A stretch of DNA of 62,349 nt from a candidate division WOR-3 bacterium (lineage in GTDB: Bacteria; Hydrothermota; UBA3072), in contig JAGLZA010000033.1 of the NCBI GenBank assembly GCA_023131835.1, forward strand, positions 1 to 62,349, in the 5' to 3' direction. Shown here one piece after another: positions 1 to 62,349 of this stretch. The notes under the pieces are model-generated. The model was not told the origin of the DNA and did not search any database. It saw nothing but the letters and a program-made list of their open reading frames with translations. Both the position numbers and the translations under genes were made by a program. Numbering within the stretch: position 1 is the first letter of the stretch; each line of letters starts with the position of its first letter.

Positions 1-2036
1 GTTTGATCCAAATAATAATTTTCCTGACTCAAACCAAGATTTCGCAAAATGGTAGTATTAATATCAAGTACATTTTCAATTGTATCATTTATTGCCTTAC
101 CAGTTGTCCCTGATACAGTATGATTACTCATAGACTCGTCCCAAACATGATCTGCTATAAATTCATTCGTTAAGGCAGCATCAACATCCACTTGGCATCC
201 AGGACCAGACTCATCCTTTTCTAATTGGCCTGTGCCTAAAATTTGTATTTTACCCGCTATGCAGGAGGAAGCAATCGACACACTTCCAGATCTAAAGCTT
301 GCAATTGTTCTGTTGCCCCCTGTTTTGTTGGTAAGTTTTAAGTTACCACAATAACAAGTAATGCTTAAAGCTGAAGTGCCAATGTTGATTTCGGGTTCAT
401 TCGTAGGCTCTCCCCCACAATAACAGTCAATCATATTTGCCCATGATCCAACAGAAATCTCACAGCCTTCTGAGAAGGATACAAGATTTAGAATTCCTGT
501 AAAGTTTGCCAAGTTGCCAACCTGACATGATTCTATCAACATCATATCTCCAAGCGTAATGACGCCTGAAACACTCGCATATCTTATTGTTACTTTGTTG
601 GCAGAACACCCTTCTTGGAATATTATTTGGGTACCCATAATGCCATGAGTTGCAAAAGATATTTCATCAACATTATGCCCAGCCTCGACTGTTAGAGATG
701 TACGGGTCATTATTCTGAGCAGTCCTCTTTCAGCGCAAATAGCCAGAGCATCTGTAAGATTATTGACCGGCTGAGAACGAGTGCCTGTGGGAAAATCCGT
801 CCCAGCCACTCCGATATTGGCATCAATAACTACTTCTTTCCCGAACATTTGTGCTTGCTGCATTTTAGCTGCACCTGAAGTGTAGTTTGATAAATCTTTA
901 TTCCAAACACTATCTGCTATACACTCCTGAGATAAAAGACCATCATTAACAATAACAGTCCCGGTACTATTGTCTGTTAAATTCCCCACTCCTCTGGCTG
1001 TAATTTCTCCTGCTGTCACTGTAGCATCCAAAATAAGATAACCTGAAATTAAATCTATAGCAACCTTTTCATTCCCATTTTTATTTATTATCTTCACTCC
1101 ACCAGAATAAGCCCTCATTCCTAAAGCTCTTCCGCTCCCTCCCATATCTATCACAGGAGTAACACCTGATGAACCACTCCAACAGTTAAGAAAATCACAT
1201 CTTGTAGAACCTCCGAGAACAATTGTTCCTGCCTCTAACAAACATTCTTGTATATAACCTTCTACATATATGAGATTTCCAACCTTACAATTTTTAATAG
1301 TGTTGTTTCCATCTAACACTCCAATTATCTGTGCATCCGAAAATTCTGTTCCTGCCACAAGAGCAGCAGATTCAATAGTAATTAAAGACTTAATAGGACT
1401 TTCACCAAAAACAGAAAAATCATCTAGATCATCCCCTGTTGAAAATGTTATATCACCTATTATAAATATCTTATTAAGCCCTCTACCATTGGCTATAAGC
1501 ACAGCATCAGGGATATTGTTTACAGGCTGTTCAATTGTTCCAATAGGAAATTTTATGCCTGACACACCGTTAATAATATCTACTGTGATACCACCACCAA
1601 AAGATGCATACTGAATAGCTGTTAACTCTGATAAAGTAGCAGACGAAGATGATACTCTTTCTATTGATATATATGCGGTCGGATGTATTACATCAGTATA
1701 TACTCTCGGACTAGTATATATGTCTTCAACAGCTACAACATTTCCACCTTCAATACTACATAAAATCCAGTCGGGACCGCCTAAAGATTGAAATCCAATT
1801 TTAACATTATTAAGAGTTACAGTTAAACCTACTTTAACCGAACCATCTTCTGTTAAATACTCTTTACCTGACGATTCTAATAATATAGCATCATCCATAT
1901 TAGCAACAGAAGCAGATAAATGGGAACAAGTGTCAATTAAGTTCTGTACACTAATTGAGGTAGATACATTAGTATCTATCCAAATAATTCTCGGAGAAAC
2001 ATCGAAGTCTACCGATAAATAATTAACAATACTCAT
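1..2036 (-). CDS. Large virion structural protein, truncated by the window edge; contains an internally duplicated domain
   Basis: Missing from the ORF track because there is no stop in the window. Manual translation from ATG at 2036 (MSIVNYLSVDFDVSPRIIWID...) stays open to base 1. G/S/T/V-rich, beta-type composition. Lies downstream of the capsid genes. Confidence 0.8.
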   Translation of the reverse strand, partial: MSIVNYLSVDFDVSPRIIWIDTNVSTSISVQNLIDTCSHLSASVANMDDAILLESSGKEYLTEDGSVKVGLTVTLNNVKIGFQSLGGPDWILCSIEGGNVVAVEDIYTSPRVYTDVIHPTAYISIERVSSSSATLSELTAIQYASFGGGITVDIINGVSGIKFPIGTIEQPVNNIPDAVLIANGRGLNKIFIIGDITFSTGDDLDDFSVFGESPIKSLITIESAALVAGTEFSDAQIIGVLDGNNTIKNCKVGNLIYVEGYIQECLLEAGTIVLGGSTRCDFLNCWSGSSGVTPVIDMGGSGRALGMRAYSGGVKIINKNGNEKVAIDLISGYLILDATVTAGEITARGVGNLTDNSTGTVIVNDGLLSQECIADSVWNKDLSNYTSGAAKMQQAQMFGKEVVIDANIGVAGTDFPTGTRSQPVNNLTDALAICAERGLLRIMTRTSLTVEAGHNVDEISFATHGIMGTQIIFQEGCSANKVTIRYASVSGVITLGDMMLIESCQVGNLANFTGILNLVSFSEGCEISVGSWANMIDCYCGGEPTNEPEINIGTSALSITCYCGNLKLTNKTGGNRTIASFRSGSVSIASSCIAGKIQILGTGQLEKDESGPGCQVDVDAALTNEFIADHVWDESMSNHTVSGTTGKAINDTIENVLDINTTILRNLGLSQENYYLDQ

Positions 2037-2039
2037 AGA

Positions 2040-2201
2040 CTAATCCTCTCTCTTGCTATTATTTACCGCCTTATAATTAGAATTTATTTTCTCCATAAGT
2101 TCTTCTAGCTCACCTATAGTAAAAACACCTCTCAATTCAACCCATCCTTGCCCAGATAAAATCTCACCAATATACTTTTCATCCTTATTTTCTAAACCCA
2201 C
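2040..2201 (-). CDS. Small hypothetical protein (53 aa)
   Basis: GAGGAGG SD, GTG start, MGLENKDEKYIGEILSGQGWVELRG...; fills the gap between structural genes. Confidence 0.7.
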   Translation of the reverse strand: MGLENKDEKYIGEILSGQGWVELRGVFTIGELEELMEKINSNYKAVNNSKRED

Positions 2202-2237
2202 AATACCCTCCTCTAAATATACCTATTAGTTTTGCTC

Positions 2238-3632
2238 CTATGTTGCCTGAGGATCAGTGGCCAAAATCGGCGTAAACGTTAGACCAGTAGACCCAAATGA
2301 AGTATCGGCTGTATATTCTTTGAACCCATACTTTCTGACAACAGTTCTAACATCTATGTTAGCATCATAAATAATATTATCACTCAATTCTTGAGAAGTA
2401 TCCGCTAACACATCTAATAAAGGAACATATAAAGTTCCAGTCTCCGCTGATGGATTTGGAGAAACTGTTTGAAATGCACTACCACTAATAGTTGTATAAA
2501 TATAAGTAGTATCGCCAACTCTTAAACTACCTGATTGAGGTACTTTATTAATATCAATAGATCCACTAATGGTAATTGAGTTACTATCTGCAGAAGTAAT
2601 ATTATATTGGTCTTTAATAATATTACCAGCACTAATTTCTGCTACGAAAACTTGGCATCCTGAAAGTGTAGTATGATTAGCATTTACTTTTTGATAATTA
2701 GGTGGATTTTGAACATCACCATCTGAGTCTATTAATGAAAAATCAGAAGTTAAACAATTCTCAACCCAAATTCCTCTCGCACCGTAAATAGTTCCACCAG
2801 CAAATGTTCCAAATGGTGCTGTTTTGACATCTGTATAAGTTCCTTCCGACGCTGAACGATATTCTTGACCATCATCACTATTCAATTGAATAGTGGTTTC
2901 ACCATATCTACATACATATTTCAATCTTTCATAAACCTGTGCTACAGATCTTCCTGCCCCATTAACAATACAATCATAAGGCTGTAATCCATCTCCATTA
3001 TTTAAATCTTTTTGAGTTGCACCAAAAGTAATATTAACATCGCTATATCCTGCGACTGTTACTTCTGCTGTAACATTATCTAAATCACCTGATGTGTTGA
3101 TACCAACAGGGTTTCTACCACCACCGGACAAATCAACAAAGTTGTGGTCAAATTTATCACCCCATTCCCTCGCATATACCCAGATACCACCATTAGTAGC
3201 TACACCCGCAGTATTATCAGATTGAATCCAAGCACCGCCTGATTTAACTTGGACTAAAATATCAATATTTTCAGTACTCCACCAATTAGTTAATTCTGTA
3301 TCATTTTGAATGATATAAAGTTGGGTTCCTGATTCTTGTGCACCAATTGAATAAAGATTGGACCACAAATCATTTCCATCGGCACTTTCAACAGAACCGC
3401 CTTTTAAAAATTTTATATCATTAGCTGCTGAGCCAAAAGCCCAACTATTTACCCAGCGATACACTGTCGGGGTATCTGAAACAAAAGCATAATTGTCATC
3501 CATTTGTGCTTGAGCAGCAAAAGTGGAAGCCAAATGTTGAAAAAATGATAGGACTGTATAAATAGTAGCCCCCGAAGTGTGTGTTACCGTTTTTGCAGTA
3601 TAATTAATTGTAAAATCAGCTGCCAGACCCAT
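2238..3632 (-). CDS. Virion structural protein
   Basis: 464 aa, strong SD, acidic and T/S/G-rich. C-terminus VRKYGFKEY...DPQAT resembles that of the upstream neighbour. Confidence 0.7.
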   Translation of the reverse strand: MGLAADFTINYTAKTVTHTSGATIYTVLSFFQHLASTFAAQAQMDDNYAFVSDTPTVYRWVNSWAFGSAANDIKFLKGGSVESADGNDLWSNLYSIGAQESGTQLYIIQNDTELTNWWSTENIDILVQVKSGGAWIQSDNTAGVATNGGIWVYAREWGDKFDHNFVDLSGGGRNPVGINTSGDLDNVTAEVTVAGYSDVNITFGATQKDLNNGDGLQPYDCIVNGAGRSVAQVYERLKYVCRYGETTIQLNSDDGQEYRSASEGTYTDVKTAPFGTFAGGTIYGARGIWVENCLTSDFSLIDSDGDVQNPPNYQKVNANHTTLSGCQVFVAEISAGNIIKDQYNITSADSNSITISGSIDINKVPQSGSLRVGDTTYIYTTISGSAFQTVSPNPSAETGTLYVPLLDVLADTSQELSDNIIYDANIDVRTVVRKYGFKEYTADTSFGSTGLTFTPILATDPQAT

Positions 3633-3644
3633 ATTTTACCTCCT

Positions 3645-5207
3645 TTATGTTTGTTGAGGATCTACAACAAGAGTTATAGGAATACTAATGTTATTTGACC
3701 CAATGTCTATCAATTGTTTATATGCTTTATAACCATATTTTCTCACTCTCCAAATACTATCATTTACTGGATTACCTGTATATCCTGTAGTAGCAACACC
3801 GTCTCCATTTGTAGTAGTATTTAGAATATATGGACTTTCATCATTGTTGTCTATGTAGACATACGCCCCTACTATTGGTTGTGCCGACTCGTCTTTCACA
3901 GTCATGGTTAGTTGTATTGACGTAGAAAATAACATTACATCACCGGTCGGGTTATATGAGTTAGCATTTGAATTGTTTGATAACCCTATTGTTCCAGAAA
4001 CATTCGATGTATTATTTACATCATATTTACCTGCCACGTCATCAAATTGAAAATTATTAAAAGTTGGATTTGTACTATCGCTGCCGACTCCATATTCAAC
4101 ACTGTCCCAATTATTTGTAAATGTTAAATTAGATATGTTACTATCATCACTCGGAAACAACAAAGCCCCACCTGATGTTGTAGTATAATTACTTATAGTA
4201 TTATTTGAAAATGTTGATGTACTTGGGTCTATCTGTCTACAATTATTGAAGGAACAGTTTGTTATATTATCACCAGTTGCAAAATAAACAAAGTCAGCTT
4301 TAATGAATGTAGAAGCATCTAATGATAAGGTTATATCTGTATCATCACAATCTAAAACGAATCTTGTGGTATCAGTTGTTCCCGCTCCTTTCGCAACCAA
4401 ACCCGATATATCTGCATTTACACCTGTTCCTGATAATGTAAGTTTGTATAAACCATCACTAACTTGGCCTAATCCATCAGAATTTCTATCTCTATAAATA
4501 AGAACTTCATCAGTAGAATTAAATGTTGCTGTTGTAACACCATCTCCTATTTGAAGTTCTCCCTGACAAAATATAACACCATCAATGTTTTCTAACACAC
4601 CATATTTGTTTGAAGAGTTTTCATCAACAGCTGCTATATCTGTGATATCAAAATCTGTTCCTGTCGCTTTAAGACCAGTTCCAAATCTAACAACATCATT
4701 CCACTGATTATCAATAATACGGATATTTCCTGAATTTGATATATCTACAGACCAAGTAATAACATCAATATCAGATAAATCTAATGTTCCATTACTTGCA
4801 TAAACATCAGTAGTACTATTGACATCTATAATAAAACATCTCCATTCTCCGCCCCAAGTATCATTACCTGCAATTCTCCATTCTTTGTATGCAGCAACAC
4901 TATCTGTTAATCTTAAAGTATACCCAGGAGCATCCGCTACTTCTTGGAACGGTTCCATAAATGCAGCAACAGCATTCATAGCCCACCAATAAAGATGAAC
5001 ATCTGTTCCACTCATATCTAGATTAGTGGTAGGCGTAAATGTGCATGATGTTCTTGCACTTTTTGTTGCTTGCCATGTATAACTTCCATTACCTTGAATT
5101 TTTACTTCTGTATCAGCAGCACCTGAATTTCCTAACCAAGTTCCATTAGATGATGCTGTATCTGCATTTGATGCTAATGTTAATAATGCTGTGACCGTTG
5201 CTGCCAT
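3645..5207 (-). CDS. Virion structural protein with beta-helix-like centre and C-terminal Ig/prealbumin-like domain
   Basis: 520 aa. N/T/S-rich repeats (ITNCSFNNC, FSNNTISN, ISNLTFTNN). C-terminal TVKDESAQPIVGAYV...TTNGDG...VRKYGY is typical of carboxypeptidase-regulatory-like domains. Confidence 0.7.
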   Translation of the reverse strand: MAATVTALLTLASNADTASSNGTWLGNSGAADTEVKIQGNGSYTWQATKSARTSCTFTPTTNLDMSGTDVHLYWWAMNAVAAFMEPFQEVADAPGYTLRLTDSVAAYKEWRIAGNDTWGGEWRCFIIDVNSTTDVYASNGTLDLSDIDVITWSVDISNSGNIRIIDNQWNDVVRFGTGLKATGTDFDITDIAAVDENSSNKYGVLENIDGVIFCQGELQIGDGVTTATFNSTDEVLIYRDRNSDGLGQVSDGLYKLTLSGTGVNADISGLVAKGAGTTDTTRFVLDCDDTDITLSLDASTFIKADFVYFATGDNITNCSFNNCRQIDPSTSTFSNNTISNYTTTSGGALLFPSDDSNISNLTFTNNWDSVEYGVGSDSTNPTFNNFQFDDVAGKYDVNNTSNVSGTIGLSNNSNANSYNPTGDVMLFSTSIQLTMTVKDESAQPIVGAYVYIDNNDESPYILNTTTNGDGVATTGYTGNPVNDSIWRVRKYGYKAYKQLIDIGSNNISIPITLVVDPQQT

Positions 5208-5305
5208 TCTTGTACCACCTTAACATATAATATTACAACCGAATATTTTTATTAACATAAACTCTTTCATTGATATTAAAATTTTTTCTAAAATATATTT
5301 TTCAA

Positions 5306-5791
5306 TCAACGACCTAATTCTAAATCCTTAATTCTTTTCCTTAATATGTTACAAAGACTATCCTTACCAGCTAACTGATTAGCTTCTTGAAATGCATATT
5401 TCAATAACTTTAAATCAGTGATTTTTGGCAATATCTCTTGTCCTTTTCGATAAGATAACATGACAATATCTTGTACAGACATTTTATTCGGGGCTGGTAA
5501 CATTACATCTGCTTCAGCGGCCAATTGATTACTTTCACGCTGTATCTGTATTTCTGATACAACATCATCAATTGTTTCTTTTTGATCTTCTCCACATACT
5601 ATTTTCCATATTTTGGAATTTCTCAACTTTATATCTTTAAGCCATTCAATAAAAGCATCCCCTTCTTCAATACCATGCTTTTCACCATATTGATTATACA
5701 ATTCACTTAGGGATATTTTTTTGCCTGGGCCCACAGTTCTTTTCATTACATGCTTCCATCCTGTAGATGTGTTCATAATATATCCATTCAT
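5306..5791 (-). CDS. Hypothetical protein downstream of the capsid gene
   Basis: ORF track; start moved to ATG 5791, which follows an AAGGAG SD. Confidence 0.7.
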   Translation of the reverse strand: MNGYIMNTSTGWKHVMKRTVGPGKKISLSELYNQYGEKHGIEEGDAFIEWLKDIKLRNSKIWKIVCGEDQKETIDDVVSEIQIQRESNQLAAEADVMLPAPNKMSVQDIVMLSYRKGQEILPKITDLKLLKYAFQEANQLAGKDSLCNILRKRIKDLELGR

Positions 5792-5899
5792 AAATCTTCT
5801 CCTTTTCAATTTATTGATATTCATACCTTATCCTTGTTTATCTAATTTGTGTACCTTAAATATAATTTGTCAAAAAATAAATATATCTTTCGGTTCTTA

Positions 5900-5947
5900 A
5901 AACAAAAACGCCTCACACCTTCCGTATAAAAGAAAATGTAAGGCGTT
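5900..5947 (-). terminator. Intrinsic terminator after the major capsid gene
   Basis: On -: stem AACGCCTTACA / TGTGAGGCGTT followed by a T-rich tail. Confidence 0.6.
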
Positions 5948-5978
5948 AAATCATTTCATCATTATACTTATTTAAATA

Positions 5979-7052
5979 TTAAAGTGAACGATCAACCACT
6001 CCTAACCCCAACATTCGACTGTCCAAACAGGCAAATCCCAACTCAGCCCATCCAAAAAACCCTTGCTTCTGGACCCTTAACAAAGTCGGATCATCATGGG
6101 CCTCAAATTCTTTACGAATAGGCATTACAAGGGAATCATTAACAGTTAAATCAAAACCTAATACTTGCGTTTCACCTAACGTACCAATAGTACCATCAGC
6201 ATTTGTTACATTCGGATTTTCAAGAGTATACGCATTATACTCTTCAGTTACAGAATCGGCAATAAATTTACCATAAGCTGAAGTACTTCCGTTAATATTA
6301 TAAAGACCTGTCGCACCTAAATGTTGAATCTCATGTAAACTAACATTCCAAATACTTCCCATACCAGAAGCTTGAAAAATCTCGCGTCTAGTTATCGGAT
6401 CAATATCTGTATCCGTCCACTCTCTTATATCAGCGGCATCTTCTGGTGATACGTACAAATCTGTCAATGTACGTCCTATCCTTTTAAAACCAACCATCAT
6501 CTTGTTGATTAGTTCTTTAGAAAGATAGCCAGCACCAGTAGAAGATGGTGCAATTTCATAAATTGGAGCCGGTCTTGACCCCAGAAGTCCTTTACCGGTA
6601 AATGAAGAAGTAGCAGCAGGCAATATAACCCGCCAACCACACTCTTCCTCATAGTTGGCCAAATCCTTAGCAGCACGTGCGGCTGCCCTTTGTGCAATAT
6701 CAATACGAGAATCTCTCGCATAACTAATTTTCCAATCCGCAGAAGCATCGATGGTAAATGTAGGAATAAATACCTCTTCCCCAATACCCTCAATGAAATT
6801 CTGGGCTATATAACCAAGTCCAGGTAATACCCAAACAGGAATCTCGAAATCCTCTGCGACCGGATAAACAGCTTGAGCACCGGGGGCTAAACGCTCCACC
6901 GCAAACAATTTTCTCATAATCGATTCCAGTTCAATTTTCTGCAGGATTGGAGTTGTTAGCGCAGCAGCAAAAGCATGATACGCAGCTAAACCTTCAGGCG
7001 TATGTATTTTTGCTGTTTCTGCAAACAAGGATTCCATTTCTTTTCTTTCCAT
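5979..7052 (-). CDS. Major capsid protein (HK97-fold, inferred)
   Basis: About 357 aa from ATG 7052 (AGGAGGAG SD). Follows portal-protease-scaffold-decoration. C-terminal QGFFGWAELGFACLDSR is typical of capsid proteins. Terminator downstream. Confidence 0.8.
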   Translation of the reverse strand: MERKEMESLFAETAKIHTPEGLAAYHAFAAALTTPILQKIELESIMRKLFAVERLAPGAQAVYPVAEDFEIPVWVLPGLGYIAQNFIEGIGEEVFIPTFTIDASADWKISYARDSRIDIAQRAAARAAKDLANYEEECGWRVILPAATSSFTGKGLLGSRPAPIYEIAPSSTGAGYLSKELINKMMVGFKRIGRTLTDLYVSPEDAADIREWTDTDIDPITRREIFQASGMGSIWNVSLHEIQHLGATGLYNINGSTSAYGKFIADSVTEEYNAYTLENPNVTNADGTIGTLGETQVLGFDLTVNDSLVMPIRKEFEAHDDPTLLRVQKQGFFGWAELGFACLDSRMLGLGVVDRSL

Positions 7053-7184
7053 AATAACAACTCCTCCTAATATTAATAGTATTGGATGCACTACCATATA
7101 ATATAGACACTATCGTATATGTTATTACATATCTACTTATATATACATCTATAAAGTGCTTTAATCCAATTTTTGTATATTTTT

Positions 7185-7829
7185 TTATACCAAAAGCTTA
7201 ATTCTAATCGGATACAATGTCGTATTGTCTATATTAGCCTGACACTTAGCAATACTGGCACCTTTAACGACTTTAGCAACTTCAACAGTGGAGCACCCTT
7301 CACCATCATAATCCGTATCATCAGCAGAAGCACCGGTAAAATTAGTAACCTTACCCTGATCTGCGGCTGGATATAATGGAATTCCAGGAGCCATTTTAGT
7401 TAATACTGTACCATAACCATTAACATCTCCACCAGTACCTTCACATGTATAATGAACAGTATCCCAAATACCGAGATGTGCTACACCGGCTGGAGCTGCC
7501 TTAGTTCCAATAATTGCTCCAGCAGCACTATATTTCGGCTGAGCAATAACATCACTAGAACCTAAATCACCAGGCATATAATATCCAGAAGGATGTACTT
7601 GATGATAACCAGTTTTTACCTTCTGCATCAAAAACCCGAAAGGCTCAAAAGCAGGACTATTATAAGCCATCTTTTTTACAATAGCCTCTTCATTGACAGC
7701 ATTGGGATCCAAATACACAACAGTACCCGCATAAGCAATGACGCCTCCGATTCCAGCCGCCTCTGTATCAGTTTGTTCACCATAGCTGCAAAATTGATCT
7801 TCTACAACTGGATGTCTAGGAATAAACAT
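7185..7829 (-). CDS. Probable head decoration or auxiliary capsid protein
   Basis: 214 aa, G/A-rich, directly upstream of the major capsid gene. Confidence 0.55.
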   Translation of the reverse strand: MFIPRHPVVEDQFCSYGEQTDTEAAGIGGVIAYAGTVVYLDPNAVNEEAIVKKMAYNSPAFEPFGFLMQKVKTGYHQVHPSGYYMPGDLGSSDVIAQPKYSAAGAIIGTKAAPAGVAHLGIWDTVHYTCEGTGGDVNGYGTVLTKMAPGIPLYPAADQGKVTNFTGASADDTDYDGEGCSTVEVAKVVKGASIAKCQANIDNTTLYPIRIKLLV

Positions 7830-7854
7830 ATCCTTCTTCCTCCTTTAGTCATTA

Positions 7855-8643
7855 TTATTCTTTATCTTCTTTTTTCCATTTAGCAGCCAAAGCCTCACCG
7901 AGTTTAGCATATTTAGTCATAAGATCTTTATGAGGTATATATTCCATATTCAATGCTGCCATAGCAGATTGACCCAAAGGTATTTCAATAGGTGTTGTAT
8001 CTGTTTCTCCGATCTTCCCGGTGGAATCATCTTCTTTGCCCTCTTCAGAAGTATGACCTTCCTCTTTAATCTCCTCTTCAGTCTTTTTAGCCTGAAGCTC
8101 CTTGGCCTTTCTAGTCTCCTCAATCTCCTCTTCAGTTTCAATCTTTTTAGCCTGAAGCTCTTTGTTTGTTTTATCTAACTCAGCTTCAACAGCTGTTCTA
8201 ACATAAACCAACTCTTCTTTATAAGATGTAAATTCCTCATTTGACATCTCTTTAATCTTTGTAAACTGAAATTCTTTTTCGGCGCGGGCAACACCAGCGG
8301 CCTCTAATTCAGCCATCCTTTCATCAGCAACTTTAACTTTACGCATATCTTCAAGGACTTGTTCCTTCTCGTTCACCAAAGATTTCGAAGTTTCCAGATC
8401 CTTATGAGTTGCCTCTAACTCTCTTTCAAGGGTCTGAATACTGTCTTCGTTTTCCGACAGTTTGGTTTCTAACTCGGCTATTTCAACAACTTTATCTTCC
8501 AAAGTGGAAGTTAAATTAGAAATAGTTTCTGCAGACTTTCCAAGAGCCATTTCCGTCTTTTTACGGATTTCTGATTCTTCTTTTTCATTAAAGAGATCAT
8601 CAACCATCGCACGAACTTGCGTCCGTAATTCATCTTTTTCCAT
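7855..8643 (-). CDS. Probable scaffolding protein
   Basis: E/K-rich coiled coil in the head module, with an internal KELQAKK..EEEI repeat. Confidence 0.6.
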   Translation of the reverse strand: MEKDELRTQVRAMVDDLFNEKEESEIRKKTEMALGKSAETISNLTSTLEDKVVEIAELETKLSENEDSIQTLERELEATHKDLETSKSLVNEKEQVLEDMRKVKVADERMAELEAAGVARAEKEFQFTKIKEMSNEEFTSYKEELVYVRTAVEAELDKTNKELQAKKIETEEEIEETRKAKELQAKKTEEEIKEEGHTSEEGKEDDSTGKIGETDTTPIEIPLGQSAMAALNMEYIPHKDLMTKYAKLGEALAAKWKKEDKE

Positions 8644-8819
8644 ATGTTAAGTTTCCTCCTTGTAAATTTTTAATACCCTACAAGTAATTCTTTAACTTAA
8701 CCGACCTGAATCGTATTTATTATATTTTTAAATCAAAAAACTAAACCCTTGTCCTAGTAAAAATAAACCCAGTCACAAGTATTACTTATAACTCGTGGCT
8801 TAAAAATCTCGTCTAAATT

Positions 8820-9242
8820 TTACGGTAAACTCTGAGTTGCCCCAGTATTTCCTCTACAAGATAAACCTTCCGCCGTGAAATCTCCACCAAGCATCCACAT
8901 AACATCAAAATCTACACCATTTGATTCTGTAGCAGTTGACTTAATCTTAATAATATTATTCGTGGTATCTTTATCCACATGAAAATTATTACTAGAAGTA
9001 ATTAATGGGGTAATCACAACAGTAGCATAACTAGCTAAATCATACCCATGCCACTTAATTCCACTGGCTATTACAACTTCATCCGACCCACTAATTGTAG
9101 CTTCAGTAGCCCACACAAATGGATATGCATGATTGTTTCCCAAATTACGATAAATAACTTTTACATTATCATCACCGTTAATTCTCGTAAGTTTGGGGGT
9201 ACTTTTAAGTGTGCCCACTTGGGCTTGACCTAATTGTGACAT
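8820..9242 (-). CDS. Head-module protein of unknown function
   Basis: 140 aa, beta-rich, GGAGG SD. Confidence 0.6.
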   Translation of the reverse strand: MSQLGQAQVGTLKSTPKLTRINGDDNVKVIYRNLGNNHAYPFVWATEATISGSDEVVIASGIKWHGYDLASYATVVITPLITSSNNFHVDKDTTNNIIKIKSTATESNGVDFDVMWMLGGDFTAEGLSCRGNTGATQSLP

Positions 9243-9245
9243 ATC

Positions 9246-10376
9246 TTATTCCTCCTTTCGTGATTTAGATTTTACTGCCTCACTTAAAGCAGCTTGTAAA
9301 TCGTATAACAACGCCTTACGTCTGTCCTTATCCTCATACACTAGTTTCTTAAACCTTCTTTCTATCTCCGATTTAGCAAACTGTAAAACTTCTCTATTTT
9401 TCAAACAGTTCACATCAGTAGTATCTCTAGAAAAAGATGTACAAGGTTTTTCATATAAAGCACACCAATCCTTTGCTACAATATTTTCATCTTTATCATA
9501 CACCCTTCTCTTGTAGCTTACACATATTCCAACTGTATCATCTAACGCACCGTCCCTTGCCTTTTCAATACCTGAAACAACACCCTCTATTGTATCAGAG
9601 GTTACATTATTATCAACGGTCTGTAATTCATCATAATTAAGAACTATAATATTATCATTGCCCTTTGTATCTTTAGTATTAGCTGTTTCTAATACTATCG
9701 ACGCTGGGTTTGCAGGGTTTTTAACAAATCCACAACCAGAAAAACAAATACCACGTAAGACTCTAACGATTGCACCAGAAGCAATTTCCACCCCATTTTT
9801 GATAACTTTTGTCATAGTTCCTAAAATTTTAGAATCAGTAGCAGCTAGCCCCAACATTTCTGCCTCTTTCTTATCCAGGATTAATTCTCCTACTTTGACA
9901 TCATAATCTTCATAATAACATTCCATACTCACTTTCCATTTCTTTTCAGAAACTTCTTTGACAAAATTTGGGAATCTATTTTTATACAACACACATGCTA
10001 TAGCTATATGCATTTTTTGGGAATCCTGGGTAGCTTTTTCTTTCGATGCTAATTCTTTTAAATCCAATTTATTACCCGCCTGATCCATAAATTCTCTCTT
10101 GTAAATATGACCCACAACGCTACTTTCATTATGTTCCACATCCATTGCCTTATTAGTTATTGTACCTTCTGCAGTTATAAGTTCTGAACCCATAAAATAA
10201 GCATGATTTAAATTTTCCCCAGACGAAACAAATACAGCAGAACAATAAAGCAGGTCAGGTTGTTTATCAGCTTCACTTGGCAACTCTATAATCTTAGAAG
10301 CCTGTTCCTTTAATTCAGGGGTTTCCTCCTCTAATTTAATATCAGCCTCTAAATATATTTTATTATTTGTATTCAC
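9246..10376 (-). CDS. Probable prohead (maturation) protease
   Basis: Sits between portal and scaffold. DVEH...VVGH, VSMEC and FSGCGFVKNPANP fit the His/Ser pattern of HK97/herpes-type head proteases. Confidence 0.6.
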   Translation of the reverse strand: MNTNNKIYLEADIKLEEETPELKEQASKIIELPSEADKQPDLLYCSAVFVSSGENLNHAYFMGSELITAEGTITNKAMDVEHNESSVVGHIYKREFMDQAGNKLDLKELASKEKATQDSQKMHIAIACVLYKNRFPNFVKEVSEKKWKVSMECYYEDYDVKVGELILDKKEAEMLGLAATDSKILGTMTKVIKNGVEIASGAIVRVLRGICFSGCGFVKNPANPASIVLETANTKDTKGNDNIIVLNYDELQTVDNNVTSDTIEGVVSGIEKARDGALDDTVGICVSYKRRVYDKDENIVAKDWCALYEKPCTSFSRDTTDVNCLKNREVLQFAKSEIERRFKKLVYEDKDRRKALLYDLQAALSEAVKSKSRKEE

Positions 10377-10428
10377 CTTACATTACCCCCTTAACCGATA
10401 ATATCATTTTTTTACATCTTTCTATTAT

Positions 10429-11073
10429 CTATAACACGGTCCACATTTTATTCTTTTCTAATAATCTTTTTAAATCATTTTCATTTTTTCCACCATTTTT
10501 AATCGTACTATACACCAAACCAATGTCAATTTCCATCAAACCATATTCTTTAAAACGATTTTTAATTTCTGTTGGAACAAATTTTGTAATGTCTTTAGCC
10601 GACCCCACCACTCCTAATAATTTTCCATCAATTATCAATGGGGATTTTGTAACATCTAACCAAAGAGCATAATCTGTATATTGTGCATACTCTATAAAAC
10701 GACAAACCTTTAAAATGCTCTGTACACGTTTATCACTTTCTACACATACCTTTGCAAGAGCGTCGTTTTCAAAATCTAAATCTGTCAAATTCAATGCTTT
10801 ATCAACAGTTGTTCTCAAAATCTTTTCAGCACAAGAGGTGTTCAAAAACAAGAACCGACCCTTGATATCTTTAACCCATACCGGAATATCCAAACTATCT
10901 GCAACCAATCTCAAAAACCTATTATGCTGGCGTATATCCATTTCCATTTTATCTAATTGATTCGTTAATTCAATTAAATGATTTAAACTTTCTTTATTCT
11001 TATCTAATTCATAAGAAACATTTTTTTTAAAAACACGTGTATTAAATATAGATATAATCCAAGATGGAATCAT
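10429..11073 (-). CDS. PAS-domain protein
   Basis: DSLDIPVWVKDIKGRFLFLN...TDLDF...ESDKRV...WLDVTKSPL...LLGVVGSAKDIT is a canonical PAS/PAC signature, preceded by a coiled coil. Confidence 0.85.
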   Translation of the reverse strand: MIPSWIISIFNTRVFKKNVSYELDKNKESLNHLIELTNQLDKMEMDIRQHNRFLRLVADSLDIPVWVKDIKGRFLFLNTSCAEKILRTTVDKALNLTDLDFENDALAKVCVESDKRVQSILKVCRFIEYAQYTDYALWLDVTKSPLIIDGKLLGVVGSAKDITKFVPTEIKNRFKEYGLMEIDIGLVYSTIKNGGKNENDLKRLLEKNKMWTVL

Positions 11074-11306
11074 AACCTACTTATAACCTCCCTTATTACT
11101 AACGTAGCTGTCAATCCAGCAATCCCACCATATGCAATAGCCGAAGCTTTAATTCGGCTGATTTCAACCGATGTCTTCAATACATACTCAGTATTTCTTT
11201 CTTCTAACTTTTCCAAATTATCGTTTATTCTCTGAAGTTCCAATATTATATGTTTACGCCAAACCTTCCAAGAATCACCATTTTCGTCTTCATACATTAA
11301 AGGCAC
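11070..11306 (-). CDS. Small coiled-coil protein with C-terminal transmembrane segment (XhlA/holin-like architecture)
   Basis: Coiled coil followed by AIAYGGIAGLTATLVI. Stop overlaps the PAS gene start (ATGA). Confidence 0.55.
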   Translation of the reverse strand: MPLMYEDENGDSWKVWRKHIILELQRINDNLEKLEERNTEYVLKTSVEISRIKASAIAYGGIAGLTATLVIREVISRL

Positions 11307-11420
11307 CTCTCGTTGTTATTATTTAGACAACTCTTTACATTTAAATTTTTTATGATAAGTTCTATATTCGTTAACTATTAACTACTTTTGTTATTTTGTA
11401 CACAAGTCCATTATATCTTA

Positions 11421-13274
11421 TCACTCACTAAACCTCTCCCTACTCACCCAATCTAAAAAATTAATATAGTCATCTTCTGATAAAACACTTCTAGCCCCGT
11501 CCAAAAAAGATAAATAATTTGAGGGGGTCATATTTGTAACATCTTCTGCTATTGAAGCCTTCTGTCCCGGTTGTTTTGCTGGGTTCACATTAGTTTTTTT
11601 CTTACCGGCAGGTTGTCCCGTTGGACGTCCTTTTGATGGAGTACCTTTTGGAGAATTTTGTACCGGTTGTATACCCATCTTAGACTGCTGCCACGGACTA
11701 CCTACGACTCCGAACAAACCCGCTTCTACTAAAGGTACTTCCTCTTCCATATTTTTCAGTTCATTTGGATAATCAAACCCAAGACTTTCCAAAGAAGTTC
11801 GGTAACTTAGCATACGCCTATCCACCATAGACGATAATGTATTCATATATAAAATAGTATCCATAAGTACACCATCATCCCACCGCACTTTAGGAAATCT
11901 ATCAAAATTCATAGCCTCCGCTATCTGTTGATACTCTCTATAAATCCACCTTGTAACTTGTCTCCTGGCATAATTTACCTCCTCCATTAACCCTTTAACT
12001 AATAAATCAACTTCCGCCGTATTTATATCCGTTCCACCATCTATAATAGCACGGGTAATTGCCAATCCAGTAGTCATATCATCATTAACCTGTTCATACT
12101 TACCTTGTCCTAAAATTTTATCAATTTCAGGTGATACAATTTTTTCTATTTCCAATGTATGGTTCCATACACAATCAAACGATTTACTTGGTGTATTAAA
12201 TAATTGTGAAACAGCTTCCAATTCTTCTTGGGATACCACAGGATATTCGTCATTACCTATTGTTATTTTTAATATATAATTTGTAATACCATCCAAAGTA
12301 CTCAAATCTGCCTGCTTCAAAGCATTTTTATATTCTATAGTATCAAACACTTTAAGTGCTTTTGGTCGTGCATATCGTTCATACGGTTGTTTTCTATAAG
12401 TAATTTGACCAACCAGTCTAGGATCTAATTTAAATTCTCCACCTTTTTCCGCGGCAATCTTTAAATCCGAAGGTAATGCCTTAATTAAAGCTTTCTCTTC
12501 ATCTGTTAACTCACTACTATTTTTTTTGAGTAATTCAGATAATTCTGGAGGGGGTGTTAATGCCACAGAAGTTTTATCAAACAGCAAACTTCCATTTATA
12601 TTTACTAATAATGGATTGAGTACCGTATATGATACTGGCAAATGTCCTTTTGACCATATATTTTTTTTTGCTGCCTTAGTTTTTCCAGTAGTAGTTTTAG
12701 ACTGCTTTTTCTTATTTGTAATTTTCTGGCCGGGAATAGGGGATAAATAAGAAACTCTAGGTTCATATTTTGCCAAAACTTTATAAGTAGTTACATGTCC
12801 TACCTTAAAAAAATCTAAATAAATCCAATCTAATAAAGCATCAAAACCAACATCAAATGTCCATGTATCATAAAACTGTTTTATATTAGCATCATCTATA
12901 TCATTTTCAAAACCTTTTCTGGCTAAATTAGCTAAAATATTTGTAGAAGGTCCAACCAACGGATCTGTATAATAATAATTAATAGCCCGTTTAAAAGATT
13001 CTTTAGGATCTTCTGTAAAAGGATTTTTAGATATTAAATCAAGATTCTGTCTTTGTACAGAATCTCTATTAATAACAGCAGCTTTATCTCTATATACATA
13101 TGGAACAACTCCACCGCCTTTATTTGTATCAATGAAAGCTAAGCTCTTTTTTGTAGGTTCCAAAAGAAAAGTTGTCTGACCTGTATTATCATTAACTTCT
13201 ATTGATTGAATACCCACATCTGGATACTTTTCTTTTAAATCTGCAGTAACTTTGTTTAACAATTCTTGTTCCAT
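11421..13274 (-). CDS. Portal protein
   Basis: 617 aa, helical, between TerL and the head genes, with a low-complexity C-terminal tail (KGRP). Confidence 0.75.
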   Translation of the reverse strand: MEQELLNKVTADLKEKYPDVGIQSIEVNDNTGQTTFLLEPTKKSLAFIDTNKGGGVVPYVYRDKAAVINRDSVQRQNLDLISKNPFTEDPKESFKRAINYYYTDPLVGPSTNILANLARKGFENDIDDANIKQFYDTWTFDVGFDALLDWIYLDFFKVGHVTTYKVLAKYEPRVSYLSPIPGQKITNKKKQSKTTTGKTKAAKKNIWSKGHLPVSYTVLNPLLVNINGSLLFDKTSVALTPPPELSELLKKNSSELTDEEKALIKALPSDLKIAAEKGGEFKLDPRLVGQITYRKQPYERYARPKALKVFDTIEYKNALKQADLSTLDGITNYILKITIGNDEYPVVSQEELEAVSQLFNTPSKSFDCVWNHTLEIEKIVSPEIDKILGQGKYEQVNDDMTTGLAITRAIIDGGTDINTAEVDLLVKGLMEEVNYARRQVTRWIYREYQQIAEAMNFDRFPKVRWDDGVLMDTILYMNTLSSMVDRRMLSYRTSLESLGFDYPNELKNMEEEVPLVEAGLFGVVGSPWQQSKMGIQPVQNSPKGTPSKGRPTGQPAGKKKTNVNPAKQPGQKASIAEDVTNMTPSNYLSFLDGARSVLSEDDYINFLDWVSRERFSE

Positions 13275-13294
13275 CTGACCTCCACAACTGTTAA

Positions 13295-13480
13295 CTATAT
13301 AAGAATAGTACCTTCTGTTCCCGACACCGTAGCTGGATCATCCGTTGTTAATGTATATTTTTTTGCATCCGCTCTTCCGATCAAATCATCCATTGTATAA
13401 TCTACACCCGCTGATCGATTTATGGTGTAATCGTCTGGACCATTTTTCCACCATGGCGGGGCTTGAAAATCTATAGACAT
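13295..13480 (-). CDS. Small hypothetical protein
   Basis: 61 aa with AGGAGGT SD. Confidence 0.65.
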   Translation of the reverse strand: MSIDFQAPPWWKNGPDDYTINRSAGVDYTMDDLIGRADAKKYTLTTDDPATVSGTEGTILI

Positions 13481-13536
13481 AACTTACCTCCTAAATTTGT
13501 ACATATTGATATCCTGGAACTTATTTTTTTAACGGA

Positions 13537-14472
13537 TTAAAACGGGATTGACAAATCCACACCGTATTCAATATCACTTTCAATATTTATACCAACAACT
13601 GGACCAACAAACGCATTTTCCACTAATGGTAACGCTTTACCAAAATTCCAAGAAAGTGGTTCAAAAAAACAACTAATTTTATCTTTGTTTCCACCTATAC
13701 CAATAGACAAGAATTTCCAATCAAGATCCCCAATAGTTTTACCATAACTAAAAAAACTCAATCCCAAACCAGGGTATAAACTTTCTGTCGTGGCAACCCC
13801 ACACATAGATAATCTCGGATTCCAGTTAAACTTCTTATCTTTTATGGGATTTTTAGCCCATTTTACATCAACTATTTCTATTGGAAATACTTTTCCTTTA
13901 GTTTCACTATTTTTACTGTTTTCAATTGTCAGCTCCACATACCTATTAAAAGTACCATCCCGATTTTCTGTCTCTATAATATCGACATAAAATTCTTGAT
14001 TAAATGTTCCTACTTTCCATAGCTTAGATGGATCATTCTGATTAGGATGAAACATTGCCCAACTTACAGGAAATTCAGCACCATCAGCTGCTTTATTATA
14101 AATCTTAATAAAATGATGATCCAACTTTTTGCCCTTCAAATAAACATGAGAAGAAGCCTGTTGTAATTTTCTAGTTGATTTAAGCCGTCCTTTTATCCGT
14201 GCTATTTCATCAATCCGTTCCTTTCCCTTTTTGGCGATTTTCAAAATTGTACTATCTTTTGCCTCTAAAAGTGTCTTTAATTCTTTAACTTTATCTTTAC
14301 TTGCTGCTAGTTGTATTTTGACAGCATTGTTTTCTAAATAAATAACTTTAAGCTCTTTGACTGCTTCACGTGTTTCCATATAAGCAGTTACATAATGCCA
14401 CGCAAATATAACTGCAAACACTACGATTATTACCTTAAATAGTATATTGAAAAAAGGGTTAAAAAATTTCAC
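13537..14472 (-). CDS. Membrane-anchored coiled-coil protein with C-terminal beta-strands (spanin-like candidate)
   Basis: N-terminal TM, coiled coil, amphipathic strands ending YGVDLSIPF. Confidence 0.5.
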   Translation of the reverse strand: MKFFNPFFNILFKVIIVVFAVIFAWHYVTAYMETREAVKELKVIYLENNAVKIQLAASKDKVKELKTLLEAKDSTILKIAKKGKERIDEIARIKGRLKSTRKLQQASSHVYLKGKKLDHHFIKIYNKAADGAEFPVSWAMFHPNQNDPSKLWKVGTFNQEFYVDIIETENRDGTFNRYVELTIENSKNSETKGKVFPIEIVDVKWAKNPIKDKKFNWNPRLSMCGVATTESLYPGLGLSFFSYGKTIGDLDWKFLSIGIGGNKDKISCFFEPLSWNFGKALPLVENAFVGPVVGINIESDIEYGVDLSIPF

Positions 14473-14479
14473 GTTATTC

Positions 14480-14755
14480 CTATTTATCTGTATCTAAATC
14501 CTCATTTTCTGTAAGACGTGTTTTACTGATAATACGAGATGTAGCCAATGCAATAAAACCACCACCTAAAAAAGAAAGACCGGCAACAGCCGGTATCCAT
14601 GGAACACCAGAAGGACCAATGTTAAACATCCCATACACAATTAACATAAAGAATGCAACCATAAATTGATATTTAACAGAAGCAATATTTCTTAGATGTT
14701 TCATTAACCATAAATCCCAAAACAGTGCATTAAAAATACTTAGTTTTTCTGACAT
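14480..14755 (-). CDS. Holin-like membrane protein
   Basis: 91 aa with two TM segments and a charged C-terminus. Confidence 0.5.
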   Translation of the reverse strand: MSEKLSIFNALFWDLWLMKHLRNIASVKYQFMVAFFMLIVYGMFNIGPSGVPWIPAVAGLSFLGGGFIALATSRIISKTRLTENEDLDTDK

Positions 14756-14790
14756 AATAAACCTCTCCTATTTTTAACTATCCTTAATAA

Positions 14791-14804
14791 CTATAAGGTT
14801 AGTT
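14791..14804 (-). promoter_or_regulatory. CTAACCT-TATA motif (candidate phage-specific promoter)
   Basis: AACTAACCTTATAG on -; near copies at 23805-23820 and 40908-40924, each just upstream of an SD. Confidence 0.4.
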
Positions 14805-14806
14805 AA

Positions 14807-17800
14807 TTATTTAAATTTTTTCTTCAAAACAGCTGCATGTATCACGGACTTTCTCGCAACATTACCACCTTGTGATGTAATTAGATCAAAAGTAGCTCCT
14901 TGTATATTATGTGGTCTAACATATCCACTACTGTTGAATAATACAGGATCACCTTCACCTTCCATTTCTTTTTCTACAACTCTGGCTCCATATGCAGCCA
15001 ACAATAAAGCTGAATATAAATCTTTTTTTTGTCCTTTTTGTGGGGTATCAAAATGTAAAATTCCAGTAGACGTTTGAGTAACTATGATATTAAGCATTTG
15101 TGACTTGAGTGTAGTAACAGTTGTGTAACTAGCAGCTTCGATATCTAAGGTTGACCCAATTGGTGGTTCTGGAAATAACAACTTTTTGTCTTCTAACATT
15201 GATTTAACCGTAAAATTGGCATCTGCAATCCACGCAGGATTAAAATATATTAGTTCTAAAATATGTGACCCAGAAAGGTGTCGATGATCATCATTTGTAC
15301 GATCTATAATTGGTGTTTTACCATTATATCCTTCTTCTAAAAGATCACAAACAGCTTTTCCACCGCCACCTTTATCCATAAAAATTCTAATCACATTTAA
15401 TTTATCACATAGATTTTGAATTATCTGTGTTAATTGTTGTGTTGTTTGTGTCCTCAATTCTAATACATTAACTATTTTATTTACAGTTCCAATCCTAAGA
15501 ATAACAATACCACAACTAGCTCTACCCCCCTGATTCGGATCCACCCCTATTATATACTGAGCTTTTGGATCACCACGCATCTCAATGGTAAATCCACTAT
15601 CAATAGAACAAGACTCTATTAATGATGCTTTAAAAAACCCTTCTGAATCAGAAACCATTTCAGCTTCATATTCCATTCTAAATTCTGAACTCGACATAAC
15701 GCGTTTTGCTTCATCAACATTGTTCTGATCGAGAAACCCTTCTGGTAGATCCCAATAAGGCACTTGCCATACTGCATATTGACCTTCAATCCCCTCTTTT
15801 TCAGCCAAGTCTTCTTGAAGCCAGTGGTCTTTCATTCGCTTCCACATATGGTTAAATTTATAAAACCCTGAACTAGTCATAATCATTTTGTTAACTGATT
15901 CTTGTTCAAAATCATCTTCTGATGCCAGTCCTAAACTAATAAGATGTGTTTTTTGTTCTAAACGCCTTACACGTTCCATGGGCGCCAATGAAGTAGCACC
16001 CATAGGCATTAAGACTGTATCTATAATTTTAGGCGGCATTTGTGCAAATTCATCTATCAATACTAAATAAAAACGGGAGCCACGGATTTTACTACCGTCT
16101 GCTCCCAATGGAAGTGCTTCTATATAAGATGGGGTCATACCACCCACAGATTTAAATCTAAGATAACATACGTCTGAACCTCTAGTTGGTGGTTTGTCAC
16201 AAGCTTCTCTTAAGATTGAAGATTGGGCATAAAGTTTTTCCACCTCAGCAAAAATCATTTTTGAGTTGTGTGAAATCATACCATTTGACCAATAACAAGA
16301 TTCGTTTTCTACCTCAACATCAATTGTTGGAGCAAAAAAATACTTTGATTCTACCATTTTGACAAACGATAAATCTAGATCTATTATTTTTTTTAATTTG
16401 TAATAATCTTCTGTTAAAATGTTATATTTTTCTGCTAATTCTATACTATATTTAATTTTCTTTACTGTTACAATATGTGTTCTATTACAACTACGTATTA
16501 ATTTACCTATGTCTAATATACCCGTAGATATACTAATAAAATAATCTTTACACACCGTTAATAACCCTTTTACTGCCATCGCAGTATATGGTACACCATC
16601 AGTAGCCGTTTTACTACCTTCAACACTTTTTAAATAAATATTTAATTTATCAAACTTTCTTTCACATCTGAATCCTATTTCATCTCTAAACTTATTCAAA
16701 TTTAGTAATCCCGTTATTCTTACTTTGTAGGCTTCAGCACATTTTGACTTTTTAATTCTACCAATTAAACATTTATGTTCTGCTTTTTTACTTATACCTA
16801 AATTCGACATTATACCAAAATTAAGAAAACAAGCTTGTACCTCTTTTGCTAATTGTAAAGAGGAGGTATTGAGTGCAACTTCACAATGAACTGCTCCGTT
16901 ACGATAATGTTGAATATAAACATGCCCGTCTGTATCTAAAAGTCCAATTAAAAATTCTTTTACACATTCTTGTGATGCCTTCTTAATAACATCTGGTATC
17001 TTTTTATCTAAGGCTGTTGTTACAGTAAACCCACATTTTAATAGATAATAAGCAAGTTTCTTACGAAAATATTGAATTTCCCAAGTTTTGTTTTTTCTAT
17101 TCCTTCTATCTATATTTTCAGGATCATCAACAAAATACTCTATTAAATATCTTTCAAAAGAATCAAGCAAATCTTGATCTTCATTTACAAAATCAACACG
17201 GTATTTTCCAGTTACTTCATTTATACCAACATACCCATCTCCAATCATTAGCCCCATCCAGTATGCCAAATCCGGTGTTAATTCTCTTGGTATTTTACAA
17301 TCTTTTGTTCTCCAATCAATTTTGAATTCATTAAAGATTGGCATGGAATCATCATTACCAAAATACTTGAATCCTTTTTTAATTACAACGTGATCTTCTT
17401 TTGTTATATCTTGTAAATCTTTAAATATTAAATCCAATTTATCGTTTAAAATCAAAATTCCATGATCGACAGTTCCTGCTAACTCAAACCCTTTAGTTGT
17501 CTTTATACTTCTACAAGCCCGTTCTGGATTTTTCCATTTACTTAAAATAGTATTTTGAGACTCTAAAGATTGTATTTTTGTAACACCCTCTTCTACTGAA
17601 TCATAAAAATTTTGTGCTGTTGTTTGTAAACCGTCTGAAGTCCAAAAAATATCGTAAGTATTTGATATTACATCAGATATTACGTGGCTTTGCCTGAAAA
17701 CTGGAGCTAGTAGCCCGACCCTGTAGCCAGGACGCAGCATACAGCTCAAAGACGCTAGAACCCCTAGTAGATACGTTTTCCCACCGCCCCTACCACAGAT

Positions 17801-17977
17801 TGCCATCACATAATTCTTAAACCAAAAATCCTCAAAGATAAGTCGTTGAATAGGGGCTAAATCCACACCTAATAAATCATATGCCGCTATACATGGATTC
17901 TGCAAATAGAAATTAATTAACTCACTACCCGCCTCTAAAACCTCTCTATATTTTCTCTTTTCAGTCTGATGACTCAT
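14807..17977 (-). CDS. terL: Terminase large subunit, interrupted by an intein
   Basis: Walker A GRGGGKT, Walker B LVLIDE, RNase H-like nuclease motifs IIGVDP, MDKGGGG and KDLYSA. Confidence 0.92.
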   Translation of the reverse strand: MSHQTEKRKYREVLEAGSELINFYLQNPCIAAYDLLGVDLAPIQRLIFEDFWFKNYVMAICGRGGGKTYLLGVLASLSCMLRPGYRVGLLAPVFRQSHVISDVISNTYDIFWTSDGLQTTAQNFYDSVEEGVTKIQSLESQNTILSKWKNPERACRSIKTTKGFELAGTVDHGILILNDKLDLIFKDLQDITKEDHVVIKKGFKYFGNDDSMPIFNEFKIDWRTKDCKIPRELTPDLAYWMGLMIGDGYVGINEVTGKYRVDFVNEDQDLLDSFERYLIEYFVDDPENIDRRNRKNKTWEIQYFRKKLAYYLLKCGFTVTTALDKKIPDVIKKASQECVKEFLIGLLDTDGHVYIQHYRNGAVHCEVALNTSSLQLAKEVQACFLNFGIMSNLGISKKAEHKCLIGRIKKSKCAEAYKVRITGLLNLNKFRDEIGFRCERKFDKLNIYLKSVEGSKTATDGVPYTAMAVKGLLTVCKDYFISISTGILDIGKLIRSCNRTHIVTVKKIKYSIELAEKYNILTEDYYKLKKIIDLDLSFVKMVESKYFFAPTIDVEVENESCYWSNGMISHNSKMIFAEVEKLYAQSSILREACDKPPTRGSDVCYLRFKSVGGMTPSYIEALPLGADGSKIRGSRFYLVLIDEFAQMPPKIIDTVLMPMGATSLAPMERVRRLEQKTHLISLGLASEDDFEQESVNKMIMTSSGFYKFNHMWKRMKDHWLQEDLAEKEGIEGQYAVWQVPYWDLPEGFLDQNNVDEAKRVMSSSEFRMEYEAEMVSDSEGFFKASLIESCSIDSGFTIEMRGDPKAQYIIGVDPNQGGRASCGIVILRIGTVNKIVNVLELRTQTTQQLTQIIQNLCDKLNVIRIFMDKGGGGKAVCDLLEEGYNGKTPIIDRTNDDHRHLSGSHILELIYFNPAWIADANFTVKSMLEDKKLLFPEPPIGSTLDIEAASYTTVTTLKSQMLNIIVTQTSTGILHFDTPQKGQKKDLYSALLLAAYGARVVEKEMEGEGDPVLFNSSGYVRPHNIQGATFDLITSQGGNVARKSVIHAAVLKKKFK
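16265..17689 (-). mobile_element. Intein (475 aa) with LAGLIDADG homing endonuclease in TerL
   Basis: Removing it restores APVFRQ|SKMIF. Ser1, block B TVDH, LAGLIDADG-like MGLMIGDG and IGLLDTDG, C-terminal ISHN followed by Ser+1. Confidence 0.9.
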
Positions 17978-18575
17978 TCCCCTCCGTCAAATCCAAATCA
18001 TTTTTATTACCAGAATAATTTTTTCTTTTTTCCAGCATCACTTTCTCCTCGTCTTTAAGCCTTACAACTTTCTCTTGCAATTTTAATTTCTTACTTTGGT
18101 CAAAAGCCACTGCTAAATCTACAATTGAAAACCCCTTAAATTCATTTGGATTAATACGATCTTTTCGTCTAAATGATAAACTTTCTTTTATTTTTTCATT
18201 TTTCTTAGATAACCTTTCAATTGTTTGAGCCATATCTAATTGTTTTTCTGGATTTCCTTTAGTCTCCCTAAGCAATCTAAATTCTAATACTCTATTTTTT
18301 GCTAAATCTAATATATCATCCATATCACTAGAAGTTAAATCTTCACTATCAAAATCAGCCATATAAACATTAACCAACTCACGATACATTTTAAGTTCAT
18401 CTTCCTCGAATATATTCTCCACTGGTAATATATCCTTCAACATCTTTTCAGGTGATGGAGCTTTTTTTGGTCTACCTGCTTTGCTTTTTATCATTGACAC
18501 ATCGTCCTTTTTAACGATATTTCTTTTTTCCGCTTTTGTTATTGTTTTTGCAATCCATTCACGCTTTGATGCCAT
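17961..18575 (-). CDS. Probable terminase small subunit
   Basis: Overlaps the TerL start; helical; N-terminal AGRPKK. Confidence 0.55.
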   Translation of the reverse strand: MASKREWIAKTITKAEKRNIVKKDDVSMIKSKAGRPKKAPSPEKMLKDILPVENIFEEDELKMYRELVNVYMADFDSEDLTSSDMDDILDLAKNRVLEFRLLRETKGNPEKQLDMAQTIERLSKKNEKIKESLSFRRKDRINPNEFKGFSIVDLAVAFDQSKKLKLQEKVVRLKDEEKVMLEKRKNYSGNKNDLDLTEGNESSD

Positions 18576-18584
18576 AATCCTCTC

Positions 18585-19016
18585 CTAATTCAAAGAATCA
18601 AAAACTTCATCTACATCCAAATTATTTTCTTCACAAAATTCTTTAAACAACACTAACAACTCTGGTGTTATTGAATGACCAAAACTTTCTATGTTGTGTC
18701 CACATACAATCTCAATTCTGGTTTTATTCTTCATAGATCTTTCAGTTAAAATATCCATAGATGCATCTAAAGTATCTTGAATTTTACATATCCAATCACA
18801 TAATACAACATCTTCAATATTATAATACCTATCAATAAGCTCTTCAGATAAAGGGTTTTTTCTTCGAAAATACATTAATAACGAACGTGATATTTTATCC
18901 TTTGTAATCTCTTTATGCTTTTGACCTAACTTAGATTGACTTATAGATCTTTTACTATCATCACTTAGTCTAAACCCTAATGGTCTTCCTCGTTTCCCAC
19001 TACCTTTACCAGTCAC
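18585..19016 (-). CDS. DNA-binding protein with AT-hook-like and NUMOD3-like motifs
   Basis: KRGRP and SDDSKRSISQSKLGQKHKEITKDKIS. Confidence 0.55.
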   Translation of the reverse strand: MTGKGSGKRGRPLGFRLSDDSKRSISQSKLGQKHKEITKDKISRSLLMYFRRKNPLSEELIDRYYNIEDVVLCDWICKIQDTLDASMDILTERSMKNKTRIEIVCGHNIESFGHSITPELLVLFKEFCEENNLDVDEVFDSLN

Positions 19017-19338
19017 ATTTTACCTCCGTAACAGACGAAAACTTTTTACATTTCTTACAAATAATACCGACAGTAATTGATGTCGCAGATGTTATATTCC
19101 CACAATTATCACATCTTACATAAGTAGACATACCTTTACTTTTTGATGGTTTCCTAAAAGTAAACTGTAAATTTTTGTAATCGTCTGTATATTTACTTTC
19201 CCGATGAATTCGTTCATTATGTTTTTTCGTTCCAAGAGAAGGATCATATCTTCTACCGGTAGACCCAGCAGGTAATTCTTGATTTATTTCTGTTTCAGAA
19301 ATATTTTTTTGTAACTTTTTAATGAGTTGATCATTCAT
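19006..19338 (-). CDS. Zinc-ribbon protein
   Basis: CDNC...CKKC. Confidence 0.65.
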   Translation of the reverse strand: MNDQLIKKLQKNISETEINQELPAGSTGRRYDPSLGTKKHNERIHRESKYTDDYKNLQFTFRKPSKSKGMSTYVRCDNCGNITSATSITVGIICKKCKKFSSVTEVKCDW

Positions 19339-19378
19339 TTCTAATTACCTTTTCTTTATAAGCATTAATACACATAAA

Positions 19379-19954
19379 TTATCTTTTATAATCCACAGCT
19401 ACACATCTTTTGGATGCTACGTAATCTGCAATATATACTGTTAACTCTTCCATAGTATAATCTGCTAAAGGTTTTACCCAAGGAGGTGTACTCCAAAGTC
19501 CATAATGAAATCCCACACAATTCCTAATTATTTGGTGTTCCTCGTCTGTTAAAAGCATAGTAGCTTTTTGGACTTTATCAACTAACTCTGCTGCATATTG
19601 TGGATGTTTTTTATGCGTATGACCAGTTTTCACATATGATTGCTTCAAAAGATCATGGATAAGACTTGCTGAACATAATTCGTCTCTTCGATTTTCCACA
19701 CCTAATCCCCTACACAACTCATATACCAATGTAAATACCCGTTTTGTATGAATAATTGTACCATCATGTGCAAGTTCATCTATCGGATGGTACTTAGCCG
19801 TTGAACTGGCTGGGCAATCCAGAAAAAAATAATCTGGAGCACTTATTACACATAATTTCGTAAATTCCCGTATTTTAATATCAAAAATTCTATCTAACTC
19901 AGCCTTAAAAGTCTCGACCTTTTCCTCTGCTGTAATTCCCTTTTTTATTACCAT
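19379..19954 (-). CDS. HD-domain phosphohydrolase
   Basis: PASSTAKYH, HT, LIHDLLK, HYG, IADYVAS. Confidence 0.8.
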   Translation of the reverse strand: MVIKKGITAEEKVETFKAELDRIFDIKIREFTKLCVISAPDYFFLDCPASSTAKYHPIDELAHDGTIIHTKRVFTLVYELCRGLGVENRRDELCSASLIHDLLKQSYVKTGHTHKKHPQYAAELVDKVQKATMLLTDEEHQIIRNCVGFHYGLWSTPPWVKPLADYTMEELTVYIADYVASKRCVAVDYKR

Positions 19955-19968
19955 TCTACCTCCAATCC

Positions 19969-20394
19969 TTAATCCTCTTGTTCACCAATAGTTTTAAAAT
20001 AAGTTATATCATAATTACCTTTTAAAAATTTTTCAACACAATATAAATTATCATACCATCTATCCAAATCTTCTTTTTTACCAGAAGCTTTAACTCTAAC
20101 TAAAACTCTATAATCTATATCATCTTTTAATACTCTATTAAACTCTTTGTTGTTGTTGGTGGTGATGCAATTTTTAATCTGTATACCATCTAAATCCACA
20201 TCAACTTTAAACTCTACACTAGACAAGGTATTTACCCACTGCAAAAATTTATCTCTCTCCTTTATATTCACATAAAAATCAAAAGTTATCTTCTTGGTCA
20301 CTTTTAACAACTCAAAATGTTTTATACTTTTACTTTTAAACATTTCAGAATATTCTGGTACAAATTTACTCATTTTAATTCCCTCCTTTTCCAT
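19969..20394 (-). CDS. Hypothetical protein
   Basis: ORF in operon orientation; true start may be the second ATG (MSKF). Confidence 0.6.
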   Translation of the reverse strand: MEKEGIKMSKFVPEYSEMFKSKSIKHFELLKVTKKITFDFYVNIKERDKFLQWVNTLSSVEFKVDVDLDGIQIKNCITTNNNKEFNRVLKDDIDYRVLVRVKASGKKEDLDRWYDNLYCVEKFLKGNYDITYFKTIGEQED

Positions 20395-20419
20395 CTTATT
20401 TTTTTTATCAACATACCTA

Positions 20420-20665
20420 TCAATAAGCCTTCAGTGTTATATCATCTGATCTAACCCTGATTCGCTCAACTCTTGTAGATTGGTGATTCGGATTATAACC
20501 TGCCTGTTTCCAGCCACCTTCTCGTCCTTCATCCCCAGGATACCTACCAACACAATGACGGGGATTAATCTCATTAAAACGATCTATCTTATCATAACTT
20601 AATGGGTATCTTTCCTGGTATCTTATCCACCTTGGCATACTAAATTCTTCTATGCTTATAGGCAT
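20420..20665 (-). CDS. Hypothetical protein
   Basis: GGGGGTGA SD, operon orientation. Confidence 0.65.
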   Translation of the reverse strand: MPISIEEFSMPRWIRYQERYPLSYDKIDRFNEINPRHCVGRYPGDEGREGGWKQAGYNPNHQSTRVERIRVRSDDITLKAY

Positions 20666-20681
20666 TTAATCACCCCCGTTA

Positions 20682-20966
20682 CTATATAAATCCTAATTTC
20701 TTTGCCTCTTCATAATCAATTTCTTTTCCTTTCCAAATTCCTGCTTTTTCACCACCGCCCTTCAATATTAAATCCATTATATCCATAACAATATCCGGTG
20801 TTGCTTCTTCTTCTGCCCATTCTATACTTACGGACATATAAGCCTTATCACCTAATTTTGTGGTAACACGAGCAGAGTTATAATCACTAGATTTAGATAT
20901 GTTTGTGTATAACACATTTTCAGGTAATATATTAAAATTTAAACTCGTTTTTTTCGCTTTAGCCAT
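20682..20966 (-). CDS. Hypothetical protein
   Basis: Start moved to MAKAKK (AGGAG SD). Confidence 0.65.
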   Translation of the reverse strand: MAKAKKTSLNFNILPENVLYTNISKSSDYNSARVTTKLGDKAYMSVSIEWAEEEATPDIVMDIMDLILKGGGEKAGIWKGKEIDYEEAKKLGFI

Positions 20967-20982
20967 AATCTTTCTCCTATAC

Positions 20983-21606
20983 TTATTTATTTTTTCTATC
21001 AACCAATATATTGGCAATTTCCTTAGCTGATAAATTAAACTCTTTCAAAGTCCCATTATTTTCTATAACAAACTCCATACGATTATAATCATCCATTGTT
21101 GTTTCTGATATATGATCTTTACCATGAATAGAATCAGTTTTGTCTTTATTACGAACTATTTTAATTAAAACTCCTTTTCTTTCCACAATTGATTCTGCTT
21201 CATTTATATATCTTATATCTGTTACAATTACATTTTTATATTCTCTATCCTTTACTATTTCAAATAAATGGTTTACCCAAAAATTATAATCTATTGATCT
21301 GTAAAATTCACCATAATGCTGTAAAATTTCACGCGGAGTCCAATAACTTGTCAACTCATCTTTATCTGATCTCATTTCTCCATGATAATTAAAAACTTTA
21401 TTATAACGTCTATCTTCAACTTCCTTTTCATTACCCCATAATTGTTCATATGACATATCAAAATCTTTTTGTACTCTTATTTTCAACTCATGAGCATATG
21501 CCATAAGAACATACCTTTGCCTTGTTAAATTAAACAATTCTTCTGCCAACATTACAGCAAAAACATCTTTTCCAACTCGTGCCTTTCCTACTATACCGAT
21601 TAGCAT
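20983..21606 (-). CDS. Deoxynucleoside monophosphate kinase
   Basis: GIVGKARVGKD P-loop, TPREILQ, VTDIRYINE, HISE, IENNGT. Confidence 0.88.
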   Translation of the reverse strand: MLIGIVGKARVGKDVFAVMLAEELFNLTRQRYVLMAYAHELKIRVQKDFDMSYEQLWGNEKEVEDRRYNKVFNYHGEMRSDKDELTSYWTPREILQHYGEFYRSIDYNFWVNHLFEIVKDREYKNVIVTDIRYINEAESIVERKGVLIKIVRNKDKTDSIHGKDHISETTMDDYNRMEFVIENNGTLKEFNLSAKEIANILVDRKNK

Positions 21607-21607
21607 A

Positions 21608-22015
21608 CTACTCTCCTATTTTGACATTCAAATCACTAGCAACAATTTTATGTGACAGTAATGTATATTCTTCATAAATACTATCACGCTGCTTTATAAG
21701 TTCCAATTTATTCAACTGACATCTTTTGTTTTTTATTAAAACAGTTAAAACATCCATTTTATCTTTCATTGTATCTCTGATTACAACAGCTGTGGATACA
21801 ATAACCTCTTTCTCGGCAAGATCAATTTTTATTTGATTATTCACCGTATTTAAATTAACTTTCTTAGCCTGTAATAATTCTAATTGAACAAATAATTCTT
21901 GTAATATAGTTTCACTATTATCATACCGTATTATAGTTTTTAATTCAACTATTTTCTTTTTCAACATTTTCTTTTCATAAATTAAATCTCTTAATAACAT
22001 AGTACTCTCCCTCAT
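21608..22015 (-). CDS. Hypothetical coiled-coil protein
   Basis: Tightly packed ORF. Confidence 0.6.
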   Translation of the reverse strand: MRESTMLLRDLIYEKKMLKKKIVELKTIIRYDNSETILQELFVQLELLQAKKVNLNTVNNQIKIDLAEKEVIVSTAVVIRDTMKDKMDVLTVLIKNKRCQLNKLELIKQRDSIYEEYTLLSHKIVASDLNVKIGE

Positions 22016-22348
22016 TTATGAACACCTTTGTACACAATTGGCCCAATGACCAGTTATAAATGTATAATTTGTCAATGAGTCATTTCCTATTACAAAATAT
22101 AAAACATCTTTGTTCAAATAGATCACTTTAATTCTAACAAATTTGTAATTATCTGAATCAAATGAGTGATCACTTATAAAATGTATAACACCTAATGGCC
22201 CTTCCAGAGCATTTATATACCCCATGAACTTACCATTTATATCAGTATATACAGTACCATTATTTAAAATACTAAATATCTTCTTTACAAAATGTTTATT
22301 TACTTTATTACCCTTAGAAAAAGTAGAATTCCACTTATATGGTTGCAA
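22016..22348 (-). CDS. Hypothetical protein
   Basis: Tightly packed ORF. Confidence 0.55.
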   Translation of the reverse strand: MQPYKWNSTFSKGNKVNKHFVKKIFSILNNGTVYTDINGKFMGYINALEGPLGVIHFISDHSFDSDNYKFVRIKVIYLNKDVLYFVIGNDSLTNYTFITGHWANCVQRCS

Positions 22349-22369
22349 TTGTCCATCTCCCTTTTGTTT

Positions 22370-23188
22370 TTATCTTAAATATGTTCCACAATTATAACAA
22401 AAGGTGGAACTAGATTTACTATACCTACCACACGTAGAACATTGTAATTTAACTTTAGTTGTCAATGGTTTAGTCACAACCTTTTTACATTTAGTCTTAC
22501 CTTTTAATCGTAACACTATTACGTAAGATCTACTTTCCAACTCACCAATATTTCCGTATTGATATTGTTGTGAAATTTTAGAGCCTTTTACAGTAATACC
22601 ATCATCCAAATAATTTTGTGAAACCACCACGGGGGCAGCTGTTGCAGCTGTTGCAGCTGTTACAGTCTTACTACCCGCATTGTTGGATGTTAAACTATTA
22701 CTATAACTTCCAATAAAAGAATTACTAGTATTATCATTATAACTACTACAATATTTAATCTCCCAAGGTTTACGTGGACATGGACCTGGTTTAGGAAAAG
22801 GCCAAGAGGGATAATCGTCCACAACAGTAATTGGTTGGATTTTTTCTTGTTCAAATGAATAATTAATTCTAATCAAACCATCATCAACCCTGTCCCCGCG
22901 ATAATTACTAATTTCTTTTGTCTTATGAATAAACTTGAACTGGTTGGTAACAGACATATCTCGCATGAAACCTTTTATTTCCTGAGATGTGTTACCATTT
23001 ATGATCAAACTTTTACCCATCAACACATTTTCACCATCAACTTCTATATCCACCAAAGCCCGTCTTGAATCTTTGTTTTTCAATAAAATGGAATATTGAC
23101 TTCCAAACGGTAATATTACGTCACCATCAACTTCTCTTAAAATTTGTCCTTTGTGTTTTATAACACCTATAAAATTATTCTTATACAT
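22370..23188 (-). CDS. Phage protein with C-terminal double zinc ribbon
   Basis: AGGAGG SD; CSTCG...CYNCG. Confidence 0.7.
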   Translation of the reverse strand: MYKNNFIGVIKHKGQILREVDGDVILPFGSQYSILLKNKDSRRALVDIEVDGENVLMGKSLIINGNTSQEIKGFMRDMSVTNQFKFIHKTKEISNYRGDRVDDGLIRINYSFEQEKIQPITVVDDYPSWPFPKPGPCPRKPWEIKYCSSYNDNTSNSFIGSYSNSLTSNNAGSKTVTAATAATAAPVVVSQNYLDDGITVKGSKISQQYQYGNIGELESRSYVIVLRLKGKTKCKKVVTKPLTTKVKLQCSTCGRYSKSSSTFCYNCGTYLR

Positions 23189-23255
23189 TATTTCCTCCTT
23201 TTACGGTAGACAGAACAACTACCCTTATTTTTATTTAGTTCTGTTGGGTTTTTTT

Positions 23256-23786
23256 TCATACAACATTTATAATTTCATAAATAGCTTCATTACACGCTCT
23301 AAGCAACTCTGGATACTTACTAACAACTGTTCTATAATCATCATTATTATCTATGAAAAAAGGCTCCAAGATAATACATGGAGCTTTTGTATATCGCAAA
23401 ATATATCCTCCCCTCCCTTCTGTAGATTTCCCTTTCATTCCACGATCTTTTAAACCGAGAGCATTTACTATCTTGGCCTGGAAAATGGAAGCCATTTTTT
23501 TACCTTTTTTTGATTTGTAATAATAAAGTGTTTCCGTTCCTGTTGTTTTATTATCAAACGCATTAGCATGAAAACATATCACAAAATCTGGATTTAATGC
23601 ATTAATCTTTTCTGGTAAATCTCTATATCGATCTCTATATACAATTTTAATTTCACAACGATCGTCTGTCAAAGTTTCTATCTGATTAACAAGCATAGAG
23701 TTGAAACCCCATTCACATACACCACAAAGATCATTACACGCACCAGGACTCTTTTTCTTATGTCCAACTACAAGTGCAATTTTCAT
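23256..23786 (-). CDS. N-acetylmuramoyl-L-alanine amidase (Amidase_3 endolysin)
   Basis: VGH...E, FHANA, GTETLY, ILEPFFIDN. Confidence 0.9.
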   Translation of the reverse strand: MKIALVVGHKKKSPGACNDLCGVCEWGFNSMLVNQIETLTDDRCEIKIVYRDRYRDLPEKINALNPDFVICFHANAFDNKTTGTETLYYYKSKKGKKMASIFQAKIVNALGLKDRGMKGKSTEGRGGYILRYTKAPCIILEPFFIDNNDDYRTVVSKYPELLRACNEAIYEIINVV

Positions 23787-23862
23787 ACAATTTCCTCCTA
23801 TATTTATAGTAGGTTAGATTAATACATTAAATCTTTTTAGTTTTCTTCGACAAATAAAAACT

Positions 23863-24132
23863 CTAATTGTTTCTATATTTTAATACCATAATCAATAGTA
23901 TCAAAGATATGATTGCTGGACCCAAATAAATCCAGAACAAATATATATTATTAGTCAGAATGTGACCTACTTCAAAAGCCAAGTATGCACAACAGTTTAG
24001 ATATACATAAAATAAAGACAAATCTTTTGCTTTTTGAGACCGATAAATCTTCACTACCTGTGGTATTAAATCAACAAACCATATTAAAGCTGCAATCAAT
24101 AAAACAAAATGGCCTATTGTATTGATATTCAC
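23863..24132 (-). CDS. PQ-loop / SemiSWEET-like membrane protein
   Basis: IPQVVKIYRSQKAKDLS and three TM segments. Confidence 0.8.
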   Translation of the reverse strand: MNINTIGHFVLLIAALIWFVDLIPQVVKIYRSQKAKDLSLFYVYLNCCAYLAFEVGHILTNNIYLFWIYLGPAIISLILLIMVLKYRNN

Positions 24133-24188
24133 CGGGTGTCACTACTCCTGAGGATATACATAACTTGAATTAACTAAAATAATCTCCT

Positions 24189-25187
24189 CTACATCATTGC
24201 GGCTAAAAGAGCCCCCTTCGCTGTTGCTCTTAGAGGATCTTCTGCTCTCATTACTTTACCTATCTCTATCGGAAAATCAGTAGTTTTGAGAGCTTCATTA
24301 AACATCTGTACAAATCCTTTTGCCAGTGTTAAACCACCGGCTAACACTATTGGCATAGGCTCTCTAAATAAAGGTAATTCCTTTTTTCTTACCTTTAATT
24401 CATGTGCAATAGTTTTAATGGTATAGTTAAGAACAGATCGATAATAAACTGAAACAGCCTTCATAATTATTGTTGAAGGACTGTAAAGATCTGTTCCGGC
24501 TTCTTTTTCTGTCTGTACAAGGCTAGGAGAAATATCTAAAGCTTTCCCAACAGCCTCATCAACATAATCCCCTGCTTTTTGTAAAGAAAATTGAAGTATA
24601 GGGTCACCTTCATGTATAATTGCCATATTACAAAGACCTGCACCATATGTAACAATTCCCCCAGTTAACCCAGAATCAATTAATTCTGACAAGGCTACGG
24701 CAAAAGCTTCATTTATTGGTGTCGTTTCAAATCCCATCTGTTTTAAATATAACCCCAACATTTCTTTATGATAAATTATATCAAAATTTCCATCAATAGG
24801 TGCTGACGGAATAGAAAAAACACATTTATCCCCTTCCTTTCCTTCACCAATTAATGACTTTATAATAAGTTTTAATATTGGCAAAGATGCTTTTTCTTTG
24901 GGAGAAATTACTCCTTTTACCATAGGTCTTTCTACGACATCGTTTCTTTCGATCGCTATATCCAAAGAATCTTGTCCTATTATAACGAAAGACCCATCTT
25001 CATCTTCGATATAATTTACTTTTCTCTTGTCCAAAGACATCTTAATACTGCTCTTATTCACTTTAGTCTTTGGTTTAATCTTGTAAAAACAATCACGTTG
25101 ATTTTTAAATATTGAATCACCACCATCTTCAGATATTCCTGTGATCAACATATTTGTTCCCAAATCTAATCCGACAAATTTACTCAT
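24189..25187 (-). CDS. Actin-family ATPase, volactin-like
   Basis: GLDLGT (phosphate 1), RPMVKGVI, INEAFA, YGAG (phosphate 2), AGD, LAGG, ATAKGAL. Confidence 0.85.
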   Translation of the reverse strand: MSKFVGLDLGTNMLITGISEDGGDSIFKNQRDCFYKIKPKTKVNKSSIKMSLDKRKVNYIEDEDGSFVIIGQDSLDIAIERNDVVERPMVKGVISPKEKASLPILKLIIKSLIGEGKEGDKCVFSIPSAPIDGNFDIIYHKEMLGLYLKQMGFETTPINEAFAVALSELIDSGLTGGIVTYGAGLCNMAIIHEGDPILQFSLQKAGDYVDEAVGKALDISPSLVQTEKEAGTDLYSPSTIIMKAVSVYYRSVLNYTIKTIAHELKVRKKELPLFREPMPIVLAGGLTLAKGFVQMFNEALKTTDFPIEIGKVMRAEDPLRATAKGALLAAMM

Positions 25188-25276
25188 TTATCCCCCCCCT
25201 TTACATTGTAAATCAACATATCTACAATCTCTGTTCAATCTGCCCCTTTCCAAATCATCTCAACAAATTTTCAAAC

Positions 25277-25801
25277 CTACACTTTCCCCAATAATTTCTT
25301 AAGTTTATCAACTTTTCCTGCCACATCTTCTTTGCTCATACCAACAGTTTCCTTTGTTTCTATGTGTAATTCCACATCATTAAAATCTTTTTCAATTGGA
25401 TCAACAAATGCTTTTTCCATTTTAGGCCTACCAGACTTTTCTATTACTACCTCATTATCCAGATTTTTTACCTGCTTAAGTTGTTCTATTAAAGCATCTT
25501 TATTTTGCAAATTATTTTTTAATATATTATTTTCATTCTCTAATTCTGTTATACGTTCTTTATATTTAACAGTTTCTTCTTTAACTACTTTTATTATCTC
25601 GTCGTCTATTTGTTTATTAGTAAATAATTTTGTTTCTTGTCGATTTTTCAATAATTTTATTTGTTCTTTTAAAGATTCAATTAAATCATTTTGATCATAA
25701 ACAATTAAAGATTCTTGCGACTGTCTTCGCTGTTGATCTCTTGGTCCACCAGATGTTGAACGTCTACCTTGACTATATGGTTTTTTATACGGAATTGGCA
25801 T
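25277..25801 (-). CDS. Coiled-coil protein, candidate actin partner
   Basis: Long coiled coil and amphipathic C-terminal helix VDKLKKLLG; directly upstream of the actin gene. Confidence 0.55.
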   Translation of the reverse strand: MPIPYKKPYSQGRRSTSGGPRDQQRRQSQESLIVYDQNDLIESLKEQIKLLKNRQETKLFTNKQIDDEIIKVVKEETVKYKERITELENENNILKNNLQNKDALIEQLKQVKNLDNEVVIEKSGRPKMEKAFVDPIEKDFNDVELHIETKETVGMSKEDVAGKVDKLKKLLGKV

Positions 25802-25818
25802 AAAATTAATCCTTATAA

Positions 25819-26403
25819 TTAACCTTTTGACTTTTGTATCTTATCGACTAATCCATATTTCACTGCCTCTTCTGCCGTCAAAAAATGATCTCTTTCCATA
25901 TCTTTCTTGACCTTCACAAGTTTTTGTCCTGTTAACTGTACATAATGCCTAGCCATTTTCTCATAAGTATCCTCAATATGTCTATAATTCCCACGCATAT
26001 CTCCAGCCTTTCCTGTAACTCCACCTGAAAGTTCATGTATCATTATATTAGTATTTGGCAAAATAGATCGTTTACCTTTTGTACCGGCTGCTAATAATAA
26101 GGAAGCCGCACTAATACACCTACCAAACCCCATCGTAGCCACATCTGGCTTCACATAATTAATCGTATCAAAGATTGCATACATTGCATCAATCTCTCCT
26201 CCCTGAGAGTTTATATACATATTAATATCTACCTCATTATCATTTGCCTCTAAAAATAACAATTGTGCTACTATAGAATCCGCTAAATTTTGGTCAATCA
26301 CACCACGAATGAATACGATTCTATCACGTAAAAGTCGTGAGTAAAGATCATACACACGTTCCTGATCTCCTGGTCCTTTTTCAATTACATATGGTACTGA
26401 CAT
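25819..26403 (-). CDS. clpP: ATP-dependent Clp protease proteolytic subunit
   Basis: YDLYSRLLRDRIVFI, AQLLFLE, YINSQGG; catalytic S (CISAAS), H (MIHE) and D (ERDHF). Confidence 0.95.
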   Translation of the reverse strand: MSVPYVIEKGPGDQERVYDLYSRLLRDRIVFIRGVIDQNLADSIVAQLLFLEANDNEVDINMYINSQGGEIDAMYAIFDTINYVKPDVATMGFGRCISAASLLLAAGTKGKRSILPNTNIMIHELSGGVTGKAGDMRGNYRHIEDTYEKMARHYVQLTGQKLVKVKKDMERDHFLTAEEAVKYGLVDKIQKSKG

Positions 26404-26478
26404 TATTATTCTCCTTTTCCTCTTTAAATTTTCTAAAAAATATAAACACTATTTATTGCCCAATTATTGCCCAATTGT

Positions 26479-26506
26479 AATATAAGCATTAAATTTCATT
26501 TGTCAA
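26479..26506 (-). promoter_or_regulatory. Sigma70-like promoter upstream of clpP
   Basis: TTGACA-16 bp-TATATT, with spacer ending TAATGCT as in three other copies. Confidence 0.65.
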
Positions 26507-26521
26507 GCAACAATTTAATTT

Positions 26522-26773
26522 TTATGATAAACATTCAACAAGTACATCTTCTAATTGTTTTATCTCTTCAAAATCTAATTCTCTGAAACAATTAAGACTC
26601 ATTACCTTATTTGTTAAAGTATCAAAAACACACATTACAATTTCACCTTTCCACACTGTTGACAAAAAAATAGAACTAGAACCTATATTTTTAGTCCTCA
26701 ATTTCTTTTTTGCTAAATACAGATCAATAATATTCATTTTGAAAAAAATTTCTCCAACAAGATATTTATACAA
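26522..26773 (-). CDS. Hypothetical protein
   Basis: ORF in operon orientation; start uncertain. Confidence 0.45.
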   Translation of the reverse strand: MYKYLVGEIFFKMNIIDLYLAKKKLRTKNIGSSSIFLSTVWKGEIVMCVFDTLTNKVMSLNCFRELDFEEIKQLEDVLVECLS

Positions 26774-26939
26774 CTTTTGTTTTTCCGAAAATTCTACCTA
26801 AACCGTTTTTAGATTTAAAAACTTTCTTTAACAAAACTATTATACGGTTTTTATATTTTTCCGTTTAAAATCAACTTTTATTTATAAAAGTTAATGTTTC
26901 CTTATTATTAAAACTTATTATTAACCGTTCTTATTGTAC

Positions 26940-27004
26940 GGGGTAATGAATACCCCACTCTCTGGGGTAATTAATACCCCACCCTTTGGGGTAATGAATA
27001 CCCC
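26940..27004. repeat. Three palindromic 17-mers GGGGTAAT(G/T)AATACCCC at 24-bp period (iteron-like)
   Basis: Copies at 26940-26956, 26964-26980 and 26988-27004, next to an AT-rich tract. Confidence 0.9.
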
Positions 27005-27522
27005 ACCACATCTGATATACTGTTATCCGTAAGTTTACAAAGATTATTGGTCCAATCAACCAGTGTTGTTGTTCCGGCATATAATAAGTACTGTTTTTCC
27101 CCACTACATACACCAAGTATATAAATGTTTTGTTTTCCTCCTATTATTTTACCTTTCTTTTTGAAAACAGTATCTATTTTTTCAATTTTCATAAATCCAT
27201 ATTCAATTAAAATTTTTATTCTTTTTTCTACTGTTTTTTTTGTTATACCATGAACTTCCGCCAACTTTCTGAGAGATACTGAAGAAGCCAAAATACCTCT
27301 TTTAAAATAATTATTATACAGATCAAATTTATCACCACCGTGTTCACCTCTAAATATACAACTAATGATATATTGATATATAGGTAAACATACATTTACC
27401 TCTTTATACAACTTCAAATTTCTATATACAGATAATGGTGTTCGTACAGTTTGTTCCTTTTTTTTAGATGTAGTATTTTGTTTTGTTATTTCCTTTTCCA
27501 TAACATTATTCCAATTCTTCAA
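26971..27522 (-). CDS. Winged-HTH protein, replication-initiator-like
   Basis: SLRKLAEVHGITKKTVEKRIKILIEYGFM HTH followed by a QNIY wing; the gene ends inside the repeats. Confidence 0.65.
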   Translation of the reverse strand: MKNWNNVMEKEITKQNTTSKKKEQTVRTPLSVYRNLKLYKEVNVCLPIYQYIISCIFRGEHGGDKFDLYNNYFKRGILASSVSLRKLAEVHGITKKTVEKRIKILIEYGFMKIEKIDTVFKKKGKIIGGKQNIYILGVCSGEKQYLLYAGTTTLVDWTNNLCKLTDNSISDVVGYSLPQRVGY

Positions 27523-27811
27523 TAAAAAATGTCTCTTTATTTTCTTGTTCTAGTTCACAACCCAACGTTCCGCTTTTTAATACTTCTTGTAAAAGTGTAT
27601 CTCCTAGTTCAGGCCGAAATTCTCTAAAATCATTCCCAAAATCCATAATATTTGGGTTAAGCCCTAGTATTATCCAAAATCGATTAGGACAATACCCATC
27701 ATCTTCATCAGCATAAAAATCATCACAAGTATATGGGTATTTCATATTTATTTTATCCAACAGTCTTTGTAATGCCCCATAAATTGCTTTTTTTTCTATG
27801 ACTGTTCTCAT
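27506..27811 (-). CDS. Hypothetical protein
   Basis: GGAG SD, operon orientation. Confidence 0.6.
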   Translation of the reverse strand: MRTVIEKKAIYGALQRLLDKINMKYPYTCDDFYADEDDGYCPNRFWIILGLNPNIMDFGNDFREFRPELGDTLLQEVLKSGTLGCELEQENKETFFIEELE

Positions 27812-27815
27812 TGTG

Positions 27816-27947
27816 TTATCTCCATAATAATAGTAATGTTATTATACATCCAAACAATATAACAAACAATATAGATGTTGGAATAACATATTCTTTATCT
27901 TTCTCAATATATTTATTTATTAAATATTTTAAATTAAGTATTTTCAT
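27816..27947 (-). CDS. Small membrane peptide (43 aa)
   Basis: Manual translation MKILNLKYLINKYIEKDKEYVIPTSILFVILFGCIITLLLLWR fills the gap. Confidence 0.45.
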   Translation of the reverse strand: MKILNLKYLINKYIEKDKEYVIPTSILFVILFGCIITLLLLWR

Positions 27948-28701
27948 AAAATATATTTCTATTAGTTAAAATTATTGGTCCTTCATTAGTAATTGCGATT
28001 GTATGTTCAAAATGAGCTGCCATATCACCATTTTTAGTTAACACAGTCCAACCATCACTTCCCGTAATTGTTTCTGCGTTTCCAGCAACAACCATTGGTT
28101 CTATGGCTATTACCATTCCATTTTTTAATAAATAACCTTCTCCTTTATTACCAAAGTTATATACTGGAGGTTCTTCATGTAAATTTTTACCGATTCCATG
28201 TCCAGTAAAATTTTTAACTACATTAAAACCTTCTTTTTCTGCACACTGTTGAATAGTATAGGAAATATCACCTATTGTATTTCCTGAATGGCTTTGCTGT
28301 ATTGCAAGTGTTAGACATTCATTAGTAATTTTTATAAGTTTTTTATGTTTGTTTGATATTTTTCCAACAGGAATAGTTAATGCTGAATCTCCATACCATC
28401 CATTGTATAAAATACCAAAATCTATACTTAAAATATCCCCTTCTTTTAATGGTTTATCAGATGGAAATCCATGTACTACTTGTTCATTAACTGACGCACA
28501 TATAGAATATGGAAATCCCCTATAACCTTTAAATCCTGGTATAGCTCCCTTTTCGAAGGTCAATGTCTCTGCTAAACTATTTAAATAGTTGGTTGTAATA
28601 CCTGGTTTTACTTCTTTTTCCAAACAGGCTAAAACATACGCCACAATAGAGCAGCTTTTCTTTATTTCAAGTATATTTTGTATTCCATGTAAAATAATCA
28701 T
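27934..28701 (-). CDS. map: Methionine aminopeptidase, type I
   Basis: CASVNEQVVHG, SIDFG, YGDSA, GHGIG...HEEP, AIEPM, AHFEHT. Confidence 0.95.
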   Translation of the reverse strand: MIILHGIQNILEIKKSCSIVAYVLACLEKEVKPGITTNYLNSLAETLTFEKGAIPGFKGYRGFPYSICASVNEQVVHGFPSDKPLKEGDILSIDFGILYNGWYGDSALTIPVGKISNKHKKLIKITNECLTLAIQQSHSGNTIGDISYTIQQCAEKEGFNVVKNFTGHGIGKNLHEEPPVYNFGNKGEGYLLKNGMVIAIEPMVVAGNAETITGSDGWTVLTKNGDMAAHFEHTIAITNEGPIILTNRNIFYENT

Positions 28702-28910
28702 AAAGTTCGTTGTTTATAGGCTCGTGTTATAGTTTCCTGTAATCTCTTTTCATTAATTTTTCCTGCTAATTTTAAATGTTTTATTTTGTCATTAATACTA
28801 TCTTGACTACGTGTTGGAAACATAATCATAAGTTCTTGTATAGATTTTATTTTATAACTATCTATTAATAATTTTGTTTCTGACGAAAGCCATCTTTTTC
28901 TTCTAGCCAT
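28698..28910 (-). CDS. Small Myb/HTH-like protein
   Basis: W..SETKLL...FPTRSQDSI pattern. Confidence 0.55.
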   Translation of the reverse strand: MARRKRWLSSETKLLIDSYKIKSIQELMIMFPTRSQDSINDKIKHLKLAGKINEKRLQETITRAYKQRTL

Positions 28911-28942
28911 TATATTATCTTCCCCTTTTCCATATAAATTTA

Positions 28943-29134
28943 CTATTCTGTTTTTTCTGGTAAACCGTCAACTTTCCGTCCATATTTCTTATACATTTTT
29001 AGCTTTTCCTTTTCCTGTCTTATTTTAGCGTCATCACTATCATTTATTTTATGGGCACACTCTGCACAAATACATCCTTGTTTACTCATTACATATATAA
29101 TATTACTTTCCTTTTTACATAAAGCACATCTCAT
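28943..29134 (-). CDS. Small zinc-finger protein (ClpX-N-like C4 pattern)
   Basis: CALC...ICAEC. Confidence 0.55.
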   Translation of the reverse strand: MRCALCKKESNIIYVMSKQGCICAECAHKINDSDDAKIRQEKEKLKMYKKYGRKVDGLPEKTE

Positions 29135-29301
29135 TTAGAAAACTCCAAAAGTAGATATTTACTGTCCCTATTCATATAAAATTATATTCTGTAACTTCGC
29201 ATGTCTTATTTGTACTATGTGCTCTACTTATATTACATAGAGTTTCCGTCTATCTTGTTCTAAGTAACAACAATATTTGTTTTAATTAATCTCAATATAT
29301 T

Positions 29302-30153
29302 TTAGTCTCCCAGTTTAATTTCAGCATCCCAATTTATTTCTCCATATAAACAGAGGTGAATATGCCGAAAATGGTTATATTGTTTTATATCATCACCTCG
29401 TAACACAGAATTACCATAAACTTTTTTAAAATGATTATTCAAACCGACTGAGGTCATAAATACACCCTTTAAAAATATTTTTCTTAACAAATGATATAAA
29501 GCATAATTTTTCTCTGTATCAAATATATTTGTTTTCAAACTCCTTTGAGGAAAAGGATCTCGCCAAATATTAACATTCGGTCCTTTGTATTTACCAGGCA
29601 TATTAGAGGTTCTGTAATGAGTCATATTAAATCCCTGTAAAGTACAGTAGTTCAAGTCTATCGTATGTTGATTGTCATGTGCCCCGCCATGACCCGAACA
29701 AAGATTATTCTGCTGACAACCAGCATCGCCCAGTACAAAAGCTTCGTTGCAATCCCTTGAATATAAACTGCAAACATATCTCATAATAATATCAAGAATT
29801 TCAAAAATTTTATGATACATCCACTGACATTCATCTTTGCCAGCAAAAACTCTCCAAGGTTTTTCACCTCCAACTGAAACAATTCTTTTTTTGATATCTT
29901 TCATATCCATAGGCTCAACAAAATCTCGAAGTCTTGGAATACCATAAGCTTTACACCAGCCTTTCGATATTACGGAATAGTCAAGAAAAATGTTCTTAAT
30001 GTTCATATCAGGGGGTAGAAAAAACTTCCCCTTATTCCACTCCTGACATCTATGAATCTCAACATCATATCCTGTACCAGCCCAATTTTGTACAGAACAA
30101 TCTTGTATGAATGACGAGTTATAAGCTTTTTGAATTTTATTCCAATTTATCAT
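29302..30153 (-). CDS. LAS-family (MepA-like) metallopeptidase candidate
   Basis: H-x6-D (AHDNQHTID) and terminal HFRHIH. Confidence 0.55.
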   Translation of the reverse strand: MINWNKIQKAYNSSFIQDCSVQNWAGTGYDVEIHRCQEWNKGKFFLPPDMNIKNIFLDYSVISKGWCKAYGIPRLRDFVEPMDMKDIKKRIVSVGGEKPWRVFAGKDECQWMYHKIFEILDIIMRYVCSLYSRDCNEAFVLGDAGCQQNNLCSGHGGAHDNQHTIDLNYCTLQGFNMTHYRTSNMPGKYKGPNVNIWRDPFPQRSLKTNIFDTEKNYALYHLLRKIFLKGVFMTSVGLNNHFKKVYGNSVLRGDDIKQYNHFRHIHLCLYGEINWDAEIKLGD

Positions 30154-30242
30154 AGCAATTCCTCCAGAGTTTCTGGATTAATCTCAACAACAATTTTCAA
30201 AATGCCCAAGATCACCAGGTTTGCCCCTAAACAGTTATTGTT

Positions 30243-31046
30243 TTACATAAAAGTAATCATTGCAACTTCGTCACTATTTTTATTAATTGTCACTTCTCTA
30301 TATTGGAATTTATATTGTTCATTTCTTCTAGGTGTTTTACCAGAAGCTAACATCCAATCAATATTATTCTCAGCCAACCATGTATCAGATACATGTTTAT
30401 GGCCAAAACAAACAAAATCAACTAAGCCAGCCAATATTCTGAAAACTTCTTTTGCATCATCCATTTCCATGACAAACTTTTTAACACTATTTCGATAAAA
30501 TGGATGATGATGAAAATACACCACAACTTTTTTTCCTGTATTCCCTTTCAATATAATTGCTAACCTTCTTCGTTGAAGTTCTCCTACTTCACCGCTGGCA
30601 AAATGTAAGAACTCATTTTCATTACCAACTACCGAATCAAGTCCGATAAATATAACATTATTTACAATGGTAACCATTGGATAAATATCTTCCATTTTTA
30701 TACCATGTTGGCTAGCTTCGGGAAATCTTATCAATTCATCAAGAATATAATCTTGAAAGAGCTGTTGTGATTTCTCAGTATAAATATTACCTGCAAATCC
30801 ATAATCATGATTTCCTGGAGTAGGCAAAACTTTAAAACCTTCCCTTACCAACGGTTTTAAAATAGTACAAGCATTAAAATACTGTTGTTCTGTACCATCG
30901 TCAGTTATATCTCCAGTTATCAAGACAATAGGCTTTTCATTTTGATATTTGTTTAAGATAAAATTTATAACTTCTCGACAATTTTTATTGTCCGTTCTTT
31001 CAGTGCTATGAATATGTAAATCACTTAAATGAATGAATTTAATCAT
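30243..31046 (-). CDS. Calcineurin-like metallophosphoesterase (CpdA/Icc-like)
   Basis: SDLH, TGDITD, PGNHD, HHHP, GHKH. Confidence 0.9.
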   Translation of the reverse strand: MIKFIHLSDLHIHSTERTDNKNCREVINFILNKYQNEKPIVLITGDITDDGTEQQYFNACTILKPLVREGFKVLPTPGNHDYGFAGNIYTEKSQQLFQDYILDELIRFPEASQHGIKMEDIYPMVTIVNNVIFIGLDSVVGNENEFLHFASGEVGELQRRRLAIILKGNTGKKVVVYFHHHPFYRNSVKKFVMEMDDAKEVFRILAGLVDFVCFGHKHVSDTWLAENNIDWMLASGKTPRRNEQYKFQYREVTINKNSDEVAMITFM

Positions 31047-31054
31047 AATTACTC

Positions 31055-32044
31055 CTATAAATTAATATCTAATAATTCAAATACATGCTCAATTCTATTA
31101 ATAACAGTAACTGTGTCAGAACCTGCAAAAAGTAATCCGCAAATTTCATTGTCCTCTGTCAAAATGGCTGATCCTGAATCTCCGCCTGCACTCATTGCTC
31201 CAGCCATTATTTGATCATTAAATTGTGCTATTTTTCCTTCCCCATATTGTACATTTACGCTTACATCAATTTGAGTAATTTCACCTTGAGTAAATTCTGT
31301 AGTGCGCCCACTTTTCTGAATATACGTGCCTAATATAGCCGATTTAACACCTACAATTTTACCAATTTCCATAATCTTATCACTAACATCTTCATCATTT
31401 AAAGGTCGGGCAATAGCCGCATCTACAAGATTTCCTGTAGTTTGTTTTATAGCTTGTAAACGAGTTTTGCGGCCTATTGCATATAAAATACTATTGATGA
31501 TTTTAGTGAATGCTCCGCCAATAGGACATTCAGAAGAAACACCTGTAAAATTAATTGGTACAAACATAGTTAAATCAGCGATGTGATCCGCAGGAAATAA
31601 TCCTGAATCATGAGTCCCTGGCTGAAGTATGGCATCACCAATTTCTGCATCATTAGAACAAGCAAGAACATGATTGTTTGACAGGATATGTCTAACACCA
31701 TTCTTTCTGACAACACACCCCAAAGTTCCGGCTGTAATATCAATATGTCCTACACTTACACCACCAGGAGCAGGTCTATGCTTGCTAGTATGTAAACTTT
31801 TAATTATACCGGTTTCGACTACATCAGTTTGTACACCCTTTAATACGGGTGGAATAAGATCTTTTTTACATAATTTAACAGTGGAAATCTTTTTATTTAC
31901 TGAACAAATTATAGACAATTCACTAGTTTGTTTATTATTTATTGTTTTGTACCCGATACCTGTTGCAACAACACCTTTTTTCTCAAAAAGAAATTCTTTC
32001 TTTCCATTTAACACCTGTTTTATTTGATTATAATTATATAACAA
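31055..32044 (-). CDS. Nal1-like trypsin-fold serine protease
   Basis: GTLG, SNNHV, LQPG, VDAAIA, KSGRTT, GDSGS, GLLFAG. Confidence 0.85.
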   Translation of the reverse strand: MLYNYNQIKQVLNGKKEFLFEKKGVVATGIGYKTINNKQTSELSIICSVNKKISTVKLCKKDLIPPVLKGVQTDVVETGIIKSLHTSKHRPAPGGVSVGHIDITAGTLGCVVRKNGVRHILSNNHVLACSNDAEIGDAILQPGTHDSGLFPADHIADLTMFVPINFTGVSSECPIGGAFTKIINSILYAIGRKTRLQAIKQTTGNLVDAAIARPLNDEDVSDKIMEIGKIVGVKSAILGTYIQKSGRTTEFTQGEITQIDVSVNVQYGEGKIAQFNDQIMAGAMSAGGDSGSAILTEDNEICGLLFAGSDTVTVINRIEHVFELLDINL

Positions 32045-32048
32045 AATA

Positions 32049-32609
32049 TTATACCTCCTTGTAGTTGTTAAGTTCTAAATATAATAATACACTTTTTATT
32101 TTACTTAATAAGCTTCTTTGAACTTCGTTAATTTTTCGATTAAGATGCACTATAATATATTTTGTTTCTTCCATATAGTGTGTCATGAAATCCAATGGTA
32201 CATTTACGCTATTTAGATCCATAACATTAGACAAACGATCACATAATTTAATTGTAAAAGCATTTTCTGACATCTTATTCATATTGTCTGTTAAACAAAT
32301 AGCCTTGCCTTTAATTTTTTTTTCATCTTCATCTGTAGTAAGTTCAGCCACCAAACTCATTACATTACGACCAAATATTTGATCTATTTCTTTAAGGCTT
32401 GTTGCTGTATCTTCAACTACATCATGCAATAACGCTGCTATAAGAACATATGTTTCTACATCTTCATCCACACTCCATAACAAATTGGCTGTATTTTCCA
32501 AATGTGTTAGATATGCTTCATTACTAAATTTTCTCTTTTGATTGTTGTGTTTTTCTTTAGCAAATTTATGTGCTTTGTGTATTCTATCATTCATATTAAC
32601 CTCATTCAA
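32049..32609 (-). CDS. Stand-alone SpoT/Mesh1-like HD hydrolase
   Basis: H..QKRK...Y.TH, ALLHDVVEDT, IKLCDRLSN. Confidence 0.85.
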   Translation of the reverse strand: MNEVNMNDRIHKAHKFAKEKHNNQKRKFSNEAYLTHLENTANLLWSVDEDVETYVLIAALLHDVVEDTATSLKEIDQIFGRNVMSLVAELTTDEDEKKIKGKAICLTDNMNKMSENAFTIKLCDRLSNVMDLNSVNVPLDFMTHYMEETKYIIVHLNRKINEVQRSLLSKIKSVLLYLELNNYKEV

Positions 32610-32611
32610 AA

Positions 32612-32830
32612 CTAAATAAACTCCTTAGAAATTTTTGGGCCGAGCATCTTCATTACCCCACCAGGATCAATTCTACCATCATATTCAATATCAACTACAA
32701 CAGAACCACATATTCTACACCATCGTACTACTATATTTTCATCATAAGAATAAGATGATCTATGTATTTCAATTAAATCATGTTTGCCTTTTAAACATTT
32801 TTTTAAACTCTGTTGTATTTCGTAATCCAT
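32612..32830 (-). CDS. Hypothetical protein
   Basis: Packed ORF with WCRICG. Confidence 0.6.
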   Translation of the reverse strand: MDYEIQQSLKKCLKGKHDLIEIHRSSYSYDENIVVRWCRICGSVVVDIEYDGRIDPGGVMKMLGPKISKEFI

Positions 32831-32847
32831 TTTATTTTTAATAACTT

Positions 32848-33252
32848 TTAATTATTTACACACTGTTTACATCTTGTTTTGATCCACCCTTTTGTGTGTA
32901 GAATGTCAGTATTTGTTCCACACATTTCACAGGTATTATAGGACAAATCCTCTGCCAACCAAATCATACCGCGAATCAATTCATCTGCCCCATCCACGTA
33001 GAACCTCATTGATCCGAATTTTTCTTTTAATTGAACTATTTCTACTTGTGGTTTGTGGTTAGCATCAATATAATCTTGTATACAACTACATAAATTATCA
33101 ATGATCCAGTACCAACCTGAATTTACACAGATACCCCAACACATACAAGTTTCTTGCATCGACAAATCTTTTTGCCGAAATAATTTAGGATATTTTTCAT
33201 ATAATTTATTTTCCAATATTTTGTCCATAATCACTCTCCAAAATGTTCCCAT
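32848..33252 (-). CDS. Phage protein with QxKEKFG motif and C-terminal zinc finger
   Basis: GW, QLKEKFGSMRFY, CEMCG...RCKQC. Confidence 0.7.
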   Translation of the reverse strand: MGTFWRVIMDKILENKLYEKYPKLFRQKDLSMQETCMCWGICVNSGWYWIIDNLCSCIQDYIDANHKPQVEIVQLKEKFGSMRFYVDGADELIRGMIWLAEDLSYNTCEMCGTNTDILHTKGWIKTRCKQCVNN

Positions 33253-33431
33253 TCTGGTGATCCTCTATATCTTCTATCATAACCACCTTTTGATCCAAAA
33301 AATCTAAGCATATCTTCGTGTTTTTTATCACTTTTCTTTTCTTTTTTGTTGTTTATATGCTTTTTCAAAATAGAAATTTTTTCTTTTTTCATTATAAGTT
33401 CCCCATATATTTTTCAAATATTTTAACAATA

Positions 33432-33788
33432 TTATTTTTTTCGGAAAATAAACCAACCAAAGAACTCTTCTTTTTTGTCTTCATCAAAAAAATATAGTTT
33501 ACCAATCCATTCTTCCTTATCTTTCCGTTTTTTAAGTTTATCAATTATTAATCCATTTCTATATTTAAATAAAACCTCTTTCTCAGTAAAAATTATATCA
33601 AAATCCATAAACGGTACATTAAATTGTCTTATGAAAAATACGGGTAGATGGTTTTGTCCTTCACCTATTTTATTAATCGTCTTTTCTAAAATAATATGCC
33701 AGACATCTCTAATTTTCCATAAAACTTCATATCTTCCTGGCAAAGGTAATAAACAACTTCCTTCATTATATAATTTTTTTAATGACAT
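33432..33788 (-). CDS. Hypothetical protein
   Basis: GAGG SD, operon orientation. Confidence 0.6.
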   Translation of the reverse strand: MSLKKLYNEGSCLLPLPGRYEVLWKIRDVWHIILEKTINKIGEGQNHLPVFFIRQFNVPFMDFDIIFTEKEVLFKYRNGLIIDKLKKRKDKEEWIGKLYFFDEDKKEEFFGWFIFRKK

Positions 33789-33802
33789 TTTAATACATCC
33801 TC

Positions 33803-34486
33803 TTAATTATAATTAGCCAATTCTTCTATTGTTGGCCCTTGTTGAATAAACCGTTCTTCTGGTAAAATTATACAAGTTAACATCCCATCTTCATAATAAG
33901 CACCGGTATCTATACCAATTTTATTATGCATTTTACGTGGTTCTCGTGCTGGAGTATGTCCGAAAATGACTTTCTTTCCCCAATCAAAATCACTATTAAT
34001 AAAATCATAACGATCCCATAATAATATATCCTCTGGTTGCTGTTCCAGCGGTATATCTTTTGGTACTAATCCTGCATGTACAAAAATATAATCTTCCGTT
34101 TGATAATAGTTCTTTAAATTCTGATAAAATTTCATGTGTGTAACAGGTATACTTCGATCTATATAATAAGTATGTTGATATATATCATACCCATTATTTT
34201 CATAACTTTGTATAGTCTGATATCCACCATTATATGTATATAAATCTTCATTTATTCCAGACATAAAATCCATAAACATACTTTCATGATTACCTTTTAA
34301 AAATACGCAATTATATTGTTTATTTAAATTTATTAAATAATCTATAACTTCAAACGAGTAATCACCACGATCTATATAATCTCCTATAAAAATTAATAAA
34401 TGATTATCATCTATATATAACCTGTCTATTAATCTACGAAGTTTATAAAACTGACCATGAATATCACTTATTGCATAAATTTTCAT
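33803..34486 (-). CDS. Ser/Thr protein phosphatase (PPP family)
   Basis: DIHG, GDYIDRG, GNHE, HAG, FGHTP, IDTG. Confidence 0.9.
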   Translation of the reverse strand: MKIYAISDIHGQFYKLRRLIDRLYIDDNHLLIFIGDYIDRGDYSFEVIDYLINLNKQYNCVFLKGNHESMFMDFMSGINEDLYTYNGGYQTIQSYENNGYDIYQHTYYIDRSIPVTHMKFYQNLKNYYQTEDYIFVHAGLVPKDIPLEQQPEDILLWDRYDFINSDFDWGKKVIFGHTPAREPRKMHNKIGIDTGAYYEDGMLTCIILPEERFIQQGPTIEELANYN

Positions 34487-34490
34487 TTTT

Positions 34491-34709
34491 TTAATTCTTA
34501 AATAGTGGTTTAGATGTTAACTTACCAATTATTGTATTATCAATTTTTTCTATCATTTTTAACAAACAACCCTTACAAATTTTTTCAGTTGTTTTTGGAA
34601 TTCCTACCACTACTGAAACAAATATTGAATTACAATATGAACAACGATGTTCCATTATGTATTCAGTTTTAGTTCGTTTATTTTTATATGTATTTAATTC
34701 AAAATTCAT
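34491..34709 (-). CDS. Small zinc-finger protein
   Basis: CSYC...ICKGC. Confidence 0.5.
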   Translation of the reverse strand: MNFELNTYKNKRTKTEYIMEHRCSYCNSIFVSVVVGIPKTTEKICKGCLLKMIEKIDNTIIGKLTSKPLFKN

Positions 34710-34760
34710 TAGTTTTTTTAATAATCATTATTAGTTATGGATCAATATTGTAGAAACACT

Positions 34761-35348
34761 TTAATTAAATGGATTTTTATATATCATTTTACCAATTTTA
34801 CATTTTTTACATTTTCGATATATATCTCCATTTTTCTGTTTAACCGTATACTTGCAATTATCACATTCCCATCGATCATTAATAATCTCATACAATTTAG
34901 AATCATGATACTTATCATTTATTAAGTGTTCATATTTTTCAATTCCAATTACACGACCACCTAAGTTTTCAACAAGTTTATCATAATGTATTCTTGCAGG
35001 GTTGTCCAATACAGAATCAAACTTAATTTTTTTGACTTCAAGTTCAAACAACAAATATTTAAAAAAATTTATTATGTCTCTTGCAAACAACCCAGGATTG
35101 TCTTTATCAAAATTAACGGTTGTTATACTATTTATATAATTTTCAGGTCTTGCCCACTCTCCTTTAAAATAACCGCATACTTCATTTTTATCATTTAATG
35201 ATACTAATTGAACTTTCTGCCAAAAACTTGTTTCAATTTTTATTGCTTCAGCATAAGACAAATGATAATATTTATAATATGGATCCAATATAGTAGCTGC
35301 AATTTTATTGTTCAACTCATCAGTTTTTATATAAGCTGGTACTATCAT
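34761..35348 (-). CDS. GNAT (RimJ/RimL-like) acetyltransferase with C-terminal zinc ribbon
   Basis: DNPARIHYDKL..LGGRVIG...DSKLYEI; CDNC...CKKC. Confidence 0.65.
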   Translation of the reverse strand: MIVPAYIKTDELNNKIAATILDPYYKYYHLSYAEAIKIETSFWQKVQLVSLNDKNEVCGYFKGEWARPENYINSITTVNFDKDNPGLFARDIINFFKYLLFELEVKKIKFDSVLDNPARIHYDKLVENLGGRVIGIEKYEHLINDKYHDSKLYEIINDRWECDNCKYTVKQKNGDIYRKCKKCKIGKMIYKNPFN

Positions 35349-35398
35349 TAAATATTTTTCCTTTTCCGTTTTATTTGTTTATTTTTCCCTAGATTATT

Positions 35399-36061
35399 TT
35401 AAAATATAAGGAACCTATTATCAAAAGTATAATTACCAAAATTTTTTATTAATTTGTCTTTAAACGGATTTAAAAAATCTATATTTTTATTTGGTATTCT
35501 AAAATAAAAATTAAGATCTGCTTCTACGATTTTATGTAAATTATTCCAAAATAAATATTCAATTGACAAATTTGTTAAACAATTGTTACCTGCTATTTCA
35601 TCGAGATCTACTGAGTATAAAGCATTTAATACATTAATATCAGACAAATTTGAAAACTGTTTTCTACCTAGTATTAAATTAGAATGAAATATATATACTG
35701 GTGGTAATTCTAACAACAAGTTTGCTAATTTTTCTATAGATAATAAAGGAGAAAGTACAACCAAACAAAATGTTTTACATCCATGTTCCGCCATTGCATC
35801 ATAAAATTTAAACATTAATTCTCTTGAAGTGTATTCTTTATAATTGTTAGATACATCAGAATAATGTTCATTATATAATTGTACTACAAATTGTTTTTCC
35901 AAATCAGTGTGTGTTAGTTGTATTAATTCCAATGGTAATACATTTTTCACTATTTCTGGAAATATGTTATTGTCACTACGAATATAAAAATCACCAAAAC
36001 TATTTTTTTTGTGTGTTTGATTATTTTGAATTGGTTGTACTTTCCATTTAAAATTAAACAT
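35399..36061 (-). CDS. Hypothetical protein
   Basis: 220-aa ORF in operon orientation. Confidence 0.6.
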   Translation of the reverse strand: MFNFKWKVQPIQNNQTHKKNSFGDFYIRSDNNIFPEIVKNVLPLELIQLTHTDLEKQFVVQLYNEHYSDVSNNYKEYTSRELMFKFYDAMAEHGCKTFCLVVLSPLLSIEKLANLLLELPPVYIFHSNLILGRKQFSNLSDINVLNALYSVDLDEIAGNNCLTNLSIEYLFWNNLHKIVEADLNFYFRIPNKNIDFLNPFKDKLIKNFGNYTFDNRFLIF

Positions 36062-36078
36062 ATTGAACTCTTGTTTTT

Positions 36079-36285
36079 CTAAATTTTTTTAATCTCATTT
36101 TTCCACATTTTATTAAATTTAATTTCTGCTACTATTTGTTGAAATCGGGACAAATTTTTATATAATATGGTTTCCATACCACCACATTCTGGACAACTAT
36201 CTATACCCCAACTGTTACCACCCTTCCAAAAATGATCATGTGTTAAATCTTTAACACATAACATACTATTTTTATCTAACTTCAT
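36079..36285 (-). CDS. Hypothetical protein
   Basis: Packed ORF with CPECG. Confidence 0.55.
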   Translation of the reverse strand: MKLDKNSMLCVKDLTHDHFWKGGNSWGIDSCPECGGMETILYKNLSRFQQIVAEIKFNKMWKNEIKKI

Positions 36286-36290
36286 AATTT

Positions 36291-36629
36291 TTATCCAATT
36301 TTAGTAGTTGTATCCCAAATTGTTAATTCCTTAATGGTCCTTTCAATCAATCCCTGTTCTTCTAAAAACCATGCATATAATATATCTTTACCATTTTTAC
36401 CATTGATAACACATTCTTCTAAAAGTGCAATTGCATTATTGGTTTCTAACATGTTTATGGTATCCTTTTCAATTAATTGTTGTGATTCCTCTTTATTCAA
36501 CATTTTGTAACATTTCTTACAATAAAATTTCCACTCACCTGTGTCAAAAATACCGTATAATTCCATTTTAGATTTACACTTTGGACACATTATATTTTTC
36601 ATACACCACTCAAAGAGTACAAATACCAA
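36291..36629 (-). CDS. Zinc-ribbon protein
   Basis: CPKC...CKKC; start probably at MKNIM. Confidence 0.55.
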   Translation of the reverse strand: MVFVLFEWCMKNIMCPKCKSKMELYGIFDTGEWKFYCKKCYKMLNKEESQQLIEKDTINMLETNNAIALLEECVINGKNGKDILYAWFLEEQGLIERTIKELTIWDTTTKIG

Positions 36630-36659
36630 GTATTTTATAAACCCAGCACAAAAATCTTC

Positions 36660-36971
36660 TTATAAAGGTGTCACTACCAGATCGGCAGGGGCATCTGGAG
36701 CAACTAAATCGAAAGGGACTGCTGTCTCTATGATATCACTTTCGTTGCCCACATCATCCACAGCAGTTAGACCAATTTTATATACTCCATCTATCATTGG
36801 AAATTCTGGAACATCATCGGGAATGATTATAGAATTTACATCTCCAACTGAAACATGTGGTGAACCATAATTAAGTTGTTCAGTATCTGGAACATAATAA
36901 ATATTATAACCAACAACATCTATTGATGTTGATTTTGTCCAAGTAACCTGATATTTTCTTACATTTGCCAT
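36660..36971 (-). CDS. Fibronectin-III-like single-domain protein
   Basis: VTW.KS...VVGYNIYY...Y.IGLTAVDDVGNES. Confidence 0.75.
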   Translation of the reverse strand: MANVRKYQVTWTKSTSIDVVGYNIYYVPDTEQLNYGSPHVSVGDVNSIIIPDDVPEFPMIDGVYKIGLTAVDDVGNESDIIETAVPFDLVAPDAPADLVVTPL

Positions 36972-36972
36972 A

Positions 36973-37707
36973 TTATTCTTCCTCCTTTTTGTTTACATAC
37001 CTGTAACCAGGTATTTGTTTTTTTAATCTTTTTCTTACAGTGTGTCTGGACATACCCAGAAAAATGCCCGCTTTTGTAAGCGAAGCAAAGTGTTTATTAT
37101 TTATTATTACTGCATCACTATTAGGTGGCTGATTGCCTTGTAATGATTCTGATATCTTTAACCTGGTTTTTTTAGACACTATGTGCCCTTTAAGTGTATT
37201 AGCTATTTTTTGTTTTGTCTCCTCTGATATTTTCTGTTCTTTTCTTGTTACTGACATCTTTTGTCTTGTTTCGGCAGAAGGATGTTTACCATATAAGTGA
37301 TGTTTTGGTCCTCTCTTCGATTCACTTATTTTCCGTTTAGTTTCTTCAGAATGTTTTCTTCCTGTTTGAGCTTTTGACATGTTTTCTTTTGTTTTTTTCG
37401 AAAGTTTACATCCAATTGTACCCTCACCGCCTTCAGTAAGATTATAACCATTTTCAAAAGTATTATGATAACCGATATAAAATATTTCTAATTTATTTAA
37501 ATAATTTATACTATTAATATTGTCATGTAGTATTTTCCATACAAAATTTTTCTGACCGTATTTTCTAATAGCATTGTAAAAATAACCGCTGCATCCCCCT
37601 ACCAAAGATTTCCAAATATGGGTTCTTTTACGCCGTTCTAAAGTAAGGGTGGTCTGCCCCACATACTGCTTACCATTAACCCTATTTGTAGCTATGTAAA
37701 TTAACAT
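36973..37707 (-). mobile_element. Free-standing GIY-YIG homing endonuclease with NUMOD3 repeats
   Basis: LIY...NGKQYVGQT, GYNLTEGG, repeated HSEETKRKIS motifs. Confidence 0.9.
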
Positions 37708-37715
37708 AATTTACC

Positions 37716-38126
37716 TTACCAACTAGGAGTACCAGGCACTGTAAAAATAAGCCAACCACAAGGTCCATTGTTATATTCAGCATACTCTTTATCAGACGAC
37801 AATGCCCAAACACTATATTCTCTAGTACCGTCTGTTTTGTTATTAAAGGCTCTTACTTGAATTTCAAAATGTCTGGATGATTTTGGTAAAGTATTAAAAG
37901 TATAAGTTGTATTAATTGTGTCAACTATGTCTGTTTCTAAACCAGTATAAAAATAATGCACTATTTTTAATTCATACCCGTCTACCTCACTGCCCGTCCA
38001 AGCTACCGTAAGAGGTTCATCCACTACCCTTCTTTCTATACAGCCACAAAAATTATCGGAAGCTACAGCTAAACTAGAAACCGTAATAAAAATTAACATA
38101 TAAATATAAATTATTATCTTTCTCAT
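37716..38126 (-). CDS. Signal-peptide protein with FN3-like domain
   Basis: Hydrophobic N-terminus; LTVAW...GYEL...FEIQVRAFN...YSVW. Confidence 0.65.
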   Translation of the reverse strand: MRKIIIYIYMLIFITVSSLAVASDNFCGCIERRVVDEPLTVAWTGSEVDGYELKIVHYFYTGLETDIVDTINTTYTFNTLPKSSRHFEIQVRAFNNKTDGTREYSVWALSSDKEYAEYNNGPCGWLIFTVPGTPSW

Positions 38127-38277
38127 TTGTACCTCACTAAATAAATCTTTTTAACACACATTTTTATTTATAGTATCTATCTATTACAGATGAATACCAA
38201 GAATTAAAAATATCATTACTATTGATAAACAACTTATCCGTAACATTATATTAATTCAAATTACTAAAACAGATAAT

Positions 38278-38478
38278 TTATTTTTGTCTACAGTAACCTT
38301 TCAATTTATGAACAACATCTAGTTCAACAGTGTGTACATGACCGTTTTTCAAAAGAAGAAGCCCGTAACTTGTGTCTCCGTCTGTCACAATTCTTGCTAC
38401 TTCAAGAATATTTAAATCTAATATTATAGGATCTAAATCTACTAAATCTGTATCATAAGAATTTACATTAAATGACAT
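38278..38478 (-). CDS. Hypothetical protein
   Basis: Start moved to MSFNV (GAGGT SD). Confidence 0.6.
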   Translation of the reverse strand: MSFNVNSYDTDLVDLDPIILDLNILEVARIVTDGDTSYGLLLLKNGHVHTVELDVVHKLKGYCRQK

Positions 38479-38511
38479 AATCCATACCTCGCTTAAATAT
38501 AACAAAATACT

Positions 38512-38620
38512 ACACGCTGACCCCAAGCAGCGGTGCTTTTTTTTACAATATTTATTGTTGCCAGACTCTGTAACATTTACAAAATTGGTTGCTTACCGAC
38601 TTGGGGCAGGTAAGCTAAAC
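38512..38620. ncRNA. Intergenic pair of hairpins with complementary loops (CCCCAAG / CTTGGGG)
   Basis: CGCTG-ACCCCAAG-CAGCG and GCTTACC-GACTTGGGGCA-GGTAAGC. Confidence 0.4.
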
Positions 38621-38626
38621 GTTATC

Positions 38627-38809
38627 TTATAAATAAATAACTCTATTCATTTTTTCATAATCTGGAGTATCATCTTTAATACCGTTACCACCGACAACAA
38701 AATTATGAAAAGGTAAATTAACCACAAGGCTATTTAGAAAGAGCGAATCATTTGTATTGTATTCCACAAGAAACTTGTCATCATTGTTTTCCTGCTTGTC
38801 TTGTTTCAT
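38627..38809 (-). CDS. Hypothetical protein
   Basis: GGAGGT SD. Confidence 0.55.
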   Translation of the reverse strand: MKQDKQENNDDKFLVEYNTNDSLFLNSLVVNLPFHNFVVGGNGIKDDTPDYEKMNRVIYL

Positions 38810-38917
38810 TTTTTAGTGACCTCCAGTTATCCTTAAGTCAACATGAAATAGTAATGGGAAAATCCCCTTCAACATCTCTCCTTTGTTCAAAAGATACTGA
38901 GTAATAAGGAGGAGGTC

Positions 38918-39010
38918 ATGGCTATAATTATTGACATCCTCGGTTTATTAATTGCTTTAGTTGGTTTGTTCTTAGCCATCAGGCAAGAGATCAAATCACC
39001 GAGAAAATAA
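38918..39010 (+). CDS. 30-aa hydrophobic peptide, type I toxin-like
   Basis: TAAGGAGGAGG SD; MAIIIDILGLLIALVGLFLAIRQEIKSPRK. The only plausible + strand gene in a 45-kb - strand block. Confidence 0.75.
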   Translation: MAIIIDILGLLIALVGLFLAIRQEIKSPRK

Positions 39011-39022
39011 TAAACATTGAAA

Positions 39023-39078
39023 GTTTATGTGACCTGGTGTTACGGCACTAGGTCATGTAAACGACTTCCTCCTTAGTA
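39023..39078 (+). promoter_or_regulatory. Long hairpin plus anti-SD tail downstream of the peptide gene
   Basis: 17-bp stem with three G-U pairs on +, then GACTTCCTCCTTA complementary to TAAGGAGGAGGTC. Confidence 0.65.
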
Positions 39079-39117
39079 AATAGTATTAAATTGCCCAACC
39101 AGCCACTCAGCTTTACG

Positions 39118-39333
39118 TTATATTTTTTCAACAAGTTCATATTGTTTAAAGATAGATGGTATCTTTTTTATACCATTAACTAATTCAGGAGATTTTATAA
39201 ACTCTACTTTTACTTTAGCACATTTTCCTGCTTCTATTATAAGTTCAAATTTTGTAACACCTTTATCATCTAATCCAAAAGCTTTTAAGAAGTCTTCTGG
39301 TAAATCGGCTGCGTGTAACATTTCATTATTCAT
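39118..39333 (-). CDS. Hypothetical protein
   Basis: GAGGTGA SD. Confidence 0.6.
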   Translation of the reverse strand: MNNEMLHAADLPEDFLKAFGLDDKGVTKFELIIEAGKCAKVKVEFIKSPELVNGIKKIPSIFKQYELVEKI

Positions 39334-39398
39334 TTTTCACCTCGGAGGTAATGATGAACACTTATAAATTTTATAAAACAAAATTGGTCATTATATTT

Positions 39399-40229
39399 TT
39401 ACTCTTCACCGTCCCTACTCATATCAATGGCCATCATTTTCTCATCTCGTTCCCGTTTGTCTTTTCTTTCTTTTTCACAATCTTTAGATGTAATGTTTAA
39501 ATCATAAATGAATGTGAATAATTGATCTTCTAGAAACTTATAAATAGACATAATGGGTATAAAATAAGATAAATGTGTAATGGCATCAGAAGAAAAACCG
39601 CTTATTGAAACTGCGACCCTTGAAGGGACACCTATAAATTCATAAGTTTCACCTAAAAATACAGCTCCACCTGAATTACCAAAAATTGTAGCAGCACTTG
39701 ACAAAAAATATGGATAATTATCAATAATATCATTAAAACCAGTTAAATTACCTTGAGTAGCAAGCGGTGGATGACCAAGACCACAACCAACAGCATAAAG
39801 ATCCATAAACATTCTTAATTTTTCTTTATGTTGCCCTTTAGGAAACATTGTTGCTACATAATCAATTTTTCTTTCTGTTTTAAGTCTTAACAGTGCTAAA
39901 TCCATGTCTTTATCATAACACATAATCTCGCTTCTGTATGTACTTTGCCCACTTTCCCATGATCCATATTCAAAATTAAAAAATTCAACAGAACATTCAG
40001 ACAAAATATCTGTTTTTACTTCCCTCTTTAAAAGAGTACTCCATTTCTTTTCAACCTTAATGTTAGCACTAACTACATGACAATTAGTTAAAACATAGGT
40101 TTCGTATTTACTGTCTTCCCCGGGCAATAATTTTGAATAAACAACTGTTCCAGAGCCCCCTGCCTGATCCGTTCTCACCCTTACTGTGGGGTAAAGCATT
40201 TTTTCGTGTTTATCTTCTAACATAGACAT
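39399..40229 (-). CDS. Trypsin-like serine protease
   Basis: GSG, LTNCHV, DLALL, GNSGG. Confidence 0.9.
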   Translation of the reverse strand: MSMLEDKHEKMLYPTVRVRTDQAGGSGTVVYSKLLPGEDSKYETYVLTNCHVVSANIKVEKKWSTLLKREVKTDILSECSVEFFNFEYGSWESGQSTYRSEIMCYDKDMDLALLRLKTERKIDYVATMFPKGQHKEKLRMFMDLYAVGCGLGHPPLATQGNLTGFNDIIDNYPYFLSSAATIFGNSGGAVFLGETYEFIGVPSRVAVSISGFSSDAITHLSYFIPIMSIYKFLEDQLFTFIYDLNITSKDCEKERKDKRERDEKMMAIDMSRDGEE

Positions 40230-40249
40230 AATTTTTTTAACTCCTCCTT

Positions 40250-40873
40250 TTACTTGTTTGATTTAAAAAAAGATATATTTGTATGTAAAAATTCTTTGAT
40301 TCCTTCTGCTGTTTTCTTTTCTTTTAAATACATTTTCACCCCCTTAGGTTTTAATACTAAGATTCTGCCGCCAATTTTTGTTCCATTATATAGACTGTTA
40401 AATCCGTAAAGTAGTAATTCCTCTATAAAACTTAAATTCTTTTTATTCAACAATTCAGTTTTAAAACTAAGATCAAAAGAAGCTCCTTCATCATTATCGT
40501 CATCATTATCATTATTGTTATCTGATTTTTCATCATCAACATAGTTTTTAAATTCTGTAACAAATAAGAATTTAGTATGTGAAGGATGTTTTTTTGCCAC
40601 CTTAATTACATTTCTCATAGTATAAATATAGTTTAGAATACCAACCATATCAATATAATGAACAAAAACTGATTCTATTAAAAATTCTTTAAGACCTCTT
40701 ATTACTGTATCATCATCAACGTGATCACTGAGTTCGGTAAGATATACTTCAAGAAAGTAATCAATAACGTCCTTTTGGTCCCTCGTAATTATATCGGCTG
40801 CTTTAGCATCTAATTCTGTAATTATTAAATAAAGACCTTTTTCTTTTCTTAATGATTTTAATATTTTTATCAT
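40250..40873 (-). CDS. Hypothetical protein with acidic D/N tract
   Basis: 207-aa ORF preceded by the CTAACCT motif. Confidence 0.6.
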   Translation of the reverse strand: MIKILKSLRKEKGLYLIITELDAKAADIITRDQKDVIDYFLEVYLTELSDHVDDDTVIRGLKEFLIESVFVHYIDMVGILNYIYTMRNVIKVAKKHPSHTKFLFVTEFKNYVDDEKSDNNNDNDDDNDEGASFDLSFKTELLNKKNLSFIEELLLYGFNSLYNGTKIGGRILVLKPKGVKMYLKEKKTAEGIKEFLHTNISFFKSNK

Positions 40874-41042
40874 ATAATCCCCTAACAGCTACACCTACAC
40901 CTTCTAACTATAATAGGTTAGTTTAATCCAACAAAACATACTCCATAGAATACCACTTGTGTTTTTTCTTTTTTGTATCATTTATTTTTTGTCATATTTT
41001 ATTTTCATTAATTCTTTTTGTAGTGATCATCTTATTTGCCAT

Positions 41043-41384
41043 TTAATTCTTCTGTTTTAACATGTCTATCATGTTTCTATAATACAGGGCTACTCCCCAA
41101 TTGATAAAACTTGTAGTTGTTAAATCTATTGTTAAATCCAATGCTTCATATAGTAATATATTTGCATAATCATGAAATTTTTTATTATTTGTTAGTACTT
41201 GATCATTATCCTCTTTTAGTCTGCGTTCATTTTCATCAAGTAACATTTTAAGATAACCTTTTAATGTTTTTATTTGTTCTTCGTTGAACTCCATATTCAA
41301 CTTTTTAAAAACTTTAAATCCTTTTGTTAATATTCGACTCATTATTAACTCGTGTGTTGCGTGAGTGGTCATTCTATTTGCCAT
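41043..41384 (-). CDS. Hypothetical protein
   Basis: Packed ORF with GAGG SD. Confidence 0.6.
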   Translation of the reverse strand: MANRMTTHATHELIMSRILTKGFKVFKKLNMEFNEEQIKTLKGYLKMLLDENERRLKEDNDQVLTNNKKFHDYANILLYEALDLTIDLTTTSFINWGVALYYRNMIDMLKQKN

Positions 41385-41385
41385 T

Positions 41386-41571
41386 TTATGTCCTCTCGTT
41401 ATAAGTTACTTTATTCAATTGTTCTATAATATCTATTGCTATTTCTTCAAGGACCCCATCTACATCACCTGCATCATAACCACAATAATGATCATATCCA
41501 TCGGTTAATTTTTTTTCATTGTCTTCAAGAACTTTAACAACAGCATTAATTTGTTTGTTTGAAATAAGCAT
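41386..41571 (-). CDS. Hypothetical protein
   Basis: Packed ORF. Confidence 0.6.
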   Translation of the reverse strand: MLISNKQINAVVKVLEDNEKKLTDGYDHYCGYDAGDVDGVLEEIAIDIIEQLNKVTYNERT

Positions 41572-41573
41572 AT

Positions 41574-41921
41574 TTATCCTTTTTCTTCTATTTTAGTTAT
41601 ACCTTCTTGTAAGGCTTCAATAAAGCCTTCGATGTGTTTTTTATCCATAAACAGTACGTCTGCTTGCATTTCTAAATAACCACCAAAAATTAATTTTAAC
41701 CCGGCAAATAATCTTCTATATATTTTTTCATACCATGGTGAAAATTCATAATAGTATTTCCAATACAGTGTCTTTCCGATCATCAAAGTTATATTATTTA
41801 TGTCTTTATCATATTCTAGCCATAGTTCAAATTCATAATCTTTATTACCACAAGCACATGCTATTCTGTAAAATGCAGAATCATTAAATTCGGCTATTTT
41901 CATTACTCTATAAGATATCAT
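41574..41921 (-). CDS. Hypothetical protein
   Basis: Packed ORF. Confidence 0.6.
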   Translation of the reverse strand: MISYRVMKIAEFNDSAFYRIACACGNKDYEFELWLEYDKDINNITLMIGKTLYWKYYYEFSPWYEKIYRRLFAGLKLIFGGYLEMQADVLFMDKKHIEGFIEALQEGITKIEEKG

Positions 41922-41974
41922 TTTATAATCCCCTTATTCATGAACTTTAACTTTCTTTTTCTAATAATCTCTAA

Positions 41975-42151
41975 TTACTTAGTTAAATACTCTTTAAAAA
42001 TTATTCCACAATGAGGGCATTTAAATTCATCATAACTAGTACCCTCTTCCCACCCATCATAAGAATAAATACATTTTGCATCAGGATGGTACCATTGATA
42101 GGGTTTGCCATCTGACGGGTTCTTTTTTGTACACCGTTTTCTCTTATCCAT
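41975..42151 (-). CDS. Small zinc-ribbon protein (58 aa)
   Basis: Manual translation MDKRKRCTKKNP...FKCPHCG...; below the ORF-track cutoff. Confidence 0.55.
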   Translation of the reverse strand: MDKRKRCTKKNPSDGKPYQWYHPDAKCIYSYDGWEEGTSYDEFKCPHCGIIFKEYLTK

Positions 42152-42173
42152 AAATTATTTGTTTTTCCCCTTT

Positions 42174-42527
42174 TTAATTTAATAATAATTTTGTTTCGAG
42201 TGTGTGATTTTCAATGTCACTACTACCAACTAATACATAAGCAATTACAAAAATATCGTTTATATCTCCCCTGATTATTAAAATATTATTGTCATTTATT
42301 GGACAGGTTTCAAAAATTTTTGCGATATTACTTGTAGATACCATAGAACAAAACGGATGCAAACTACCCTTTTTGTCTTTGTATAGATCGCTGTCTTTTA
42401 TCCATGAATCTGTGTCCTCGTTAAAACTATATCCTTTCCAATTAGGAGGCAATGTAAGTACACCACCTATGTCTATTTTACTTATTTTTACTTCCATATC
42501 ATATTTCCTTTTTGTTATTATAGTCAT
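42174..42527 (-). CDS. Hypothetical protein
   Basis: Operon orientation; start probably at MEVK. Confidence 0.55.
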   Translation of the reverse strand: MTIITKRKYDMEVKISKIDIGGVLTLPPNWKGYSFNEDTDSWIKDSDLYKDKKGSLHPFCSMVSTSNIAKIFETCPINDNNILIIRGDINDIFVIAYVLVGSSDIENHTLETKLLLN

Positions 42528-42555
42528 GATCTACGATTTTTTCGGTACAAATAAA

Positions 42556-42783
42556 CTACTGCTTTTTTATTGACCAATTTTCTATCAATTTTTTAACATA
42601 AGCAGGTGTTATACTAAGCTGCTCTTTTGAATCTTTGTAATATTTTCCATCTGGTGACTCAATAGTTACTTTTGCTCTGTTTGTTGGTAAACATCCATAA
42701 TCAGTACGTACAAATTTTACAAGATATTTATATTCTTTGTTATTTACTATTATTTTTCGAACTCCTTTTCGTGGCATTGTCAT
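42556..42783 (-). CDS. Hypothetical protein
   Basis: Operon orientation. Confidence 0.6.
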   Translation of the reverse strand: MTMPRKGVRKIIVNNKEYKYLVKFVRTDYGCLPTNRAKVTIESPDGKYYKDSKEQLSITPAYVKKLIENWSIKKQ

Positions 42784-42801
42784 ATCAGTTCCTTCAGTGT
42801 T

Positions 42802-43023
42802 TTAATCCAAATAATCTTTTTTAATAAAACCTATTTCTTTTAATTTATTTATTGCACCAATTATTCCGTGATCAAACGAATCTAATTTTGAACCATAAGA
42901 ATAATTAGTTAATTGTGTAGGTGTTTTTTCTTTACGTAGTAATGCACCTGCCGCCCAATTAAATCCATTATTATAATCTTCTTTTTTAAGTTTTTTCTGA
43001 TAGTTAAACAACCATTTAAACAT
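42802..43023 (-). CDS. Hypothetical protein
   Basis: Operon orientation. Confidence 0.6.
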   Translation of the reverse strand: MFKWLFNYQKKLKKEDYNNGFNWAAGALLRKEKTPTQLTNYSYGSKLDSFDHGIIGAINKLKEIGFIKKDYLD

Positions 43024-43091
43024 ATTATTTTTCCTTTGTTATTAACCATTCTATTTTAATTTTACGCGCATCATTAAAAAAATCTGGTAAA

Positions 43092-43310
43092 TTATTCCAT
43101 ACTTAAGAAATCCATATAATTTGCATGACAGGCTTTACACCCACATAACCCTTTACATGGATCTGGACATTCCGGTTTACAGGTACAAACCTCCCAAAAA
43201 TTATTTTCACTATCATCAAAAAAGTCTCCTTTGTAAATACCATCTGGAGGATATCGTTTTTTACCTTCTTCAGTTGGAATATCCATTATGGTTCCTTCTA
43301 TTTTTGCCAC
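43092..43310 (-). CDS. Small Cys-rich protein
   Basis: CTC...C...C...CGC..C. Confidence 0.55.
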   Translation of the reverse strand: MAKIEGTIMDIPTEEGKKRYPPDGIYKGDFFDDSENNFWEVCTCKPECPDPCKGLCGCKACHANYMDFLSME

Positions 43311-43507
43311 ATTCTTCTACCACGATTACCACGCCGTCGTCGTCGTCGTCTTTTCAATAAAGGTCTATTATTTTCTCCGCGGCCAGTGGAATTTTTGTAA
43401 TCCATTTTTCCCTTTGGTTTGTGGCATTTCAAACACACGAAATCTTTTGTTTTAGGACCATCAGGATTTATTTCACAAGGTATGCTTTTATCATAAATAC
43501 ATTTCAT
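43298..43507 (-). CDS. Small Cys-containing protein with poly-Arg tail
   Basis: KRRRRRRRGNRGRR encoded by a CGA run. Confidence 0.45.
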   Translation of the reverse strand: MKCIYDKSIPCEINPDGPKTKDFVCLKCHKPKGKMDYKNSTGRGENNRPLLKRRRRRRRGNRGRRMWQK

Positions 43508-43522
43508 TTTTCTAAAATCCTT

Positions 43523-44062
43523 CTATAATTTTTCTATAATAAATGGAGACCGTACTCCTGCAGAAAACTCAGCTGCAGCTTCTAATGCTTTGGTTATTCT
43601 TTCTTTCGGTTTCATTTTAAAACTGTTTAAACTATGTAGTGCACCCATTGCTATATCTGCACCACAACCAACGGCTTCGTAATTAAGTGTTGGTTTAGCT
43701 ACTTGTAAATCACTTTCTACTTCATATAAATTTCCTTTATAACCAACTAAGAAAAATCCGATACTTATTTTGTTATCAGAAACTTTAGCATATTTTTTCT
43801 TTTCTAACATTTTTGATACAGCATCAATAAAATCTGTACACATATATTCATAGTCATCTTTTTTTCTTGGTTGTTCTGGAATTTTTAACGAATATTGAAG
43901 TAATTGACCGAGTCTAAAAGACGAAGTGAATCCAAAAAGCATTTCTCCGTTTTTGAATACCTTACTATCAGCTCTTGTCCGTATCTTTAATCCACCAACT
44001 CCAGCAGAATCTCCACCCATCCAAACTTTGTCATTTTCTACCCAACCAACTATACATGTCAT
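43523..44062 (-). CDS. HslV / proteasome-beta-like Ntn hydrolase
   Basis: M-TCIVG (N-terminal Thr nucleophile), GDS, SKVF, AVGCG...AMGAL. Confidence 0.8.
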   Translation of the reverse strand: MTCIVGWVENDKVWMGGDSAGVGGLKIRTRADSKVFKNGEMLFGFTSSFRLGQLLQYSLKIPEQPRKKDDYEYMCTDFIDAVSKMLEKKKYAKVSDNKISIGFFLVGYKGNLYEVESDLQVAKPTLNYEAVGCGADIAMGALHSLNSFKMKPKERITKALEAAAEFSAGVRSPFIIEKL

Positions 44063-44155
44063 AATAATTTTCCTTTTTATTTATTTTAATTATAATCTTT
44101 TCCATATATTTTACTATAACTTCATTTATATCATTTATGAGTTTATCAATGTTTT

Positions 44156-44503
44156 TTAGATAATATTGGTTTCCTTCTTCAAAACTTTCTTCCAATCTAT
44201 TTTTTCTAGTTTAGCTCTTATCATAACACATAAATCATCTAATATTTTTCTTTGTTGATCTTTAACATATTTACCTAACCTTCTTGAATACACATGATTT
44301 TCCATAAGAACTTGTATATGTATAATATCATCCTCTATTTCACCTTTTACTTTAACATCATCTTTTTCTAAATATTCAAATATTTCGTTACAACAAAATT
44401 TGAAAACCTTAATTATTGTTGTAACTACTATATCAGATTTACATTGTATTCTTTCTACAAGTTTTTCTATCGTTATGTTTAATATTATAGTATAATGTTT
44501 CAT
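44156..44503 (-). CDS. Hypothetical protein
   Basis: ATGA overlap with the upstream gene. Confidence 0.6.
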   Translation of the reverse strand: MKHYTIILNITIEKLVERIQCKSDIVVTTIIKVFKFCCNEIFEYLEKDDVKVKGEIEDDIIHIQVLMENHVYSRRLGKYVKDQQRKILDDLCVMIRAKLEKIDWKKVLKKETNII

Positions 44504-44685
44504 TTGTTATAAGTAGTTTTTCCTGCTTGTTCCCACCACCCTTCCCATAGTTCAAACATTCTGACGATAAGATTTAATTGATGTCTGTCTATATTCACAT
44601 ATTTTTCATCTGAATTTTTTCTTACTGAAATTATAGGAATAATTTTTTTATTTTTTTCCTCTTTAAAAAAATATCTGAATTCCAT
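44500..44685 (-). CDS. Hypothetical protein, paralog of 44997-45233
   Basis: Shared PIISVR...YV.ID....LIV.MF..WE.WW motif. Confidence 0.75.
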   Translation of the reverse strand: MEFRYFFKEEKNKKIIPIISVRKNSDEKYVNIDRHQLNLIVRMFELWEGWWEQAGKTTYNK

Positions 44686-44730
44686 GTTGTATCTCCGGTT
44701 TTATTGTTAAATAATATTTTTATAACTAAA

Positions 44731-44949
44731 TTAAATGATTTTTAGTTTGTTTACAACTTTAATATAGTCATTAAAAACAAATACAAGTAATTTTCCTAAT
44801 TCTTCAGGACTAAAGTTTCTGTTTGACTCAGAGATGGCTGCATACAAGTCTTGACCATCTCCGTCCATGATTATATGTTCAAAATCTCCATCTGTAGCTA
44901 TATATTGATGTTCCTGAATCCAATCTATTGCTTTTTCACGTGTCCACAT
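44731..44949 (-). CDS. Hypothetical protein
   Basis: Operon orientation. Confidence 0.55.
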   Translation of the reverse strand: MWTREKAIDWIQEHQYIATDGDFEHIIMDGDGQDLYAAISESNRNFSPEELGKLLVFVFNDYIKVVNKLKII

Positions 44950-44996
44950 TTTTCATAATTCTCTTTTTTAATATATTTTCATTTATATATTGAAAT

Positions 44997-45233
44997 TTAT
45001 AATGAATTTTCCTTTATTACTTCACCCAGTACCGATTTACTATCAACAACATCAGGTTTATATGTAGCTTTTTTTGCTTCTTTCCACCAATCTTCCCATG
45101 AATCAAACATTTTAACAATTAAATTGAATTTATACTTGTCTATATCCACGTAATTATCATTTGAACTTTCTCTAACTGAAATTATCGGAAAGATTCTATT
45201 GTCTTTCATTTTAAAAGAATATTTAAGTTCCAT
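44997..45233 (-). CDS. Hypothetical protein, first gene of the leftward transcript; paralog of 44500-44685
   Basis: Start moved to MELKY (GGAGGTGA SD). Confidence 0.75.
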   Translation of the reverse strand: MELKYSFKMKDNRIFPIISVRESSNDNYVDIDKYKFNLIVKMFDSWEDWWKEAKKATYKPDVVDSKSVLGEVIKENSL

Positions 45234-45251
45234 TTTATCACCTCCAATACT

Positions 45252-45368
45252 ATTATAATCATTAAATCCCACTTGTCAAGAGATAAACTGACTTTTTTTT
45301 CATTTTTTTTTATTTATTATGGGAACTGTTTACTTAAACAATAATAAGCACTAAATCCCATTTGTCAA
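45252..45368 (-). promoter_or_regulatory. Two tandem sigma70-like leftward promoters
   Basis: TTGACA-16-TATAAT (45252-45279) and TTGACA-16-TATTAT (45341-45368) with near-identical spacers. Confidence 0.7.
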
Positions 45369-45412
45369 ATTTTATTATTACCAATTTACTAAACTATTTT
45401 TTAGGTGACTAT

Positions 45413-45454
45413 TATCGGATTATTGATATCGGGTTATTGATATCGGGTTATTAG
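45413..45454. repeat. Three tandem 14-bp repeats (TATCGGRTTATTGA)
   Basis: Direct reading. Confidence 0.85.
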
Positions 45455-45691
45455 ACTATATGGATGGGGATATTGTACTATACGGATTATTATACTACAA
45501 TTATATATGTATTATTATACTACTACATCGTGGTCATAACCTTTAAATCAACCCAAATTTATAGTGTGTGGGTACCTATATATGATATAGAGACGTAATT
45601 GCGTCTCTAACAATTATAGGGCCCCCTTCCTTTAACTTTTGAGACTATGCTTTTGTCTCAAACAGTGTTGTGAAGGATAAGCTCTTTGTCT

Positions 45692-45767
45692 CCTCCGATA
45701 AAGTGACGGACGGGTTTATTGGAGGCTTAACTCGAATTACCTCTCATTCCCGCCAATGATGTGATTT
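45692..45767 (+). ncRNA. Repeated structured leader element, copy 1 of 5
   Basis: Hairpin with CGGACGGG loop followed by a hairpin containing the invariant TCATTCCCGCCAATGATGTG. Confidence 0.65.
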
Positions 45768-45789
45768 AACATTTGAAAGGAGAATTACC

Positions 45790-45978
45790 ATGTCTTTCAA
45801 CTCCTACACAACAACAGAGAAATGTACGCGTCATGCTGACCACATAGTAGAAGGTTTTCCCAAATTTAAATGCCCAGAATGTGGATGGATATTCTGTGAA
45901 GAATGTTCAGAATCTTGGCATTGTGGACAGCATGGATGTATCGATTGCCCAAGTTGTGATTTCCATATTGACATATAA
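45790..45978 (+). CDS. Small Cys-rich (RING-like) zinc-finger protein
   Basis: CPECG..FCEEC...CPSC; AAGGAG SD. Confidence 0.7.
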   Translation: MSFNSYTTTEKCTRHADHIVEGFPKFKCPECGWIFCEECSESWHCGQHGCIDCPSCDFHIDI

Positions 45979-45990
45979 TTCTTTTATTTC

Positions 45991-46064
45991 TTCTGGTAGA
46001 ATAACGGATGGGTCTATCAGAAATTAACTCGAATCACCTCTCATTCCCGCCAATGATGTGATTC
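45991..46064 (+). ncRNA. Repeated structured leader element, copy 2 of 5
   Basis: Different stem sequence with the same fold; loop CGGATGGG. Confidence 0.65.
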
Positions 46065-46085
46065 ATTTGAAAGGAGGAAAATAAA

Positions 46086-46313
46086 ACGAACCTTTACACA
46101 CTTACAAGTAACATAGGTAATCACAGTGATGGTAAATACGATTTTGTAGCAGAACAATGGTTAGATGTTATTGAGATGGCTGTAAAATTTGAAGAAGACT
46201 TTAACGAACATAAGGCTTTTAATCCTGACTACACTATCAAACTGGAACTATCTTCATATAATGCTAATGTAGTTCCAATCAAACCAGGTTTTATTGACAT
46301 AAGAAAAGGCTAA
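46086..46313 (+). CDS. 75-aa hypothetical protein with apparent ACG start
   Basis: AGGAGG SD 8 nt upstream of ACG; open frame to TAA 46313. Confidence 0.5.
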   Translation, partial: TNLYTLTSNIGNHSDGKYDFVAEQWLDVIEMAVKFEEDFNEHKAFNPDYTIKLELSSYNANVVPIKPGFIDIRKG

Positions 46314-46325
46314 AGGGAGGGTAAC

Positions 46326-46502
46326 ATGGAATTAATTATTGAAATTAAAACAACCAATGTCGCAGTGGAAGAAGTACCAGAAATCCTTGAACAGATTAAG
46401 ATTTCCTTTGGTAAAGGATATGTTAGGGGTGGTGGATGGGATGACAAAAAGGGTAAAGAATATTCTTTTAACACCCTATTTGTGAAAGAAGAAGGTGTTT
46501 AA
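46326..46502 (+). CDS. Small hypothetical protein (58 aa)
   Basis: GGGAGG SD; MELIIEIKTTNVAVEEVPEILEQI... Confidence 0.7.
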   Translation: MELIIEIKTTNVAVEEVPEILEQIKISFGKGYVRGGGWDDKKGKEYSFNTLFVKEEGV

Positions 46503-46594
46503 TTTTTGAACCTGTCTTTGGTATATTCAAAGACAGACTTGAGAAATTAATCTATATTTATTTATTTAAAATTATAAACTAAAGGAGAATAATT

Positions 46595-46777
46595 ATGGCC
46601 AAAAAAGGAGCATCATCATCAATACTTACATTTATAAAGTATGAAATGTCTTTAATAACGGAAATTGATAAAAGGGAAGATAAAAAACAAAAGACCAGTA
46701 TTCAATTCAGAGAATCATGTATTTTTACTACCTGTTCTATTATTGTTTCCAAACGTAAACAACGTAAACGAAAGTAA
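46595..46777 (+). CDS. Small basic hypothetical protein
   Basis: AAGGAG SD. Confidence 0.45.
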   Translation: MAKKGASSSILTFIKYEMSLITEIDKREDKKQKTSIQFRESCIFTTCSIIVSKRKQRKRK

Positions 46778-46805
46778 AAATTTAGTGTCAGAGAAAGGAG
46801 GTATT

Positions 46806-47075
46806 ATGAAAAAGGATATGATTGAAATATGTGCATGGTGTAAGAGAATTAAAAAGGATAACGTTTATCAACCTTTCGATTTAGAAGCGGTTATAGAACT
46901 TGAAAAACGAACTGATATTACACTTACTCACGATCTCTGTCCGCTTTGTAAGAAGGAACAACAAAAAGAATTGGTAAAATTAGAACAAGAGTTAAAGAAA
47001 AAGAAATATATGAAAAAACTGAACCCGCCAATTAAAAAGGTTGATGAATTTAAAAGAAAGGAGGTGGAACCATGA
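46806..47075 (+). CDS. Zinc-binding protein (ICAWCKRI...THDLCP.C)
   Basis: Start moved to MKKDM (AGGAGGT SD). The motif resembles the Cys/His tail found on some bacterial signalling proteins. Confidence 0.7.
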   Translation: MKKDMIEICAWCKRIKKDNVYQPFDLEAVIELEKRTDITLTHDLCPLCKKEQQKELVKLEQELKKKKYMKKLNPPIKKVDEFKRKEVEP

Positions 47076-47296
47076 CAACAAGATTTAAAACATATGCTGT
47101 AATAAAAGGTTGGGTTTCAACTACGTTTGGGATAAGTGTTTCTTTGGTAGAGTGGTTTTTTAATTCGTTGTTAGGTTTAATCTTATTCATAATATTTATA
47201 CTATATCCATCGTTACTTATGATTGTGGTAATATTAATTATTTGGCTTATTACTAAAATACATCAAGCCTACAAGCGAAAAGAACACCATTCATAA
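47072..47296 (+). CDS. Small membrane protein
   Basis: AGGAGGT SD, hydrophobic. Confidence 0.65.
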   Translation: MTTRFKTYAVIKGWVSTTFGISVSLVEWFFNSLLGLILFIIFILYPSLLMIVVILIIWLITKIHQAYKRKEHHS

Positions 47297-47466
47297 ATAA
47301 AACAATCAAATTATAAACTGAAAGGAGGTGGTGCCATATGATATTAATTGGCCTTTGGGTAACCCTTTATCAATAGAATTGTGATACGATTTGAATCTAT
47401 CTAAAGTTCTAACTGTACAGGAGTTACATCATCTACAACTCATTTAATATTGGAGAAAGATTTATT

Positions 47467-47595
47467 TTGAATCACACAAAGGGTCATTCTAGTAAACAAA
47501 CTAATAGAAAGAAGTGTCAAGCAAATACCGTATGTTGTGCAGACATACCGAACTATGTAGTTAACCCATACTATGTAGCCAGGGACTTTCGCTAG
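47467..47595 (+). CDS. 42-aa peptide, paralog of 52699-52827
   Basis: GGAG SD, TTG start, same length as its paralog. Confidence 0.4.
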   Translation: MNHTKGHSSKQTNRKKCQANTVCCADIPNYVVNPYYVARDFR

Positions 47596-47670
47596 CGAGT
47601 TTTTAATGCTTCCAGGACTGCATTATAAATATACATTTTTTGATTTTCAACTTTATAAAAAGGAGGAAAT

Positions 47671-47871
47671 ATGAAATCAATTAATTATTGTTGTTCCCCA
47701 TTAAAATATGCAATAAAGGATGGAAATATAATCCATCGTGAAGACAAAAGTAAATTTTACATCTATGGTTACCCAAGTTTTGCCGATGATGGTGACGGAT
47801 ACACTGATGATATGACAGAAACCACGGAAATAACACATTGTCCCTTTTGTGGAAAAAAATTATGTAAATAA
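47671..47871 (+). CDS. Small protein with CPFCG motif
   Basis: AGGAGG SD. Confidence 0.7.
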   Translation: MKSINYCCSPLKYAIKDGNIIHREDKSKFYIYGYPSFADDGDGYTDDMTETTEITHCPFCGKKLCK

Positions 47872-47899
47872 GATTATTTAAGAATTAAAAGGAGGACTT

Positions 47900-48109
47900 A
47901 TGGAAACAATGCCCATTTTGACATCTGTATCACTTGAAGGTACAGTAACAGTTTCTATTGAACAAGTTGGATATACATATCAGATAGATGCTGGTTTTAT
48001 ACCGGAGATACAAAAACTTTTTCAATATAAACCTTGGCACGCTTTAAATTTATTAAAACAGAAAGCGTATCATGTGTCTAAAAACACATTACAACAAAAA
48101 AGGAGGTAA
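47900..48109 (+). CDS. Hypothetical protein
   Basis: AGGAGG SD. Confidence 0.7.
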   Translation: METMPILTSVSLEGTVTVSIEQVGYTYQIDAGFIPEIQKLFQYKPWHALNLLKQKAYHVSKNTLQQKRR

Positions 48110-48114
48110 TAATT

Positions 48115-48402
48115 ATGATGGCTAAGATTGTTCTTCATTTTGACGAAACGCTTAATTTGTTATCGATATTCTCTACACAACCTACATGCAATAATATCCA
48201 ATTTAGACGTAAAGGAGGAGATAACAAGGTAATAATAAAACACCCACGAGAAGTTCGTCTGGCAATGGAGTTATTATTTGGTAAACCCATTAAACGTGTT
48301 ACAAAAGGAGAATATAGTGGAACAGTTGGGAGTTTCTTCGAATTTGAGCTCCCAGTGTCAGAATGTGGCGAATTTCTTCTCATCAAAAAACCAACAATAT
48401 AA
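48115..48402 (+). CDS. Hypothetical protein
   Basis: AGGAGGT SD. Confidence 0.7.
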   Translation: MMAKIVLHFDETLNLLSIFSTQPTCNNIQFRRKGGDNKVIIKHPREVRLAMELLFGKPIKRVTKGEYSGTVGSFFEFELPVSECGEFLLIKKPTI

Positions 48403-48426
48403 CAAAAAAAAGGAGGTGAAAAAAAT

Positions 48427-48870
48427 ATGAACCCAAACCAAGATGGAAATACCCATATAAATATTTACTCTAGAGGAAAAACAGAATTAGGGCGGTTTTT
48501 AACTAATTTTGCTCATTCACCTATAATAACTGAAGACGGCCCTTTCACATCTATTGAAGGATATTGGTATTGGTTATCCAATAGAAATGAAAAAATGCGC
48601 AGCGTCTCTGGGGGAAATGCCAAAAAAGTTGGAAAAACCTATCCTAAAACAACACAATTATCAGAACAAGAATTTCAACGAAAAATAAGAGAAGCATGTT
48701 GGATTAAAATACATTCAAATAATGCTATGTTAAGATTATTCAAAATTTCTACATTACCATTTACCCATTATTATGTATTTGCTAATAATTTTGTAAAGGA
48801 TGCTGGGTATAAATGGATAATCGATATATGGGAATTGTTCCGAACTTTCATAAAAAATGATTATAAATAA
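48427..48870 (+). CDS. Divergent NADAR-like protein (candidate)
   Basis: FLTNFAHSP...FTSIEGYWYW...AKKVG resembles the NADAR LSNF...PTVEH pattern. Confidence 0.5.
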   Translation: MNPNQDGNTHINIYSRGKTELGRFLTNFAHSPIITEDGPFTSIEGYWYWLSNRNEKMRSVSGGNAKKVGKTYPKTTQLSEQEFQRKIREACWIKIHSNNAMLRLFKISTLPFTHYYVFANNFVKDAGYKWIIDIWELFRTFIKNDYK

Positions 48871-48885
48871 AGGAGGTAACAAGCT

Positions 48886-49380
48886 ATGATTATGAAATGT
48901 AATTCATGTGGTTATGAAGGAATACCTAATTTGGAAGAAACAGGTCCACATACAAAAGCTCTTTGCCAACAATGTGGAAAATACATCAAAATGGTTGGCA
49001 AAGATGAATTAGACAAAATTGTCACTCAATCCACGAACTCCAAACTCAAAGTATGGACAGCACAGTACCGATACTCAGGTAAAGACCGTATTGATATCAC
49101 AGTTAAGTCAGCTGTATATCCATGGAATGTTTTTGCACCTACGTGGGAAATGGTAAGGGAATATAAACGTTCCGGAAATGAAGAAGTATATATCGGACAA
49201 TATAAAGCTATCATTGACAAAGCGTTTGAATTACATACTCAACAACTATCAACTTTGCTTAACTCTGATAGAACAATCACACTGGTATGCTTTTGCCCTC
49301 TAGGAAACTTCTGTCATAGAGTTCTCTTAGCAAAACATTTTGAATCACTCGGAGCTACTTATTACGGGGAAAGGAGGTAA
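48886..49380 (+). CDS. Zinc ribbon fused to a DUF488-like domain
   Basis: CNSC...CQQC; FAPTW; ITLVCFC....CHR..LA. Confidence 0.7.
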   Translation: MIMKCNSCGYEGIPNLEETGPHTKALCQQCGKYIKMVGKDELDKIVTQSTNSKLKVWTAQYRYSGKDRIDITVKSAVYPWNVFAPTWEMVREYKRSGNEEVYIGQYKAIIDKAFELHTQQLSTLLNSDRTITLVCFCPLGNFCHRVLLAKHFESLGATYYGERR

Positions 49381-49385
49381 ACACA

Positions 49386-49616
49386 ATGGGTATTAAATGG
49401 TTAAATAATTCATTTATAGCCAGTGGGGACACACTAGTATTATCTGAATTAATGGTTCTTCAATCAGCTGCCGGACACTATATCGGGCATCTATGTAAAA
49501 CAATAAAGTGCAACTGTAAAGATGAACATCTTGGGTGCATAGAACCATATGATAGATTATCCGGATATATGTCTTACGAACAAGCAACCAAACAATTACA
49601 AACAATAAGAAATTAA
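49386..49616 (+). CDS. Hypothetical protein
   Basis: VLQSAAGHYIG...EPYDRLSGY; AGGAGGT SD. Confidence 0.7.
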   Translation: MGIKWLNNSFIASGDTLVLSELMVLQSAAGHYIGHLCKTIKCNCKDEHLGCIEPYDRLSGYMSYEQATKQLQTIRN

Positions 49617-49628
49617 GGAGATAAACCT

Positions 49629-49964
49629 ATGGACACTAATTTCTTACCAAACGTCAAATGCCCACACTGCAACGCCAACATCGTTGTTGCTATATCTGGA
49701 TTTGGAAGTGAGCTGAATACAAGAGAGAAATTCTGTAATAAATGTAACAGGTCCTTCTTTCTTCATATATTAGTTCAAACTACTTTGTATAAAGAAGTTA
49801 TGGACGGGGAAATAAATTCTTACAAAAGTAGGATAAGTTTCCTTAACAAACAACGAAAAAAGACATTAACGGAACAGCTTGTCAATTACGAAATAGCTCA
49901 AGAGATTAATCGGGAAGCATTAAAAATGGCAACAGAAATGAGACGTAAAATGGACTTAAATTAA
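49629..49964 (+). CDS. Zinc-ribbon plus coiled-coil protein
   Basis: CPHC...CNKC. Confidence 0.7.
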   Translation: MDTNFLPNVKCPHCNANIVVAISGFGSELNTREKFCNKCNRSFFLHILVQTTLYKEVMDGEINSYKSRISFLNKQRKKTLTEQLVNYEIAQEINREALKMATEMRRKMDLN

Positions 49965-49976
49965 GGAGGTGATACT

Positions 49977-50432
49977 GTGGAATTCATTAATGAAGACATT
50001 ACAAATATAACTTTCGGTTTTGTATGTCATCAAGTCAATTGTCAAGGAGTTATGGGTGCTGGAGTTGCTTTGGCCATAAGAAAGAAATGGCCAGTTGCAT
50101 ATGCTGAATATAAACAAGCTTATACAAACGGTGCTCTCATATTAGGAAACATCATATTTGCTAAAATCCAAGCTGATCTATATGTAGTACATATATGTGG
50201 ACAAGACAGATATGGTCATATCGGTATATATACTAATTACGAAGCACTACACAAGGCAATTCATTCCCTTAGTGAAATGAGAAGAAAAGTAAGCAAGGAT
50301 ATAGGAGTAGTATTTCCTGTTTACTTTCCAAATGGAATGGGGTGCAGATTAGCCGGTGGTGACTGGAATGTTGTCATAAAAATCATTGAGAAATATATTC
50401 CTGATGCCAAAATCGTTAATTATACACATTAG
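49977..50432 (+). CDS. Macrodomain protein (ADP-ribose processing)
   Basis: EDIT, HQVNCQGVMGAGVA, GMGCRLAGGDW. Confidence 0.9.
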   Translation: MEFINEDITNITFGFVCHQVNCQGVMGAGVALAIRKKWPVAYAEYKQAYTNGALILGNIIFAKIQADLYVVHICGQDRYGHIGIYTNYEALHKAIHSLSEMRRKVSKDIGVVFPVYFPNGMGCRLAGGDWNVVIKIIEKYIPDAKIVNYTH

Positions 50433-50448
50433 GAAGAGGATAATAAAA

Positions 50449-50706
50449 ATGATAACACCAAAATCAATCCGGAAACAATGTAAACGTAAACAACCTAAAC
50501 GTATAATATCACGTTATTGTTATGTTAAATCAGGTGAACTAAGTGGTGACTTGTGTTTTATATGTCACAGTTTTATGGTAATGAATAAAACTAAGCACAA
50601 GTCAAAAAGGTATAATGGAAAACATGGATGGACGGTATATTGTCAAACTTGTGGAAGAGAAGTGGAATTTGTTTCATATACAGAAGATAATTCTGCCTAT
50701 AGATAA
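50449..50706 (+). CDS. Basic zinc-ribbon protein
   Basis: Start moved to MITPK; CFIC...CQTC. Confidence 0.6.
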   Translation: MITPKSIRKQCKRKQPKRIISRYCYVKSGELSGDLCFICHSFMVMNKTKHKSKRYNGKHGWTVYCQTCGREVEFVSYTEDNSAYR

Positions 50707-50731
50707 ATTATTATAAAAAGGAGGTGATATT

Positions 50732-51151
50732 ATGAATAAGATAGTCGGCAATGAAATGATTAAACAATTTGTTCTAGCGGGAAAATCAACCTTTACCATT
50801 AGGAATATTAAAACTGGAAATCGTTTCACATATTATGTACAAGCCAATCACGACCGTGTAGTATGGTTTGTTAAAGGTCTGGTCGGACCTAATTACAAAT
50901 ATTTCGGAACAATATTCTACAATGGTTTTCGTCAAACAAAAAAATCCAGAATCACAAGCAATACCACAATTGTAAAAGCTTTCAGTTGGTTTTGGAAACA
51001 ACTACACTTAGGGAGTCCTTTACCCGCTAAATTGGAAGTCTACCATGAGGGTATGTGTGGTCGTTGCGGCAGAAGATTAACTGTACCAGAATCGATTGAT
51101 GCTGGATATGGTCCAATATGTATTAAACTTATTAACGATGGACAAGTATAA
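50732..51151 (+). CDS. DUF6011-type zinc-finger protein
   Basis: CGRCGRRLTVPESIDAGYGPIC. Confidence 0.8.
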   Translation: MNKIVGNEMIKQFVLAGKSTFTIRNIKTGNRFTYYVQANHDRVVWFVKGLVGPNYKYFGTIFYNGFRQTKKSRITSNTTIVKAFSWFWKQLHLGSPLPAKLEVYHEGMCGRCGRRLTVPESIDAGYGPICIKLINDGQV

Positions 51152-51163
51152 AGAGGAGTTATT

Positions 51164-51442
51164 ATGGATTTTATGGCAAAAAGAAGAATTTATCTAATAA
51201 AGGAACTCACTAAATCTGTGTATCCTACAACACAAATAATTTCTGGTGATATAACAATCGAAAAATATATTACAAGTATCGCAGATTTCTTGGCGAATGA
51301 GATAATTGACAGACGTATGCCAGTAGAAACATTATCCTTATTTGCTGAACTTGGAATATTACAAGTCCGCCAAAACAAAAATGTAGGAATACCGGCCCCA
51401 TTTCCACCAGCACCCCTCCCCTTCTTGCCTAAAAGAGCCTAG
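51164..51442 (+). CDS. Hypothetical protein with Pro-rich tail
   Basis: GAGGAG SD. Confidence 0.65.
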   Translation: MDFMAKRRIYLIKELTKSVYPTTQIISGDITIEKYITSIADFLANEIIDRRMPVETLSLFAELGILQVRQNKNVGIPAPFPPAPLPFLPKRA

Positions 51443-51445
51443 ATG

Positions 51446-51512
51446 TATCAAATAATTTAGCGGACGGGCTTACTTAATAAACCACCTCTCATTCCCGCCA
51501 ATGATGTGATTT
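51446..51512 (+). ncRNA. Repeated structured leader element, copy 3 of 5
   Basis: CGGACGGG plus the invariant 20-mer. Confidence 0.6.
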
Positions 51513-51529
51513 GAAAAGGAAATAATATC

Positions 51530-52009
51530 ATGAATACAATATCAATATTTAAAGGTAAGTATAATTTTCTTAGCAACTTTTTCACATTAGAAGTACCAAT
51601 AGCATATAATGGTATATCTTATCCAACAGTTGAGCATTTCTATCAAGCCATGAAAAGTTTAGGCCCAACAGATCCAGGAGCCTTAAATCCAGTTGACCGT
51701 ATAATAATAGCAGGTGATTCAAGTCCCTTTATGGCAAGAAACTTTGGGCGCACTATACGGCTAAGGCCCGATTGGGAAAATGCTAAAATTTCAGTAATGA
51801 GACTCGGGCTAATATTAAAGTTTGCAGCTAATCCTGAACTCAAAACTCAATTACTGAGCACCTGGGAAAGTGTACTTGTAGAAGGAAATCATTGGCATGA
51901 TAATATATGGGGTAATTGCATGTGCCCAAAATGTGCCAATACAAAAGGTCAGAATCTTCTCGGATATCTTCTGATGGAGGTAAGAGAATTATTTAGGTTG
52001 ATAAAATAA
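51530..52009 (+). CDS. NADAR (YbiA/DUF1768) family protein
   Basis: FLSNF, YPTVEHFYQAMK, RPDW, KF..NPEL, LVEGN.W.D..WG, GQNLLG.LLM. Confidence 0.92.
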   Translation: MNTISIFKGKYNFLSNFFTLEVPIAYNGISYPTVEHFYQAMKSLGPTDPGALNPVDRIIIAGDSSPFMARNFGRTIRLRPDWENAKISVMRLGLILKFAANPELKTQLLSTWESVLVEGNHWHDNIWGNCMCPKCANTKGQNLLGYLLMEVRELFRLIK

Positions 52010-52031
52010 ATTATTAAAAAAAGGAGATAAT

Positions 52032-52226
52032 ATGAATCATCTACAAAAACATTATGAAAGTTTATCAACGGAACAGTTAAGAGTAGAACGTTCTGAAATC
52101 CAAAAAAAGATTGAAGAAAACAACGGACGACTAACCGCCCATAGTTCTGCCGATTTGGATGATAACCTGGATACACGTGATATTATTGACAGAATTCTGG
52201 CAATTCGTTATAGTGAAAGTATATAA
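52032..52226 (+). CDS. Hypothetical protein
   Basis: AAGGAG SD. Confidence 0.65.
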   Translation: MNHLQKHYESLSTEQLRVERSEIQKKIEENNGRLTAHSSADLDDNLDTRDIIDRILAIRYSESI

Positions 52227-52267
52227 TAAAGGTCCATAACTTAAACTAATAAGAAGGAGGTAATATT

Positions 52268-52666
52268 ATGGAATTTAAAGTAGTTATTGCTGGTGGAAGA
52301 GATTTTGGAAATGTTAGACTACGTGGAGAATTACAAGCAAGCAGGGATTTTATTACATTATATAATGCTATGGACAGATTGTTGATAGACCAACTTAAAG
52401 CAAATACAATAACAATCATTTCCGGCGGGGCCCAGGGCGCTGATTCATTGGGAGAACGTTATGCACGAATGAGAAATTTCGGTCTTATTAGAATAAAGGC
52501 AGATTGGAACAAGTATAAGAAAAGTGCGGGTTTCATCAGAAACAAAGAAATGTTGCACCTTGCTGATGGTGTCGTATGCTTTTGGGATGAAAAATCCACG
52601 GGTACCGGACATATGGTTAAGATAACAAAAGGTTCGTTGATACCTTTAAAACTTATACTTTACTAA
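52268..52666 (+). CDS. SLOG-family (DUF2493/YspA-like) protein
   Basis: IAGGRDF, ISGGAQGAD, ADW...SAGFIRN.EM, FWD..STGT.HM. Confidence 0.85.
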   Translation: MEFKVVIAGGRDFGNVRLRGELQASRDFITLYNAMDRLLIDQLKANTITIISGGAQGADSLGERYARMRNFGLIRIKADWNKYKKSAGFIRNKEMLHLADGVVCFWDEKSTGTGHMVKITKGSLIPLKLILY

Positions 52667-52698
52667 CCTAACACATATTAAAAGGAGATGATAAAATT

Positions 52699-52827
52699 TT
52701 GAATTATACAAAGGGTAATTTTAACAAACAAACTAGCAAGAAAACAAGTCAATTAGATAACGTATGGTATGTAAACATTTCACATTATGTAAACAACTTA
52801 AACTGTGAAGCCAAGAACTTTCATTAA
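52699..52827 (+). CDS. 42-aa peptide, paralog of 47467-47595
   Basis: AAGGAG SD, TTG start. Confidence 0.4.
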   Translation: MNYTKGNFNKQTSKKTSQLDNVWYVNISHYVNNLNCEAKNFH

Positions 52828-52898
52828 CGAGTTTTTGATACATCTAGGACCATAAATAGTTTATTCATTTTTCATAATTACACGAATATAATCTCTAA

Positions 52899-52953
52899 CA
52901 ACGGACGGGTTTATTTAACGAACTACCTCTCATTCCCGCCAATGATGTGGTTC
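52899..52953 (+). ncRNA. Repeated structured leader element, copy 4 of 5
   Basis: CGGACGGG plus the invariant 20-mer; closing stem GAACTAC/GTGGTTC. Confidence 0.6.
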
Positions 52954-52969
52954 ATTTGAAAGGTATACC

Positions 52970-53263
52970 ATGAACACAATACAAAGCACAGCCGTAAACA
53001 ACAATTCACCAATATCAGTGAAAAGAGTTAATGTTGAAAAACTGGTCTATAATCCATCCCATGTCAAAAACAATTGTATCATTTCTGAACAATGTATTAT
53101 TACCACACAACAAGAAACGTTTTCTGCCTGGGGTGTAACTGCTGAAGTATGTATAATCCATCTCATAAAAGGGGAAAGTCTCTGTTGCACATACATCTCA
53201 AAAAATGGTAAATTGGATGTTGTTCAAATAAATGGGTGTAATTCAACCAGGGTATCAAAGTGA
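52970..53263 (+). CDS. Hypothetical protein (possible OB-fold)
   Basis: Follows leader copy 4; FSAWGVTAE...LIKG is SSB-like. Confidence 0.55.
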   Translation: MNTIQSTAVNNNSPISVKRVNVEKLVYNPSHVKNNCIISEQCIITTQQETFSAWGVTAEVCIIHLIKGESLCCTYISKNGKLDVVQINGCNSTRVSK

Positions 53264-53291
53264 ATGTTATAAATAGATACAACTTAATAGA

Positions 53292-53344
53292 AAGCGGACG
53301 GACTCAACTTGAACTACCTTTCATTCCCGCCAATGATGTGGTTT
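53292..53344 (+). ncRNA. Repeated structured leader element, copy 5 of 5
   Basis: CGGACGGA plus the invariant 20-mer. Confidence 0.55.
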
Positions 53345-53380
53345 AACAAATTGATTTGTTATTAATAAAAAGGAGGTAAT

Positions 53381-53611
53381 ATGTACATAATAATAAGTGA
53401 TAACAATAAGTCGAAACAATGTATAGTCACCAATACAATTAAAATAAAGGATATCGAAAAAGACTGTATTAGGGTAATCTTAACACAAAAAGATTTTGAT
53501 ACTGGCCAAATAATAGACTTGGTTCTAGATCCAAGTGAGGCCGTAATCCTTGTAAAGAACCTGACAAAGACGATTATGGAAATTGCACTTCACAACATTT
53601 GCCCAAAATAA
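53381..53611 (+). CDS. Hypothetical protein
   Basis: AGGAGGT SD. Confidence 0.7.
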   Translation: MYIIISDNNKSKQCIVTNTIKIKDIEKDCIRVILTQKDFDTGQIIDLVLDPSEAVILVKNLTKTIMEIALHNICPK

Positions 53612-53635
53612 ATCTTAATGAAAGGAGGTGATACT

Positions 53636-53821
53636 ATGATTACTGAAAGAAGAATTATATCAGAAAAAATTCTATTTGGTCCAGCAAAAGAAGATGAATT
53701 AACAATAGCAAATGAAATTATCGCTGGAACAAGACCAGTAAACTGGAATGTGGCAGGCCACCCAGACCATGATGTATGGGTGTCGATAGTTGAATTGAAA
53801 CAAAAAAAAGGACAAACATAA
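53636..53821 (+). CDS. Hypothetical protein resembling an internal segment of the SSB
   Basis: Start moved to MITER. ILFG...EIIAGTRPVNW...HPD...W matches SSB LVFG...EIQAGRRPVNW...HPD...W. Confidence 0.7.
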   Translation: MITERRIISEKILFGPAKEDELTIANEIIAGTRPVNWNVAGHPDHDVWVSIVELKQKKGQT

Positions 53822-53853
53822 AAAAAAGTGGTTTTAAAGGAGATAAGATTATT

Positions 53854-54267
53854 ATGGGAATGGAAATGGTGTTACAATGCAAGTGTGAGTGTAATACGTT
53901 ACCTATAGACGGAGGTATGACGGAAACATTGTTTCCTAAAACAGAAGAGAAACTTAAAGGTGATGAAAAATATGTCAAATATTTGGGGTATCTTACACGC
54001 TACACCCATATGACAAAATTTGTATCTATTATGGACTTTCTATTCTGTGAAATATTTCCAATTCCTTGGAGGAATAGATGTTTCCTATTTTATAAAGATT
54101 TGGGACCACAACTTTATGAAGATAAGGAGTTTACTTCATCTCTTTATGATGAAATCTTATGTAACTTAGTACTTAATCTTTGTATTTTTGTCAGAGAAAA
54201 CAAATTAGGTCCTCGATGGGAAATGGTATTATACTACACCAACCTTATAATAAAGAAAAAGGAGTAA
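53854..54267 (+). CDS. Hypothetical protein
   Basis: Packed ORF. Confidence 0.65.
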   Translation: MGMEMVLQCKCECNTLPIDGGMTETLFPKTEEKLKGDEKYVKYLGYLTRYTHMTKFVSIMDFLFCEIFPIPWRNRCFLFYKDLGPQLYEDKEFTSSLYDEILCNLVLNLCIFVRENKLGPRWEMVLYYTNLIIKKKE

Positions 54268-54271
54268 TACA

Positions 54272-54475
54272 ATGCTTTGTCCAACTATAGTATTTAAACA
54301 CTCAAACGCCTTTGTACAAAAAAACGTAACAACCATCAATTGCTCATCATGTGGTTATCCAATAAATCCGGATAAATCATTTTTTAGATGTCTTAAATGT
54401 GGTATAACAGAAGAAGATAGAAACTATTATGATGAAGCATATATGGTTCCGGAAAAAGAACTTTGCTTTGAATAA
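54272..54475 (+). CDS. Small zinc-ribbon protein
   Basis: CSSCG...CLKCG. Confidence 0.65.
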   Translation: MLCPTIVFKHSNAFVQKNVTTINCSSCGYPINPDKSFFRCLKCGITEEDRNYYDEAYMVPEKELCFE

Positions 54476-54652
54476 TCTTGTAAAAGAAAGGAGGTGATTA
54501 AATAACAAATAAAAAATTTGAAGGTCTCCCACCGGTCCACTACTTACTACCGTTCGACAGGTCTCACTCTCAAGGTCTCCCCCTCACTTTACGATTATAT
54601 CATTTAACACATTAACCCAAACATACATCAATTTTTTAAAAGGAGGTAAATC

Positions 54653-54925
54653 ATGAACAGAACATTTCAATTTGGAGCAGACAGTACAGTTAAAGAGGTT
54701 CAAGAAGAGTGTACAATCCACGTAAATGGAAACAAAATCAACGTTACTACTTTTCACCACAATCAAAAAACAACTATGTGGGTAAACACCCATTTACCAA
54801 TCGACAATAACAACATATCACTAACAAATGAGGAGGCAATGCTTTTAGCAACTTTATTACTACAAGCGACAAACAATCCTACACCACAATCACTTCCCCG
54901 TGGAAAATATCAATTTCCTATATAA
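54653..54925 (+). CDS. Hypothetical protein
   Basis: AGGAGGT SD. Confidence 0.7.
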   Translation: MNRTFQFGADSTVKEVQEECTIHVNGNKINVTTFHHNQKTTMWVNTHLPIDNNNISLTNEEAMLLATLLLQATNNPTPQSLPRGKYQFPI

Positions 54926-55141
54926 AATAGGGTTTCCTGGTCAGTCTCCCCCGCTCAACAGGCTAAGCCAAGACCGAGGGGCGCCAAGTAATGTAGTAAA
55001 ACATTGTTGGTTTCTTGGTCTGGTTTAGCTTGTTGGTCTCTTGGTTGGCTTCTTAGTTGGCTTCTTGGTCAGTCTCCCCCTGCTTATTGGAGGCTATCCC
55101 TAAAACAAAATAAACAACTTTAACATTGAAAGGAGAGAAAA

Positions 55142-55549
55142 ATGAGTAAACCTATGTGTGAAATTATTATAGACAAAACAAAAACAGGTATACAAAGTAT
55201 TAAAACATGTTGTTCAGGAATGGCTAACATTATATCCCGGAACACGCTCACATTTGTAATAGATGGTAGTACAATCAAAATGATTCAACCAAGCAAACTA
55301 CGAGGAGGAATTATAAATATAAACTCAAGTGAAATAAACAGTATACTTACACCTCACTACCCATTTCCCTTAATACCAACTTCTGCTCCTGCTGTTCAAT
55401 ATCCAACGCCACTTCTCCCACCCATAAACCTACAACCAACAAACACCCAACGTGGCTTAAACCCCGACATCACAATGGAATTCTGCCCTAAGTGTGGCGG
55501 AAAAATAAACATTATTCTAATGTTGGAAACTAGCCCTATAACAGAATAA
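55142..55549 (+). CDS. Hypothetical protein with CC...FCPKCG motif
   Basis: AAGGAG SD. Confidence 0.65.
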   Translation: MSKPMCEIIIDKTKTGIQSIKTCCSGMANIISRNTLTFVIDGSTIKMIQPSKLRGGIININSSEINSILTPHYPFPLIPTSAPAVQYPTPLLPPINLQPTNTQRGLNPDITMEFCPKCGGKINIILMLETSPITE

Positions 55550-55579
55550 ATAATTCTCACACAAAAAGGAGAATAATAA

Positions 55580-56026
55580 ATGGTTGATAAATTCAAAATC
55601 ACCTGTCCAAAATGTAAAGAAACTACAACTAGCATACAAGCAACTGTCATCAACGAAAAAATAAGAGTAAAATTCGTTTGTTTACTCTGTGGTTATGTAT
55701 CTGAAGCTATAATTGTGGATGGATTAAAGAAATTAAAATCAGGAGATATCTGGTGGAATGAATTTGAAATAGATGGAAAAAAATATCGAAAAATCGGAAG
55801 ACAAGAGATAATTGAAGAAGGGGGTATGCATTCCTGGTACGGTAGTAAATTACACCCTATACGGAACCCAGAAACAATTGGTGATGTTCCTGCCAACTTT
55901 TCAGATGACAGAGAATTCTATAATCCCATAAGAGAGGAAGAAAACAACGGTTACACTCTAGGCACTTTACTTAGAAATGCAATTGAAAGTGAAAGAAAAA
56001 CAGACAAAGGAGAAAAGGATGTTTAA
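55580..56026 (+). CDS. Zinc-ribbon protein
   Basis: CPKC...CLLC; AAGGAG SD. Confidence 0.65.
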   Translation: MVDKFKITCPKCKETTTSIQATVINEKIRVKFVCLLCGYVSEAIIVDGLKKLKSGDIWWNEFEIDGKKYRKIGRQEIIEEGGMHSWYGSKLHPIRNPETIGDVPANFSDDREFYNPIREEENNGYTLGTLLRNAIESERKTDKGEKDV

Positions 56027-56672
56027 CATACTTATAGGCAACAAAACAAAAAAGGCCATGAAAGTGTTAGGCATCGAGTCTTTTCCATTTACTGAATCTG
56101 AACTAAAATCCAAATTTAGAAAACTCGCTAACATTCACCATCCAGATAAGTCAAATGGTGATGACTCTCTCATGAAAAAAATTAATGCAGCCTACTCACA
56201 TATAAAATACCTTGCTATCGGTGATACTGAAATCAGAGAAAAAGGTAAGGACATACTAAAAGCTGAGCAGGAAAATGAAGACATGTTTGAATTTTTTGAA
56301 TCTTGTAAAAGATGTGATGGTAATGGAGAAATAACTCACTATTACGAAGCCTATACAGATTTATGTGACAGATGTATGGAACGTTCTTCTTCACTCTTTT
56401 CCTTTAAAAGTTTCCCCATAGGAAAAATCAAAGTAAAATGTAGAGATTGCCGAGGCACTGGCAAATTCAAACAAAGAAGCGGTAGAACAGTTACTTGCCG
56501 CCAATGCAAAGGACTAGGCTGGCTATCCATAAAATGTCCAAAATGCAAAGGGACTGGGAGAATTCTTATTAAAGCTCGCACTACAAGAAGAATGTGTTGG
56601 TATTGTGGTGGTAGCGGAAAAATCAAATTAAACCCATTTAATCCGGTAATACCAAAAGGAGGAATCTTATGA
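56019..56672 (+). CDS. DnaJ-like protein (J-domain plus CxxCxGxG zinc fingers)
   Basis: HHPDK; CKRCDGNG, CRDCRGTG, CRQCKGLG, CPKCKGTG, CWYCGGSG. Start moved to MFNIL. Confidence 0.88.
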   Translation: MFNILIGNKTKKAMKVLGIESFPFTESELKSKFRKLANIHHPDKSNGDDSLMKKINAAYSHIKYLAIGDTEIREKGKDILKAEQENEDMFEFFESCKRCDGNGEITHYYEAYTDLCDRCMERSSSLFSFKSFPIGKIKVKCRDCRGTGKFKQRSGRTVTCRQCKGLGWLSIKCPKCKGTGRILIKARTTRRMCWYCGGSGKIKLNPFNPVIPKGGIL

Positions 56673-56815
56673 GGTGAACAAAACTTAATATAAATTCAAA
56701 AAAGATTTATAAAGTTGTTGGTTTTGGCTTCTTGGTCGGTCTCCCCCGTCTTGTGAGTCTTAACTCTTTTTACCAATTTATTATTATTAACTATTAATTA
56801 AGAAAGGAGCAAAAA

Positions 56816-58354
56816 ATGCTAGATCAAACCTTGTCAACCGAAGAAGTGAAAGAACCCTTAAAACCAGTGAATCCTATCTTCATCAACACTCCAACAGGAA
56901 CACTCGCTGTATTTGGTCACGAGTATGTGGCCAAGGAAATGTTAAAATTGATAGGTACTATACTATCCCATGATGCTTTTGAAATAGAATATCATGGAAT
57001 AAAAAGTATCGTTTTCCGAACTGATGGCTATCCAAAAGAAAATGGTGTAAGTGTATGTGCAACATTCGCACCTGATGTTTGTGGTGTAGCCATTAACATG
57101 GAGAAAACACTGGAAAAAGCCATTGAACGAAGTATGGACCATCCAGAAATGTCACTACTGGCAAGCTGGTGGACTGAAATGCTCTTTAATTTCGGCCACG
57201 AAGTACATCATGGTGTCGCATGGAACGTTGAAAGAAAAGAGTTAGTAAATGATGAAACTAAACGCCAGGAAGAAGAAGAACAGGCCGAAGAGTATAGTGA
57301 TTCTTTAATGGTAACTTTGGCACAAGATTATGACATTGAACCTCCAGCAATCAAAGACGAGATCTGGTTTAATACCCAAATCACTGAATTATTATCAGGT
57401 AAAGCCGAAGATACTTGGGCAAAAAATCAGCAAGAAATGCTGGACAACAAATATCTCTGGAAACATGTCCCCGAAGAAGGGGAACCGGTCATATTGTCCA
57501 CTTTTAAAGATCTAGTCTGTTTAATCTTCAATGGAGATATTGAAGCAGATGAATGGAACAAAGATACAATCAAAATCCCGGTTGGTGTCAAAACACTAGA
57601 TGAGCAATTAAATGGTAAGAAAATTACCATTGACAGTTCATCTGATGATTTACCAATTGAACAAGACAATCCACTGGTACAAGACATGCCATCAACACAG
57701 ATATCTTACAACGAGGATGATGATATGGGTAGTTATGATATGTATCAAGAACCAATCACTATACCTATTCAAACTCCCGTTCAAACTCCTGTTCAAACTT
57801 CTGTTGCTCCAATCTTTCCCTCCACTCCGTTACCGGCAAACATCCATAGTTCAGGGATTCAATATGATGGAGCTACTATAAGTAGAATTGCAAGACAAGT
57901 TTATATGAAAATGTATGACTTCATCTTCAGAAACTGCAGCCCATTACGAGATTCTGATGTAGGATTTGCCAATCCAGAAGCAGTATGCAGCATCCCAGTA
58001 CCACTTACTGATGAAGAAAAGATAATATTCGTCAGTATGAACCACAATGATATTAATGGAAGATGGTGCTCAGATGTACCTACTACAAATGGATTGCTTG
58101 GCAAAATTATGAAGAACACCAAACTTCCATCATATGAACTCACTATGAATGTCAACGGGGTAACACACAAAAGATTACTCATACCTCAAAACCCGGCAAA
58201 GAGAAATGCAACTGGACAACTGACTCAACGTGCAGTAGAAGCTAGAGCTGGCAACTGCATAGCCTATATTATGAATCCAGATGACAACACAAATGCAAAA
58301 TGGGGTCCATACATAGTCAATAGAGAATATAAAACCCCTCAAATACAGTCATGA
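56816..58354 (+). CDS. Large acidic protein with HExxH motif
   Basis: GHEVHHG followed by a downstream Glu-rich helix; Pro/Thr/Gln linker. Confidence 0.65.
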   Translation: MLDQTLSTEEVKEPLKPVNPIFINTPTGTLAVFGHEYVAKEMLKLIGTILSHDAFEIEYHGIKSIVFRTDGYPKENGVSVCATFAPDVCGVAINMEKTLEKAIERSMDHPEMSLLASWWTEMLFNFGHEVHHGVAWNVERKELVNDETKRQEEEEQAEEYSDSLMVTLAQDYDIEPPAIKDEIWFNTQITELLSGKAEDTWAKNQQEMLDNKYLWKHVPEEGEPVILSTFKDLVCLIFNGDIEADEWNKDTIKIPVGVKTLDEQLNGKKITIDSSSDDLPIEQDNPLVQDMPSTQISYNEDDDMGSYDMYQEPITIPIQTPVQTPVQTSVAPIFPSTPLPANIHSSGIQYDGATISRIARQVYMKMYDFIFRNCSPLRDSDVGFANPEAVCSIPVPLTDEEKIIFVSMNHNDINGRWCSDVPTTNGLLGKIMKNTKLPSYELTMNVNGVTHKRLLIPQNPAKRNATGQLTQRAVEARAGNCIAYIMNPDDNTNAKWGPYIVNREYKTPQIQS

Positions 58355-58623
58355 GGCCTATAAAGGCATTAGTCCTATCAATAGATAAACAAGCCGGAAT
58401 CAAAATTAGGCTTGAATCCGGCTTACTTGCAACATTGCCTTATAACAAAAATAAAAATGTTGGTCAAACTATACATGTAACCTTTAATTTTACAAAAAAA
58501 CAAGTTGTTGGCGCAATTAATACATATAAAGAAGAAAATATGCCAACTCCAACAAAAACAGACAAGGGAGATGTTGATAACGATCCGGAAAATCCTGAAC
58601 TAATAGAAGCGTTATTGGCTTAA
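58351..58623 (+). CDS. Hypothetical protein (possible OB/S1-like fold)
   Basis: ATGA overlap with the upstream gene. Confidence 0.6.
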   Translation: MRPIKALVLSIDKQAGIKIRLESGLLATLPYNKNKNVGQTIHVTFNFTKKQVVGAINTYKEENMPTPTKTDKGDVDNDPENPELIEALLA

Positions 58624-58887
58624 GGGTTTGTTGGAAGTCTCCCCTGCTTTGTGACGGTTGGTGGTTGTTGGTCTGGTTTCTCGGTTGATCCGATTTTCCG
58701 TTAATCTTGTCTTCCCGGTCTTTCATCGTTTTGATATACGGAGCGATTTCGATTACATTCAAAGTCTTACGCTCAACTATGTATGAATAAAAATTATAAG
58801 ACCCCAAGAACCAACAATCACCTCCATTTTAATTTATTTAATTTCATTAACCGATGATTAACATCATCACAAGAAAGGAGCAGCATT

Positions 58888-59733
58888 ATGAGTAGAGCCA
58901 TTGGGATCGCATCAGCACAGTTTATTGGAGCAAGAATCGCGGGACAAGTAACATACATCCCCGCACACGTCAAGAACGGGAAAAACATCAATCAGAGATG
59001 TATTATCCCAACTTATGTAAACAGTAACAGAGGTACCAATCGTGACGGAACTCCCGGAAGAAGTGACCAGTTCAGACTAGTCGCCTGGGGCAAATTGGCA
59101 GATATATGTGCCAAATCCCTGCCAAAGGGAAAAGCATTGGATTGTGTATGTGCCCCCCATTCATATGAAGGGCGTATGTATGATGCCCAGGGAAATATGA
59201 AGGTGGACAACACTGGACAACCTATCACGGTCGAAAGAATCGGATTTACCATTGAAAGACTCGTATTCGGTGAAGAAAGCCAGAAAGAAGTTGACCTGGA
59301 AATCCAGGCCGGCCGACGACCCGTTAACTGGGCCAATCCGCAGCATCCAGATTATCAATTATGGTTGCAAATATTGCGGGATAGACAAGCTGTCCAATAT
59401 GTCGGAGGAGAGACTTTTGGTTTTGCAAGAGTTGTTATACCATCAGGTCCCGGCATTGCACTTATGACCGGCCAACCTTTGACAGCACAAGGAACAGCGG
59501 CAGCGGGAGTAACTCCAGCAGCCGTAGATCCAACTCAACTAGCACAAGCAGTTGCTGAAGTACTCAGAACAGGCCAAGTGCTAAACACACAGTCACCAGC
59601 GGTACCAAACGTAACACCATTTCAGACTCCGGTAGGAGCATCAAATATACCGTTATCACCTACAGGACCAAGTGTAACACCGTTCCAAACACCGGTAGGG
59701 CAGCAAAATGTTGGAACACAGCAAATATTCTAG
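58888..59733 (+). CDS. ssb: Single-stranded DNA-binding protein (OB-fold) with long P/Q/T tail
   Basis: FRLVAWGKLADICAKSLPKGK; tail ends in IF. Confidence 0.75.
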   Translation: MSRAIGIASAQFIGARIAGQVTYIPAHVKNGKNINQRCIIPTYVNSNRGTNRDGTPGRSDQFRLVAWGKLADICAKSLPKGKALDCVCAPHSYEGRMYDAQGNMKVDNTGQPITVERIGFTIERLVFGEESQKEVDLEIQAGRRPVNWANPQHPDYQLWLQILRDRQAVQYVGGETFGFARVVIPSGPGIALMTGQPLTAQGTAAAGVTPAAVDPTQLAQAVAEVLRTGQVLNTQSPAVPNVTPFQTPVGASNIPLSPTGPSVTPFQTPVGQQNVGTQQIF

Positions 59734-59766
59734 CCATCTTTTAGTTTGTTTATCGAAGTGACCCTT

Positions 59767-59810
59767 GATGGGAAAGACACTTATTATTGGTGTCTTTCCC
59801 ATTTTTTTTT
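59767..59810 (+). terminator. Intrinsic terminator after ssb
   Basis: ATGGGAAAGACAC / GTGTCTTTCCCAT stem followed by a T run. Confidence 0.85.
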
Positions 59811-59826
59811 ATTTAAAGGAATAATT

Positions 59827-60009
59827 ATGCTATATATATACTGTATTTTTTTTACTAGTATACTATATACAACTATATTTATTTATTACAAAATTAATTT
59901 TATCAAGGGCTGGATTTTTGGCTTATTGGAACTAGACCTGTCTTTTAACTCCCGAAAATTTTTTAGAAGGAAAAAAAATGAAAAAATATTTAAAAAAATT
60001 GATTCTTAA
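59827..60009 (+). CDS. Small membrane protein
   Basis: Start moved to MLYIY (AAGGA SD). Confidence 0.4.
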   Translation: MLYIYCIFFTSILYTTIFIYYKINFIKGWIFGLLELDLSFNSRKFFRRKKNEKIFKKIDS

Positions 60010-60205
60010 CTCGTTGGCTTTTAATCTTTGGTGGGATTATATACCAGAACCAAACAGATTTTTTATCTTTCTATCAATAATATTCATTTTAATAACAATT
60101 TCTATTTGTGTCACACCACTTATACCAATCTCAATTTGTATGTTATTATTAATTTCTCGAATACAGTATTTTATTTACAGAAAAAGGAAAAAAACAATAT
60201 GTTAA
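59978..60205 (+). CDS. Small membrane protein
   Basis: Two hydrophobic segments and a basic tail. Confidence 0.55.
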   Translation: MKKYLKKLILNSLAFNLWWDYIPEPNRFFIFLSIIFILITISICVTPLIPISICMLLLISRIQYFIYRKRKKTIC

Positions 60206-60357
60206 CTGAAAAACTCATAGCACTAATTATAACAGGTACTATTGGTATAGGATTAACATTTGCTAGAAGATATAATAATCCACAAAATAGTGCTGGATAT
60301 CTTATAGCAGGTTTTACACTTGGTATAGTTATAATAACTATGTTAAATTATTTATAA
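60199..60357 (+). CDS. Small two-TM membrane protein
   Basis: Start moved to MLTEK. Confidence 0.55.
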   Translation: MLTEKLIALIITGTIGIGLTFARRYNNPQNSAGYLIAGFTLGIVIITMLNYL

Positions 60358-60443
60358 CTGAATTATTTTACCAAAGACTGGGTTTTTGGCTTATTAGAAC
60401 CGGCTTTATTTTTTAATTCCTGTAAAATTGGAGGGGCATAATT

Positions 60444-60965
60444 ATGAAAGAAGAACATTCAACAGTATTCGACTCTATACCTATAAAACAAAAATGTACA
60501 GTAATATTTGATAATAATAAAATAATATTAAAAGGAAGTCCAAGAAGACCAGCAATTTGTAACAGTACAAATATAATGGAAATTACCAATCATATTAAAT
60601 CTTTACATAATACTCATATAAAAGAAGTGAGACTAAAAAATTTTGACAATAATGTTCATACACTACTAAAAGAGATTGCTAAAGAATATATAGACGAATA
60701 TTTGAGTAAGAAAGAAACTCATATTCCTCTAACTCCCTATAATTGGGAAAAAACTTTAATAAGTATATTAGACGAAGTTAAAAATCAAATAAAGAAAACA
60801 CAGTATATAAAGATTATAAATTCTTTTATAACTGTTGAAGAACATGCGATTACTATCATGTTTAGAAATACAGAAAATAATCGTATCTTACAAGATACTC
60901 TTTTAATAGTCGATAATTTTGAAGTTACTATAAATACAAAAATTGGATCTATAGTATTTGAATAA
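60444..60965 (+). CDS. Hypothetical protein
   Basis: GGAGGG SD. Confidence 0.65.
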   Translation: MKEEHSTVFDSIPIKQKCTVIFDNNKIILKGSPRRPAICNSTNIMEITNHIKSLHNTHIKEVRLKNFDNNVHTLLKEIAKEYIDEYLSKKETHIPLTPYNWEKTLISILDEVKNQIKKTQYIKIINSFITVEEHAITIMFRNTENNRILQDTLLIVDNFEVTINTKIGSIVFE

Positions 60966-61051
60966 AGAAAAAATCCACTACACCGGTGGTAAAAGATATT
61001 TTAATAAACCGACTTTTTTTAAACATACAAAAATTAGAAAGGAGAAATATT

Positions 61052-61588
61052 ATGTTTTGGTTTGCAATATTTGCTGCGAGTTTTGTAATGATGTCAATAG
61101 AAAGTATTATTCTATTAAAAAAACATAACAAAGATGTTAAACAACATGAAGAAAATATTAAGTCAGATAAAAGTTATTACGGAAGTAAACCACACATATC
61201 ATCATCAACAATATTAATAGTCTATATATGTATAGTTGTAACAAGTGGATTTATAACCATAATACATGGAGTAGATGGTATGTTAGATTACCCATCTTTG
61301 GTAAAACAATGGGGTCATGTTGAAGCTTTACAAAACAGAGTAGAAGATATAAGAAAGGCTTCTTATGAATATAAAAAGGATGGTGGTTTCGTTGCAGGTA
61401 GTGTAGAAAATTTAAGCCAAAGTACTAATTTGTCTAAATATATAGCAAATTTATCTACCAAAGAAGCGGAATATAATGCACATCTACAAAGTTCTAGAGT
61501 TTTTAAAGAGGTATTCATATTAAGTTTCTTTGGAAATGGTTGGGCTATATCAAATAAAATATATGACCTGCCAGAAGTAACAAAATAG
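61052..61588 (+). CDS. Membrane protein with two TM segments and helical C-terminal domain
   Basis: Start moved to MFWFA (AAGGAG SD). Confidence 0.65.
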   Translation: MFWFAIFAASFVMMSIESIILLKKHNKDVKQHEENIKSDKSYYGSKPHISSSTILIVYICIVVTSGFITIIHGVDGMLDYPSLVKQWGHVEALQNRVEDIRKASYEYKKDGGFVAGSVENLSQSTNLSKYIANLSTKEAEYNAHLQSSRVFKEVFILSFFGNGWAISNKIYDLPEVTK

Positions 61589-61607
61589 TGCAAGGAGGAA
61601 AAACATC

Positions 61608-61982
61608 ATGTTAATGACAAAATTAGATTTTGGAGTTTTAAGAAGCCAAACATTAATCAATATTACTGGAAATGTTGGTGATAAAAGTATGGTTTTTACA
61701 ACCATCGACAATAAAGAATATAACCTGTATAACCAAGATGAAAATTTTGGTAATGATGTTCAAGTTATCGTTAAAGAAATTACAGGAGACCTATCTGATC
61801 TTCTCAATCATCCACTTTTAATGGCTGAAATGGTTACAAATAAAGGGAAAAATCCAGGAATTTCTGAAACATGGACATTTTACAAATTAGCAACCATTAA
61901 AGGTTCTGTAACAATTCAATGGTATGGTAGATCAAATGGATATTATTCAGAAGCAGTTGATTTTTGTAAATCAGTTGAATAG
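61608..61982 (+). CDS. Conserved-type phage hypothetical protein
   Basis: TWTFYKLATIKGSVTIQWYGRSNGYYSE; AGGAGG SD. Confidence 0.75.
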   Translation: MLMTKLDFGVLRSQTLINITGNVGDKSMVFTTIDNKEYNLYNQDENFGNDVQVIVKEITGDLSDLLNHPLLMAEMVTNKGKNPGISETWTFYKLATIKGSVTIQWYGRSNGYYSEAVDFCKSVE

Positions 61983-62209
61983 ATTTCTTTCTTCCGCCCA
62001 TCAATAACATCTAATAATTCATATTCAATAGGTAACTGAGTATGGTTAAAATAATTATGTACTATATTACTATACAATTCTATTATACTAGACTTAGTTA
62101 CCTTTTGAGATTTTCCATCAACCATCCTTTCTGGTAATAGCTGAATTAATTCTTCTATCCTATCCATAGCCTCATTTGATATTGTAGCACACAATCTTTG
62201 TTTTACCAC
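61943..62209 (-). CDS. Ribbon-helix-helix-like regulator (candidate)
   Basis: AGGAG SD, GTG start, KQRLCATISNEAMDRIEEL...TKSSIIE; own promoter upstream. Confidence 0.55.
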   Translation of the reverse strand: MVKQRLCATISNEAMDRIEELIQLLPERMVDGKSQKVTKSSIIELYSNIVHNYFNHTQLPIEYELLDVIDGRKKEIYSTDLQKSTASE

Positions 62210-62240
62210 GATAAACTCCTTTTAGTTTAATAATTAGTAG

Positions 62241-62338
62241 TGTAGTATATTACGCTATCTTATTAAACAATATAAGCATTAATTTAAGTTTGTCAAGTCT
62301 TTTTTTAAATAAACTGCATTTTTTTGTAGTATATTACG
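62241..62338 (-). promoter_or_regulatory. Sigma70-like promoter flanked by two identical 14-bp operator-like sites
   Basis: TTGACA-16-TATATT at 62269-62296; TGTAGTATATTACG at 62241-62254 and 62325-62338. Confidence 0.65.
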
Positions 62339-62349
62339 GTATAGTATAT

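What the first reader, a model, noticed from the sequence alone, without database searches (positions are those of the whole stretch)
38860..39080. Hidden type I toxin-like cassette with a 3' fold-back over its own SD and start codon
Seen: a 30-aa peptide gene (38918-39010, +) missed by the ORF track and oriented against 45 kb of - strand genes. It has a very strong SD, one TM helix and a basic tail. After it comes a 17-bp hairpin whose three G-U pairs work only on the + strand RNA, then ACGACTTCCTCCTTAGTA (39061-39078), which is complementary to TAATAAGGAGGAGGTCAT. A second pyrimidine tract CTCTCCTT lies just upstream of the SD. Established: SD sequestration by 5' and 3' anti-SD elements is characteristic of type I toxin mRNAs such as hok and aapA. 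Inference: a phage-borne type I TA, addiction or superinfection-exclusion module. The - strand operon transcript crossing the locus could itself be the antitoxin.
Basis: partly seen in the sequence, partly recalled or inferred. Interest (0 to 1): 0.78.

Follow-up and report, generated by a model that had tools for sequence, protein, structure and literature searches.

The report
Hidden toxin-like mini-gene in phage
A tiny gene for a 30-residue membrane peptide sits backwards inside a phage operon, and its RNA folds so that its own tail hides its ribosome-binding site, as in RNA-controlled 'type I' toxins; it has no known relatives and no expression data, so its function remains a prediction.

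Summary
A 30-codon ORF (38918-39010, +) with an AAGGAGGAGG ribosome-binding site lies in a 308-nt gap between - strand genes of a jumbo-phage-like contig. An 18-bp hairpin follows it. A 3' tract then pairs with the SD (13 bp, plus a 7-bp outer helix).

The + strand RNA folds far better than shuffles (z -6.4) and 18 kcal/mol better than the - strand. All 7 non-Watson-Crick pairs in the two main helices are G-U on the + strand.

The SD is predicted fully paired. No annotated gene start in the window (0 of 91) has as strong a partner, and 0 of 2948 random + strand segments match the 3' tract. Three rare codons (5-8) form a back-up anti-SD.

This matches the hok/aapA design: an inert full-length mRNA that could be activated by 3' trimming.

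No promoter, terminator or separate antitoxin gene was found. Every sequence, profile and pattern search found no relative, so conservation could not be tested. No RNA data exist.

Verdict: a credible orphan candidate for a new type I toxin-like family in an environmental phage. Confidence 0.45, interest moderate.

The parts
38849..38850 (.). Left edge of the cassette module: breakpoint of similarity in co-occurring strain variants
   Evidence: in runs X9 and X10, contigs carrying 38826 G>A and 38832 C>A match the window up to 38849/38850. In X9 the contig then continues for 154 unlike letters. In X5, 4 differences fall in 38744-38845 and none in 38846-39101.
38874..38883 (+). Upstream pyrimidine tract (aSD1, contains CTCTCCTT) that can pair with the SD in short nascent RNAs
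   Evidence: fold of 38866-38930 gives SD unpaired probability 0.12. Not statistically unusual: p=0.17 against 2951 random + strand segments.
38893..38899 (+). 5' arm of the outer 7-bp helix (pairs with 39081-39087; two G-U pairs)
   Evidence: MFE pair list.
38905..38917 (+). Shine-Dalgarno region (core AAGGAGGAGG 38906-38915); 5' arm of the 13-bp long-distance helix
   Evidence: Unpaired probability is 0.00-0.006 per base in the full-length RNA.
38918..39010 (+). 30-codon ORF: hydrophobic helix (residues 2-21) with a basic tail (net +3)
   Evidence: ORF list; best 17-residue Kyte-Doolittle mean is 2.93. Codon log-odds is ambiguous.
38932..38941 (+). Internal anti-SD (aSD2) in codons 5-8; pairs with 38909-38918 when the 3' tail is absent
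   Evidence: folds ending at 38945-39062. It is made by minor codons GAC/ATC/CTC, with synonymous shares 0.16/0.11/0.03. Duplex energy is -15.0, p=0.036.
39023..39062 (+). 18-bp hairpin with a UACG loop and four G-U pairs; proposed barrier to 3' exonucleases
   Evidence: -25.8 kcal/mol on + against -15.3 on -. No T-run follows on either strand.
39063..39075 (+). 3' anti-SD (aSD3), directly abutting the hairpin; 3' arm of the 13-bp long-distance helix
   Evidence: SD unpaired probability drops to 0.00 once the 3' end passes 39075. Duplex energy is -22.8; 0 of 2948 random segments and 0 of 91 gene starts are as strong.
39081..39087 (+). 3' arm of the outer 7-bp helix

Best explanation
This is an orphan, self-contained small-gene cassette on the + strand (about 38850-39088), embedded antisense in a phage operon. 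It encodes a 30-residue single-pass membrane peptide with a basic tail. Its mRNA is built to be translationally silent, in the manner of hok- and aapA-type type I toxin mRNAs.

Shown in silico: in the full-length RNA the SD is locked in a 13-bp (+7-bp) 5'-3' long-distance helix. The partner is an anti-SD placed immediately behind an 18-bp hairpin. During synthesis the SD can be held by an anti-SD in codons 5-8 and by the hairpin's 5' arm.

Inferred:
1. 3'-to-5' trimming up to the hairpin removes the anti-SD and leaves only the weaker internal pairing, so ribosomes can load.
2. The peptide inserts into the membrane and harms or depolarises the cell.
3. The antisense partner is most likely the - strand operon transcript reading through the locus. 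It would give a long duplex open to RNase III, so peptide synthesis would be tied to the state of phage transcription.

Whether it serves lysis timing, exclusion of competitors or addiction is not decided.
For: - Structure: the + strand fold has z -6.44, with 0 of 200 shuffles as good.
- Strand: the core cassette folds at -72.7 (+) against -54.3 (-) kcal/mol. The hairpin and long-distance helices have 38 pairs, 7 of them G-U and none mismatched, so all 7 become C-A on the - strand.
- Uniqueness among gaps: of the 28 intergenic gaps folded, this one has the lowest + strand energy per nt (-0.263; next -0.192) and the lowest + strand z (-4.7; next -2.8). Most other gaps fold better on - (30 mononucleotide shuffles each).
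- SD occlusion: SD unpaired probability is 0.10/0.14/0.17/0.12/0.00 at five transcript lengths. The medians for 58 annotated SD-bearing genes are 0.50-0.59, and only 2 of 58 are below 0.25 at all five lengths.
- Partners: the SD segment has stronger partners upstream, inside the ORF and downstream than any of 91 gene starts (0 of 91 in each). With the SD fixed, the downstream partner has p=0 of 2948 and the internal one p=0.036.
- Codons: the internal anti-SD is built from three consecutive minor codons.
- Order of pairing: stepwise folding gives successive SD-sequestering structures, then the long-distance helix. This is the scheme shown for aapA3 (PMC6733600, passages read) and aapA1, a 30-aa toxin whose mRNA is activated by 3' processing (PMC5416894, passages read).
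- ORF features: strong SD, ATG, one TM helix, basic tail.
- No other such cassette turned up in 412 kb of related loci and low-GC contigs.
Against: - No sigma-70-like promoter lies just upstream of the ORF. The nearest + strand match is at 38558-38585, and matches were fewer than chance overall (2 against 5.4 expected). No intrinsic terminator follows the cassette.
- No separate antisense RNA gene was recognised.
- No homolog was found anywhere, so there is no covariation or dN/dS test.
- The codon-usage score (2.98) falls between real genes (8.2 +/- 3.9) and spurious ORFs (-3.2 +/- 5.1).
- Hydrophobic ORFs are expected on a T-rich strand.
- The upstream anti-SD is not unusual (p=0.17).
- Assembly-wide, the SD duplex is only in the top 1.5% (24th of 1617).
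- The - strand RNA also folds well (z -4.9), and it has a small hairpin of its own at about 38860-38885 that depends on G-U pairs (-5.5 against -1.2 on +).
- Strain variants carry no differences inside the cassette, but the expected number was under one.
Confidence: 0.45

Rival explanations
1. A real but non-toxic small membrane protein gene. It could be a moron-like accessory gene, for example a regulatory or superinfection-exclusion peptide. SD occlusion would then only tune or delay its expression, and there would be no toxin-antitoxin logic.
For: The ORF and RNA features are the same as for the main reading. The only profile hints are sub-threshold ones to small regulatory membrane peptides: NCBIfam MgtR, E 0.073, 13.1 bits against a cutoff of 35, and Pfam TMEM238, E 0.2. 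No antitoxin gene was found.
Against: Complete, multi-layered SD sequestration is described as a hallmark of type I toxin mRNAs (PMC6733600). It is matched by none of the 91 annotated genes here. The profile hints are far below threshold.
Confidence: 0.15
2. A non-coding structured + strand RNA, acting as a cis-antisense regulator of the operon or as a phage sRNA. The SD-ATG-ORF would be fortuitous.
For: + strand-specific structure. The codon score is not gene-like. The peptide has no homolog. A 30-codon open frame has roughly a 0.1 chance in this base composition (my estimate from base frequencies).
Against: The long-distance helix sits exactly on a near-perfect SD with an ATG at proper spacing. 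By my estimate from the composition, only about 2-3 GGAGG are expected by chance on the + strand of the 45-kb - block. The back-up pairing also targets the SD rather than any other part of the RNA.
Confidence: 0.15
3. The structure serves the - strand operon mRNA (processing site, stabiliser, weak terminator) or acts as a DNA palindrome. The purine tract at 39074-39066 would then be a - strand SD (it is followed by a two-codon ATG-ACC-TAG), and the + strand gene-like features would be by-products.
For: The - strand is certainly the transcribed sense strand of the block. Its RNA here also folds with z -4.9. A strong SD-like AAGGAGGAAG exists on the - strand. A small - strand-specific hairpin lies at about 38860-38885.
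Against: All 7 non-Watson-Crick pairs of the two main helices are G-U on +, with no A-C and no transversion mismatches. The - strand version is 18 kcal/mol weaker. In most of the other 27 gaps, by contrast, the - strand folds better. No usable ORF follows the - strand SD. No T-run follows the hairpin on -.
Confidence: 0.15
4. Chance or relic: a recombination scar in a hypervariable region, with an accidental inverted repeat of SD-like sequence.
For: The region is mosaic. Neighbouring genes are orphans too. The + strand is rich in CCTCC-like complements of - strand SDs, which makes partial anti-SDs common (upstream p=0.17).
Against: Fold z -6.4. 0 of 2948 random segments match the 3' partner. 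The one-sided G-U pattern. The hairpin abuts the anti-SD exactly.
Confidence: 0.1

Closest known systems
aapA/IsoA type I toxin-antitoxin modules of Helicobacter pylori (aapA1, aapA3)
   Same: - A 30-aa hydrophobic peptide with a basic C-terminus.
- A full-length mRNA made inert by a 5'-3' long-distance interaction in which a 3' anti-SD traps the SD.
- Earlier SD-sequestering hairpins using an upstream anti-SD and one inside the ORF.
- Activation by loss of the last ~25-30 nt.
(PMC5416894 and PMC6733600, passages read.) Here the corresponding elements are predicted at 38874-83, 38932-41 and 39063-75.
   Different: - I ran no direct sequence comparison with AapA. There is no AapA-type hit in Pfam or NCBIfam.
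- No IsoA-like antisense gene with its own promoter was found.
- The cassette lies in a phage operon gap, not a bacterial chromosome.
- The upstream anti-SD is not statistically supported.
- Nothing here has been tested experimentally.
hok/sok of plasmid R1 and its homologs, including those in phages and prophages
   Same: - A small membrane toxin whose stable mRNA is held inactive by pairing of its 5' and 3' ends and needs 3' processing. The fold-back mechanism is recalled knowledge; the long-distance interaction and metastable hairpin are mentioned in PMC6733600.
- Phage carriage is documented: Hok homologs were reported in 3852 prophages and 2501 phages (bioRxiv 10.1101/2025.08.07.668861, passages read).
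   Different: - No Hok (PF01848) match.
- A mok-like overlapping leader frame was not looked for.
- The peptide is 30 aa.
- The host lineage and habitat (a cold-seep phage) are unrelated to enterobacteria.
Prophage-borne type I systems of Firmicutes (bsrG/SR4, yonT/SR6 on SPbeta; Clostridioides difficile modules in prophages and next to CRISPR arrays)
   Same: Small hydrophobic toxins carried on phage-derived DNA and controlled by overlapping antisense RNA (PMC5848175, PMC6563280, PMC5961336: abstracts in the search listing only).
   Different: Those systems have a mapped antitoxin RNA with its own promoter, usually overlapping the toxin's 3' end; none is evident here. There is also no sequence match. 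The only link is an Atlas lead: a cluster in which 29% of members carry Hol_Tox scored 0.81, below the level the tool calls meaningful.

Membership tests
Type I toxin-antitoxin system (generic) | Small (<60 aa) hydrophobic, membrane-targeted toxin ORF | tested here: met
   30 aa. Best 17-residue hydropathy mean is 2.93. The tail RQEIKSPRK has net charge +3.
Type I toxin-antitoxin system (generic) | Non-translatable primary transcript with the SD occluded by an anti-SD (called a major hallmark in PMC6733600) | tested here: met
   In silico only. SD unpaired probability is 0.00 in the full-length RNA. 0 of 91 gene starts and 0 of 2948 random segments pair as well.
Type I toxin-antitoxin system (generic) | An antisense RNA antitoxin (cis or trans) that blocks translation or triggers decay | tested here: inconclusive
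   No promoter-like site on the - strand within the cassette and no terminator between the upstream - strand gene and the cassette. Operon read-through could therefore supply antisense RNA, but no discrete antitoxin was found. No trans-complementary stretch elsewhere in the assembly looked meaningful.
Type I toxin-antitoxin system (generic) | Own promoter for the toxin mRNA | tested here: inconclusive
   The scan found none directly upstream. By eye there is only an 8-of-12 match: TCAACA 38869-74, an 18-nt spacer, then GATACT 38893-98. The host's promoter consensus is unknown.
Type I toxin-antitoxin system (generic) | Toxicity of the peptide and rescue by the antitoxin | not testable with these tools
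   Needs expression assays.
Known type I toxin protein families (Hok, Fst/Ldr, Ibs, ShoB, TisB, Hol_Tox and others held in Pfam/NCBIfam) | Sequence match to the family profile | tested here: not met
   Pfam at E<=10 gave only TMEM238 (E 0.2). NCBIfam gave only MgtR (E 0.073, below cutoff). PHROGs and PADLOC gave nothing. PDB gave nothing. phmmer against 1.84 billion representatives gave 0 hits.
aapA/IsoA-like or hok-like regulatory architecture | A 5'-3' long-distance interaction trapping the SD, removable by 3' truncation | tested here: met
   Predicted helices 38905-17/39063-75 and 38893-99/39081-87. Truncation at 39062-39065 raises SD accessibility from 0.00 to 0.14-0.35, depending on the assumed 5' end. 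The RNA ends are unknown.
aapA/IsoA-like or hok-like regulatory architecture | Conservation or covariation of the helices in homologs | not testable with these tools
   No homolog was found. The other copies are near-identical strains with 0 differences in 38846-39101.

The most novel reading that the evidence does not exclude
A jumbo-type phage of an uncultured cold-seep bacterium carries a new, independently evolved type I toxin family with a hok/aapA-style 3' fold-back. It has no dedicated antitoxin gene. The phage's own operon transcript, read through the locus, is the antisense antidote. The cassette would then work as an RNA timer or dead-man switch: it releases a membrane-damaging peptide only when transcription of that operon stops, whether at late infection, after abortive infection or after takeover by a competing phage.
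Probability: 0.12. Interest if true: 0.7.

Novelty: new member of a known kind. Interest (0 to 1): 0.42.

Why it matters
[quoted passage not shown] They have been reported from few phyla (PMC12390103, passages read). Their carriage by phages is documented mainly for hok (bioRxiv 10.1101/2025.08.07.668861).

If this cassette is real, three things follow:
- The long-distance 'fold-back plus 3' trimming' design would have arisen again, in an unrelated peptide family, in an environmental phage.
- It would support searching for such genes by RNA architecture rather than by homology.
- It would give a compact test case for an operon transcript serving as the antitoxin.

If it is not real, it shows how convincing an SD-like inverted repeat can look on the antisense strand of an SD-rich operon.

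Tried and rejected
Homology searches. All were negative:
- Megablast of 38000-40300 against phage records: no match.
- 12 IMG/VR loci sharing the neighbouring protease at 46-72% identity: 0 of 12 have the peptide, the region or any of the 11 other flanking proteins.
- Two-arm DNA pattern in viral contigs: 0.
- The 71-aa and 60-aa neighbours in viral contigs: 0. The 71-aa neighbour in metagenome contigs: 0.
- Degenerate pattern for residues 6-17 in metagenome, genome and viral contigs: 0 each.
- Hairpin pattern in genome contigs: 0.
- phmmer against 1.84 billion representatives: 0 hits. A 30-aa query can only detect close relatives.
- tblastn and blastn against phage records: nothing meaningful.
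- Six-frame search of 272 genomes of the assembly's phylum: best E 0.039 per genome, not significant over 272 genomes. The reciprocal search was also weak (E 0.32).
- Five related virus records: none.
- No paralog in the assembly.
- Rfam: no family at gathering score in the window, and only chance-level hits locally.
- ESM Atlas: best score 0.83, below the meaningful level.

Expression: no RNA holder listed among the public runs, so expression could not be examined.

Read-laying: runs X7 and X10 had little or no cover of the cassette. SNP density gives no evidence of special constraint; fewer than one difference was expected in the 239 nt.

Promoters: k-mer enrichment in 40 intergenic regions recovered only SD motifs.

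Other leads:
- A 20-nt exact match to 38857-38876 on contig C315 lies inside an unrelated host gene in another frame. I set it aside as probably fortuitous.
- MITE-like element: rejected, because no target-site duplication flanks the inverted repeat (by eye).
- TAG-readthrough reading of the - strand mini-ORF: rejected, because long ORFs are intact under code 11.
- Earlier findings of this scan held nothing bearing on this locus.

Full report
WHAT IS THERE

The window is one whole 62,349-bp contig of a 537-contig assembly. All long ORFs from 3 to 45272 run on the - strand, and a + strand block starts near 46.6 kb. The contig is viral:
- major head protein, large terminase, ClpP-like head protease, dNMP kinase and a GIY-YIG homing endonuclease;
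- an Amidase_3 endolysin.

The assembly it was binned with is bacterial, with 7 sigma-70-family matches. Its GC is 39% against 32% for the contig. The closest IMG/VR relative with a long record (92,464 bp) is rated 35% complete. These are therefore probably fragments of jumbo-sized phages; I did not test this further.

The finding lies in the longest but one of 28 intergenic gaps of at least 60 nt in the - block (38810-39117, 308 nt). It sits between a 71-aa and a 60-aa orphan gene.

- ORF 38918-39010 (+) encodes MAIIIDILGLLIALVGLFLAIRQEIKSPRK. It follows AAGGAGGAGG (38906-15).
- RNAfold places an 18-bp hairpin at 39023-40/39045-62.
- Directly abutting it, 39063-75 pairs with 38905-17 (13 bp).
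- An outer helix joins 38893-99 to 39081-87 (7 bp).

IS IT MORE THAN CHANCE?

- Region 38850-39090 (+) folds at -76.7 kcal/mol, against -48.5 +/- 4.4 for 200 dinucleotide shuffles (z -6.44).
- The SD/start segment's best duplex with downstream sequence (-22.8) is the strongest of 53 GGAGG+start sites in the window. It is 24th of 1617 across the 3.9-Mb assembly, where the stronger cases sit in GC-richer DNA.
- I compared it with all 91 annotated gene starts in the window. None has as strong a partner for its SD segment upstream (-11.2), inside the first 60 nt of the ORF (-15.0) or downstream (-22.8); the count is 0 of 91 in each.
- This SD is unusually long and purine-rich, so I also held it fixed and paired it with random + strand segments. 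The 3' partner was never matched (0 of 2948). The internal one is marginal (p=0.036). The upstream tract is ordinary (p=0.17).

The 3' fold-back is solid.

WHICH STRAND?

- The core cassette (38890-39090) folds at -72.7 on + and -54.3 on -. The hairpin alone is -25.8 against -15.3.
- The hairpin and the two long-distance helices contain 38 pairs. Seven are G-U on +, and there are no mismatches. All seven become C-A on the - strand.
- If mismatches fell on either strand at random, 7 to 0 has a two-sided p of about 0.016 (my arithmetic).
- Base composition works against this result. In the other 27 gaps the - strand usually folds better. The + strand is lower in only 4 of 27, and by at most 2.2 kcal/mol.
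- This gap has the lowest + strand energy per nt and the lowest + strand z of all 28 (30 mononucleotide shuffles each).

The structure therefore looks selected in a + strand RNA. Two cautions apply. The - strand still folds with z -4.9. It also has one small G-U-dependent hairpin of its own at about 38860-38885.

HOW THE RNA WOULD BEHAVE

- In the full-length RNA the SD is unpaired with probability 0.00.
- Folding 5' fragments of growing length shows the SD held successively by four partners: the upstream tract, a 9-bp pairing with 38932-41 inside codons 5-8, briefly the 5' arm of the hairpin, and finally the 3' anti-SD once the 3' end passes 39075.
- RNAs ending at 39062-39065, just after the hairpin, have SD accessibility of 0.14-0.35, depending on the assumed 5' end.
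- For 58 annotated genes with an SD, the median accessibility is 0.50-0.59 at the same five lengths, and only 2 of 58 stay below 0.25 throughout. The candidate gives 0.10, 0.14, 0.17, 0.12 and 0.00.
- The internal anti-SD is spelled by GAC-ATC-CTC. These are three consecutive minor codons, with synonymous shares 0.16, 0.11 and 0.03 in this phage. That would be expected if a coding sequence were bent to serve the structure.

IS THE ORF CODING?

In favour: a near-ideal SD and ATG, a 30-codon frame, one hydrophobic helix (17-residue hydropathy mean 2.93) and a basic tail.

Not decisive: the codon log-odds (2.98) lies between real 30-codon windows (8.2 +/- 3.9, n=849) and spurious frames (-3.2 +/- 5.1, n=627). 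About 10% of each distribution lies beyond it. A T-rich strand also yields hydrophobic frames by default.

WHAT IS MISSING

- The consensus scan finds no sigma-70-like promoter just upstream. The only + strand sites are at 38558-85 and 39370-97, and the total (2) is below the 5.4 expected from shuffles. It finds no terminator after the cassette, and no - strand promoter or terminator within it.
- By eye there is only an 8-of-12 match: TCAACA, an 18-nt spacer, then GATACT at 38869-98.
- K-mer enrichment over 40 intergenic regions recovered SD motifs only.
- The hairpin has no T-run on either strand, so it is not an intrinsic terminator.

RELATIVES

None were found; the searches are listed under Tried and rejected. 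The neighbouring trypsin-like protease has 12 IMG/VR relatives (46-72% identity). In 0 of 12 are the peptide, the cassette or any other of the 11 flanking proteins present. The surrounding region is therefore hypervariable.

Public runs labelled cold-seep metagenome hold the phage: 8 runs with at least half of the sampled words, from 4 studies, one of which may be the source. In run X5 a contig spans 38666-40500 with 9 differences, none of them between 38846 and 39101. That is not informative, because fewer than one was expected there.

The same call does show a module boundary. In X9 and X10, contigs match up to 38849/50. In X9 the contig then continues for 154 unlike letters. X5's differences cluster in 38744-38845. 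The 60-aa gene with its leader thus travels separately from what lies to its right. This places the cassette's left edge at about 38850.

MECHANISM

Most likely (0.45) this is a translationally silenced mRNA for a small membrane peptide that works like hok or aapA toxin mRNAs.

Shown, in silico only:
- the + strand-specific fold;
- total SD occlusion by a 3' anti-SD placed right behind a stable hairpin;
- a back-up anti-SD in the ORF.

Inferred:
- 3' exonucleolytic trimming stops at the hairpin, frees the SD and allows translation;
- the peptide damages the membrane;
- the antisense partner is the - strand operon transcript, since nothing predicted stops it before the cassette;
- the resulting duplex is cleared by RNase III.

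I cannot decide the biological role. A separate lysis pair exists elsewhere: a PQ-loop 89-aa membrane protein next to the Amidase_3 endolysin. This peptide is therefore not the obvious holin.

COMPARISON WITH KNOWN SYSTEMS

The closest in design are aapA1 and aapA3 of H. pylori:
- a 30-aa toxin;
- an inert 250-nt full-length mRNA with a 5'-3' long-distance interaction;
- activation by loss of about 25-30 nt from the 3' end;
- two metastable SD-sequestering hairpins, one upstream and one in the ORF, before the final trap;
- an antisense RNA with RNase III decay.
(PMC5416894 and PMC6733600; passages read.)

hok/sok works likewise (partly recalled; mentioned). Hok homologs are reported in thousands of phages and prophages (bioRxiv 10.1101/2025.08.07.668861, passages). 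'Phage-borne type I toxin' is therefore not new as a kind.

Membership in any known toxin family fails on sequence. Membership in 'type I TA' stays open, because neither an antitoxin nor toxicity has been shown. I therefore say it works like a type I toxin mRNA; I do not say it is a member of a named family.

RIVALS

- A benign small membrane protein with tuned expression (0.15).
- A non-coding + strand RNA with a fortuitous ORF (0.15).
- A - strand mRNA or DNA-level element whose purine tract at 39074-66 is a - strand SD in front of a two-codon frame (0.15). The one-sided G-U pattern disfavours this.
- Chance or relic (0.10).

NOVELTY AND SCORE

If real, this is a new peptide family using a known regulatory design, in an environmental phage and with possibly no dedicated antitoxin gene: a new member of a known kind. 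The case rests on one orphan sequence with no expression data, so interest is moderate (0.42).

PAPERS

- Read as passages: PMC6733600, PMC5416894, PMC12390103 and bioRxiv 10.1101/2025.08.07.668861.
- Seen only as search listings or abstract starts: PMC8621323, PMC5961336, PMC6563280, PMC5848175, PMC10537873.
- No supplements were opened.

Noticed in passing
window 38621-38849: The 60-aa gene (38627-38809, -) with about 40 nt of leader behaves as a separate mosaic module. Contigs in other runs match only this stretch and diverge on both sides: loose ends before 38621 in X5 and X9, and behind 38849 in X9.
   Followed up: partly
window 39048-39074 (- strand): On the - strand a strong SD-like AAGGAGGAAG is followed 11 nt later by a two-codon frame, ATG ACC TAG. 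The frame lies inside the hairpin. From memory, it resembles the two-codon 'minigenes' of lambda bar regions.
   Followed up: no
window 14807-17977 (-): The large terminase ORF is 1056 aa. Terminase matches sit at its two ends, and an endonuclease/helicase-like match covers residues ~231-427. This suggests an intein or an inserted homing-endonuclease domain.
   Followed up: no
window 24189-25187 (-): Strong match to the actin-like Volactin family (PF25216, E 1.5e-57), with a weak MreB match. It is a phage-encoded actin homolog, possibly cytoskeletal as in other large phages.
   Followed up: no
window 23256-24132 (-): Probable lysis pair: an Amidase_3 endolysin (23256-23786) next to an 89-aa PQ-loop membrane protein (23863-24132), which may be the holin.
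   Followed up: no
window 27934-28701, 43523-44062, 55977-56672, 51530-52009, 31055-32044, 39399-40229: An unusual set of host-like protein-handling genes on one phage contig: M24 methionine aminopeptidase, HslV/proteasome-like peptidase, a DnaJ-like protein, a NADAR domain and two trypsin-like proteases. The protease next to the cassette also gives weak PADLOC hits to LmuA and RT-protease models.
   Followed up: no
window 36973-37707 (-): A GIY-YIG homing endonuclease (phrog_314, E 3.7e-42) lies 1.2 kb from the cassette. A second weak homing-endonuclease hit is at 18585-19016.
   Followed up: no
L015 600-1570 (genome G030, same phylum as the assembly): A CRISPR array has at least 9 copies of a 30-nt repeat with a period of 66-71 nt. 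About 300 nt beyond it lies an unannotated 26-aa hydrophobic ORF (1489-1569) with a strong SD and a GC-rich hairpin after it. This ORF is the best, though non-significant, hit of the window's peptide in 272 genomes. It recalls the type I toxins next to CRISPR arrays in C. difficile (PMC5961336, abstract only).
   Followed up: partly
assembly contigs C479 (~1330-1450, +) and C513 (~36500-36650, -): Two host contigs share a conserved hairpin in which a CGGAGGTTG...ATG segment pairs with CTACCTCCG about 45 nt downstream (duplex -31 to -35 kcal/mol). In C513 it sits just upstream of a gene that, judged by eye from its N-terminus, starts like an isopropylmalate dehydratase small subunit. It may be a repeated SD-sequestering leader.
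   Followed up: no
window 38857-38876 and contig C315 6957-6976: A 20-nt exact match (BLAST E 7.6e-4) links the cassette's 5' leader to the inside of an unrelated host gene, in a different frame. It is probably fortuitous.
   Followed up: partly

Follow-up and report, generated by a model that had tools for sequence, protein, structure and literature searches.

The window, i.e. the whole stretch of 62,349 nt that was analysed, is the entire contig of a huge uncultured T4-like myovirus belonging to a widespread clade; a relative sharing its core genes encodes a UvsX-type recombinase and a T4-like replisome. Within the rightward, non-conserved and highly variable accessory-gene arm of this phage, a 20-mer occurs exactly five times (starting at 45744, 46041, 51489, 52930, and 53321), without mismatch and on the plus strand only. 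No extra match was detected in the window at up to three mismatches, and none of 100 shuffled sequences contained any match. Each copy is accompanied by a G-rich box, CGGAYGGR (45707, 46005, 51461, 52902, and 53295), which likewise occurs exactly five times in the window with both strands counted, always paired with one 20-mer. From copy 1 to copy 5, the box lies 29, 28, 20, 20, and 18 nt upstream of the 20-mer, and its distances to the stem described below form two groups, 8–10 nt and 18–19 nt, about one DNA helical turn apart. All five copies are non-coding and intergenic, with a Shine-Dalgarno sequence 5–24 nt downstream of each. The invariant part of the element is a single unbroken block of ∼28 nt, and both the box and the hairpin loop stand out as GC-rich islands within DNA of 32% G+C. 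The sequence-only reading had described the repeat, its upstream box, and its intergenic position ahead of ribosome-binding sites, and all three descriptions were confirmed.

The rightward gene block opens with copy 1. Its first hairpin (hairpin 1, 45692–45725, plus strand as for all features of the element) is the minimum-energy fold, with an 11-bp stem and a 12-nt loop that carries the box CGGACGGG (45707–45714). It is followed by hairpin 2 (45734–45767), in which an outer stem (GAATTAC/GTGATTT) leads over a 3×1 internal loop to the inner stem TCATT/AATGA and the loop CCCGCC; a Shine-Dalgarno sequence and the ATG (45790) of a 62-aa zinc-ribbon-like ORF come next. Copy 2 comprises hairpin 1 (45991–46022; 10-bp stem, 12-nt loop with CGGATGGG at 46005–46012), hairpin 2 (46031–46064; outer stem GAATCAC/GTGATTC), and the Shine-Dalgarno sequence AAAGGAGG. 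No ATG, GTG, or TTG is present at the usual distance past the latter; the downstream frame is open from 46071 and has its first ATG at 46176. Hairpin 1 is restricted to these two copies. Copy 3 (51461–51512) consists of the box CGGACGGG (51461–51468), a 10-nt linker, and hairpin 2 (51479–51512), and precedes a NADAR gene (ATG at 51530). Copy 4 (52902–52953), with the box CGGACGGG (52902–52909) and hairpin 2 (52920–52953; GAACTAC/GTGGTTC), precedes a 97-aa ORF without known function (ATG at 52970). In copy 5 (53295–53344), the box CGGACGGA (53295–53302) and hairpin 2 (53311–53344; GAACTAC/GTGGTTT, internal loop CTT) are followed by an extra small hairpin ahead of the Shine-Dalgarno sequence, and the ATG at 53381 opens a 76-aa ORF without known function. 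The genes behind the element had been termed early and counter-defence genes. The second term applies in part: the NADAR gene behind copy 3 encodes a counter-defence-type domain, the other four directly following genes have no known function, and candidate counter-defence genes (NADAR, macro, DUF488, and SLOG; Pfam) are located around the elements. The term “early” was itself inferred and is not borne out by the promoters of the window, since the only consensus sigma-70 promoters face the opposite way.

Hairpin 2 (34 nt, 12 bp of stem in total) is the minimum-energy fold in four of the five copies. The proposed covariation of its outer stem holds with one flaw: 34 of 35 cells pair, the exception being a C·A mismatch in copy 3. 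One pair changes from U-A to C-G, another from C-G to U-G, and at a third variable position G-C, G-U, and A-U are all present, with one or two double changes among the five copies. In hairpin 1, all 20 cells of copies 1 and 2 pair and no pair is broken. Contrary to the earlier claim that the two stems differ completely, five of the ten pairs are identical, three are changed on both sides, and two on one side via G-U. In this sample of five copies, which are related to one another, the covariation score was reached by 89 of 500 shuffles for hairpin 2 and by 62 of 500 for hairpin 1, significant in neither case. Hairpin 1 is more stable on the plus than on the minus strand by 4–6 kcal/mol (–14.8 versus –8.9 kcal/mol in copy 1). 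Hairpin 2 favors the plus strand in copies 1, 4, and 5, and the minus strand in copy 3 and, slightly, in copy 2. G-U pairs available on the sense strand only are found in hairpin 1 and in hairpin 2 of copies 1, 4, and 5. Hairpin 2 reaches –4.0 to –9.3 kcal/mol with RNA parameters and –1.0 to –4.8 kcal/mol with DNA parameters; whole-element folding z-scores are weak (–1.85 for copy 1, –2.19 for copy 2, and ∼0 for copies 3–5). At the sequence level, the compensatory and G-U changes thus support two RNA-type hairpins, in agreement with the strand-specific element folding in the sense strand that had been proposed. Half-sites of a DNA-binding dimer do not fit, because the arms of the outer stem covary while one factor would read all five copies; the 3×1 asymmetry of the internal loop is likewise ill-suited to such half-sites.

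None of the sigma-70-type promoters listed for the window falls within a copy of the element. The best fit by eye takes AATGAT as –10 region, with a poor –35 region (2–4 of 6 positions matched) that falls where the element is conserved least. The four consensus sigma-70 promoters of the window are all directed leftward, opposite to the element, with none in the rightward spacers; conserved beyond both hexamers, they form a repeat family of their own on the other strand. Upstream of copy 1, the best candidate is TTTATA-17-TATGAT (45558–45586, 9 of 12 positions), which is not convincing; matches of such strength are not enriched in the window (98 found versus 83 expected from shuffles). Neither hairpin has a T-run behind it, none is listed as terminator-like, and the sole intrinsic terminator of the rightward block is located at 59767–59803. 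A second conserved motif family, GTCTCCCC, occupies the intergenic spacers over the following 4 kb with five copies, again on the plus strand only.

In the whole 3.9-Mb assembly, no 20-mer beyond these five was found at up to two mismatches. An nhmmer search over the assembly returned only the five copies, followed by unrelated host repeats on contig C330. The element was not found in related phages or in the public collections searched, and among 271 further genomes from the same phylum there were only two single matches, with two mismatches each. Rfam yields no family over the elements, neither above gathering scores nor with E ≤ 10, consistent with the earlier statement that no riboswitch or ribozyme family was recognised. 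A Pfam scan of the 112 ORFs of the window revealed no transposase, integrase, or Y1/HUH nuclease, and no candidate element-binding protein, phage sigma factor, or activator was recognised among its annotated ORFs.

In contigs of related strains, breaks and new junctions coincide with the element edges, which supports the suggestion of a recombination anchor. At copy 3, one joint coincides with the final hairpin base (51512) and two lie 7 and 3 nt ahead of the hairpin (51472 and 51476); further joints lie close to copies 4 and 5. Six of the 15 strain joints listed have an end within ∼25 nt of an element, with the elements making up ∼3% of the stretch compared. Copy number and placement of the element vary between strains: in one contig the element end is joined to gene 47900, a gene that lacks an element in the window, and another contains the core as a 41-nt tandem repeat. 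The NADAR gene and the 76-aa gene are not preceded by the element in every strain: some contigs have other genes directly ahead of them with no element between, indicating that the element is not required for expression of either gene. A 155-nt paralogous repeat is present at 47464–47618 and 52696–52850, and copy 4 resembles an insertion between this repeat and the Shine-Dalgarno sequence.

Our preferred interpretation, to which we give slightly less than an even chance, is that the element forms a hairpin leader in RNA, is recognised there by a factor acting in trans, and additionally serves as a recombination anchor. We infer the action as RNA, the factor that reads it, and the role of that factor as follows. 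The element would be a cis-acting RNA module in the 5′ leader or inter-gene spacer of five expression units, with the 34-nt hairpin as its core and an outer stem maintained merely as a stem. Loop, inner stem, and 3′ flank are invariant and can therefore be read as the surface that a trans-acting, sequence-specific factor recognises. The likeliest such factor is an RNA-binding protein or an endoribonuclease, of phage or host origin, and the upstream CGGAYGGR box would be part of the same site. Binding or cleavage may fix the 5′ edge of each unit and would thereby control processing, stability, or translation start of the following gene. As the phage has recombination machinery of the T4 type and contains the same ∼40 nt five times, these repeats would also anchor the gain, loss, and shuffling of gene cassettes between strains. 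An RNA leader needs a promoter upstream of copy 1, where none of the candidates convinces.

A phage-specific promoter cassette acting at the DNA level (e.g. middle-class), at which a phage factor redirects the host RNA polymerase, is the strongest competitor, although we consider it rather unlikely. Its hairpins would be incidental or insulate against upstream transcripts, and it would be a functional analogue of the promoter-early stem-loop (PeSL) cassettes described for T4-type phages (PMC2839356; PMC4122927), which unite promoter and stem-loop (PMC2839356). The position of copy 1 at the head of a rightward block whose spacers contain no consensus sigma-70 promoter, all of these being leftward, agrees with such a cassette, as does the GTCTCCCC family, which fills the following spacers as a second promoter class would. 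Two promoter classes explain the element and GTCTCCCC more simply than two RNA elements, and the intergenic repeats of halovirus HF2 turned out to be promoters (PMC8707807). The box-to-core spacing, which differs by about one helical turn among copies, would suit a DNA-level activator. A host-polymerase cascade is plausible, since a Sigma70_r2 domain was found in none of the five related records, no RNA polymerase is annotated among the 44 ORFs with 330 aa or more in one relative (G023), and the replication genes there resemble those of T4. However, the element lacks a sigma-70 consensus, and its conserved part is one long block rather than two hexamers, with the –35 position conserved least. 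Pairing-preserving double changes and sense-strand G-U pairs play no part in a duplex promoter. Hairpin 1 of copy 1 has no gene upstream to insulate against, the hairpins are neither terminator-like nor followed by T-runs, and a phage sigma factor or activator was not recognised among the annotated ORFs.

An RNA switch or ribozyme that works by itself is a further reading, which we regard as improbable. In it, the G-rich box would pair with the CCCGCC loop, forming a kissing complex where hairpin 1 is present (copies 1 and 2) and a pseudoknot elsewhere (copies 3–5), and this fold would gate translation, termination, or self-cleavage. The pairing itself is feasible as had been proposed: GG(A)YGGG is complementary to all six loop bases in four of five copies (chance within 45 nt upstream ∼1.6%), the C-to-U change in copy 2 retains a G-U pair, and the predicted minimum-energy fold of copy 3 is exactly this pairing. 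Box and loop are GC-rich in AT-rich surroundings, and the window contains no box outside the five elements. The expected covariation is missing, with five of the six pairs never varying and one varying on one side, because both partners are nearly invariant; the box of copy 5 ends in A, so that one of the six pairs is lost. Moreover, the spacing ranges from 18 to 29 nt, the box is held in a loop in only two copies, the downstream genes are mutually unrelated, unlike those of a ligand-sensing switch, and nothing supports a ribozyme, with no family match even at E ≤ 10. Even less credit is given to a chiefly selfish or recombinational element (mobile repeat, recombinase or nuclease site) for which the position ahead of ribosome-binding sites is a tolerated landing place. 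The strain-variable copies, the junction to gene 47900, the tandem core, and the apparent insertion of copy 4 beside the 155-nt repeat would be expected of it. The uniform orientation and Shine-Dalgarno distance class of all five copies would not, and neither a transposase, an integrase, nor a Y1/HUH nuclease was detected among the 112 ORFs; attC-type core sites, by their familiar consensus, were unmatched on direct reading. A mimic of a host CRISPR repeat, titrating Cas proteins as a solitary repeat unit or RNA anti-CRISPR, appears very improbable. Length and part-palindromic shape are those of CRISPR repeats, a motif of which is the ATTGAAA-type end that the 3′ flank CATTTGAAAG loosely resembles, and the candidate counter-defence genes are its neighbors. 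Yet no similar repeat exists elsewhere in the assembly, a covarying outer stem is unexpected of a mimic, and the same-phylum genomes gave only the two single matches, a weak test given the uncertain host of the phage. Least probable of all is an N4-type single-stranded DNA hairpin promoter, extruded from the duplex and read by a phage polymerase. The 5-bp inner stem and the position heading a gene block would fit, but the idea, also raised in the sequence-only reading, is weakened by the low stability of hairpin 2 as DNA and by its 6-nt loop, N4 promoter hairpins having loops of 3 nt. No giant or T7-like polymerase was found in the window or in the five related records, the latter again a weak test, since control genomes of the polymerase family gave no match either.

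Several known systems share features with the element. RNase III sites lie between the early genes of phage T7 and, similarly, in early mRNA of Bacillus phage SP82. They too are several related, irregular hairpins with internal loops in the intergenic regions of a polycistronic early transcript, located before ribosome-binding sites, where they delimit expression units and influence stability. RNase III substrates span about two helical turns, whereas the stem found here has 12 bp in all and its sequence invariance is far stricter. Lambda nut sites combine a linear boxA with a boxB hairpin bearing a purine-rich pentaloop, and HK022 put RNAs form two stem-loops; both occur at two sites per genome, just downstream of early promoters. 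The short linear box followed by a small hairpin with invariant loop recalls nut, the two stem-loops of copies 1 and 2 recall put, and both systems are read in nascent RNA, as proposed for the element. In contrast, the element occurs five times, at ribosome-binding sites, its 6-nt loop is C-rich, the rightward block has a single intrinsic terminator, and no Rfam family matches. Integron attC sites are imperfect hairpins with unpaired bases between cassettes, at the 3′ end of each cassette, with conserved structure and variable sequence. They share with the element a conserved structure tied to cassette gain and loss, but the window lacks an integrase, the R''/R' core is unmatched, and the core sequence of the element is invariant.

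Among repeats, halovirus HF2 carries two classes of conserved intergenic repeats upstream of genes, reported to be AT-rich archaeal promoters kept across the genus (PMC8707807). The window also has two repeat classes, the element and GTCTCCCC; unlike the HF2 repeats, the element is GC-rich at its center, folds, and was not found in relatives. PeSLs combine a consensus sigma-70 early promoter with a transcription-terminating stem-loop (PMC2839356; PMC4122927), which may overlap the –35 and –10 boxes or sit between them (PMC2839356). The element differs in having neither a sigma-70 consensus nor a T-run, in that its invariant part is the hairpin itself, and in carrying a G-rich box as well. In this phage, consensus promoters are a separate repeat family, on the other strand. 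As described, PeSLs resemble the element in being short conserved composite stem-loop motifs, repeated in hyperplastic regions of large T4-like myoviruses directly ahead of small genes mostly without known function, and differences between close relatives map to these motifs, so that they serve as anchors of modular shuffling.

An invariant 20-mer occurs five times in the window, always on the + strand and without a single mismatch, at 45744, 46041, 51489, 52930 and 53321 (copies 1 to 5). Allowing up to three mismatches revealed no additional copy in the window, and none of 100 shuffled sequences contained a match, which bears out the sequence-only reading on this point. The window is one entire contig of the 3.9-Mb source assembly (537 contigs), and searching this assembly by pattern and with an nhmmer profile built on the core retrieved these five copies only; the next-best matches belong to an unrelated host repeat on a different contig. 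The sequence-only reading had also described a box, CGGAYGGR, upstream of each copy. Counting both strands, this box is present five times in the window, each time 18–29 nt 5′ of a 20-mer, and has no other sites there. An alignment of the copies shows a continuous common block of ∼34 nt, corresponding to a hairpin (hairpin 2) with a 7-bp outer stem, a 3×1 internal loop, the inner stem TCATT/AATGA and the loop CCCGCC, of which inner stem and loop are invariant. In four of the five copies, the common stretch continues 3′ of hairpin 2 and reaches into the Shine-Dalgarno sequence. The five-copy element is real and far above chance.

All five copies are intergenic, and an ATG follows 21–41 nt downstream in every case except copy 2. 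Hence, their description as intergenic and placed before a Shine-Dalgarno sequence holds, with the restriction that copy 2 lacks a canonical start at normal spacing. Here, the region 46065–46180 contains a strong Shine-Dalgarno sequence (AAAGGAGG) with no ATG, GTG or TTG at normal spacing, and a protein-like reading frame that is open from 46071 and has its first ATG at 46176. Possible reasons are that the start codon is of an unusual kind, that the start has decayed or that the assembly contains an error. Some coding or masking functions of the element were considered and rejected: a shared peptide, since the ORFs that span copies 2 and 3 on the minus strand are not in the same frame; a mini-ORF (ATG-ATG-TGA) within the 20-mer, which has no Shine-Dalgarno sequence ahead of it; and masking of the Shine-Dalgarno sequence by a CCUCU stretch, for which at most 4 bp could pair.

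Gene orientation divides the window into two parts: genes between ∼45.3 kb and position 1 point leftward, and those from 45.8 kb onward point rightward. The leftward arm encodes the large terminase (14807–17977, – strand, 1056 aa), which is split by an intein carrying a LAGLIDADG endonuclease domain. It also encodes a capsid protein and an endolysin, and many of its genes have no known function. Also located on the – strand are genes for an actin-like protein of the Volactin family (24189–25187, E 1.5e-57), ClpP (25819–26403), an M24 aminopeptidase (27934–28701) and an HslV/proteasome-like peptidase (43523–44062). Two long related viral records, G020 (175 kb) and G023 (189 kb), encode terminases that align with that of the window over a similar length. 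They are syntenic with the window from 5 to 29 kb, with protein identities of 31–85%, and have almost nothing in common with it from 29 to 62 kb, which places the element in a hyperplastic arm. G023 carries genes for a UvsX-like recombinase, helicase, primase, clamp, clamp loader, DNA polymerase, tail sheath and baseplate wedge, and no RNA polymerase is annotated among its 44 ORFs of 330 aa or more. A Sigma70_r2 domain was not found in five related records; the same applies to a T7-type polymerase, a weak result because control genomes also gave no signal. Based on the T4-like genes and the lack of an RNA polymerase or Sigma70_r2 domain in the relatives, we conclude that this is probably a T4-like phage using the host polymerase, a conclusion that rests on relatives with incomplete records. 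According to CheckV, the related records of 175–189 kb are 66–72% complete, and the 62-kb contig is therefore probably a fragment.

The sole match of the capsid protein in phage records was Bacillus phage G (22% identity, tblastn). Among 8000 candidates scored, 965 relatives were found at E ≤ 1e-5; the best 120 of these 965 are 82–91% identical, and some contigs exceed 300 kb. IMG/VR contains 278 related loci. The capsid protein had no match in 19 further genomes from the family of the assembly, and a 512-aa protein had no match in phage records or viral contigs. The assembly comprises 3.9 Mb compared with 1.6–2.8 Mb for these 19 genomes, and the G+C content is 32% for the phage contig, 34% for C157, C168 and C179, other long contigs of the assembly, and 39% for the assembly overall. 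The bin probably contains foreign contigs and therefore does not name the phage host.

Four of the five genes following a copy belong to no known family. The region 48427–52666 (+ strand) harbors a cluster of domains linked to ADP-ribosylation reversal and nucleotide signalling: a NADAR-like protein (phrog_652, 48427–48870), DUF488 (48886–49380), a macro domain (49977–50432), NADAR (51530–52009, the gene after copy 3) and SLOG/YspA (52268–52666). We regard this cluster as a candidate counter-defence island.

Hairpin 2 is the minimum-energy RNA fold in four of the five copies, whereas the best predicted fold of copy 3 pairs the box with the loop. A further stem presenting the box in its loop (hairpin 1) is predicted in copies 1 and 2 only. 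For the whole element, folding z-scores are –1.85 for copy 1, –2.19 for copy 2 and about 0 for copies 3–5. The sequence-only reading had proposed that the outer stem of hairpin 2 covaries. Indeed, 34 of its 35 cells are paired and the changes keep the pairing: one pair is U-A twice and C-G twice, another alternates between C-G and U-G, and a third variable pair appears as G-C, G-U and A-U. The first of these pairs, however, is a C·A mismatch in copy 3, and the shuffle control was not significant. The two hairpin 1 stems had been called completely different in sequence, which turned out to be incorrect. All 20 cells are paired; between copies 1 and 2, five pairs are identical, three show double-sided changes and two differ via G-U, so these stems are homologous and compensated. 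The observed pairing score was reached by 89 of 500 shuffles for hairpin 2 and the loop-box pairs and by 62 of 500 for hairpin 1, both non-significant owing to the very few sequences. Hairpin 1 is more stable by 4–6 kcal/mol on the + strand than on the – strand, whereas for hairpin 2 the more stable strand is + for copies 1, 4 and 5 and – for copy 3 and, by a small margin, copy 2.

The box could also pair with the loop of hairpin 2. In four copies, GG(A)YGGG is complementary to the entire six-base loop, and copy 5 is one pair short. Of the six pairs, five are constant; the sixth changes on one side only, from C to U, and keeps a G-U pair, as the sequence-only reading had noted. Outside the elements, a scan of the window that allowed G-U pairs and a single bulged base found 22 sites that could pair along the entire loop. 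The chance of such a site occurring within 45 nt is ∼1.6%, the same as in random sequence of equal composition. Because this chance is low but the pairs are almost invariant, the loop-box pairing is suggestive. Of the proposed kissing loop or pseudoknot, complementarity in four of the five copies thus stands, while covariation is absent and copy 5 loses a pair.

Near-consensus σ70 promoters (TTGACA, a 16–18 nt spacer and a TATAAT-like –10 region) are located at 26479–26507, 45252–45280, 45341–45369 and 62269–62297. All four are directed leftward on the – strand, their common sequence extends past both hexamers, and they are probably early promoters of the phage. The promoter scan of the window detected no similar site in the rightward spacers, and none is listed within any of the five copies. 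The best fit that could be found by eye within the element matches the –35 region at 2–4 of 6 positions and uses AATGAT as –10 region. A common promoter upstream of each box was rejected, as –10-like hexamers occur at inconsistent distances when inspected by eye. The rightward block ends at a strong terminator (59767–59803). The spacers after it contain a 65-nt direct repeat (59897–59961 and 60365–60429, 75% identical). A second motif, GTCTCCCC, occurs five times in the spacers between 54.5 and 58.7 kb, on the + strand only (54575, 54944, 55072, 56739 and 58637), upstream of genes in the subsequent part of the rightward arm; GTCTCCC at 54524 was grouped with this family. Tandem TTGG(C/T)TTCTTGGTC-like units often lie 5′ of the motif (55006–69, period 12). 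The GTCTCCCC family may be a second class of promoters or operators. The divergent region between the gene blocks contains an iteron-like tandem repeat (14 nt × 2.9, 45413–45452), and at the corresponding place G020 (L210, ∼9914–10005) has a different repeat, a 17-mer in five copies. These tandem repeats may represent a replication origin or a regulator-binding site.

Based on these observations, we tentatively favor, at somewhat less than an even chance, that the element is an RNA hairpin leader. A trans-acting factor would read this leader and thereby set off five expression units, and the repeated copies would serve as anchors for recombination. A more specific version seems unlikely to us: a portable leader RNA of a new class, in which the loop docks on the G-rich box through a kissing or pseudoknot contact, a phage factor reading the folded site switches a regulon of counter-defence and unknown-function genes, and strains exchange cassettes at the element. 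If true, it would be the RNA-level counterpart of integron attC sites or of the promoter-early stem-loop cassettes (PeSLs) of T4-type phages. The main rival, a promoter cassette, follows the PeSL model, which combines a consensus σ70 early promoter with a stem-loop (PMC2839356, PMC4122927); it also draws on the intergenic repeats of halovirus HF2 (PMC8707807). This reading is favored by the fact that the rightward arm requires promoters and by the two motif families, the element and GTCTCCCC, which resemble two promoter classes. However, what is invariant in the element forms a single continuous block rather than two hexamers, the would-be –35 region is its least conserved part, and compensatory changes serve no purpose in duplex DNA. 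We consider a promoter cassette a realistic but doubtful possibility. In contrast to PeSLs, the element has no consensus σ70 early promoter. The stem-loop of a PeSL can act as a terminator or attenuator; hairpins are present in the element, with no T-run behind them and none listed as terminator-like. Since the defining promoter feature is absent, we did not file the element as a PeSL.

The loop-box complementarity could likewise belong to a self-contained pseudoknot switch or ribozyme, which we regard as quite unlikely, and a selfish mobile repeat appears very unlikely. It is highly improbable that the element mimics a CRISPR repeat: no similar repeat exists elsewhere in the assembly, and a scan of 271 further genomes from the phylum of the assembly yielded two isolated hits, each with two mismatches, and thus no sign of mimicry in this phylum, although the host of the phage may lie outside it. 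The chance of a single-stranded DNA promoter, also raised by the sequence-only reading, is close to negligible. The N4 promoter of this type consists of a 5–7 bp DNA stem with a 3-nt loop used by the virion RNA polymerase, whereas hairpin 2 has a 6-nt loop and reaches only –1.0 to –4.8 kcal/mol with DNA parameters.

The element was also compared with other known signals. Lambda nut boxB has a 5-bp stem with a purine-rich pentaloop, an adjoining boxA and an N-type protein; here, the loop is C-rich and six nucleotides long, and no N-like protein was recognised among the ORFs of the window, but proteins of this kind easily escape detection. RNase III sites of the T7 type are irregular double-stranded RNA hairpins of about two helical turns, while the element is shorter (7 + 5 bp with a 3×1 internal loop). 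The arms GAAYYAC/GTGRTTY do not match the attC core sites RYYYAAC and GTTRRRY, which act together with an integron integrase, and Pfam searches of the 112 ORFs of the window found no integrase.

In huge phages, most counter-defence and unknown-function genes reside in genome arms that change fast. To our knowledge, little is known beyond the T4 model about how such arms are expressed and reshuffled. The element would be a short signal that delimits five expression units, with strain rearrangements at the same sites. If it acts as RNA, the concept of portable regulatory cassettes would extend beyond promoters and include RNA operators; as a promoter, it would define a non-σ70 class in a clade of large myoviruses that is widespread but uncultured. 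How important the element is in general is uncertain, because it has so far been found in a single lineage only.

This distribution emerged from searches beyond the window. In agreement with the sequence-only reading, no known Rfam family was found: there was no match at gathering scores across the window, and none of the six weak matches at E ≤ 10 in 45300–54000 lies over an element. The 20-mer has no match in IMG/VR. Elsewhere, it occurs in three metagenome contigs and two genome contigs, which we rejected as homologues and read as chance matches because their surroundings are GC-rich (48–63% G+C) and lack the flanks of the element. A 14-mer matched at least 115 loci in IMG/VR, with one match each among those listed, and is uninformative. 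Megablast of 45600–53400 against phage records yielded no match. The search for further homologues with a covariance model (R1), which had been suggested earlier, produced no credible candidate: the best E-value was 0.35 in five related viral records, and 0.2 when 23 loci surrounding NADAR homologues were searched along with 36 kb of G020, with none accepted in either case. G020 and G023 contain no analogous dispersed repeat of at least four copies, apart from a small number of 13-mers that are local or of low complexity, and no similar hairpin was seen at the syntenic start of the G020 block.

Finally, we compared strains from public sequencing runs. Seven runs, all labelled cold seep metagenome, contained 50% or more of the words sampled from 45300–54300, and two of them are possible sources of the assembly; runs X5–X9 contained 27–79%. 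None is recorded as RNA. The label of run X15 possibly indicates RNA, but we judged it to be probably DNA, and as it was compared as contigs only it carries no information on transcript ends. Contigs, not reads, of four runs were aligned at the low threshold of 80% likeness. Of 28 joints, 15 were listed, several of which may be one event, and six of the 15 have an end within ∼25 nt of an element; elements cover ∼3% of the stretch. In X8, the final base of the copy 3 hairpin is fused to another gene (51512 to 47900), and in X7 the core is tandemly repeated by a joint from 51512 back to 51472 (41 nt). A joint from 51139 to 51476 in X6 and X8 leaves out a 92-aa gene together with the box. Another (50431/50440 to 51525/51530; X8, X6) omits three genes and copy 3, so that the NADAR gene directly follows the macro gene. 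The remaining two begin 22 nt ahead of the copy 4 box (52880 to 54447, X7) and finish 18 nt past the copy 5 hairpin (51135 to 53362, X8). These joints, at 51512, 51472 and 51476 and near copies 4 and 5, support the earlier proposal of a recombination anchor at the stated likeness, and the elements appear to mark cassette borders. In PeSLs, close relatives come to differ through exchange at the motifs; only some of the joints here link two elements. Together with its position in a hyperplastic region, where most downstream genes lack a known family, this suggests by analogy that the element may act like a PeSL in genome plasticity. In some strains, the element is dispensable for the NADAR gene and for the 76-aa gene after copy 5. 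A 155-nt paralogous repeat (47464–47618 and 52696–52850, 72% identical) holds a 42-aa ORF with a TTG start and has a conserved 3′ flank. Its second occurrence lies directly 5′ of copy 4, whereas the gene downstream of the first has no element before it; therefore, copy 4 looks inserted.
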